Part shown: piece after piece, positions 1 through 64,000 of the stretch
Numbering within the stretch: position 1 is the stretch's first letter
Layout: every line of letters begins with the position of its first letter
From: Oculina patagonica
Taxonomy: Eukaryota
Length of the DNA: 64,000 nucleotides
NCBI RefSeq assembly: GCF_052425735.1
Contig: NC_135769.1
Coordinates: forward strand, 1 to 64,000
Direction: 5' to 3'
Position numbers and translations under genes: made by a program
The notes under the pieces: model-generated
What the model saw: the letters and a program-made list of their open reading frames with translations, nothing else
Database searches by the model: none
Told to the model about the DNA's origin: nothing

Positions 1-10800: not shown

Positions 10801-12695
10801 TGCTAATGCGATTGATATTAGCTACGCTGCCTTGATTTAATCAACGAAGAAAGGAAATTGTTTTTCTATTTGCGTTCTGTCAAATTTTAAGGCAGAGTTG
10901 AATAAAATGTCTTTTTAAAATACCTTGCGGATTTCACTCGTATCATTTGATTACCTACACATACCAAGTGCATTTGGCTCATTCTAATCACTATAACTTA
11001 TCAAACTACACTACTACTGAACAGAAAACAACACAAAAAATATTCTGAAAAACTGTCATCTAAGTTTTACTTTTAATTTCCTTACCTTAGTTAAAACACA
11101 CCTTACGTTTTTACAACTTGCAGCTTCAATACTTTGCAGCTAACCAGATCACGCTTAATTTGAAGACATTAAATATTCATATTATTTCAACGAAATAAAA
11201 CCGCATATAGAAAAAAACATCCGCTTAATGCCAGAAGTTCCCTTATTGTGAAAAATGCTTAATCATAAAAAAAGAAATAGAGAGAGAATTTCACAACAGA
11301 CGACTTTATATGACGAGACAATTATCCAGGGCAGTAATAACAGAGGTCCTTGGCTTATATCGAAAAGCTTAATGACAACACTGGCTGCGGGTTGTATCAA
11401 AGTGTAAGGACACAGCACAATTGTAAGAAAATTGACTATTAATGATACGATGGATGAGATTAGCGAAAAAATCGTGCTTTTTGTCAAAATTCTTATAATT
11501 CAGGAAAAATCAAAGAATAAATCTTCTGTGAAAATTCGGCTGAGATAAGTAGTTCGTTGTTTCAAGAGAATAGAACTTAAATCAATTTTTTCTTTCTAAA
11601 AAATAATAAGTTTGGAGTTTTAGGGTTGAAAGGTGTCCTTTCGTTAATTTAATCTTGACTTATTCACTAATTTTCTGAAATCTGAATTTTCATGAAATAT
11701 CCCCTAAGCACTGTTTCGTATATGAATCTTGTTTATTAGTTTCTGAGATGGTCCAGGATCAAACGCTCGAGAGAGTGATTTATCACACATCCAAACACTT
11801 TGAATGTGGTACAAAAATTCTTCAATTTAATTCAACTGTCCTCTTGGTGTTTGGAAAATGAAACGCTCTCTTTCTTTCTCGTTTGACAAATCAAGTCATA
11901 CATTTAAAAAGACATCTGTTTAGAAAAAAAAAACACTTTTTTAATGTTTTATTCTTTTTTAACTATTACAGTGTTTAAACTCTGGTTTTCAAGCTGGATT
12001 TCGATAAAGATATAACAAACACTGATAAACTAATTCTGACATTCTGCACTCAGTGTATAAAGAACACAAACGCTGTTAATGCCCCAACCCTTTTAAATAA
12101 TTCCACCCCAAAACTTTTATCTTAAATGACACAGTTAACTCTTTGAGTATGAGTGTGCACCTGAAAATATCCAACATTGCGTAAAGGAAATAGTAAACTT
12201 ACTCCTTGTGCATTGTTTAGTTAAATGAGCACTTGTCTTAGTACAATCAAGAAGTGCTTGAAGCACTACGCTGCACCTTGTGCTTTTCTATGCACTTTTC
12301 CATGGTAATATACATGTTTCATATAGCTAGCTCTTATTGGCTTATGCCAGGTCACATGACATCTAATAATAAAAACTGATTCCCGTCAAAAATCTCTGGG
12401 CAGGCAAATTTGCAAAATCAATGATGACAGAGGGTAACATGTTGCCCATGAATGTTGATCGACGAGCGCCATTTTTAAGTCTTTGTCGTGCTATATAACA
12501 AAACACCTAATGACTGATACCTCGGGAAACCAGTTGATTTTGTCACCCTCGAAACATTGAGATTCTCGGAAAATAAAATTAACTGTTTCCCTCAGGAATA
12601 GTCGTTAGATGTATAATGTAACACAAAAATGCACTTGAGTGGGTTAACTATTCCCTTTAGAAATAAACATTACAATGTTCAAATTTCTGTTTCAT

Positions 12696-12803
12696 TTATG
12701 AGTAGTGTAGTTGAATTGCAACCTGAAATGAGACTGGTCTCTAGCCGTGTCTAAATAGAGAACAGTCTTATTTCAGGTCACAATTCAACTATGCTACTCA
12801 TAA
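12696..12803. repeat. 108-bp palindrome (48-bp arms), probable MITE downstream of the LicD-like gene
   Basis: TTATGAGTAGTGTAGTTGAATTG...CAATTCAACTATGCTACTCATAA, with 6 mismatches between the arms. Confidence 0.8.
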
Positions 12804-12987
12804 GGAGTGGGAGGGTTGGAATTTAATTATGGTGCTTTTACAATGAACTATAAGAATTGGCTGTAAAAAACGGACTGTATAACATTTTTTTAACTTAAAT
12901 AGTAATAACTTTAAACTTTTTTCTGATAATTCTGTTAATTTAGAATTTAAAATACTAACTCTGTAAATTGTTCAAATGCCCTGGTGG

Positions 12988-14658
12988 TTAAGTTTCCACC
13001 CAAGATCCATTCTTGCACATCTTAGGTGGTTTAAAGTTGTCAGTCTTGAAGTAGGCTCGTAAAATTTCCCAAGGCCTGTTTGGACATGAAGTATTAAAGC
13101 CCATAAGAATGCATGGTCTAAATGGATAGAAATTGGACATCTTGTACTGCTTAAGCCTATTCTCACTCGGGTCTTCAATCAAGTCACCTTTTTCATAAAA
13201 ATGGAACATGTCAACAAAGACACTTCCTCTTATGAGTCTTGCCATGGGTTCTAGGAAGGAGCACATATCTGACATGGATGATGTCACCTGTCAATTTAAA
13301 CCAAGAAGAAAAAAATAAAATTAATGGTTAAAATTAATGGCGTAGTAATCAACCTCTTAAGCTCAAAAGTTTCAAGTGCCACTATAATCAAAATTTGGAC
13401 TCTCTGATTTAAACCATTTTAAAACATAAACAAATATAACGAACAACGGCGACAAACGATGCAATAGACCACATTTTTAGATTGGCCCAACAGACTATTA
13501 ACAGTTAGTTACAATATGGAGTAGAACCTTGCCGCCTTTAAGCTAGACATGTTGGTCAGGCATTTCAGTGTTCTCTTAAAGCACAGCTACAATGAGCGCC
13601 AAAAGTGTTGAGACAGTCGGCACTTTTTGAGTACCTTGGACAAATTTTACCCCTCACCCCTTCAATATAACCCCCTCCCCCCGAAACAATGTTGTATTTG
13701 CTATCAGCAAGACTTGCCTCCTTTGAGTTCAACATTGAAAAGGGGGGAGGGGGAGTGGTTTAGAAGTGGCAGCAGATTAAAGGTGAAAAAACAGGAATTT
13801 TTAATTAGTATCAATTTCATCCAACTGTCTCAAGGACTTTTGACACCCATTGTAGGTACGGTACATTTTGTATCAATAAAGGCATGAGGCATTTATTGCA
13901 ACATCCAGGAACTGTTTCGTTTTAATTCTTTTTATTTTTTTTTTTAAATGTGACCTAATTTTGTTTTGGATCAATCACTACTGATGATGTAAGACATAGC
14001 ATTTTAAAAACAAAAAATGACCTGTTATTTTTAAAATTGCATGTGTGCAATGTAAAATATTGACCTTCACAACTGAACTTTTGCTGAATTTCAAAGGCAC
14101 TTTCAGCAACCTTTTTTAAATTATCCAATTTTGAAGAAAAAAATTATAAGTACGAATAAATACCTCTCCTTGGCAGTTGTGTCGAGTTCGCTTTTCCTCT
14201 GGAATGTTCAACACAGGTCCAGGTTGAATTGCCAAACGGATTGTTCCATCTGCTTTTGTAAACTTTTTTTCTTCTGACCACTTTTTTAAAATTGGGAAAT
14301 ATTTTACATGGATGTTTATGTCAATGTCGTGATCCCAAGGTATGATATCTCTGTTTCGCATTGCTCCAAGAAGACTGCCGAATGCCAAAGTGTAACTTAT
14401 GTTATTTTCCTTACAGGCACTAGTCCAGGCTTGGAAAAGTGTGCATAAATCTTCTCGATTATGATTATCAGGACATCCTGGATCACCGTATACATTAGAT
14501 GTTGTATTCCCTTTACACCTCGGGAACTCTACGTTTTTCACCAAGTAAACACCGTAGCTAGTTAAATCTGGATTAATATAAAGCCACAGCCCCAACACTG
14601 AAACCAAGGTCAACACAAAACAAAAAAATAATCTCCAAGCCTGTGAAGCACTGCACAT
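12988..14658 (-). CDS. LicD/fukutin-related family phosphotransferase, type II membrane protein, ~264 aa, 2 coding exons
   Basis: Exons 14658-14164 and 13287-12988 joined by a phase-0 GT-AG intron. N-terminal TM segment LFFCFVLTLVSVLGLWLYI, LicD motif GSLLGAMRNRDIIPWDHDIDI, and C-terminal FVDMF...FYPFRPC...CPNRP..ILRAYF. Confidence 0.9.
13587..13855. mobile_element. MITE in the LicD-gene intron
   Basis: Imperfect TIRs CTACAATGAGCGCCAAAAGTGTTGAGACAGT ... ACTGTCTCAAGGACTTTTGACACCCATTGTAG. No clear TSD. Confidence 0.7.
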
Positions 14659-15778
14659 TGTTATCTGCAGGTGACTTAGCAGCTTGTTAGTTAACTGTCA
14701 ATAATGTTGTTAACCAGCCATCCAAGCATTTCTGTGATGCACAGGAAGATGGACTGGCTTCAACTGAAGGTTCCTAGGTTCAAAAAGTAGATGAAACAGT
14801 TAACCAGGTGTTACTTAAAAAACTTTAACATTTGCTATCCTTATTTTTAATATCTGCCATTCTCAAAATTATAGAAAAGAGCAGCATTCTTTAAAAATAT
14901 AAGCCTAGATTTCTTTTGCAAAGCTAAGAAAGTCCTGAGATCAAAGAAAAGTTAATTTTAGTCTTGCCATCTTGCAAAATTCTGAGTGCAAGTCAGCAGG
15001 TCTGCAGCATACATTTGTCGCCCACCTGATCTCCAGAGTTTAATTTTCCCTGGGTATGACATTTTTAAAAAATACTTGCATGGTATAACAAGAAATATTG
15101 ATTTTGTTTGTTTTTTGAAACCAATGTACCAAGGGAATACAAACTGACAATCCTACACACGTTTTCTGAAAACCAGTGATTTGGAACAATTATAGAAATA
15201 AGCTTAATATTTCAGGGTCACATTGTTCCCCTTGTAAAAATATGCAAAATGCACAACTCGTTGTTTTCAATCTATTCAGTCGAGTGGAGCATTCTTTAAA
15301 ATCTTTTCGTCGTATATACTGTCGTTGATACTGAACTGATTTGCAGTGAACTGTCGATGGAACTGAGTAGTTCTCAGCAGAAATCGAATCTCATTTCTTC
15401 ACTGTTCTTCATGAGCAGTCTAGATGAATCAGTAAGCTTAAACAATTTTTTTTCGCATATAGTAGAGAGGAGTTGTGTGCAGATTTAATCATTACCGTAA
15501 ACCGAAAAAATAAGACACTGAGAGAATAATGAAACGAAAACGTACCTTCCAACTCTGACAATCGAGCACTAAAGGCGAAATCAGTGATTTTCAAAGAGTT
15601 GTACAAAATGGCGATGATGGAAGCCGGTACATGCTGAATTTCACACTTTTCTCAAATGACAACCGGCTCGCTCGTCAGCGGTATCTGCATGTTATTGGTT
15701 AACGTTTTACCATGGAAACCACGTCTGCTTAGCAAGAATTCCCCGACCAGAGGGGTGCAATGAGAAAATGTGCCCAAT

Positions 15779-16567
15779 ATTTCCTCGCGAAGCGAGGCCG
15801 AAGGCCGAGCGTAGCGGGGTGTATAATTTTGTCCCTCAAAGGGATCAGGCGGGATGAAATCTCGTGTGGAGTTTACGGTCATATATATTTCTATATATAT
15901 TTGTGAGCTTGGTGTGTGGCGGAAATGACGTCACACGGCCGCCGCGCGCTGGTGGCCTAATGGTAAGGCGTCGAACTTGAAATCAGATCTTCGGACCTGA
16001 GGTCGGCGGTTCGAATCCGGCTAGGGTTTTTTTTTTTTTTTTTTTTTTTTTTTGTGAGTTCGAATCCTGAGCCTTTCATTTTTATCGTTTTTCTTTTCGG
16101 ATTAAAATAACATTGATTTCCACATAATACTCCCTCAACGCCTATTCAGGCTATAAACCTTTCATCGCCATCAGGGGTGGAGGCGCGCGGGTGGAGGCTT
16201 CGAATCCTCCTGCCGTTCGTTCTTCTTTTTTTTTTATGCCATCAAATAAATGTCCAAAATGCGACTATCCAATAATTTGTCGATGATTCTGAAAATAGCC
16301 TGCGCTTCCCAACGCTTTATACCTCTTTACGAACCAGAAAAAGCCACCATCTTTAAAGCGGAGTAGACCCTGGGAACGAGGGTGTCGCGGCCGTGCCCGT
16401 TGAAATAAATTTTCTAACAAATATATCTTCCTGCCTACTGTGGAAAATTGAATATGTACAATTCAATTAATGTTCAACTTCAAATAATCCACTCCTTATT
16501 TATAACACCCCCCCCCCCCCCCCAACCCAGAGCTTCGCGAGGCCTTGCGAGTCACGTATTACTAGTT
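15779..16567 (+). mobile_element. Putative non-autonomous Helentron (HINE/DINE-1-like) carrying tRNA-like sequence
   Basis: Subterminal inverted repeats CCTCGCGAAGC (15783-93) and GCTTCGCGAGG (16532-42), a 5' hairpin GGCCGAAGGCC, a TA-rich tract, a 3' end CTAG, and T-rich flanks. Confidence 0.55.
15946..16027 (+). pseudogene. tRNA-derived (Ser-UGA-like) pseudogene / SINE head
   Basis: A-box TGGCCTAATGG, anticodon loop CTTGAAA, B-box GGTTCGAATCC, followed by a long poly-T. The acceptor, anticodon and T stems are mismatched. Confidence 0.6.
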
Positions 16568-16734
16568 ATATATTTTTGAGGCAAATTCTCCTGCGAGTCT
16601 CACTTAAATTTTTAAGCATTTTTGTGGGTATTTCAAGTACAATTGACCCAATCAATTAATTTAGAAATCATTAAAAAGACCTTTTCCTCCTGCAGAGAAA
16701 TCCAGATTCTTGTCACGGCCAGCGCAATCAGCAC

Positions 16735-17340
16735 AACAAGCACAATCTTTATTTAGCGTGGTCCGCACACTTAGCTAAAAGGCTCGTTTTCAGATGCGCC
16801 ACGAAATAAAAATACAAAATAGATAAATAAAAACTTCTTGGAAGTGTATAAAAATAGATTAAGCTATAATTAAGAATAACTACAAATTACAATATTGTCT
16901 AACTAAGATTAAAAATATAAAAAATTTAAAATATTATTAAAAACAGTAAAGTAGCAATAATAAAAATTGACAAACTACTCGCTCAAAGTCCCGTAAGATT
17001 TAATGTTCTTAGGTTCGTTTTAAAAATGGTGTAAGTTTTTATTTTCCTTGTGTCGTCTGGTATAGAGTTCCACAGTTTCGATGCAGTATATCTCCACGAT
17101 TTGAGGCCATATTTTGATGAATTTACTTTCGGAAGGTCCACAAATGTGTTGCCTCTGAGGTTATAAGTGGAGCGTCTTGTTGTTATAAATTCACGCAAGC
17201 TTGCAGGACCGGCATCGCTAGCTAATATCTTAAAAACTGTCGACAATATTTTCGCTAAACGTTGTTCGCGGAGACTTGGGAGACCAATGCGCTTTAATAG
17301 TTCCTCATAAGGCGTGTCCTTTTCACAAAGGAGAGGAGAC
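16735..17340 (-). mobile_element. 3' fragment of a CR1/L2-group LINE
   Basis: ORF 16983-17342 ends with the typical YNLRG...LPKVNSSKYGLKSWRYTASKLWNSIP...FK tail, followed by an AT-rich 3' UTR with AATAAA. Confidence 0.8.
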
Positions 17341-18498
17341 ACATCAATAATAATATTACTAATTTATGAATTTATATTGCGCTTTTTAACATATAAATGA
17401 GCAAAAGCGCATTACAATATTAAACCTTAAAAATCCCTCACATCCCTCTAATCGCGGGCTATGTCGTCCGCCATCTTGGATTTCATTCGCAACATTCTGT
17501 TCATTCTGCCCCTGGGAGCAGAATGGATGGATTGGCGTTCTGTCCATTCTGAAATAGGAATGCGGAATATAAAAACGCGCGCATTTCACATTCTGGCCAT
17601 TAATTCTCATTCCAGAATTGTGAATAAAAAAGCGCGCCCTTTGTTTCTTTGGGAGCAAAGTATCCGTGTGATCTGAGATAAATAATCCAATTTTGGATTT
17701 TCCCAAAGAAACGCACCCTTAAGTAATGCCTTTTTTGATCAAAGATGATGATGTCACAAGTGAAAGAAAGGGCAACGTTCCTCAAGGCCGGTTTTGGTCC
17801 CACGGGAACAAATGGGTTCATCTTTGTGAGTTATTTGTGACATTTCAGTAACACCCGCTATCCTGATCAGCAAACAATTGTCAATGTAACTGAGGAAAAA
17901 AACTGTCGTTGGATTCACAATTAAAAGAATCCAAGACCTCGAGAAAAAGTTAGTGATGATGTCCACGATGATCACTTGACTGGCCTATTCGTCTTAATTT
18001 TCCAGCGGGTAAAATAGTAAGCGCAGATGTTATCTTGCTTTCTCAAGCTTCTCGCGACCTAAATAGCAGTTGACTTAGTTTTAACGAAGACCTGTGCTTC
18101 TGATCGCCCACCACAATTTCCCGCGAAAAGTATCAACGACCCGTGACAATTTCCTCCTGACCCACGATATTTTTACATACCTGTAATCAGGTAACCCAAG
18201 GATATTAGATACTCTTATGCTGCAAAAATGATCCTGCACCGCGCGCGAAAATCGGAACCACATAGCATAGCCACTGATCAATGGGGGAAAAATCTGCGGG
18301 CGCCAATGGACCGCTGAGATGCTGGGGAAAAAGAACCGCCATATTCGACAAGATGACAGCAACAGTACACAAAACAACTTTAATATATCACACATCATAC
18401 AGCTATATGCTGTCTTGAAGAGAGTTTAAGTCAAATCATTGTTCTTTACGCGCCTCATTTTCACAAACCTAAACCTCGCTAACTTATATTTATATTAA

Positions 18499-19083
18499 GC
18501 AATTATTGGATGAGGTTGAGCATGATGTCGTGAATTATCAAAACCGAGGTCTTGATAGTTCACGATATCATGCGAAAACCGAATTCAATAATTGTTTTAT
18601 TATACGTTTTCAAACAATTTGCCATCACTTTTTCTAGCGCCGGCGTAAAACTGGTCAGAACATTGGCCAAAGCGGTTTTATCTTGTGGTTCCTCCAGGTT
18701 CTTCTCCCTCAAATAATCATTCAGAATTTTTACACTTGTTTTTGTTGTTCTCTTTGTGTTTTAAGAATCTTTATTCTCGATCAAAACTTTCAATTCCTCT
18801 TCGAAAACGAAGGCGAATCGCTCGAGCTCAGCCATAATTTCAAAAGTTTGACAGCACTGCACGGACGAGGGGCTTGGAAACTAGGCGGACTTTGAACTCG
18901 ACATGATAACCCAATATCTGCTGCAGATATTGGGTTATCATGTCAAGTTCACATGCTACTGTGTATTGTCTGAATGCTCTCGACCAATCACATGTTTTGA
19001 AGTAGTTCTAATGTATAATAATTAACAATTATTGGATGAGGTTGTGATGTTAGCGTAATTTTGGTTTTTTTTTTCCGAAGCCG
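18499..19083. repeat. Dispersed repeat with internal inverted repeats; a second copy begins at ~19024 and runs into the gap
   Basis: CAATTATTGGATGAGGTTG at 18500 and 19026. Internal palindrome ACATGATAACCCAATATCTGCTGCAGATATTGGGTTATCATGT at ~18901-18943. Confidence 0.6.
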
Positions 19084-19354
19084 NNNNNNNNNNNNNNNNN
19101 NNNNNNNNNNNNNNNNNNNNNNNNNNNNNNNNNNNNNNNNNNNNNNNNNNNNNNNNNNNNNNNNNNNNNNNNNNNNNNNNNNNNNNNNNNNNNNNNNNNN
19201 NNNNNNNNNNNNNNNNNNNNNNNNNNNNNNNNNNNNNNNNNNNNNNNNNNNNNNNNNNNNNNNNNNNNNNNNNNNNNNNNNNNNNNTTTGATTCCAAGAG
19301 TTAACTGCTTATGATTTACATAGAATTTATATAAGAGCTGAACTGAAGTCTCTA

Positions 19355-20332
19355 CTAGTTGTTATTTTCTTCCCCGTATTTTAACAGTCGTACGATGTCT
19401 TCACATTTGAATTGCTCATCGTCATCAGCCAGTGTACCTTGAAGAAAAACTTCATCAACCTAAAAATATTGAAGAAAAGGAATCTAACAGTTAGGAAAAA
19501 CTTGCACAGGCGAGTAGGTTTGATCGATAGAGTGCGCGTCTATTCTTTAATTTGTATCCTGGAGGAGAATTTTTTCCTCCGAAACGTAATTAAGTTAAGG
19601 CTCAATATATAAAATGTTCCAACTTTTGTTGACGAATTTATTTATAGCGTGAAGAGACAGGCTATTATTACTGCCGCCCGGGACGGAGTGGCCTGGACCA
19701 ATAAAGTCAATTAATTACATCATCCTTTTTTAGTTGATAATTTCACCCGTTTATCTTTCTCCGGAGACAAGCAATAAGCCATAAAAATATATATAAAAGA
19801 TTTAGACATTGTCCTCAGTTACCGCTTTGCATTCAATCAGGAAAACGTTTGTAGTAAAGCTTTATAGCATCAGAATAATGCGTACCTGTTGCTCTGTAAG
19901 CCTCAGCCCCATCGTCATCAACAGTTCCTTGAACTCTTCCAGATTTATATATCCATCACAATCCTCGTCAAAACACGTGAAAGCATTTCTGATCAAGTCT
20001 TCTGGATCAGCGGCTCCCATCTTAGAAGCAAACATGGACAAAAACCTGGCAAAGTCCACACTCCCCGGCATGCCGACCTCGTTGAGCATATCTCTCAGCT
20101 CCGCATCAGTTGGTTTCTGCCCAAGAGAGATCAGAATTGTCTGCAGATCTTTCTTGCTTATTACTCCATCACGATCTTGATCAATAAGATTGAAAGCTTC
20201 CTTAAGCTGCTTCAATTGTTCTTTGTCAATGTGTACTGTCGCGTGAGGCTTCAAGCCTGTCCTTCTGGACTTTCGCCGCGGGAGAATCTTACTACCGTCT
20301 GTGTGATACATATTGACTTGCTTCAAATCCAT
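19355..20332 (-). CDS. Myosin regulatory light chain-like EF-hand protein, ~183 aa, 2 exons
   Basis: Exons 20332-19886 and 19459-19355 (phase 0). Motifs KEAFNLIDQDRDGVISKKDL, FLSMFASKMGAADPEDLIRNAF and C-terminal VDEVF...IVRLLKYGEE. Confidence 0.88.
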
Positions 20333-21081
20333 TGCCTTTGTCTCATAATCCAGCACGTGAAATAAAATATTGAAGAGCAGACAAAGTCATAACTGAGGGA
20401 TGCGTCTTAATTATATCTGTGGACAAATCACGGAAACCAACTCTGTGGTTAATTTGCCCGGCACATCTGTCTTGCTAAGAGCTGCGGTTTTAAGAAAGTG
20501 TATACTCAGTTGAAAGAAACCATAGATTAATTTGTCCTGAAATGTCATAAAGTTACTGTAACAATATATTATAATTACATTAGACAAACTAGCGGGAGTG
20601 GTGGTTTTGAATTAGTAAAGTATCACGCCATCTGGCTGATGGAGAATCAGGTCCGCCGGTGAAAACGACTGAACTCTTGTGGTTAACGTCGAAGTTGCTA
20701 TGATTACAGTTCTATAAAAGTACGTAAAATTCAACTGATCGAAATCAAATTAATCTTATGACAAATTTAAGATCTTGCTAATATATTTTTAATTAACTCT
20801 GTCCTGACCAGTTTTTTTAGTCTAGAAAGCCACATGGATGATATGGGCATGTATAAATGTATTTAAGAATGCTTAAAAACTAACACAGATTAATTTACAA
20901 AGATTGACTAGGCGATTAAGATAACTTCACTTGTTTTTTTTAGTTTGAAATTTGTGATCATGATAGCTTTTTTTTCTTTTCTGTGCGCAAGAGATCTGGA
21001 GCCAAATTAACTTTTCAAGACAGCGAAAGACTGGAGAGAGCGTGTTGGAACGCCTGGTAGATTTTGTCTTCCCCCGGTTTT

Positions 21082-24000
21082 ATGGCGGTCAAGTGTGATT
21101 TGGATGTTATCATTAAACTTGGAGGATGTGCAGTTACACGTAAAAATACATTCGAAACAGTTAATCATGACGCGATCGAATCAGCGGCGAAGTTGGTGAA
21201 AAAGATAAAGGGAAAGTGTATTGTGATTCATGGCGCGGGGTAAGTCGAAATGTCGACATCAGTTCATGGGGTCTGTATGTAGACTTTGTCGTCTAATCAA
21301 GTGTAACAGTATTTTCACTGCTTTAAGTAAAGACATCTTTTTTTCAAATGATTGACACGGTATATTCACAGTACAACACTAGTAATCAGTAAATCTGCTT
21401 TTGTTTAACTTTAAGGAACGTACTAAACCGTTGCTGCAATGGCGTTACTGCCGTGACACTTCAAGAGTAACGCAAGACAACACAACCTGTAATGAATTTG
21501 TTTTGAAGAAGACTTAATTGCAAAAAAAAACTTAGTTTATCTTAAACTGGGACTTACATAGTCCAAAAGGGGCTGGTATTTATGGGGAAGATATCTGCTA
21601 CCAAACATTATTTTTGGTTTTTTCAAATTTGTCATTCATTAAGCAAAATATTGCTTTGTTCCACTAGCCTTGAGTAGTTTCCTTAAGCTATGATCCAAGT
21701 CACATGTAAGTCATGATTAAAGTGATTCACAGTTGTTGTTGTGTACAGCACCTTTACTTTAGGGTCATGTGTGCTTTATATTAATCCTTTACATTGTCAT
21801 TGAACATTCTTGTTACTGTTATTGCAGATCATTTGGACACTTTCAGGCTCACGAGTACGGAACAGCTCATGGGTTCTCAAATGATGCCCTAAACAGTCGG
21901 ATTGGATTTGCAAAGACCAGACTTTCAGTTACAAAGGTATAGGGCGACTTGGTAAAAGTCTCATATTCTGTTATGCATGGTTAAAACTTCAAATGTCAGG
22001 ATTTCAAATAAGATATGTTAGTAGACGGCTCGGGGGTCTCCTCTACTTACTATGATGGTATCATTTTAAAGCCATTTTCACTGGAGTAAACTTGTGGCAA
22101 TCAGAAGTGAAACTAAAACCAATCGCGACTTTCTCACACATGTTTTCCTGTGCTTTGCACTGGCTACATGTAATTACTTCAACTTTTGATTGGTTCACTG
22201 AATTGTCCATGCCTTTTGTGATTGGCAACAGTAATAACTTTGGTTTTAGGTTTTACGACACTCAATTGAAAACTGCTCTATAGACCAGGGTAATTCCATA
22301 TTAGTCCTTGGTTAAGGTTGTTGTAATATCCCTAGGGATTCAGGAGAAGTCTTGTGATTCAAAGTTTTTTGCTGGTGCTTAATAGTGGGAATTGACAACA
22401 ATTTCATAGATCAGATGCTACGTTCACTGTAGGTTTAAATTCTGTTTTTACAAAATAATTCATTTCTTGCACATTCATGTAGCTTTTTATCTTTGTAAGA
22501 TCATTGAGACGAGTAACATTTTAATTAGTAGTAGCTGTTGTATAAATTATCTTTCTTTTTGTTCCTCTGTCATAGCTGCAACACACAATCACAGCGGCAT
22601 TTCTTGCCAATGGTATTCCAGCATTGGGAATTTCAGTAAGCATTATTATTCCTTCACAGGTGATCCTCACATGTTATGTAAGGATCTAAAAGAGATTGCT
22701 ATGGTATTGACCATTGTTTAATTTTTAACGTATGTGGCTATGTTGTGGTTTAAATTTTTCTTTCAATGGTTTAAATTTTTTTAAACCAGTTTGATGTTTA
22801 TTTTTCATTGTCTCATATTGATCATCATAATCTAAAACAAAGGGAAATAAAAATAAAACTGGTTTGAAAAATTCTAAACCAAAGATAAATTTAAACCACA
22901 ACAGCTATATACAAAAATAAAGGGGGGGGGGGGGGAGGGGGCTATACAATTTATACAATATGACTGACCACATTAATAATTAAGTGAGAGTGCAAAACAG
23001 TTTTTAAATTTTGTTTACCAGTAGTTTTAAGCAAATGGAAAATTGAAAAATAAAAGTAATCTTGATTATATATATAATTATGTCGCACCACTCCAGCTTG
23101 TTGACACATGGTCATGTTATTTGCTGCTTAAATTCCCTCTAATTATTAGTGCACACAAACGTGGCCTAACTCAGTCCCTTTTTGTAGATGGATCATGGAA
23201 TCAAAATGTACTAATAAGTTACCAATACTTGTTTTCCAAAATAAATTATTGATTTCTTTCCAAGCACAGTTGTTAATAGTCAAATAAGAATTAAATCAAT
23301 CTTTCACGTTTGGTACCAACTACTTTACTTTACTTTACTTTGTATGTGTAGCCCTGTGGATCATGGCTGACAAGTGGACGCACTGTCACCAGGTCAGCGG
23401 TAACTCCAATTGTTGAACTGTTAGAAGCTGGATTTGTACCAGTTCTGCATGGTGATTGCGTTTTGGATGAAGAACAGGGGTGTGCTATACTAAGTGGAGA
23501 CAAAATTATTGAGGTACATTACGTTGCTACGAGTTAAATAGTCTCCTAAATTAAAATAGAGAAAGGCCAATTTTGATTTATTAAAATTCTAACAAGGTAC
23601 AGAGGCTTAATGGATTAAAACGTCACATCTAAGTTACATCCCCTAATCCTTTGACATCATGTTAAAATTTTAATGCATCAAAATTGGCCCATTGCATTTA
23701 TCCATGGTTATGTTTTCATACATGTGAAGACTTGTCTCTTCGTTGAGTGCTGCAAATTCAAATGTAATGTGGCAGCATGTTTTTTTTTTCATGTACGGCA
23801 TGTAGTTTCCTTATGAATAAAAGTCGTCAGGTGATGAAAAGACTGTTTTAATTTTTCTGTTAGAAGCAAGCGTGGCCAAATGAAAGTGAACAAGTTTGAG
23901 TTAAGAAAATTGTTTAGGGATCTCGTGAATGATTGTCGAGGGCATTGCCGCTAAGATAATATGTCCAGTTATACATTGAATCCTTGTAAACATGGTTTGA

Positions 24001-25024
24001 ATACAGTAATAGCGTTAATCAGCCCCGGCCTGGAACTTGCACCTCCCGACGTTTCTGGGTTCAAGTGTTAAGGGTGGGGTTTTTTTTATGTCAGCCAATC
24101 AGCGGGATGTGTGCTATACTATTTGTATGACTGAAGTAGTATGAAAGTTACATATATTTCAAGGTTGCGTAATCCTTCTTATTTAGAGATTGGTAGAAGA
24201 GCTTCGTCCAAAAAGGGTTGTATTTTTAACAGATGTCGATGGAATATATGACAGACCTCCTGAAAACAAAGGTCAGTGACTTCTTTCTAATGTGCAGCTC
24301 TTATATGAATATGAGATGGTGCTGAGATGAATTCATACAACTTCAAGTTATTCTATTACATCCCTTTTCAATTAATGCCTTTTGTGACGCTTGTTTAGAT
24401 CATGTTACACGAGGCAATTGCAACGCAACTATGACGACTAAAAAAAATAGGATTTCAAGTTGCAGGGAGGGGGGGGGGGGGATGATGCACAAGGCATTCG
24501 CAAATTTGCTCGCAAATCGCAAATTGGAACGCACCCGCTAGAAATTACCATCTTGAACTCTGTCGCAAGCAAAGGCCGCGCTCTGATTGGCTCATTTAAA
24601 AAGAATTGTATTGCAAGGTGCGATTGACACGCGCGTCAACTTTTCTCACAACGATGCGAAAAGCAGAGGACAGTTATTTTTTTTCGTTATATCGTTTGTC
24701 TTTCATGACCTGATCGTTTTATTTTTACTCTGCCGTCTCCTAGATGCAACGTTGCTGAGAAAAGTATGCGTTAAGTCTGATGGGCAAATGGCTGTTGCCA
24801 TAGCAACCTCAAGCCTTAAACATGACGTCACTGGCGGGGTTCGCGAGAAGCTTCAAACAGCGTCGAATATAATTCGTGTTTCTGAAAAGCATACCCGAGT
24901 ATTTGTGTTAAATATAATGTCCGAAGCTATTGCATATTCTGCCTGTGTTCTGGGCGTTTTGGATGGAAATGGCACAGAAATACTAGCAGAAACTCAGGAG
25001 TCCCGTGATGTACAAATTCAGTGA
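21082..25024 (+). CDS. IPK: Isopentenyl phosphate kinase (amino acid kinase family), 284 aa, 6 exons
   Basis: Exons 21082-21239, 21828-21936, 22576-22635, 23352-23513, 24187-24271 and 24744-25024. All introns are GT-AG and the joined frame is open (855 nt). Motifs IIKLGGCAVT.K, IHGAGSFGH, PVLHGD, ILSGD, FLTDVDGIYD and DVTGG..EK. Confidence 0.9.
22085..22282. repeat. Partial dispersed repeat (MITE-like) in IPK intron 2
   Basis: AAAACCAATCGCGACT...GATTGGTTCACTG...GTTTTACGACACTCAATTGAAAACTGCTCTA resembles an abundant coral MITE arm (recognition only). Confidence 0.5.
22730..22910. repeat. Inverted-repeat element in IPK intron 3
   Basis: GTTGTGGTTTAAATTT...AAACCAGTTT / AAACTGGTTT...AAATTTAAACCACAAC. 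Confidence 0.6.
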
Positions 25025-25374
25025 CATTTTCCAAACATGCGTGCATGGGCAAGATCATCCTACTTGTTTTCCTTTATTATAAAAAAAAACATCATTCAAC
25101 AAACTTGGTAGAGCACACAATCACCACCAAGTACCTACGCTTCCCAGTAGGAAGTCTGCAGTCTACAGTCTGCATTTTATAACGATTGGTTAAACAAATA
25201 AATGACATGAAATACATATTCCCCTTTTTATTAAGTGCAGCAAGCAATATAATTATTAACAGACCAGTAGGTCTTTTTATTTTGACTTTCTACTACAACA
25301 AATAAATTCCCGACTGAAGGTGCATGCCGTTTGGTACTCTGCTGTTGAGCATGCGCTGTACTCGCTTCTCGATT

Positions 25375-28300
25375 CTACCCACTTCCTTGGTCTGGATTCT
25401 CAACTGCAAAGAAACCAGGCAGTAAAAATTCAGTGAGACTATATAGTAATGGTAATGTAACGCTCATTAAATAAGCAAATATACAGTTTCGCAAGTTTGC
25501 ATATAACATGCATCCGTCCGTCTTTTCGTTTATTTGTTTTCTGTTTCTCTCGGTATTTATTTATTTTGTTTGTTACCTACATGTTTAAAATCTATGACGA
25601 AAACTCAGACCGAAAACTGATGCTCGATGGTAAAATAAAAATATCAAATGAGCCGTAATTGCTCCGCCCAAGCCTTCTTTATAGGTCCTATTCTCTTTCT
25701 CCAGTCTGTGAAATAAATTCACGGTAAATCATATTTTTACCAATCGCGTAAACAGCATTGGAAAGGTCTTGTCCGGTACAAAATGGGTCATCATCGCCAC
25801 AATCCTCAAAACATTGGTTCTTGCATTCATTTTGGTTTGCCACTCTCTGAAGAAGGAAAGTTTCCTGTGTGACATTACCGCTCCAACACTCGCCTGTGAC
25901 GAATTAAAAAACAGAAATCCTTACTAAGTTTCATGCAAAAGACTAGAATGTGAGATCGAGAAGTTGAGAACAAGAACGAGAGAATAAAGCGTCGAACAAG
26001 TTAGTTTATTGTTTTGAAGGGTTTTATTCAGCAAAAAGGACAAACACTATAAGGAAGACTCAAAAATGTAGTTTTGAAACGAACACATAAAGTAGCCAGG
26101 CCTTTTATAAAAACTAAACACATTTAATAAGTTTTTTTTTTCATTCATTCATAATGTTTCGTTATGCGCCGTTATCACTACTTGATAATTATTATTATTA
26201 TTATAATTATTGTTTGATACAAACCCCAGTTCCTTATACCAAAGACCTCCCGTCCGTGTCCCATTTGTTTAATTCTTTGTGCGCAGCGGCAAACAAAGTC
26301 TGGTAAATGCTCATACCAGTTCGTCCAGTCTATATATCTCCCGCTCCAGGTTTTTTGGGCTCTGGGATCTCGATCATTCAGGATATATTCTGGCAGAAAA
26401 TGACGGCTGGAAAACCTCTCCATGTAGCAGCCTAGCTTTTCGATACGGATGTTGCACATGTCTGTTTTGAGAAACCAAAGACGGTCATGTTATGGTAAAG
26501 AAGCAGCATGTGACTAACAGTGTATGTATGCTGTGACATTACATAAAAACTGACTTTATGAAATAACAAACTCGTTCGTACTTGAATATAGCCTGTTGCA
26601 TGCTAACTCAAGGAAAAGGCCGGGGTACTGGAAAGTAAGGGTACAGACTTTTGCACTACACTATGGGTCCATCCAAAATAACCTCATACTTCAACATCGC
26701 AATTAGATCTATATAAACGGTCACCCACTACCCTGTACGGGGCTAGGCTGTTCAGTGTGTACTAGCAAGCTATTATGTGTTACCAAAAGGCATGAAGTAA
26801 AAGTGAATGCCTGCTGTACTTACCAACAATCCGGTATACCATTGTTTTCCATTGTTTCCCGGCACAGTACCTTGTATTACCGCACGGTTCAAAATGACGT
26901 CCTACACACTCGTCTGGCTTAGCTAAGTGCCCTGACGGCCAACCTTTGTCATTTAACAGTGCCATTTCATCGGCCCAGCACTCACCTAAAACACGTCATT
27001 CAAACTTTGTTAGAGCAAGGTATAGTGTAACTCACTGTACATGGCTTTTATTGTTATGTCATCTGTATAAATTATAGCGCGTTTCATGCGTGCGTAACTT
27101 GAAGGTTTTCCTTTTTTCGGAGTGATGCATGGATACATATATTAAGGTTACTATTGTTGGCGGCTGCTAACTTTAGCAATTTTTCCTGAACAATATTAAG
27201 CGACTATTTAATTTAGCGATTTTCCGACAATTCTAAAAAATAGTGATGCCGTGTAAACCAGTTTTTAATGAACATATAGCTAAATAAATGTTTAGTTAAA
27301 TAACAAACTTACTTGAAATTAAACGAACATTTGCATTGCCAAAAAGAACAAATTTACCTGCTTTCAGTTTTTAAAGAATTTTTCAAGTCAACTATGTTCA
27401 ATTTTGTGTTTCTTTGGGGTCGGGAGCGGGGAGGGGGGAGGACTTAAATTTAAAGAGTATTAAATTTGACCGAGACAAATTTTAGCGAATACTAAATTTA
27501 GCGATTTTTTCCCAACTCAAACAATAGTAACCTTAAGGTAAACACCTTTTAAATCCCGTTTCCAGGGCGAACTGCAAGATACGGATCCTAATTTTTTTTT
27601 TCATTCCGATCTTTTTCCAAGGCGCTAAGCACACGAATCATAAATCGACGGGAAAAATACTCGATCACAAAATCAGTAATAAATAGTCATGAATATTTAT
27701 TTACGTTCAATATTACCAAGGATAACGCGGGCAAACGATGACAACTCCATAAGGTTGTTTGCATCCAAGTATACCAGTTTTCTTGTATAAAAATAATAAA
27801 AAAGTTGCAGGTAAAACGAAAAAGCTTTGGGTCGGTCTTGGTTTGCAATCCTAGAGCTTTTAAGGCTGAAGCGCACCAATCAGTGTGACGGTAGATACAA
27901 CGCACTTTTTTACATAAGGCAATTGCCCTTTGGAATTCCTTGCCGCGTGTGGTTACTGTAGTTAAAGGCCTCCATACATTCAAGAAGAAACTGAGAGAGT
28001 TTCTCTTTAAAAAAAGCCCTGATTGTGAGACTTAAAAAAGTTTTACGTTTTTTAAATGTGTACTTACCGTAGTATTCGATGCCAAATACGTCATATCCAA
28101 GAAGTTTAGCTTTTTTTGCACAGCGACAAATGAATTGAGGCAAGTAGTCATGCCAGTTGGCCCAGTCTGTTGATCGACCTCCATAGTTACCAGCCGAGGG
28201 ATCTCGCTCGTTCAAAATATAATGACGAAGTAAGCGGGGATTTTTTTGATCATTATAACATCCCACTGGTACAAAAGAGGTCCCACAATGGCACATGTCG

Positions 28301-28950
28301 AAATCGGCTAGAAAATGAATACTCAAAATAAATACTATAAAATATACTGTAGCCTCATTTCCATTTTCATACAAATTATTACGATAATTTTTAGTTGTCC
28401 TCTTTATTTTGAGTGGGTGAGTAAAGGGGCTAGGATAAAAGACTTTTATGGTGGGAGAGGGGTGGAACGCATGGAGGAGGGTCGGTGTGATCTTACTGGT
28501 CGCGTCCTCAGTCTCATTTTCCAACCTATTCTGCTAAAACTAATTTACCCATTACTTTATTGGGATTAAACTTCAAAGTTTCAACTCAAAACGTGCCGTT
28601 TCAGTGCTGCTATTTTAATAACCTTAATCTTATGGTTACGTTGCTAGTCCATTACGGGTGACATTCATGAGAAACTTATCAGAACACTTTAAAAATCGCC
28701 TTGTATTAATGGGTATTATTTATTCTACGGATCACTATCATAGGTACTGTGAAAGTAAATTGAATTATCTTCTCGGGGAACAGAACGTAAGGGTCTTGCA
28801 AAGCTTGAAACACCGTCAGTGGATCCTTGCCTTGAACATTTCAATTAAGCCCTCCCTGGCAGTTAGTAGCCCATGTACAGTACCCTGTGGCTTACCTTTT
28901 GCCAAAGTTAAAGAAGCCACCAGTAGAAAAATTCCAACGACGTTTGTCAT
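25375..28950 (-). CDS. Secreted Cys-rich protein with two tandem WSC-like domains, paralog A (291 aa)
   Basis: Exons 28950-28896 (signal peptide MTNVVGIFLLVASLTLAK), 28307-28068, 26985-26824, 26461-26225, 25893-25741 and 25403-25375. All introns are phase 1. Motif GCY.D...R.L...ILN.RD...DW.NW...LP.F.CRCA...FGI.Y.GECW...C...C.G....VY.I occurs twice. Confidence 0.85.
27146..27532. mobile_element. MITE in a paralog A intron
   Basis: TTAA-GGTTACTATTGTT ... AACAATAGTAACC-TTAA, with internal TTTAGCGA repeats. Confidence 0.7.
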
Positions 28951-30397
28951 GACGATAACCAGAGTAGAGTCAGCAATTGGAATAACTTAGCTAGAAAGTT
29001 AAAACCAAACACTAAATATCAGCTTAAAGATTTGGATCCGAAACCTTCGCCACTGTTTCCATGACATCAATTCTTTGTTTCTTCAATATATGTTTCCCAT
29101 CCGTTCGGCGGAAGAAACTGTTTTTTATAACTCAGGTTTATTGTCACGTTAATTTTAGCTTCCAACCAAAGAAATAAAGAAATTTAAAATTAGAATATAC
29201 CATTGCAATTTTATTAGGAGACACAAAACTTACCTGCAGAGCAAGAGCTTAAAGATCTTTTAAGATGAAATGAAAAAAAAGTATGAAAACGTTACTTTCG
29301 TTACTTAACAGCAAAGGTTTGGTTCCTTCTGCGAGTTTTGTTAGTGTGTATATCTGTTTTCTTTTTCTCATTGTAAACAAGATTATTACTTCATTTCTTG
29401 TTATGTATTGTTTGCTTTCATTTCCAACAGTTAGGCCGATAACATTAATTGTTCGTTACATTATGTTTCTACACAGAATTTCTCAAGCTCGTTTGCCGTA
29501 GAGCGTATTAAAAAAACAAATTTAGTTTATTGAATAAAATAATCAAGAAAGTTTAATTTATCAGAATAGCAAATGTGCCTTGACTGTAGTGAGAAAAAAA
29601 CATTGAATTGTTAATAAGTAAAGATTTGTCAGGTTACTTTTCTTTTCCCAACTATTCCCACAAGAAAGAATTAGTCAGCAACACACACGCATTTTATAAT
29701 TCTGAAAACCTGGAAACGTAACAGGTTATGTTTTGAATAATAACATTGTATCTATTACAGACTTGACGAACACGTTAAGTATTTCCTACCAAACCTTTTC
29801 TGAGCAAGTGGCAGGAAAACATGCATTTTATTTTGACAAGAGCTGTTTTGTTTCCTTTTTAAATCAGATAAACCGATCTTCTTGATGTCTTAAGGAAAGT
29901 GATAGTTACCTAAGCATATTGCAGGGTTGACTTTAACGTTGTCCAATCACAGTGAGCAATCTATTTTTCTAGTTTTCAATTTTACGATATTAATTCATTG
30001 CTACTCAACTGATAAAGACAACAAATTAAATTTAATCAACCAGTTTAATTAATTTGACTGTGTCCAGTTCGCTCAACATCGTGAATTCTATTCTCAATAC
30101 ATCAGCGTATCACAGTGATTTGTAATTAACTGCGACATTCCCACGGGAACTGGCTTATATATCAGTTACAACAAAAGTTATTTTAAGAGGAAAACAAGAT
30201 ACCACCGCAATATCTTCTCCGAAATATTTTTCACGTCATCTTTCATATGTTTTCAGTTGTATTTTTTTATTTTCAGTAGCTTGATGTAGTTTTTCTGCCG
30301 CTGATAATGATGCAAAAGGAATTTCACTTTCAGCGTTATGTGGAGAGCTTTTGTAATTTGTTTTTAGGTCTGGGCAAGAGTGTTAATTTACAAGCTA

Positions 30398-30621
30398 GGC
30401 CATCCCAATAACATTGGCACGAAACAGCCTTTGAAAAACTTAGTATCGATGTTAATTAAAGAGAAGGACATCACATCATACAATTGCTGTTAATAAAACA
30501 AGATCGTGTGCTTTTAAATTAAAGTACGTTCCTCTTTGTCTAGTAAATATGGCATTTTTTTTATCTCGAATAAAATGGGTCGGTCGGGCGATGGGAAACG
30601 AAACATTTTATTGGGATGGCC
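30398..30621. mobile_element. MITE with 3-bp TSD (PIF/Harbinger-like)
   Basis: CTA|GGCCATCCCAATAA ... TTATTGGGATGGCC|CTA. The empty site CAAG-CTA-AAGAAG is present in the duplicated copy at ~35609-35621. Confidence 0.85.
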
Positions 30622-30892
30622 CTAAAGAAGCTCTTTGCTGTTTCCCTATAAGGAAAACAACACTAAGTGAAACGACTTATATTCTGTGCTTATACTTGTT
30701 TTACGATATTGTTTTTTTTATGTTTGTATATGTCTGTTACACGGTGGACAGCAATGAATACAACATATTGTGCATCAAGTCATTCTATTTTTAATATTTC
30801 TCTGAACATTCTTTTCGACAAAACTAAATAAAGTTGTCCTGCATTCGAAATCCTTTGGTTATGATTGCAAGTGATGTTCCTTCGTGACTTGT

Positions 30893-33800
30893 TTACTCGA
30901 TAACATTGGCATAGTCTGACATCGAACTTCCCTCTTCGATATGTTCTCCTACAAAAAAGCCAACGTTAGTATAAATGAAGGCAAATTCACGTTTTAATAA
31001 TTGTTTGCGTTTTTTCATGGTCTCCATCTTGGGGCCAGAAAGCTAATTTTATCGTAAGACCGCCGAAAGTTGTTGGAGGTTCTTGAGCCGAGTGAGACTG
31101 AGTTAGGGTGAGGATAAGAGCCCCAGCGAACAAAACACAAGCAACTGATCCAACAAAGTTATCATTTTATAATCCACCGGTAAAATGCCGGCCTTTGATT
31201 CCGGTCTAACTACTTACTGATAGCATAAACAGCGTTAGTGAAGTTCTTTCCCGCACAGAACCTAGTTGAGCAGGCGCAGTCCTTATAGCACTGGTCAGCA
31301 CATTCACCAGGCTGCGCATGTCCTTCCAAAAAGAAGGCTGAATCATCAGGACCACTCCAGCATTCACCTGAGGAAAATAAACAAACACCATTACCTTTCA
31401 TTATACAATTCATCGACATTTTTAAAGAACGCATTTTCGCTGCAGTTTATATAGTTCACAGTTATTTCAACCTGTTACACTGTTACCAATATTGGCTCAA
31501 AAAACCTTTTTGAAAATTTTATTACAACACGGAAAAGTATACTTCCACGAATACTTACACTGCTAACAATACTTTAACCTCGTTGCCAGGGTCTCTCCCT
31601 TGACAATACTTATATTAACTGACTTCACAAAAACGTACACAGAACATAATGGTATAGATACCGTGCTCTCAGATGGAGAAACGTAGTAAATTGAAACTAA
31701 AGTCACTACCGAGGAAATGCTAATGAAGGAGATGTGAGCACAAGCGTTTTATACAAAAATAGATAAAACTTATCTGACACAACTTACAAGAGCACAGAAA
31801 AAGAGTAAATTAGAAAACAAATCAGCATTGAATAACAAGCCAACAAAACGTAGCTAAAGAAAACCTATCTAGCAAGAGATTTACACGAGACGTTTGATTC
31901 CATTTAGTCATTGAATGATCAGCTTTAAACTGTCAGTTTGTAAAAATGGTCTCACCCCAATACTGAATACCAAATAGTCTCCAACCCTTTTTGAGTGCTT
32001 TCTTTGCACAGCGGCAAACGAAATCTGGCAGATGCTCGTACCAGTTTTTCCAGTCAATCAGTTGACCACTGAAACTCGGAAGTTGGTGATCTCTGTCATT
32101 CAAAATGTATGACGGCAAAAGGCGCGGCTCATCATTTTTATCGTTAAAACAGCCAATCCGCTCAAACTTGACACTGCAGAAATCTAAATCAATAAAAATG
32201 CAAACACATACATCAATTGTTGGGAGCACGTATACGGACACGGATGAGTAACATTTGCCGTCGACTCACCTTCAGTGATTCGTATTATTCCCTTTCACCT
32301 ATAATTCATCAATTCGTTCATTCCTTCTTTCTTTCGTTCCATCCATCCATCCTCCCTCTCTCCCTCCCTTCCTTCCTTTCTTGATTTTTTCTCTTTTCCT
32401 CTCTTCCCTCCTTTCCCTTCCCTCCCTTCCCTTCCCTTCCCTTTCCTTTCCTTCCCTTCCCTTCCCTTCTCTTCTTGTCTCTTCTCTTCCCTTCCCTTTT
32501 CTTCTCTTCTCTTCCCTCAATCTACACAAAAGCTCCATGTGTTTTTGGCTTACCAACAATCTTGTACACCATGTTACGGTTCGCCTTTCCTGCACAGAAC
32601 TTTCTCTCGTTGCAGTCGTTCATGTCAGTACCAATGCAATCCTTACATTTCGCTGGACCATGCTGGTCATAATGGTGCAAAGAGCTAATCCCAGCGTGGC
32701 ATTCACCTGAAAGAGGAGACAATGAATCGGCTTGGCGGTATATATTGAAATAATTAAAATAACTTTTGCTTTACAAGAAACCAAGTACAGAGGCAATAAG
32801 CTCAACCAATTGGAAGTAACTTGAAAGCGGCAACATCTAATTGCATTTAGGTCTTGTCCGTATCTCATGATCAGAGATTTTTTCATTTCATTTTATTTAT
32901 TCAATTCTTATATACAACTATTAAGCACAAGCAAACAAATAGAAGGAAAGAAATGAAAAAGAGCCAAATATAGATAGCTAATTTGATGCCCTTGATTTAA
33001 TTACAAAAGAGATTAGGATAAAAAAATAAACTAAACATAGGCGAGGAAGAAATATGAATTAGCTAGTACTGAGCAATATAAACTTTGTAAAGTGCTTTTT
33101 TTAAGCGTTTTCTAGTGGGCATGTTACGTATAGATAGAGGAAGGTCATTCCAAAAGTAGCATCCAATAACAGTGGAGCAAAATGTTCTTATATTTATTCT
33201 GGAGAAACCGGGATTTAAGTGTTGTATGATTACGTACACGTCCCTCTCAAGTAAGCATTAACCCCTTTTTCAATAACTTAAAGATGATTTCCAGTCCGTA
33301 CTGCGCAGACTCGGGGTTTGTTTACGTTTTTGTTTTGAATTCGTTAAAACGTTACACTTCGGTGACAGCATACATGACGTTTTTTTAGTCCGCCATTACA
33401 GTTCGTTTCGTTCAAGAAGTTCCGATGAGCTAAAACGTCGGTTTGAAATAGCGTCAAGGTTCTTCTACTCGTTATTATTTGTTCTGCAAGGATATCTGGC
33501 GTTAATAATGAAGAAAAAGGTAAGTTTGTCGCGGAATTTTTAGTTTTGCTTGTAAACATTCCCCTTTTGCGGGCTCACATAAACATTGCAGCCGAGATTG
33601 CGCAGTACGGACTGGAATTCATCTTTAATAGCATTTTCAATTTCAGACTTTTTCGTATCATAACATACCTATTGAAAGATTAAATAAATAAATTGCAAAC
33701 GCACAATTCAGGAAAACTTTATAAATTATACAAAGTACTATTTACAAGGGAGTAATGACCTCATAAACATTTACCAAAGTATTGCACTCCGAATAAGTCA

Positions 33801-34262
33801 TATCCACGTTCTTTTGCTTGCTTGGCACAGCGGCAGATAAACCCTGGGAGATAATTTTTCCAATCATTCCAGTTGATCTTTTGCCCGCCATAATTAGCGA
33901 TGGATTTGTCGCGTTCGTTGTAGATATAATACGGAAGTGCTCTCTGATGGCGCTCATCTTTAAAACAGCCCAGCGGCTTGAATGAGACTTCGCAGTTGGC
34001 CGGATCCTCACAGAGATTAGACGCTATAATTTAATGCAGAAGAAGAAATTAATGAAGAAGAGTGATGTTGCTTTTAATTGCTGCATTACTGATACATAAG
34101 ATCTAGGGTCTAGCAAAGCTTGAAACAATCTAGGACCCTTGCCTTCAAAATTTGAAATAAGCCCACCCTGGCAGTTAGTAGCCCATGTACAGTACCCTGT
34201 GGCTTACCTTTTGCCAAAGTTAAAGAAGCCACCAGTAGAAAAATTCCAACGACGTTTGTCAT
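30893..34262 (-). CDS. Secreted two-domain WSC-like Cys-rich protein, paralog B (chimeric: A-type 5' end, C-type body)
   Basis: Exons 34262-34208, 34023-33775, 32706-32554, 32183-31956, 31367-31218 and 30948-30893. Open frame with phase-1 GT-AG introns. Confidence 0.85.
32310..32520. repeat. Polypyrimidine (CTTCC)n-like microsatellite in a paralog B intron
   Basis: Seen directly. The equivalent position in paralog C is the N-gap 37166-37299. Confidence 0.9.
32885..33270 (-). mobile_element. 3' fragment of a CR1/L2-like LINE, absent from the paralog C intron
   Basis: The minus strand encodes HLNPGFSRINIRTFCSTVIGCYFWNDLPLSIR, followed by a 3' UTR with AATAAA. Confidence 0.6.
33282..33624. mobile_element. 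MITE with TTAA TSD and AG..CT termini (Kolobok-like)
   Basis: TTAA|AGATGATTTCCAGTCCGTACTGCGCA ... TGCGCAGTACGGACTGGAATTCATCT|TTAA. Confidence 0.85.
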
Positions 34263-35885
34263 GACGATAACCAGAGTAGAATCAGCAATTGGAATAACTT
34301 AGCTAGAAAATTAAAACCAAACACTAAATATCAGCTTAAAGATTTGGATCCGAAACCTTAGCCACTGTTTCCATGACATCAATTCTTTGTTTCTTCAATA
34401 TATGTTTCCCATCCGTTCGGCGGAAGAAACTGTTTTTTATAACTCAGGTTTATTGTCACGTTAATTTTAGCTTCCAACCAAAGAAATAAAGAAATTTAAA
34501 ATTAGAATATACCATTGCAATTTTATTAGGAGACACAAAACTTACCTGCAGAGCAAGAGCTTAAAGATCTTTTAAGATGAAATGAAAAAAAAGTATGAAA
34601 ACGTTACTTTCGTTACTTAACAGCAAAGGTTTGGTTCCTTCTGCGAGTTTTGTTAGTGTGTATATCTGTTTTCTTTTTCTCATTGTAAACAAGATTATTA
34701 CTTCATTTCTTGTTATGTATTGTTTGCTTTCATTTCCAACAGTTAGGCCGATAACATTAATTGTTCGTTACATTATGTTTCTACACAGAATTTCTCAAGC
34801 TCGTTTGCCGTAGAGCGTATTAAAAAAACAAATTTAGTTTATTGAATAAAATAATCAAGAAAGTTTAATTTATCAGAATAGCAAATGTGCCTTGACTGTA
34901 GTGAGAAAAAAACATTGAATTGTTAATAAGTAAAGATTTGTCAGGTTACTTTTCTTTTCCCAACTATTCCCACAAGAAAGAATTAGTCAGCAACACACAC
35001 GCATTTTATAATTCTGAAAACCTGGAAACGTAACAGGTTATGTTTTGAATAATAACATTGTATCTATTACAGACTTGACGAACACGTTAAGTATTTCCTA
35101 CCAAACCTTTTCTGAGCAAGTGGCAGGAAAACATGCATTTTATTTTGACAAGAGCTGTTTTGTTTCCTTTTTAAATCAGATAAACCGATCTTCTTGATGT
35201 CTCAAGGAAAGTGATAGTTACCTAAGCATATTGCAGGATTGACTTAAACGTTGTCCAATCACAGTGAGCAATTATTAATCAACCAGTTTAAATAATTTGA
35301 CTTGTCCAGTTCGCACAACATCGTGAATTCCATTCAATACATCAACGTATCACAGTGATTTGCAACTGCGACATTCCCACGGGAACTGGCTTATGTATCT
35401 GTTACCACCAAAATAGTAAGATTTATGTTACATTTTCCACGTCTCGTTTCATATATTTCAGTTGTATTTTATTCATTTTCAGTACTGAGCTTGATGTAGT
35501 TAATTTTTCTGCCGCTCAGTGATAATTATGCAAAAGGAATTTCACATTCAGCGTGATATTGAGATCTTTTATTATTCGTTTTTAGGTCAGGGCAAGAGTG
35601 TTAATTTACAAGCTAAAGAAGCTCTTCGCTGTTTTCCTATAAGGAAAAGAACACTAACTGAAACGACTTATATTCTGTGCTTATACTTATTTTTTTACGA
35701 TATTGTTTTTTTTTATGTTTGTATGTCTGTTGCACGGTGGACAGCAATGAATACAACATATTGTGCATCAAGTCATTCTATTTTTAATATTTCTCCGAAG
35801 ATTCTTTTCTACAAAACTAAATAAAGTTGTCCTGCATTCGAAATCCTTTGGTTATGGTTGCAAGGGATGTTCCTTCTTGACTTGT

Positions 35886-38669
35886 TTACTCGACATAGTC
35901 TGACATCGCACTTCCCTCTTCGATATGTTCTCCTACGAAAAAAACAACAACACCCAACGTTTAGTATGAATGATCGAAGGCAAATTCACGTTTTAATAAT
36001 TGTTTGCGTTTTTTTACGGTCTTAATCTTGGAGCCAGAAAGCTGCTTTTATCGAAAGACCGCCGAAAGATGTTTAAGGTTCACGAGCCGAGTAAGATTGA
36101 GTTAGGGCGAGGCCGTAGCGAACAAAACATAAGCAATTCAATAAAGTTATCCTTTTAATCCACCGGTAAAATGCCGGCCTTTGATTCCGGTCTAACTACT
36201 TACTGATAGCATAAACAGCGTTAGTGAAGTTCTTTCCCACACAGAACCTCGTTGAGCAGGCGCAGTCCTTATAGCACTGGTCAGCACATTCACCAGGCTG
36301 CGCATGTCCTTCCAAAAAGAAGGCTGAATCATCAGGACCACTCCAGCATTCACCTGAGGAAAATAAACAAACACCATTACCTTTCATTATACAATTCATC
36401 GACATTTTTAAAGAACACATTTTCGCTGCAGGTTATATAGTTCACAGTTATTTTAACCTGTTACACTGTTACCAATTTTGGCTCAGAAAAACACAGAAAC
36501 GTATACCCCCACGAATACTTACACGTCTAACAACACTTATATTCTGACATCACAAAAACTTACACAGAATATAATTGTATAGATACCGTGCTCTCAGATA
36601 GAGAAAGGAAGTAAATTTAAACTGAGGTCACTACCGAGGGAGAGCCGAGAGAGAGCATAAAAAAATCATAAAACTTATCTGACACAACTTACAAGAGCAA
36701 AGAAAAAGAGTGTCTGTTAAAAAAAAATCAGCATTGAGTAACAATCCAACAAAAAGTAGCTAAAGAAAAACTATATGGCGAGAGCTTTACACGGGACGTT
36801 TGATTCCATTTAGTTATTGAATGCTCAGCTTTGAACTGTAGAAAAAGGTCTCACCCCAAAACTGAATACCAAATAGCCTCCAACCCTTTTCGAGCGCTTT
36901 CTTCGCACAGCGGCAAACAAAATCTGGCAGATGCTCGTACCAGTTTTCCCAGTCAATCAGTTGACCACTGAAACTCGGAAGTTGGTCATCTCTGTCATTC
37001 AAAATGTATGACGGCAAAAGGCGCGGCTCGTCTTTTTTATCGTTAAAACAGCCAATCCGCTCAAACTTGACGCTGCAGAAATCTAAATCAATAAAAATGC
37101 AAACACATACATCAATTGTTGGGAGCATGTATACGGACACGGATGAGTAACCTTTGCCATCGACTNNNNNNNNNNNNNNNNNNNNNNNNNNNNNNNNNNN
37201 NNNNNNNNNNNNNNNNNNNNNNNNNNNNNNNNNNNNNNNNNNNNNNNNNNNNNNNNNNNNNNNNNNNNNNNNNNNNNNNNNNNNNNNNNNNNNNNNNNNC
37301 TCCATGTGTTTTAGGCTTACCAACAATCTTGTACACCATGTTACGGTTCGCCTTTCCTGCACAGAACTTTCTCTCGTTGCAGTCGTTCATGTCAGTACCA
37401 ATGCAATCCTTACATTTCGCTGGACCATGCTGGTCATAATGGTGCAAAGAGCTAATCCCAGCGTGGCATTCACCTGAAAGAGGAGACAGTGATATCGGAC
37501 GGCTTGGCCGTATATTTTGAAGTAAATAAAATAACTTTCGCTAAACAAGAAACCAAGTACAAAGGCAATATACTCAACCAATTGGAAGTAGCTTGAAAGC
37601 GGCAACATAATCGCATTTAATAAGTTGATAGCAGATTCAATTTCAGACTTTTTCTTTATATTATAATCTAGCTAAAGTATTATTCTCATGGGAGTAATTG
37701 GACTAATGAATATTTACCAAAGTATTGCACTCCGAATAAGTCATATCCACGTTCTTTTGCTTGCTTGGCACAGCGGCAGATAAACCCTGGGAGATAGTTT
37801 TTCCAATCATTCCAGTTGATCTTTTGCCCGCCATAATTAGCGATGGATTTGTCGCGTTCGTTGTAGATATAATACGGAAGTGCTCTCTGATGGCGCTCAT
37901 CTTTGAAGCAGCCCAGCGGTTTGAATGAGACTTCGCAGTTAGCCGGATCCTCGCACAGATTAGTAGCTATAATGTTATGCAGAAGAAGAAATAAATGAAG
38001 AAGAGTGGCGTTTCATTTACATGTAATTGCATTACTGATACATAATAACTAAGTATTCGTTTGATATCGCATTTAGTTTAATATTACGAATACTGTCTTG
38101 GTTTAGTATATTAACACCGAATTTGAAATTATAACGGAATTTTATTGCATTATATTATATCTTTAGTTAACTGGCTAAAGTTTTTTCTAACAAAAAAGTG
38201 CCACTGTATGCTATATTCTAGATATCATTTAATAATAAATTAATTGTTGAACGCCATTTTCGGAAGTTGTACCGCAGGCTTTGCTTCGTTTGTGGTCAAG
38301 GGGAGATAATTTATAACTCATTGTTTCACGAGTAAGTAATATTTTATGTTTTACACAGTGAAAATTGGATAAAACTTTTTATGTCACTTTATGAAAGTTT
38401 CCTTATTTTTAAACTGTGAGGGAAAACAGATGTTAATCACTCTAGGGAAGACGCAAAGTATTGAAGTGCAAGAGCAATCGGTGAAAGTCAGTTATCCGAC
38501 ATTGTGTAAATTAAAACAGCTTGAAATAAAGGGCTGCATTTTTTCGTATTGTTACCATTAGGAAGTTTTTTTTACAAACTTGATAGTTAGGTTTGAACCA
38601 TTTAATATTCTTACCAGCGTAACTTGCGCTAAAGCTGCAGATGAGTATTATCACCCAAAGGTTTACCAT
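35886..38669 (-). CDS. Secreted two-domain WSC-like Cys-rich protein, paralog C
   Basis: Exons 38669-38615 (distinct signal peptide MVNLWVIILICSFSASYA), 37966-37718, 37473-37321, 37082-36855, 36353-36204 and 35932-35886. The domain exons are nearly identical to paralog B. Confidence 0.85.
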
Positions 38670-39734
38670 CTTTGAGATAAAGACAATAAGACAAAAATTA
38701 TATTTAAGCTTAAAGATTACAATCACCAAAAATGGACGAGACGAGACCCTCCAAAAGAACCGTTATTTTCTTCCTACACCGTCTGCTGCAGGAGATTTTT
38801 CAAGACGTACAGACACATACTTAGATGATATCCATTACAAGATGCAGTACGAACCCAAAGAAGTGTTCTTTAACTGACGATATTATAATAATATATTTTT
38901 ATGACTAGCGATTGCCAGGATTACGTCCAAAGAAAGAGAACATATCACTTTTATGCCATTAGGTATTTAGACCAAGGAAAATAAAAGAAGCAACTTGAAA
39001 TCAATTTTGTACTTTTATTTCGTTACTTCCATTGTTAAGTGAGCATGTATCATGAGTATATGAAAACGTTACATACCTTTCTTCCTCAAGTGATACAGTG
39101 ATACACGGTCAGCCAGATATGTAGAAAATAAATGATATACTGTACCCTGCCCGACTTCATTTTATACAGTTGGCAAAAGCGGCGTGCTTTAGCTTGCTCC
39201 ACAAGTTATTTGATATTACAGGAGATAAAAGAGGGATCTGTTCTAAATACGTACTGGAAGTTAACTAACTGGCAAAAAAGACTACCAAAAGAGAAAATTA
39301 TCTTTGCTCGGATGATTAAAATATTTTATTATCGATAGAAGTGTATTAAAAAAGAAATTTTTATAAGGCGGCTTCTTCAAGAGATGATAGTGTAATCCAC
39401 TGGCAGACTACAATGAACTGAAGAAAATGTTTAATCTGCAAGAGTTATATTGACTTAATGTTTTCTTGGAAAACAAAGTCAACAAGAAGTTATGATCATT
39501 AAGCCTACCGCCGAAATCGGACTTCCTATCTTCAGTAAGAAGTATGCTTTTTTTATTGTGATTATTACTTTTTTAATTATATATATTTCTAGGTGCGTTG
39601 GAAATTTTATTAAGACGCCACTATTATTAAAAAAAATCTTTGCTCTATAAAATCTCTCATGAAATTTCTGCCTAGAAATCTCTGCTCTATATTCCAGTCA
39701 TTTTTACATAAACATTAGAAGTTAGACACTATTC

Positions 39735-39859
39735 TCGCAATACAAAGACATGTTATTTACTTTTTTTAATTATACAAGGATGCCAGCTATTTTTTAATTC
39801 TAAATAATTTTATCGGTGTGTATTTTTTAATGATCATGTGAAATAAAGTTACTTTTTTA

Positions 39860-39893
<34 letters not shown>

Positions 39894-40066
39894 ATTAACT
39901 AATTACATATTATAAATGATTTTAAGATTTGAATTCTCGCTTATACAAAGAGATTGTACTTTTGTTATATAGCTTTTTTTAATTCTTAATCCTTTTTATC
40001 GGTGCTTGTATTTTTAATGATTGCGTGAAATAAAGTTATTATTTTATTAAAAAAAATTATTATTAA

Positions 40067-40102
<36 letters not shown>

Positions 40103-40334
40103 GTAACCATTAGTTTCCTTTGCATTTTAAATCGCTCATTCCAATTTTAAACGCTTCTCAGCTTTTATTCATTTTCTATTTAACATATTTTGCTTTTAAT
40201 TTTAACAACTGTATTATAGAGCCTTTTGTTGTAAATAGTTTTGCGCTATAGTTAACTTTTAGAACCTTTTTATCCACGTTACCTTTTGTTAACATATTAT
40301 GTGAAATAAAGTTGTTGTATTCATTTAAAAAAAG

Positions 40335-40371
<37 letters not shown>

Positions 40372-40375
40372 CATT
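39735..40375 (+). repeat. Three stacked AT-rich units, each ending GTGAAATAAAGTT + (TTA)n; probably retroelement 3' tails
   Basis: GTGAAATAAAGTT at ~39838, ~40025 and ~40301, each followed by (ATT)n. Confidence 0.55.
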
Positions 40376-41999
40376 AAACTGTTTAATAAAGAGAATGGAA
40401 AATTATTTTTCATGTGCAATAATAAGCAGCAAAGGCAGTGATGTAAATATTTCGGCTCCTCCCCATCAAAACGTTTTCTTCTGTAGTGCCCATGTTCGAC
40501 TTTGCGACTGAATTTAAAGAAAAAAGTCAAGTTATGTCAAAATATTTTACTAAAACTACATTCCCTCTAATCAATTTGATTTACTTTTGTTCAAGAAATA
40601 ATCTCTAGACCTGACGAATCTTCTTGTTTGCGGATCTAATGTCGCCCTTTATATGACTGTCAGTACCCAGTCGCCCACCATCCTCGCGCGGTCACGCCAC
40701 GCCACCCCAGCTATCGCGAGACAGTCAATTATTTTGCTGTGGATCAGAGGGATGTACAAACAGTTCTTAAGGTTTCTGAGTTGAAAAGCTTAACATGCTG
40801 CTTTAATCGCCGTAATATAAGTGAAATGTGGCGTTGTTCAAAGTGTCCAAATAATATATTTCTCCATACATAATGAAGTCAAGATTTTTATGAACAATTT
40901 AAAACCGATAATCAGTCAAATTTAACCCTGAATCAATATTTTTATTTGAAGTTTGCATAATATACGCGAGTCAAGCATGCCTGCTAGACCCTATTGCTAC
41001 AATCGTGTTTTTGCTGGGTGTGATCGACCATCTCAAAGAAAGTAAGTCGAATTTCTCATTCTTGGATATTTTTCTTCTTGAATTGTACTTTCTAAAACAC
41101 TGCTTAGCTCAGCTTGACCAACAAACAAGTCTTGATAAGACAATGAAAAGTCTTTACACATTGATGTCTTTGTCATGCAAAATGATTTAATCACAAAGGA
41201 TTATAACCTTAAAGAAGTGAGATTACAGGGTTAATCGCAGAATTAGAGATAAAACATAATAAATTAAAGCATTCTGCAAACTTTTTTCTTTTAACACAAA
41301 CCGTGAGATCAAATATCTTTGTAACTATTTAGTTTATAAATAACAATGTATACCCATAAATACTCATTGGTGCGAGCCCTTGGTAATAGGGTTTCAGGAT
41401 CATCGAGACTGTCGCTAAGACTTCGTAGCAAAAACAAACAATTTTCTTTTGTCGCATACTTTTGAGACATTATTAATTGTATGGCACGTCTGGACCTGAT
41501 TAGCCGCCCGGATTTTTTAACACATAGGGAAAGCAAAGCAAATTATTATCATACGAACATTAATTAAGTCAAGTTTACAAATATCACATAGCAGATGTTC
41601 AGCCAGTTCATTTCAACATTTAAATATCCAGAGAAATATTGATTAGTTGGCCTGTCGATCATCAATGCTGTCAATTGAATCAACTCTAAGCTAGCACCTC
41701 CCTTAATGCCTTACTCGCTCAGATCGCGGAACACACACTTTCAGTTCAATAGGTTGTCAGTGTTTATGAATAAATTCTATAGCTGTTTAATATAATCAGT
41801 AACTTTGCACACAAAGCACAGTTTGCCGGCACGCGTTTCAATAATAATTGTTTAAGAGATGGCTGGTACAGTTTAACTCTCCACATCAGACTCTCTTCGT
41901 ATTACTATACTCTATTCGACAATGAAACCTCCAATTCCATTAATTACATTGATTGCAGTGTTTTCATCCTTGGATATTTCATGCAGAACAATTAGTTTA

Positions 42000-42455
42000 T
42001 CACCTCCAGTAGGATATCTTTCGTCCCTTATTTTGGGAACGTTCTAGTCTTTTGAGATAGTCCTGCTTCTGTTTATTGTAGTAAAACTCTCCAGCGCCTT
42101 CTTTGATAAGTATAGCAGCACACTCTGTCTTGCCAGCTCGAATGGCTGTATGCATGGGTGGCCAACCAGATTGATCCAAAACGTTTATATCTGCGCCATT
42201 TTTAATTAGTTCTTTCAACAGTTTTGAGTTGCCATCCAAAACAACTTGATGAAGTTGTGGAAGTTGTGTTTCATGTTTTTCTTCGTCGCTCTTGCTGTTG
42301 CCTTCAGAGTGAACACTTGTGTTCGCTTCTTGATCGCTGTCCTCTTTCCCTTCTTCGTGTTCAACAATGTCCGTGAGCGCTCGTTTGCGAAACATTGTCA
42401 TCTTCTCTTCTGGCAAACTCAATTTACGACTTCGCTGCATGTTGATCGAGTTCAT
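42000..42455 (-). CDS. Small ankyrin-repeat protein (151 aa)
   Basis: LHQVVLDGNSKLLKELIKNGADINVLDQSGWPPMHTAIRAGKTECAAILIKEGA, with a low-complexity charged N-terminus. Confidence 0.8.
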   Translation of the reverse strand: MNSINMQRSRKLSLPEEKMTMFRKRALTDIVEHEEGKEDSDQEANTSVHSEGNSKSDEEKHETQLPQLHQVVLDGNSKLLKELIKNGADINVLDQSGWPPMHTAIRAGKTECAAILIKEGAGEFYYNKQKQDYLKRLERSQNKGRKISYWR

Positions 42456-44774
42456 ATATTAATATGTCCCGCTGTGTAAACTTCACTTGATCTTGAGTAA
42501 ACAAATACAGCACTAATCACAATCAGCTAAACGAGCTGCGATTAAATCCGTACAGATTGCGTATGAAGTTCCGCTGTTGTGTTATAAAATAGTTCCTTTA
42601 AAAGGACCCATTAAAGAACGAAAATCGTTGAACACAACAGCAAGAGCTTGGCTGGTTCTTTAAAAAACTAATAACACACTGGTCACCGATCATTCTACAT
42701 GTAAAAATCAGCAATACCTGGGTACGATAACTAATTAGCCTGTCCAATGAATTGTAAGTGCTAATGACTTGACGAACACTTTTGTTATTGAGCCCGGCTC
42801 TCGTTGGACAGTACAGATTAGTGTACAAGTGTTACATGAGATGTATTCAAAACAACCTTCCAAGACGATGTTTTCGCGGCAGAGAAACACCCCAAAATAG
42901 TACGACTTTACATCTGCGCTTTCCCAGGGATGAAAGAAAGGCCAACCTTAACAAAGCAAATGGGATTAAATCTGCTATGCAGTGTAGGTTGATTATTCAT
43001 TCTGTCACACACAACGGTTTAAAACGTCTCAAACGTTCCAGCATAAAATTACTATTTTTTTGGCTTCTATTATTTATGTAAGCAACCGTATCGAAATAAA
43101 AGAAAAAAAATGATTAAAAATTGTGATTTGGGTAATCTATTTATAATTTTTATACTCTGCATGGAATGCGAAAAGCCGCTTGATCTGTAATGGATTTATA
43201 ATGACAGCCAAGTGAATAGTTTTACTCCGATCTGTCATTGTGTTGACATAATAAGTCGTAAATTCGGTAAGTTGTTTACCTGTCGTAATCTTTAAAACGT
43301 GTATGCCAAAAATGCAGTCGAACAAAGGCAGAAGCATTCAAACAATTTATGGCAATTTTATTAAAAGATGCTTTGCTAAATGTAAAATCCACCACACGTT
43401 TCCTTAGAGTGTAAAACGCTTAAACGGACTGGTGAAAACCGTCGAATAGCTGGATTTTTTCTTTAGCAACAGTAATGTCGCAAGGTTATCTTGCACAGAA
43501 GGCTTGCCTAAGGGTATAGTGGAAAAAGTTATTGCTATTCAGATATTACTTGATGAATGTGAACACGATATGTATTTGCATAATTACTTTGAGGCATTTA
43601 CCGTGTGACTTACCCCCATGATTGCTTTTTGAATCGAAAATGCATGGATGATAACACGCGTGTTTTTTTTTTCTGTTTTTAATTGTTAATTTAACTAAAT
43701 TCTATTCTTTTTGTGCAGTGAAAAACATTGTCTCATGGGGCATACTCAAAAGATCTATTGAAATTTACAGACCACTTCAGCTCATTGTTGAAGTGCCCGT
43801 AATGTTATATATGTAAACATGGGCGGTATACAGCTATTTCAATTAAAGGCACACTGTCACTAGTTTCACTTCAAAACCGCAAGAGCCTAATATTGGTCCA
43901 ATTTTCTTAAAAATCACCAAGCAAGTGCAGTGAAGCGATAAACAAGTCATATTATTGTGATGCTCAACTGACTTGAAAGAGTCAGGCAGAGTTTTTCAAG
44001 TTTTGCCCTTGTGGACTGGGAAAAAAAAAAACACCTAAAAACTATTATGGCTCCCTTTTTCCTTCAACAACAATCAAACTTGTACATTTCCTATAGGCCA
44101 ATATGCAAAATTCCAGTGATACCCAGACCACCATTCGGTCTTGTTTTTAAGCATTGCTCTGACAACGTTTATTGAAATAGCTGTGTAATGTTAACCTTAG
44201 TGAATGTATTACACGCAAACTTGCGCGAACGCGCGAACGCGAATGAACATTGTTTCGTGTGATGTCTTGCAGCCATGGGCGTTTACCATTTGTATGGAAA
44301 AACAGGTTGCTCCAATAGGAAAACAAATGGAATGTTTTATTCCAACGGAATAATTATTGTTATCTTATTATTATTTGTTCGCATTACAGATCCTCAGTAT
44401 TATTATAGGAAATCACGGAAACCTCCTGAATTTCTCTTTGCACCCTCCTAATTACCATCGGATATATACTCGCCTCGCTTCTTCGACCCATGGAGCGAAC
44501 CGATTTTCTTCTTCCTGTAGTTTGATTTCCAATTTAAAAAGCTACTTTGGAACGTTTGTACAATAATATTATTATTATAATGTGAACATCAACCAATTAA
44601 ACAAAGGCCAACTCTGACCAAGTAATAATCTTGTTAGCGAAAATTCCTCTCTCGCCACAGAATGTCACGGAAATTCTTCCTCTGTCACGTTAGAGTTTTT
44701 CTTTGTCGCGTCGCCATAAACAGATTATAACGAGTCTTTGTAATGGGAAGAAATTATTTCCCAACTGACCGACT

Positions 44775-47700
44775 ATGAATCGCGTAAAGCTAGTAAAGGC
44801 ATTTCTCATTGGTGTTCTTGCACTTGGACTTTGGGTTATATTAATCGTCGTTTATCTGTTTAGCCGTCAGGAAATCATCCCTAATGTGACGTCTTTTCAA
44901 AATCAACCCACATCTGGAATTGGGACAGTTGTTGAGCTGTTAGCAAGCCAGACAGATCATTTATACGACGAAGCCTTCGAGCTCGACGATACTTTCAAGG
45001 GTTTGAACAAACATACTTGGGAAAGGTACTGTCAGAGTAGCTTCGAACAACTATGTAATTATCCAATTTTTCCCAAAGCGCCAGATAAAAGAAATTATGT
45101 TCAAAGTGCTAACATCGTCTCCATGGCTGACAAACTTGAGGGCGCCGTGCGACTGCTGGGTTATGTTCGACCGAACACAACAGGAGAATTTCAATTCTTA
45201 GTGACATCGAATGGCTTTGCCGAACTTTGGCTCAGTCCGAATACCAACTGGAAGGATGCTAGGAAAATTGCTTATATCAAGTCGCTACAGAAAATGTCCT
45301 TTGAAGCAATTAAATCCCAGATTTCTGATACCGTGACATTATTAGGAAGACACAAGTACTATTTTGAGGTGATTTATGTTCAAAGCGATCATTCATTTAG
45401 CCGGGGCGAACAGTTAATTCAAGTCGCTTGGAAAAGACCAGATAAAAGTAGATTTGAACTTATTGATAGAGAGTTTTTCTCACTATACACAAAGGACAAT
45501 AAAAAAGATAAATTGAAAATCTACGACGAAGAATTGCCAGACGTCCTGGCTTGTAAACATTCAAGGAGAAGATTTGCAAACAAATACATGGGGCCAGAGA
45601 CGCTACCTTACATGGAAAACGCGGCAGTAGACAAGACGTTACCGCTCTGTGATTACAGACCAAGTTATGTTCTCGATCCTGCGAATTTGCCGCGTGACTT
45701 TAAACAGTATCACGGTGTGAAGCACGTTCAAAAAACGTATACGTACCCATTCCAAAGCGTAAGTGGAGTGATAAGGAGTACAAAAGTTGCGCGGTCAGTC
45801 AAGAAAACATTTCTAGCTGAATACCCCTTAAATGAAAAAGAAGCACTGTCCGTTATTCGCAAATACATCAACGCCGTGAAAAGGGCATATCCTGGGTAAG
45901 TGAATCCGAAACTTTTTTTTAACATTAAGCGTTCGTAGAGGATGGCCGCCATAGAAAAAAAAAAACACCGGAGACATACTAGAATTGTAGGAAGAGGTGT
46001 TAATATATAGTTTGTGTCTTTTTCCAGCTTTTCATGTTGCTAGTGATTCTAAATTGGTTATCAGAACTCGAGAGATCTCGGACAAATAGTATTGCGTGAA
46101 TTAGGTCAAATGTTCATTTCATCCCTCGTTCTCGGTTATTGAACCACGATCTTTGATGGTGCTATGAGAACACAATGTCAATCAATCAATCAATTGAAGC
46201 TCATCCCGTTACTACGGGAACCAGTGAGCAATGTTGTATATATATATTGAGGTCATCGTTTCTTTGCAGGAAATACGAACTTCAGTCCATTAACCGTGTC
46301 GAAAAGAAAGAAGATCCTCCTAAAGGCAGCAGATATCTACTTGAACTTGTAGTCAAAGATCTTACCAATGGCACGAGCTATATTTTGGCAGGATATGTAT
46401 TTCAACCGCGAGGTAAAGACAAGCCTCTGTGTTACCCGAAGGGCCTGCAATGGAACAGGACAGCGGATGTTTATCTTATTCTCACTTCCAAGAACCTGGG
46501 TCGATGGGTTCATCATTTCATTAAAAACGTAGAAGAGATCGTTCAAGAAACGAAAGATGAGCATTTACATGTGGTTATTTTTGACTTTGATAGTCCTGAT
46601 ATTGATTTAGAACAGGCTTTCAAAAGAAGCACTCTGAAGAACTACCATTTTATCACACAGCCTGGGAACTATTCTCGCACAGTTTCTTTCAGTAGGGCAG
46701 TGGAATCAATAAAGGACCCGGAAGCCATTATTGTCACCATAGACATGCATCTGGATCTTGGAAGCCAGCTAATTAACGACATTCGTAAGGTAAGTAGTGA
46801 GGATGAGGGGGAGGTGGAGGGGAAGTGGATGGGAGAGGGGGTGGGGAACAATATCCGGGACAGAAAGGCTACTAAAGGAAGCAGCAAGCTTAGAATGATT
46901 TTTTGTATCAGAATTATCGTGTACGTCATAGAGAACCCTATAATTACTGTTTGCTTCTTGTTGAACAATTTACACTGGTAACATAAATAATTGTTTTAAC
47001 CCAGGCATATGAATAGTTTATCTACTGTCATTCGGGTAAGGGTAAATAAATTAGCTGTTGTTGGTGACTAACGTTTTGACAATTTGCCGGTTATCAAGTA
47101 AATAGTTTTAACTCAGTCGATGATCTTTGAAACCAACCCAGGAACTAATCGGCTAGCTTCGCCGTGATGTCATTTGCTGTTAGTTTCATGTAAAGTTTGC
47201 GGCAACACTGTTCACTAATTATATTAAAGGTATTTCTGTCTATTGCCAAGTAGTTTGGAGTTCCTTAAACTAGACGTTGAGTGGAGTAATTTTTTATCAT
47301 CAAGTATTCTACGGTGACAAACGTTGGGTGGCCATACGGAGAATTTAAAACCTAACTTCCACGGGTGCAAATTTCCTCTCGGTCAAAGTGTGTATAGGTC
47401 ACCGCAACAGCTTGGGTCCACTTCCCACTCCGTTTTCAGGGCTATGGACATCATCATTAGACTTTCACAGTTTTGATATTTTTTATTTCTATTTTTAGCA
47501 TTGCATTAAAGGAAAAACACTCTACGCTCCTCAAATAATTTATCTAAACTGTGACGGGAGCAGTGCTATCCCCAGCGGCCACTGGTACCACTACAGTTAT
47601 GGAACAGTAGCAGTGTACAAAGAAGATTGGGAGAAATTCGGAGGATTTTCAAAGAATTTCGTCAATAAGGTCACCTGGGGAGGCGAGGACTGGGATATAA

Positions 47701-47846
47701 TTGACGGCGCAGTCAAGGGAGGTCTGGAAATAGAACGAAAACGTTCCCCAGCGGTCTACCATTATTATCACACTAAAGCGGGAATGTGGCAGAAAGCAAA
47801 GAAGGCCACTAAAGCGGGAGTATCACAAGAAGCAAAGAAATCGTAG
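44775..47846 (+). CDS. Beta-1,4-N-acetylgalactosaminyltransferase 3/4-like (PA14 + GT7), ~662 aa, 3 exons
   Basis: Exons 44775-45895, 46270-46789 and 47499-47846 join in frame. N-terminal TM segment, PA14-like GAVRLLGYVRP..GEFQF...GFAELWLS, and DMH and WGGEDWD motifs. Confidence 0.9.
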
Positions 47847-48499
47847 ATGGAACTCCTTATCCTTAATATTATAACTTCAGCTTGTTAGATGATTAAAGTG
47901 CAGTGGACATACCATTAGGGACAGCGCGTCTCCTGCACACTTGGATAAATTGTTGTCGAAAGAAAAAGAAAGAAAAATAGATGACCTAAAGTATGAAGAT
48001 AAGTGGAGTCAAATCTTGGGAGAACTATTCAGCCTAAACTGGAGCGCTATTTAGGCTAACTTTTTCCCAACAAGAGCGCTGTACTACTCGTTCCCATTGC
48101 CTTCTGAGCATGAGAGACGCGCAGTACCAGTCACTAATGGCTTTGTACAGTGGAACCCTTTACTCCACTAAGATCTGATCGTATTAATGGGTTGATCCGT
48201 CGAACTAAATAAGGTTATTATCGGTCTTAAATACGGAAATAGCTGACTGAAATTGCCTTTGAGTCAAACTGAAAGTGGCTGAAGTAACAAAGTGGCAGGC
48301 GTAAGGCGGGATCTTAATGTACTTATTCCTATTACCTTCGTTGAGATATAAAAGGCTTGTGAGATGAGTTAAAAGTGCGCTCTAGCTATAGATTCGTGTC
48401 CTTTAGCGTGTACAGCTCGCAGCGTCATTCTATTGGGTCTTCTCAACCTACTTACCTTTTTAACTTACTTAATGCTTTCTAAGTCGGTTGTACTTACTT

Positions 48500-49230
48500 T
48501 TTTTTAAAAATAATGCAACTTTATTTACACGCAGCACTAATTACATAGGTACTACAGATGAAAAAGATAAATACATATTTACAACGGGCTATTTACAAGA
48601 GACGTAATTTTTACATGAACACTTTCAAAAGGAAAAAAAATAATTGTTAATTATAAGGATAACTAATTATGACTACTTCTAAAATATAATTCTTACTTAC
48701 AATACAACGCTAGAGTACAGTACATTACGCTAATTACATTAATACAACGAGACACATTTTAAATAATTACTTACTAACTTGAAATACATAGCTTATTTGT
48801 ACAACGGTTCCTATATTATTTTACATCTTTGATTACTGACACTTCGTCCCTAATAGCTTACAATACAAAACACTATTCACACTACGTTACTTACTTACTT
48901 ACTCACACCCCCTACACGAATGAACAACAACAACAACACCAACAACAAAGAGAAGACAGCACCGATGAGTGATTTTTTAAAATCTCCAAAAATAAAATGG
49001 GCGAGTTTATTTGCACGTAAGGCGATGTACTTTTCGAGATCTATTTTTTCTCGCACGTAGACGACAAAATCCGCAAATTGATATTTTTTGTCATTTTTAG
49101 CGCAGATGAACAGGAAAAACTTGCCAACGAGTATAAGGTGGTTGATGGTTTGAAGCGAAGATGAGCCTTTTAAGACGCCATATAATATTTCGTTTTCTGT
49201 CAAGGTTGTATTACTTGCGTGTAAAATTTA
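48500..49230 (-). mobile_element. 3' fragment of an L1/Tx1-group LINE
   Basis: ILYG...INHLILVGKFFLFIC...EKYIA resembles the Tx1-type ORF2 C-terminus. A long AT-rich tail follows. Confidence 0.6.
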
Positions 49231-49777
49231 TCGTTCAAACAAGAGATTATATATTCAATAGTTAGCACCGTCCCCTGCAGTCTCGTCCACGCAGTTTTTA
49301 TGCAAAGGTTAAAAAAGTTTTAGACAAGAGTCGACTAGAAACGAGTCGGGTGCCGTCCCACTGCTGTGTTTGTTATTGATTGATTTGTCATGCGTAGGTT
49401 GTCTTTGTAGCATTGTCATTGTCACAGGGATCGCAGACCTCTTGAGTGATTGCCTTATACTTATGTTCGTCGTGTGATCAAGATTTTATCAGTTGATTAA
49501 TGATTATTAACTATTTATTATAACGTCTGCATTTAATAGGTTAAGTACCATAAAGGGTTTTTCGATATATAAAACAATTCACTTTGTGAAATTTTTTTAA
49601 TAAATGGGTTTAAATAAAAAGATGAGAAAACGGTTCTTTTTAGTCCCGAATCTTTGTTCGTCGCGTGGCGTTAAAAAAGTGTTTCCCATGTCATTTAGCG
49701 AGCGGTCAAAGCAATTATACTACTGCGTTGTAACGTAAAGATGCTGAACCGAAGAATCCTCACACCATCTTAAGACG

Positions 49778-49877
49778 TAGACTGTCCACAGCCTCTCGAT
49801 TTTTCAACGCAAAAAAGCAAACGAAGCGGTCATCGATCGAAAAAAACACGAAAAAATAGAGGGCTGTGGACAGTCTA
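49778..49877. mobile_element. 100-bp MITE with TAG..CTA termini and a 9-bp TSD
   Basis: CTTAAGACG|TAGACTGTCCACAGCC ... GGCTGTGGACAGTCTA|CTTAAGACG. Confidence 0.9.
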
Positions 49878-50642
49878 CTTAAGACGCCGAGACAGAAGCA
49901 TTCTCCTTGCTGTTTGACGATAGCTTAAATTGCCACCTAACACCTACCAAAAAAATTTCTATGAAATTCAGACATCAACCAGACAAATCGTCATCTTTTC
50001 TTCGTCGTCAATTTTCGATTCGCCCCAGTCTCTCCGAAAAATCTGAGCCACTTTTGAACTGGATTGGCGGTTAAAAAAACTGATTCCCCCCTTTCCCCCC
50101 CCCCCCCCCCTGTGGAAATCATTATTATTTTCGCCAGCCGACTTATGTTTTCGTAAGTTTGACCGTCTCTGGAGAATTAAAGAAGAGTTTTGGCAGACAC
50201 GCCTTCGAGATGACATTCTTTTTATATCATTTGTGTTGGTACCATCGTACATGACATTAAACAGTATCGCATAAGCTGGCGCTTCCCATTTCTTGGTATG
50301 ACTAACAGATTGGCTTTCAAATGAAATGAACGATGCTTTTAGAGAAATATTTGATAATGTGTTGTTTTTTGCTTTAGAGACAACTGAAATCAGAACATGG
50401 TTTATCGATTGAACTCGGTGTAGCGCATTGTATCGATCACCTCTGTAGGGAATTAAATAAAAATAATTGGACATGTAGGGATAAACGAAACAGAGACCGT
50501 CCCATGTCCGCCTGAAGAGGACAATAGAGGCACATTTCCACATGGGAAGTTGAGGACTCACCATTTCTACCGACCCTTTAGAAGGTTCACGGCTTGCAAA
50601 GAACCGAGCAGAAATGGAGCGACCTATGTGTCTTAGAATTAT

Positions 50643-50700
50643 TATTGATGATGATGATAATGACGACAATGACGACAATGATGATGATGATGATGATAAT
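50643..50700. repeat. (ATG/ACG)n trinucleotide microsatellite
   Basis: Seen directly. Confidence 0.85.
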
Positions 50701-51215
50701 TATGTTGGTTAATACAACTTCATCCTTCAAACGAGCACGATTCATCACTATACCTATAGCGCGTCAAACATTCGCGCCAAGTATGAATAAAACAAAGGGA
50801 AGAAGGAAGATATACCTTAGACTGCATTTATTAGTAGGTACTAAAATCATACACACAAAAATGCATTGTTGGAGTTTTAAACGGAAGGTTATTTTATATT
50901 ATGACGACTTCATTTTTTATGAATACGTATTTTTTAAATCTTGGTACGTTTATCTATCTGTAGCCAAACTAGGACATTTAATCAATTTTTTATTAAATAA
51001 AAACGGAGATGGCCTGATTTTTCAAATATGGCAACCCTGAGCTTTAGGCGATGGCGAAGAGCTTGTCTTGTTACGAAAAATTTACATGCAATATAGGAAG
51101 TGTTGGCAGTGATTTTTTTGTATTTATGGAATAAGTTTATTATTTGTCGTGAGGGTGCAACAGGCCTTTGGTAACAACTCGGAGTATATATGGTTAAATC
51201 CATCACTTGTGCCAG

Positions 51216-51509
51216 TCACCACATTCCTGCTTTAGTGTGATAATAATGGTACACCCATGGGGAACGTTTCCGCTCTATTTCTAGGCCACTCCGTACCGCG
51301 TTATCAATTATATCCCAGTCCTCGCCTCCCCACGTGACTTTGTTTTCGAAGCCGTCTGAAAATCCTCCGAATTTCTCCCAGTCTCCTTTGTACATAGCTA
51401 CTGTTCCATAGCTATAGTGGTACCAGAGTCCTCTGGGAAGGGCACTGCTCCCACCGCAATTTAGAAACACAATTTGAGGAGCATATACTGTCTTTCCTTT
51501 ACAACAGTG
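51216..51509 (-). CDS. Last exon of a second, convergent B4GALNT3/4-like paralog (upstream exons not visible; probably in the gap)
   Basis: Acceptor ...TTCCCAG|CAC TGT TGT AAA GGA. HCCKGKTVYAPQI...WGGEDWDIID...YHYYHTKAGMW* closely matches exon 3 of the + strand gene. Confidence 0.8.
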   Translation of the reverse strand, partial: HCCKGKTVYAPQIVFLNCGGSSALPRGLWYHYSYGTVAMYKGDWEKFGGFSDGFENKVTWGGEDWDIIDNAVRSGLEIERKRSPWVYHYYHTKAGMW

Positions 51510-51792
51510 CTGGGAAGAAAGAAAGGAAAAATGAAAAAAAAAGCATGCCACTGAAATATCTAGTTTAGCAAATAGTCGATGAAATAAATTAGAATCACTA
51601 TAGAAAAAAAAACACGAGAAAAGATTCAGAAATCTTAAATAGTGTAGTCCAAGCCTTTAAGAAAAGAAGTCAGAAATCAACGCAAGTTAGTATATATCCT
51701 GCTTTGAATTAGTGACTTGCGCTAAATATTTGATCGAACTAAAATTCTCACAGAAGTGCACGTGGATGCAAGATTATCTAACACAGGTCCAG

Positions 51793-52393
51793 GTCTTGTT
51801 GTTGATATTAAGTATTGTCGAGTAGAATGGTAACTCTCTCCTTACCTTGCGTTTGTCTTGTTGTTGTTATAAGTATTGTCGATAGAATGGTAACTCTCTC
51901 CTTACCTTGCGTATGTCTTGTTGTTGATATTAGTATTGTCGAGTAGAATGGTAACTCTCTCCTTACCTTGCGTATGTCTTGTTATTGATATAAGTATTGT
52001 CGAGTAGAATGGTAACTCTCTCCTTACCTTGCGTATGTCTTGTTGTTGATATAAGTATTGTCGAGTAGAATGGTAACTCTCTCGTTACCTTGCGTATGTC
52101 TTGTTGTTTATTTATTTTAATTTCTCTTACCTTGCGTATGTCTTGTTGTTGATATTAGTATTGTCGAGTAGAATGGTAACTCTCTCCTTACCTTGCGTAT
52201 GTCTTGTTGTTGATATTAGTATTGTCGAGTAGAATGGTAACTCTCTCCTTACCTTGCGTATGTCTTGTTGTTGATATTAGTATTGTCGAGTAGAATGGTA
52301 ACTCTCTCCTTACCTTGCGTATGTCTTGTTGTTGATATTAGTATTGTCGAGTAGAATGGTAACTCTCTCCTTACCTTGCGTATGTCTTGTTGT
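51793..52393 (-). repeat. 61-bp tandem array (10 copies up to the gap) made of an exon end plus its splice donor
   Basis: Unit (-): ACAACAAGACATACGCAAG|GTAAGGAGAGAGTTACCATTCTACTCGACAATACTAATATCA. Donors at ~51841, 51901, 51962, 52023, 52084, 52126, 52187, 52248, 52309 and 52370. Confidence 0.9.
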
Positions 52394-52899
52394 NNNNNNN
52401 NNNNNNNNNNNNNNNNNNNNNNNNNNNNNNNNNNNNNNNNNNNNNNNNNNNNNNNNNNNNNNNNNNNNNNNNNNNNNNNNNNNNNNNNNNNNNNNNNNNN
52501 NNNNNNNNNNNNNNNNNNNNNNNNNNNNNNNNNNNNNNNNNNNNNNNNNNNNNNNNNNNNNNNNNNNNNNNNNNNNNNNNNNNNNNNNNNNNNNNNNNNN
52601 NNNNNNNNNNNNNNNNNNNNNNNNNNNNNNNNNNNNNNNNNNNNNNNNNNNNNNNNNNNNNNNNNNNNNNNNNNNNNNNNNNNNNNNNNNNNNNNNNNNN
52701 NNNNNNNNNNNNNNNNNNNNNNNNNNNNNNNNNNNNNNNNNNNNNNNNNNNNNNNNNNNNNNNNNNNNNNNNNNNNNNNNNNNNNNNNNNNNNNNNNNNN
52801 NNNNNNNNNNNNNNNNNNNNNNNNNNNNNNNNNNNNNNNNNNNNNNNNNNNNNNNNNNNNNNNNNNNNNNNNNNNNNNNNNNNNNNNNNNNNNCTTTGC

Positions 52900-53721
52900 C
52901 AGTGGCGTAGCCAGGGGAGGGTTCCAGGGGTTCCGGAACCCCCCTTCAGGATATCGCAATAGCTAATTCAAGAGAAAAAATATTATTAGAACCCCCCTTT
53001 AATTCCGCCAGATTAGAAAAATGAAATTTTTGAGAAAATAAAATGAAATCTATAAAGTATCACCTTGTGTTTACAATTACAAAATTTCGTGTATACAAGC
53101 CTGCGTTGTACGTGTAGTGCGGATCAAGACCTACCAAACAGTGCAGTTCAGGCCTTGGCAGAATGTGACAGCGATTTTTATCCAAATGTGCACAAGTTGC
53201 TGCGCATCTTGTGTACGTTGCCAATTACTTCTGCAGAATGTGAGCGATCGTTCAGCACATTGCGCAGACTAAAGACATACCTGCGGGCTACAATGACCAG
53301 CGAGCGAGAGTCAGGACTTGCTCTTATGAACATACATTACAACAGACAAATTGATATTAGTGCAACAGTCGACATTTTTGCACGGAAGCATCCACGGCGC
53401 CTACTTCTGGCTGATATACTAGCTGACTAGTGAGTGACGGTACGCCGGGAGTGAATGGTACGCCGGAAAAATTACCTGGTACGCGGGATTTTAAGCTTCC
53501 CTTCTAAGAAATGCTAGCTTCAATTGACGCTAAAATTGCTAAAAATTTATGCTTAGAATCAAGGAGATGCCATTTCTGGGGACCGCAAATTTCAAACTTT
53601 CCCGGGGGAGCATGCCCCCGGACCCCCCTAGAGGAGGAGCGCCTCCGGCGCTCAGTTTTACCTTCACAAATACAATTCACATTTGGAACCCCCCTATACA
53701 AAAATCCTGGCTACGCCCCTG
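52900..53721 (+). mobile_element. Internally deleted hAT transposon retaining the C-terminal dimerisation domain; 5-bp TSD
   Basis: TIRs CAGTGGCGTAGCCAGG / CCTGGCTACGCCCCTG with TTTGC on both sides. ORF 53065-53430 contains YPNVHKLLRILCTLPITSAECERSFSTLRRLKTYLRATM...GLALMNIH. Confidence 0.9.
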
Positions 53722-56332
53722 TTTGCAAGTTCTTGAGTACCAAGCCCCCCATTACACCATAAAAGCAACAAACTCCCTACATTTGAAGGTGTATAGATAG
53801 AAGGGAATTCAGCATGTGACCCATTTGAGGCCAGGTATTTGCTCAATCTTGGCTGCCATTGGTGGTGTTATCCTATAATTGAGTAAAACTAACTACAGAT
53901 AGTTTACTTTGGGCAAAATCGGAAGTCGAACGACTTGAAATTATAGTAAAAGCACAGTTAATCATCCTTAATTGACATTTTTTTGTTTTTGTAAGGGAGA
54001 ATAACATATCTTTTGTTTTTAAGTTAAACAGTCAAGAAAATTCCTGTTCAATTTAGAACTTGGGTTAGAGGTTTTTTCGTTTTACATAAATTTCAGTGTA
54101 AAAATGAAAAAGGTGTTGACAAGTTTTCTAAATGAAAACCTTCCCATTTGTTTGACTTGTCACGCTTAAAGATTGTAGTGTGACCGCAGAACGTGCGAGC
54201 GAAAGCCAACAAGAGGAATTAAATTTAAGCTGTTTTGGCTGTACAAAACATTTATATCAGAAACTTATTATTGGGTTTTGCTTGATTTTGAAGGGGAGAG
54301 CCTGTACTAAACTTAAAGTTAAGATGGTAGAAGGTTAAGGAACTGTCGGACTGTGTGGCCCACAACTTCACCAGAAGTGGTCTGCCTGCATTGGCCGCGT
54401 CCGTTTTTTCTCGAGTGTGAATTGTAATTGGTTTAAACTGTTTGGCGTCACGAAAAAAGTCAGTCAATTGTTTATAAATTAAGCCAAAATTATTCCGCCG
54501 GCGTGAAAAGCCATTTGCTATGGCAGGTTACACCCCGCGAGGGGCGAAGTCCTCAGGAACTACAACCGGCGGGTTGTGGGGAGTGGGCCCTAGAGGACTT
54601 GTAGAGTGCACTTTGCGCAGATTTTTTATTTTTATTTTTACTTGGTTTATTGTGTTGTTAGGCAGAAAATCAAGAATTTTATCGTCTTTGAGACCATTAT
54701 CTCTTTCTCCGATTTGGAACGCCAAGATTAACATGTAAAAATGATAATTTTGTATCTGTAAGGCTTGTACGTGTTAAAAACTCTCTGGCAGATATTAGGA
54801 CCATTTGCAGTTAAAATACTCCCATTACAACGTGAAGCACTAGTAAACACAAATGGAAAGGAGATGATTTCTTGCGGCGCCAAACGGATGATATCGAGTG
54901 ATGTTTTATTGATAAATTCATTATTATCCCCAGTCACCTGCTGTCTCTTACTTTAGAACTTTCTTTAATATTTTATTTCCACCTTATTGCGAACTGCGAG
55001 ACAAAACTGAAAAGCACTTTGCCAGAAAGTCGTCCCTTAATAAGCTGTTTTGTGCAATCATTGTAATCCTGTAATGGTTTGGTTGATTCATTGTTGTTTT
55101 GCTGACGATCACTAAAAGCGATACGAAAGTCAAGGTGGCCAAATGCAGCTATTTTACTTCATTATAATTCACGAGTTTAGACATGAGCTAGGCGCGCCAG
55201 AGAGACTGAATATCTTATTCAACCGATCAATTTCGCTTCACAGCTGAGGTATGTGTTACTGTCGCTTATTTTTGGTCTGCTACTATACTAGGAAAATAGT
55301 TTTTGTCGTTGTCGAGCGGTAATATAACTCTTATTCTACTGGATTTGTGGTTTTATTCATAGCACACCATACTATTCAATCTCGATAACACGTTGTTTTA
55401 ATAGAGAGCGACAATATAGCAGCTTCTGGCCTGAAAAGAAATACGATGTGACCTGAAGTGTTGTTGGAGAATAAAATCCTCTTCTTTCATCAGACAATAT
55501 AGCATTGCCGTATATGGTGAACCTAACATTTATACTTTTCTCGTATTTCTTTGCCAAATTTTTATTTTGAAACAAAGGACGTAACTCGTGACTAAAAAAT
55601 GTTTATATAAACTTATAGAAGAACAGTCAGTCATACTTTCGCGTCGAATGTCGCAACACTTGAATTTTCAACTAAAAATATTCATTTACGATTCTCAATA
55701 TTTTTTCCTGGAATTTAATTATTTTGAATTGTGAATAGTGCTTGCCTTTGGGTGTGAATTCTGTCAAATTTATGCGGTTATTATGGAAGTTTTGGCGAGG
55801 AAAACCGGCAACTGTCTGGCAAACAGGATGTCAAATTTTATGACATCCGAACTATTGTTTGAAGCCGAAATTATTGGATTATCGAAACGGAGCTCAGTGA
55901 ATCCGTGAATTCAAAGTTTATTTTTTGTGGTATAAAACGTTTATAATTGATTAGAAATGGAAGCCTAATTTTTTATTTTTATTATTTCAATACTACGTCC
56001 TAGCAGTATCTAACAAGTTTACTTTACCTTAATCAAATGACACGGTACACATTTTTGGAAAATGAGCGCTTTGTATTTTTTTTTTCCGGTAATTAAAATT
56101 GTGGTGAGACTTTGAGATCCTGCCAATAGCTGCCGTTTTCCATATTTACCGGTAATCGTTTCCTCTTTCTTTTTTGATAGCCAAATCTCTTCGTCTCGTG
56201 TTAAGATTTTGGGCCGAGCACGTTTCAACCACAGGTTTTTCGCGGCCCAGGATCGGTAACGGAAGTTGTTCGAACGGTACATGACCCAATTGCCTGTACC
56301 TTACCGTGACAATCGAAATAGCTCCCAAAGTA

Positions 56333-58054
56333 ATGACAGGGAAGTCGGTGATTCTGTAAGCTAAAGGCTGGGGCAGTTTTATATTCATAGAAAATTTGTG
56401 ATAATCTTGATTAGGGCGATATGGTTTAGATTTTTAACAGAATTAAAAATAAAAGTTCTTAAAGGGTACACTGTCTTTCTTCCTTTCAAGGGAGCGGGAA
56501 CGCGAAAGGGGAAAGATTGCAGAGGACGAACTACCAAGAACCGGAAGTGCTAGACGAGCCAAAGAAATGTTTGAAACTCAACCTCAGGAAACTGAGAAGG
56601 ACACTCCGGTTGATTTACAGATACTGTCTGGCGTCACTAAAGCAAGTATGAAGAAGTATCAAGAAAACCAAGCTTCAAAAACTTCACAGCAACGAGATCT
56701 TGAGGGTCTTGAAGAGATCCAAGGGGGAATAGCCGCCTCGCACAGAGACGCCTTCGAGAAAGGTAAAGCGAGCAACGTAGAGAGGAAGAGAGAAGACGAG
56801 GAAGAGGAACATTTACCAACCGCAGGCATTGCATCAAAGACGCGCGCCAGCATCGAATCTGGTAAAGTTATCCACGCTGAAGACAGACACGTGCGCGAGA
56901 CAGACCTCGCCGAAGAAATGCCCTCAGCCGGTGCCGCCTCTTCCGTACGGCGTAGATTTGAGCAGAAAAACGACGAAGGCAAGGCAGAGAGGCGCTTGAG
57001 CTATGAACCAGAGAAAGGCGAGGCTAAAGCGCGGACGGCGATGTACATGCAAAGTTTAGAGGATTCATCCCGTAAGAAACAGTCCCAGGACGAAGAAGAT
57101 GCCCTTCCACCGGCTGGTAGCGCACGTGGGGTCAGGCAAATGTTTGAGCAGGATAAAGTTATACACGCCGAGTCAAATCTTCAAGATTCCTGGAAAGAAG
57201 AACTTCCGCCATCTGGAGTCGCGCAAGCAACTAAAGAAGCACTAAAAGCAGCTGCTGCCAAAGGCTATGAAAAATCGCAAGTCGAGGACGAGGCTCTTAG
57301 TCCTGGCAAGGCGTCGGCCACCAGGAGTCGATACGAGAGGGGAGAATTTGAAGACCAGAAGACCATCGAGCGGGAGGAACCCATCGTGTCACCTGGTCAA
57401 ACCAAGGAACAACTCAAACACTACCAGGAAGCAGCACAGAACCAAGGCCCGAGAAGACGAACCATGGACAACGAACGAGAGGAGCTGGAAGCTGCCCGCG
57501 GTGTAGCCCTTGCAGTAAAATCAAGCTACGAGAAGGAAGGAGCGCCCCATAAAGAAATCAAAAGGACCATCTCAGATGAAGATTTCACGGGCGTCCAAGG
57601 TCGTGCCAAGGAAACAACCCGAGAAATCGAGTCAGGTGCTCTCATCAAACAAGCTCCAAAGATGGTGGAAACTGAGGACTTTGGTGTGACCCAGGGAGTC
57701 ACAAAGCAAACAACACAGCAAATAGAAAAAGGCGAATTGATTAAACAGGCGCCCAAAATGGTGGACGAGGAAGATTTCTCAGGCGTGTCCGGTCGTGCTA
57801 AGGAAACGACGAAGCAGATTGAGAAAGGCGAGTTGATCAAAGAAGCACACAAGATGGTGGAAGACGAAGATTTCTCAGGAGTTTCAGGTGTTGTCAAGGG
57901 AACAAGAGAGCGTATCGATAGCGGAGAGATGGTGAAACAAGCTCCGGTAGGAAATTCTGACCAAGGCGACTTAATGGGGATTCAGTCTGTGACGAGTAAC
58001 CGTGCTGTGTTTGATCAAAATGGACTGGACTCTAATTCTGTCCACGCAGAATAA
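56333..58054 (+). CDS. Acidic repeat protein with Xin-like (P..G.A...R..FE) putative actin-binding repeats, ~528 aa
   Basis: The main exon 56491-58054 follows acceptor CCTTTCAAG and is open upstream of the ORF-track Met. A phase-compatible first exon is 56333-56355 (ATGACAGGGAAGTCGGTGATTCT|GTAAGC). The product is inferred from motif resemblance. Confidence 0.75.
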
Positions 58055-58667
58055 AACGCTTAATGATCAGTCTGCACATGCGCAAGTTTAGATCGTAAAG
58101 GAATCATCGTCAAACAAGGACAACATAGTTGAAAAAGGAAAAAATACATTTAAAGACAGAATTTAAAGTCCTAAATATACAAAATAGGGTTATTTGAGAC
58201 TTGGGTCATTGAGTTTTCTAGTTGACCACGCGATAATGAACTTTAGACAAACCTTTATGTAATTTTAATGCGAATCAGGCTGGTTTAATTATGTTTACAA
58301 TCACCTTTATTTTTAACCCTAGAACGCCAATTTTGATTGGATCTTTGTTAATTTGGTCCCATTGAAGAAAAATAAAATTTAGGACCATTATGTAATTATT
58401 TAATGCTGTAGTATAATAAAATCCTGCATTAAATCTAACCTGAGAAAATTTCTACAAAGTAGATTATAATCAATTACGATTGGGTGTTAAGGATGGCAAC
58501 GTAAAGTATTTTAGTTAACTCTTTTCAGTTCAGTCTTCAAGTTCTGTTTATTAAGTTACTTGAATGAGACTACTGACTTATAAAGTAATTCTTAGCAGAA
58601 GTCATGCTTTGAAAAGAGGAACGATTACAATGTACTTATTATCCATCCGAAGTACCTGTGAATTTAA

Positions 58668-59220
58668 AGTGCTACTACGATCAAATTTTCGATTTCCATT
58701 TTTTTACATTTTCGTGTACAATTTGACTTTCTTACTTACCTTGCCAATTTTCAATCCATTACGAACATCAGAAGTCGTTTTATTTTAACGTCTATTTCCG
58801 ATAATTTACGGCCGCCATTAAAAAACCTTGTTCCAAGGCTTGGTTGCGAATAGGGAGAAAATGACGTCAAAGACTCCAAATACCTCACGGGTTGAAATTA
58901 TAATAACAATCAGCATAGAACATTGCACGAAAAATAAGCCCAAACTTTTTGTTGCTTTTCGCGTGATTTTCACTACATATTGTTTTTATAATTTCAACCC
59001 GTGAGGTATTTGGAGCCTTGACGTCATTTTCTCCCTATTCGCAACCAAGCCTTGGAACAAGGTTTTTTAATGGCGGCCGTAAATTATCGGAAATAAACAT
59101 GAAAATAAGACGACTTCTGATGTTCGTAATGGATTGAAAATTGGCAAGGTGAGTAAGAAAGTCTTCTTGTACACGAAAATGTAAAAAAATGGAAATCGAA
59201 AATTTGATCGTAGTAGCACT
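58668..59220. mobile_element. Foldback MITE with ~235-bp TIRs, TTAA TSD and AG..CT termini (Kolobok-like)
   Basis: TTAA|AGTGCTACTACGATCAAATTTTCG ... CGAAAATTTGATCGTAGTAGCACT|TTAA. Arms at ~58668-58903 and ~58987-59220. Confidence 0.92.
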
Positions 59221-59877
59221 TTAAGGGTCACTAGTGGGATCGATCTTCAATGTTGATGTAAATAAATGATAAATAAAGTGCGTATAGACAACAAACCATA
59301 TCCAAGGTAGCACAGTCGAATAGATTTATAATGTGTGGAATAAAATACTGTGAATTTTTAGTCAGATGTTGAGTGTTTTTTTTTTTACGCGGAAATCGTT
59401 GACACGCAACGTTTTGTCATCTTTATTGATTTGAGGAGCGAAATCTGGGGGGGGGGGGGAGGGAGCTACTCTGGGTGAGGTGATGGGGGGCATGAAGTCT
59501 TGCTGCTCCTTCGGGTCTCCAGATTTTGCTTCCCAGAAGACTACACGATCGAACGTGTCGTTAAGAATCAGATTACAAAGTGCAGGAAACATACCTTGAA
59601 GTCATGGAATATCAACTCAATTAACTCAAAATAACTGATATTGTGTAATGGTAATGGTTTCTTTGCATTTCCCAACGCTCAACGCGCTTCACAATTAAAG
59701 TCACGGAATGAGACCGGACATCAGCATATCAGGCGCCTTTGGCAGCCGCTATCCGTCCATGTATTTGATATCTCCACCACGCAACTCAGTACTTCAGACA
59801 AAGGTCAGACCAAAATACCAGGAATTTCCTGTCCTACGGTACTCTTTGCGATAAGTGTGTGGGTTCTTTTTTTGCGT

Positions 59878-59953
59878 TAAATGTGTGTATATATGGTGCA
59901 TATCTCCCCAGGGGATAAATGTGTGTATATATGGTGCATATCTCCCCAGGGGG
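59878..59953. repeat. 38-bp direct tandem duplication
   Basis: TAAATGTGTGTATATATGGTGCATATCTCCCCAGGGG occurs twice. Confidence 0.85.
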
Positions 59954-60540
59954 CCCACCAGGGGATAAACTTTCATCCTTTCACATACCTACAGTCTTTT
60001 TTATAAACTTTTTACAAGAATAACTCCTTTCAAAATACTTTGATGAATTAACCGTCCGATGGGTTTGTCCAAGATTTTATTGCTACCCTTCTTTTATTCT
60101 TTAACATAGAAAAACCTCACCCTTTTCGGGCGGAGCTCCCCGCCAGTAGTCCTCTATAGAGTGTAATCAACCCCTCCCCCCCTCCCCCCCTCGAAGGTGG
60201 AAAGGGCCTGAACAAGCAGCTATTGTCCTTTACAACAATGGCTCTATGTTATTCATTACATAAAGTTTATCAGAAAACGATACCTACAAGGACCGAGTTT
60301 AAAGAAACTTACTGAAGATCATTTAAATAAACACTGAACCCGAGCCAAACGTTAGTTTTCCGAAAATAAAGTTTGTTATCGTCAAAGCTCGAGACACAAA
60401 TTGCTAATTTCAATGCACTTAGGCGAATTCTATACCCCACAGGCACCACAAATTGCTTCATCTAATGACTTATTTGTGGTTCGATGCTAAGAATAGCACT
60501 TATGCTACTAAGGGTCATGCAACGCACCAGTTTCAATTTA

Positions 60541-60801
60541 CCGTATTTTCTCGATTAAACGCCGGGCCCCGAATAAACGCCGGGTCTCCAAGTTGTATTT
60601 GAAAATAAACCCCTTAAACAATTTTTAAAGGTTTAATATGATTTAAAAACAATGTCTAATTATAGAGCTGCCAAAAATAATGAATAAAAATCGTTTCTTA
60701 GAAACATAGGGCTTGAAAAAACTCCTGAATTCAAATAAACGCCGGCCCTATCGGGCCAAGTTTGAAATAAACGCCGGGGGCGTTTAATCGAGAAAATACG
60801 G
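60541..60801. mobile_element. Tc1/mariner (pogo-like) MITE
   Basis: TA|CCGTATTTTCTCGATTAAACGCC ... GGCGTTTAATCGAGAAAATACGG|TA, with internal AATAAACGCCGG repeats. Confidence 0.9.
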
Positions 60802-62224
60802 TATGCCCGCTTTATGACATTCACTTTAATTGTTCGGATTTGGGAGAAGCTCATATTGTGGATACAATGCAACCGCAAAAGACAGCTTATCTCTGCTAAC
60901 CGTTCCAAAGTCATTACGTCCACTACATTGATCATCAGGCCATTAATTTGGGAATGCATCACTTTAAGTCACTTAGCGTGCACTTATACTACCGCTACCA
61001 TAAAACAGTTAAGTTTAAATAGCCTGTCATCCATCAATATGGCAAGTGCCGCCAGTAAAAAGGACGTGAGAGAGAAAGATAACTGTAAGTTTCGCACAGG
61101 ACACGTACGAGAAAATGCGATACCATTACTGTGACTCTGTTTGAACAATGTGCATCCTTTGGCTCAAATTTGTTGGAGGGCAGTTAAGAGTTAACAGTTT
61201 CATACACATGACGTTATGATCATTTTTGCTAATACTTTCAGTTAGTGCCAAAACTAACCCAGTTTTCTTAAATTGCCCTCCCAAGTAAGAACGCTTCAAT
61301 TGTCGTCATCAGTTAGAACATGTTAAAATGTTTCAAACTGATTTACTCGCGGTTCCTTCATACACAAAAGAAACTGTAAAAACGCCATTCGTTAAGCCTT
61401 GTCGATTTACAAATTTGACTAGAAGTTTTAGTATAATACAGAGTTGTTATAAAGCTTTTCTTTCATGGGCCAACTACAGCGCAAATTGTTTCTTAGCTTC
61501 CTATTCAAAGTGTTCTCAGGTGTGGAAATTGAGCGAAAATGTTATGACAATAACGCATAAAACGAGATAGATAATTGCATCCTTCAGACTAGCCTCTTTT
61601 GTTTTCGTGTCAAGCTCCTTTAATTTCGACAAATTAAACATAATTAACATAATAATGGTACTGGCTAAGATAGAAACAAGACAAGACATGTTTTCAAGGA
61701 GTTGAATTTTTAGAAGCGTTTCGCCTTCGGCCATTTTTGTCTTTTGTCGTCTTAAAGTACCCTGAATGTTAACGGCCGGTTTGGTCTCATCGGTTAAGCT
61801 TACGATAAGAAAACCGGCTCCTTACTCTGCCGTGTTGGATAGCAAACAAGCTCAGACAGTTACCAATTGTGATTCTTTTTACAAAATAATTTATTACATT
61901 CCAACATTGTTAGATAACAAAAAACATCCTCGCTGTTTACTTTCTGCGACGATTTTCAACAAAGGAGTTGCAAACTAAAACTACAGAGCGACAGAAAATC
62001 TGTCTTACTCTTGCTATGAGTTTTTGACATTGGTATTTCAATAAATTAATATTCATTTTTTCACAGTTCTTTAAAATCAATCTAGATCATCAAGGAATCA
62101 AAAATTAAAAAATACTAAAATACAGTTCATATTTCTTTGCAACTGATAAAAATAGTTGTACAAAATGTAGGATTTAAGGAAGTATCACGTATATACAAAT
62201 TTTACAGTAACTAAGCCGGCGCTG

Positions 62225-62875
62225 TCAATCTCGGTGACTCTGTTTTAAGGATGTTAACATATATTTATGGCATTCTAAATGTCCGCTTTCCCACGCTATA
62301 AGCAATGGAGTTCTTCCTTGCTTGTCAACTAAATTAACATTCGCTCCTCTTTGTATAAGCAATTTAACACAGTCTAAACTTCCTTTGGCTGCCGCCTTGT
62401 GAAGAGCGGTCTCTCCAGACGAACTTGGTTTATTAATATACGAAGGTTTTTTATCCAAGAGTTCTTGAAGCTCAAATACTGAGTTCTGGCTTGCAGCAGA
62501 AAGAATCAGTGCGTACATCGAAAATGAAACACGTCTGCAATTTGGAGACGGAGTTGATTGCGAGTTCTGCTCCTCCCGGCGAAGACATGGTTTCACGGGT
62601 ATTACCTCTGTTCTTGTTGGTCGCAGAGTACCGTTATGTTCAACTTTAACAGTTCTTCGAAGAGTGAAATTCTCATTGCTCCTTTCTGCTTTGTTTGCAT
62701 TTTTTAAACGCTGTACCAAGTCACCGCTGAAAAGGAAACTTTCCGAGCATGTTCTTCGGAGACTTGGCCCGTCTTGGGTTCTCTTCCACAGAACTGACAC
62801 GCCATCTTTGAACTTCATAATTCTCGACTTTTTATCTTCAGTGAACAGATTCGTCAGACTGTTTAGCTTCTTCAT
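62225..62875 (-). CDS. Ankyrin-repeat protein with an RVxF motif, PP1 regulatory subunit-like (PPP1R12/PPP1R27-type architecture), 216 aa
   Basis: KPCLRR...RRVSF immediately precedes LSAASQN...GETALHKAAAKGSLDCVKLLIQRGANVNLVDKQGRTPL. Confidence 0.8.
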   Translation of the reverse strand: MKKLNSLTNLFTEDKKSRIMKFKDGVSVLWKRTQDGPSLRRTCSESFLFSGDLVQRLKNANKAERSNENFTLRRTVKVEHNGTLRPTRTEVIPVKPCLRREEQNSQSTPSPNCRRVSFSMYALILSAASQNSVFELQELLDKKPSYINKPSSSGETALHKAAAKGSLDCVKLLIQRGANVNLVDKQGRTPLLIAWESGHLECHKYMLTSLKQSHRD

Positions 62876-64000
62876 GAAGTTTGTTAAACTCTGTCGTGAA
62901 CTTTCCTCCGTTTTACTGCAAGATTAATTACCCACTCCGCGTTGTCACAGATTAAATGAGTTTCCACATGGTGGATTCCTTTGTTCAGAGCGCCTTTTGA
63001 GCTGTTCAAGTCATGCATGATTGTGTGGTCTATTGTTTAACATTCCTTTTTTAGTACATTCAGAGTCACGTCACCTGTCAGCTCTTTTGTGCTAGGTTGT
63101 TCATGCGAGTTCTAAATAGTTCTTTGTTTTCAGACTTCGTCATTTCGCAATAATTGTACAAAATGTTGACATAAGTCACGTAGAAAATGGCCGGTTTGAG
63201 TAAGCAAAAATGCCACGCACTAAGCTGAATTATCCGCAGAAAGAACCAGAAAGGGCGGGTAATTGTGCCTTCATATGCCGCGCAGACGGAAGGAAGTCAT
63301 GATCGGGTGTTTTATAGTGTTCCTAAAGACAGCAATTTCTGTTATGACTTGTTGGGTTTTCGTGGTGCACGAAATAACAATACTGTGTTAATGTGGCATG
63401 TCAACTGGATGGACCACAATAGAATAACTCATGTGTTGCAATACACGTATGTGCTTTCCAGTTCAACAGGCCAATTGTGCAATTTCTCTTTCGCACGACT
63501 ACACTAGCGCTTTGACTTTTACTGACTTTTATGAACACTTTAAGAATAATGAGAACGAACACAGAACAACAAGAAGGCAACTGGTGAGAATAATAATGTA
63601 TTCGAAAAAGGTTGAATAATTAATCACTCCCATTTTATTGGGGTATTTTGGTGGTCTAAGCTAAAATGGTCTCAGACATCACCAGTATTCCTAGATGTTT
63701 CGTGAGTGAGGTTTTAAAGTGTTAAATGCGATTGAGGTCTTTTAACCTGGATTCAATGGTTATTGACGCACCGTTAGTTATTGTCATCAATATTGACTGG
63801 GTGATACGTTAGTTACGTCACCACTGAAGCTGTAGCTGCTCCTTGTCACGGAAGTTTTCATGTACTGGCGTGTTTTTGTTTTCGACTTCAATCGAAATTA
63901 CGTCGATCGACAGAAGCTTATCTCATTCCATTACTTGATAAAGGTTCCTAACACGTTAATTAAGTTGCGTCGTTAGTTCTTTGTTCATCGGCATTTCTGT

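Follow-up and report, generated by a model that had tools for sequence, protein, structure and literature searches.

How does a gene handle a 5' splice site that appears to be followed by at least 10 copies of itself, and do these copies affect the protein it encodes? The question is raised by the first 64 kb of scaffold C12 in the 529-Mb assembly of the coral Oculina patagonica, the stretch of 64,000 nucleotides that we analyzed and call the window. On its minus strand, a tandem array of donor sites stands upstream of the last exon of a glycosyltransferase gene and adjoins an assembly gap. We consider it probable, at roughly 75%, that the array is an intronic minisatellite, with a first monomer that spans the exon 2/intron 2 boundary of a functional gene and downstream copies that are largely silent. 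This reading is carried by the array anatomy, independent sequence data, coding constraint, transcription, and one exon 2-exon 3 junction at the authentic donor. Its limit is that the authentic donor lies inside the window gap and that the anatomy of the first unit comes from another assembly (GCA_044670265.1).

The donor array and the origin of its unit

Tandem Repeats Finder reported a period of 61 with 95 to 100% matches across 51793-52393. With the minus-strand unit start GACA[T/A]ACGCAAG|GTAA as an anchor, which is present in 10/10 units (the vertical bar marks the exon-intron boundary), ten units were counted, eight of them 61 bp long, as a sequence-only reading of this DNA had proposed in describing at least 10 tandem donors. 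Such head-to-tail units of 10 to 100 bp within an intron are characteristic of boundary-spanning minisatellites. Each unit carries one copy of a 5' splice site, or pseudo-donor; GACATACGCAAG|GTAAG is present in the array units, with GTAAC in one unit. Among the donor 9-mers, AAG|GTAAGG occurs eight times, and AAG|GTAAGA and AAG|GTAACG occur once each. There are six distinct unit variants in the window array, and a 42-nt variant unit carries A/T-rich filler. The last 4.4 units are 100% identical to each other. On the gap side the array, of at least 10 units, meets a run of 500 N, which was kept as is. At the other end the array stops after ...CAACAACAAGAC and is followed by 283 nt of unique intron. 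The acceptor of the last exon is 336 nt from the last donor and 865 nt from the first assembled donor. Telomere repeats at the scaffold end, which were sought as an explanation for repeat instability, were not found.

The 61-bp unit occurs nowhere else in the assembly besides the window array and C1069, an unplaced 522-bp contig of the same genome that is made wholly of the unit and includes a GTTGCC variant absent from the window array. Every assembly breaks inside the array (at the window gap, the end of contig L015 described below, and C1069), and short-read contigs collapse it. An independent DNA run, X17, includes intron and intergenic sequence and departs from the window at many positions; one of its contigs stops at 51810, the array edge, and the depth is 88 on perfect units versus about 22 on the flanks, an excess of about 4-fold. 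The variant units, L015, C1069, and the contig break in X17 show that the array is real and no assembly artifact.

We searched for relatives of the array boundary by a word search with exon 2 of the neighboring plus-strand gene alone, which returned 107 exon-level relatives. P0059 is the sole one that reads past ...LINDIRK into an array-like peptide (VRRDLPF... versus VRRELPF...), and an array-type intron start was found in P0059 only among these 107. A quick tree of the 107 relatives, built for orthologs and for the age of the array, placed P0059 in an unresolved polytomy, and no date was obtained. The contig that carries P0059 is L015 (5,492 bp; JADOBR010053586.1 of GCA_044670265.1), which we used for the anatomy of the upstream edge only. 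It contains, in this order, an ankyrin ORF, a PA14 exon 1, exon 2, a 77-nt first unit, and 61-nt units to the contig end, the latter identical to window units. Exon 2 ends with CTG ATT AAC GAC ATA CGC AAG|GTAAGG (...LINDIRK|GTAAGG) and is followed by at least five donors. From this exon 2 edge and the first unit, it follows that the unit joins the final 12 nt of exon 2 (GACATACGCAAG) to the initial 49 nt of intron 2. Authentic donor and pseudo-donors are identical from -12 to +11 in L015, and 8/10 donors in the window have the same AAG|GTAAGG. A first unit that contains the exon end and the authentic donor was therefore found in the homologous contig L015, the window edge falling in the N gap.

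The same boundary exists as a single copy in the plus-strand gene, where the counterpart AAC GAC ATT CGT AAG|GTAAGT at 46775-46795 is a real donor according to RNA contigs in two runs. The unit matches this boundary at 20/24 positions (GACATTCGTAAG|GTAAGTAGTGAG versus GACATACGCAAG|GTAAGGAGAGAG). Together with the L015 edge, this bears out the earlier proposal of an amplified exon 2/intron 2 boundary with a strong 5' splice site, and the array also lies where that reading had placed it, at the matching position upstream of the last exon, 336 to 865 nt from the RNA-confirmed acceptor at 51510/51509. The 61-bp segment was probably amplified head to tail by replication slippage or unequal exchange.

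The suggestion that a microhomology could have seeded slippage held in part. The true exon end in L015 reads TTAAC-GACATACGCAAG, and therefore exon and intron share only GAC (loosely AAC..GAC) where units join and not the full ACAACAAGAC, which belongs to the repeat itself. The letters preceding GACATACGCAAG are CTGATTAAC in the exon context and ATCAACAACAA in the repeat context, and the sequence at the donor end is ...CTGATTAACGACATACGCAAG in the exon context versus ...CAACAACAAGACATACGCAAG in the repeat context.

A tandem repeat at the 5' end of the same intron was also seen in a second lineage. In the exon-2 relatives P0019 and P0020 from other assemblies, the intron after the same ...IRK donor opens with a T-rich short tandem repeat (read-through FILFYFILFY...), and the donor itself is uncopied there.

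The host gene and its plus-strand paralog

As judged from sequence, the host gene is a paralog of the plus-strand gene for a PA14 + CHGN, B4GALNT3/4-like (GT7) glycosyltransferase (Table 1). Protein searches were done exon by exon. Exon 1 of the plus-strand gene matches PF07691 (PA14; E = 9.3e-09) and has a hydrophobic N terminus; exon 1 of the paralog in L015 has a weak PA14 match. The last exon of the paralog matches PF02709 (E = 1.2e-10) and PF05679 (E = 1.5e-10), and its nearest solved structures are those of chondroitin sulfate synthase 3 (PDB match, E = 1.6e-05). PA14 in the N-terminal half and a C-terminal CHGN/Glyco_transf_7C region were thus both found for the paralog. The hydrophobic N-terminal anchor, PA14, and the C-terminal CHGN/Glyco_transf_7C region with WGGEDWD resemble enzymes of the B4GALNT3/B4GALNT4 type; unlike these, the coral genes are part of a large expansion specific to corals, to judge by at least 32 exon-2 matches in the genome.

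Table 1. Features of the window at and around the donor array
Feature	Positions	Strand	Remarks
Plus-strand neighbor exon 1, signal anchor + PA14	44775..45895	+	Donor TGG|GTAAGT inferred from frame and GT-AG only
Plus-strand gene exon 2, ends AAC GAC ATT CGT AAG|GTAAGT	46270..46789	+	RNA joint in X1 and X2; counterpart of the array boundary, in single copy
Plus-strand gene last coding exon (exon 3), CHGN/Glyco_transf_7C	47499..47846	+	Acceptor by RNA joint
Paralog 3' UTR, minimum extent	50912..51215	-	Set by RNA contig ends: X1 record 2 = 50912-51511, X2 record 19 = 50815-51453
Paralog last coding exon	51216..51509	-	97 codons + TGA; C-terminal part of CHGN/Glyco_transf_7C catalytic domain, WGGEDWD
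Paralog intron 2, unique 3' part	51510..51792	-	Pyrimidine tract + AG acceptor at 51511-51510; aligns to plus-strand gene
Splice-donor minisatellite, 10 assembled units	51793..52393	-	8 x 61 nt, 1 x 60, 1 x 42
Assembly gap, 500 N	52394..52893	.	Adjoins array; paralog authentic donor, exon 2, and exon 1 absent from assembled letters

The two genes are convergent, with about 3.4 kb from stop to stop, and are mutual closest relatives in the family, the next-best match being 50 to 55% identical. The paralog last exon and plus-strand exon 3 share 82% protein and 80% DNA identity, and the similarity continues through the acceptor tract. Intron 2 of the plus-strand gene (joint 46789 to 47499, GT..AG) is spliced out in contigs of runs X1 and X2, with zero depth within the intron; therefore, X1 and X2 are RNA.

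A tblastn search of the window found no paralog-type exon 1 or exon 2, nor did searches of the whole assembly, and their absence is most simply explained by the assembly gap. Transcription of the paralog is recorded in X1 record 2, an 884-nt contig with a depth of 36.6 (the depth of the neighboring gene is 19.6). It lies on 50912-51511, continues with 50 unplaced nucleotides, and then lies on the opposite strand at 46504-46737. Over these 234 nt it is 89% like plus-strand exon 2, with 25 mismatches, and L015 differs at 27 of the same 234. The record thus diverges from plus-strand exon 2 as L015 does and is therefore the mRNA of the paralog. L015 and the plus-strand gene differ at 11 of the next 52 positions, which explains why 50 letters remained unplaced at the 90% identity threshold used for placing contig letters. 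The contig piece ends at 51511 and confirms the paralog acceptor at 51510/51509. The 192-residue fragment that the X1 contig can encode was not among the 107 exon-2 relatives.

All three exons of the paralog have open frames, exons 1 and 2 being read from L015. The dN/dS values (Nei-Gojobori) between the paralog and the plus-strand gene are 0.12 for exon 3 (window versus window) and 0.14 for each of exons 1 and 2 (window versus L015). The paralog is a functional, transcribed, and spliced gene.

Several further observations concern the gene family and its surroundings. PA14 + CHGN genes have at least 32 exon-2 and at least 34 exon-1 matches genome-wide, with clusters on C11 (21.28-21.32 Mb), C12 (12.6-12.76 Mb), C4 (48.8 and 58.7 Mb), C8 (5.9 Mb), and C3 (23.65 Mb). 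The similarity between the two paralogs is much higher in exons 2 and 3 (83% amino acid identity, dS 0.66-0.90) than in exon 1 (47%; dS about 3.4, at saturation), with similar dN/dS (window exons 44775-45895, 46270-46789, and 47499-47846; L015 2924-4030); this could reflect a chimeric origin or gene conversion across the 3' half. An ankyrin-repeat ORF lies about 2.3 kb upstream of exon 1 in both cases (window 42000-42455, minus strand; L015 111-584, plus strand; 52% identity over 77 amino acids). Its orientation is away from the glycosyltransferase in the window and the same as that of the glycosyltransferase in L015; the duplicated block therefore took in the neighbor, and one copy was inverted later.

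Just past the gap, at 53065-53430 on the plus strand, there is an ORF with a hAT-family C-terminal dimerization domain (PF05699, E = 1.4e-15), a transposon remnant. Nothing on the far side of the window gap corresponds to the L015 sequence that precedes the array. Between the two genes, 49600-49999 is a very high-copy element with a summed contig depth of 9,000 to 23,000 in X17 and 1,000 to 3,000 in X1 and X2, and many loose contig ends at 49777-49878. A 718-nt segment with GT..AG ends (48486-49203) is skipped by contigs of DNA run X17 and of run X2 and is probably an insertion/deletion polymorphism in the 3' flank of the plus-strand gene, not an intron. At 56567-58054 on the plus strand, an open frame of 495 amino acids contains many charged residues and internal repeats (…EDFSGVSG…KQIEKGELIK…); it had no match in Pfam.

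Donor use and competing readings

The donor used in X1 record 2 can be read from its length. The 50 unplaced letters and the shared AG make 52 nt, which exactly equals the remaining distance to the exon 2 end in the plus-strand gene and also in L015; the two are colinear in exon 2 over 173 codons. Therefore, the authentic donor was joined in frame to the acceptor at 51510/51509 with no 61-nt unit in between. This is the sole paralog junction recovered, from one assembled contig of run X1, and it uses the authentic, most upstream donor; contigs drop rare isoforms. No reads of the raw polyA run X23 fell on the coding part of either gene. The RNA fold of three units was no better than that of shuffled sequences (z = -0.36), and no structural masking of donors was seen.

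We translated the array and exon 3 separately to predict the products of later donors. Exon 2 ends on a complete codon. In-frame read-through meets a TAA across the second donor in L015, with its 77-nt first unit, and across the third donor in window-type 61-nt units. If splicing occurs before that stop, exon 3 is read with an offset of 2 or 1 and stops after 2 or 15 codons, respectively. Every later donor seen is thus predicted to lead to a premature stop before the WGGEDWD exon with no in-frame peptide added, so that the array could only lower output. Of the two effects that the sequence-only reading had expected from later donors, the wrecked frame stands, and the addition of a repeat-encoded peptide is excluded for the units seen, none of which is in frame.

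In the reading we favor, an authentic donor would be followed by at least 10 copies of itself, and the downstream copies would be largely silent pseudo-donors that are lost when the intron is excised, as is the case at human F7 IVS7. The array would be a neutral or slightly deleterious by-product of repeat instability and not a regulatory device. Any use of a pseudo-donor would give a product truncated before the catalytic C-terminal exon.

Alternatively, the downstream donors could act as decoys that take a meaningful share of transcripts into truncated or nonsense-mediated decay-targeted mRNAs, the array length setting the amount of active enzyme. We regard this as unlikely. The pseudo-donors, identical to the authentic site, are strong, with 7 contiguous pairs to the 5' end of U1; that every later donor is truncating also suits this alternative. 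X1 has a depth of 12 to 65 on the array bins versus 0 on the unique intron at 51600-51799, which would fit mRNAs that contain repeat units but would fit equally a low background multiplied by copy number (the X1 background is about 2.6 at 50147-50332). As holes in contig depth prove nothing and rare variants are dropped from contigs, some pseudo-donor use in X1 is possible. However, the only recovered junction is the authentic one, in a record with a greater depth than the neighboring gene (36.6 versus 19.6), and there is no sign of length polymorphism or of a link to expression. Published cases point both ways: human IFI6 and CBS use two pseudo-sites besides the authentic one, but the pseudo-sites of F7, LMNB2, and PDGFA are silent (PMC1557585). 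The earlier proposal that donor choice tunes or switches off the enzyme is accordingly unsupported. It is more improbable still that the array length varies among colonies and sets the fraction of decoy-spliced, truncated, inactive product, which would make the array a heritable, fast-mutating dial on one member of the glycosyltransferase family.

A positive role for the reiterated U1-binding sites, by which recruited U1 snRNP would speed splicing or suppress premature cleavage and polyadenylation, is very improbable. The one ground for it is that U1 acts in splicing and in the suppression of premature cleavage and polyadenylation. Against it, there is no conservation outside the lineage, as P0059 alone among the 107 exon-2 relatives has the intron start, and the RNA fold gave no structure signal (z = -0.36).

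The minus-strand copy is hardly to be taken as the dead 3' fragment of an inverted partial duplication with the array as decaying junk. This was first prompted by the absence of paralog exons 1 and 2 from the window and the assembled genome, and it is ruled out by the RNA contig, which joins a paralog-type exon 2 to the last exon, and by L015, in which exons 1 and 2 stand intact ahead of this array; it is thus contradicted for the sampled colonies, and the dN/dS of 0.12 to 0.14 also speaks against it. An untranscribed paralog, which the sequence-only reading had named as fatal to its case, is not what the RNA contig records.

Least credible, and already contradicted, is a gap-filling or polishing loop, the other weakness foreseen in that reading together with a single true copy, since what would suit it (the adjoining 500-N gap and the 100% identity of the last 4.4 units) is outweighed by six unit variants that such a loop would not produce (with the 42-nt unit, the 60-nt unit, and point variants inside the window array), by exon 2 and at least five donors in the independent assembly L015, by further variants in C1069, and by the break of X17 at the array edge with about 4-fold depth on the unit.

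Comparison with known boundary-spanning minisatellites

The locus carries a caution for annotation: three assemblies broke in the array, and with two of its exons hidden by it, an expressed gene has the appearance of a pseudogene fragment in the present assembly. It also offers a natural experiment outside vertebrates, in which at least 10 strong, near-identical donors compete for one acceptor. We found no report of a boundary-spanning donor array outside vertebrates in the literature searched, which is no proof of absence.

The best-studied parallel is human F7 IVS7, where a 37-bp unit (4 nt of exon and 33 nt of intron) is present in 5 to 9 copies; the most upstream site alone is used, and the pseudo-sites become functional once the first is mutated (Borensztajn et al. 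2006, PMC1557585). In LMNB2 and PDGFA, only the authentic donor is used, while in IFI6 (6-16) and CBS the two nearest pseudo-sites are used too, constitutively (PMC1557585). The coral array resembles F7 IVS7 in its first monomer spanning the exon-intron boundary, in identical pseudo-donors after the authentic donor, and, as far as one RNA contig shows, in the most upstream site being the one seen in mRNA. The F7 donor, however, is weak (UGG|gugggu), and for F7 there are proof of length polymorphism and mutagenesis experiments (PMC1557585), whereas the coral array has a 61-bp unit (12 + 49 nt), at least 10 copies, a strong donor (AAG|GTAAGG), and a cnidarian host, with donor use known from one contig. 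IFI6 (6-16) intron 2 and CBS IVS13 likewise have the donor reiterated in an intronic minisatellite of many copies (25 pseudo-sites and 15 to 20 repeats, respectively) (PMC1557585), but in the coral the authentic junction is the only one recovered, and the protein would be truncated by inclusion of any further unit. LMNB2 (100 bp, 10 to 15 copies) and PDGFA intron 4 (81 bp, 16 to 18 copies) are similarly boundary spanning with only the authentic donor used (PMC1557585), and they differ in their longer units, unrelated genes, and phylum.

The coral locus has the structure of an F7 IVS7-type minisatellite, and its single observed junction agrees with the F7 pattern. This is a known phenomenon and no new mechanism, here in a cnidarian and with a stronger donor, and it is a clean natural test case. 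If junction counts show use of the first donor alone, the rule of human F7 that the most upstream site wins holds in a cnidarian too, and a rule shared by the two would argue for an old property of the splicing machinery.
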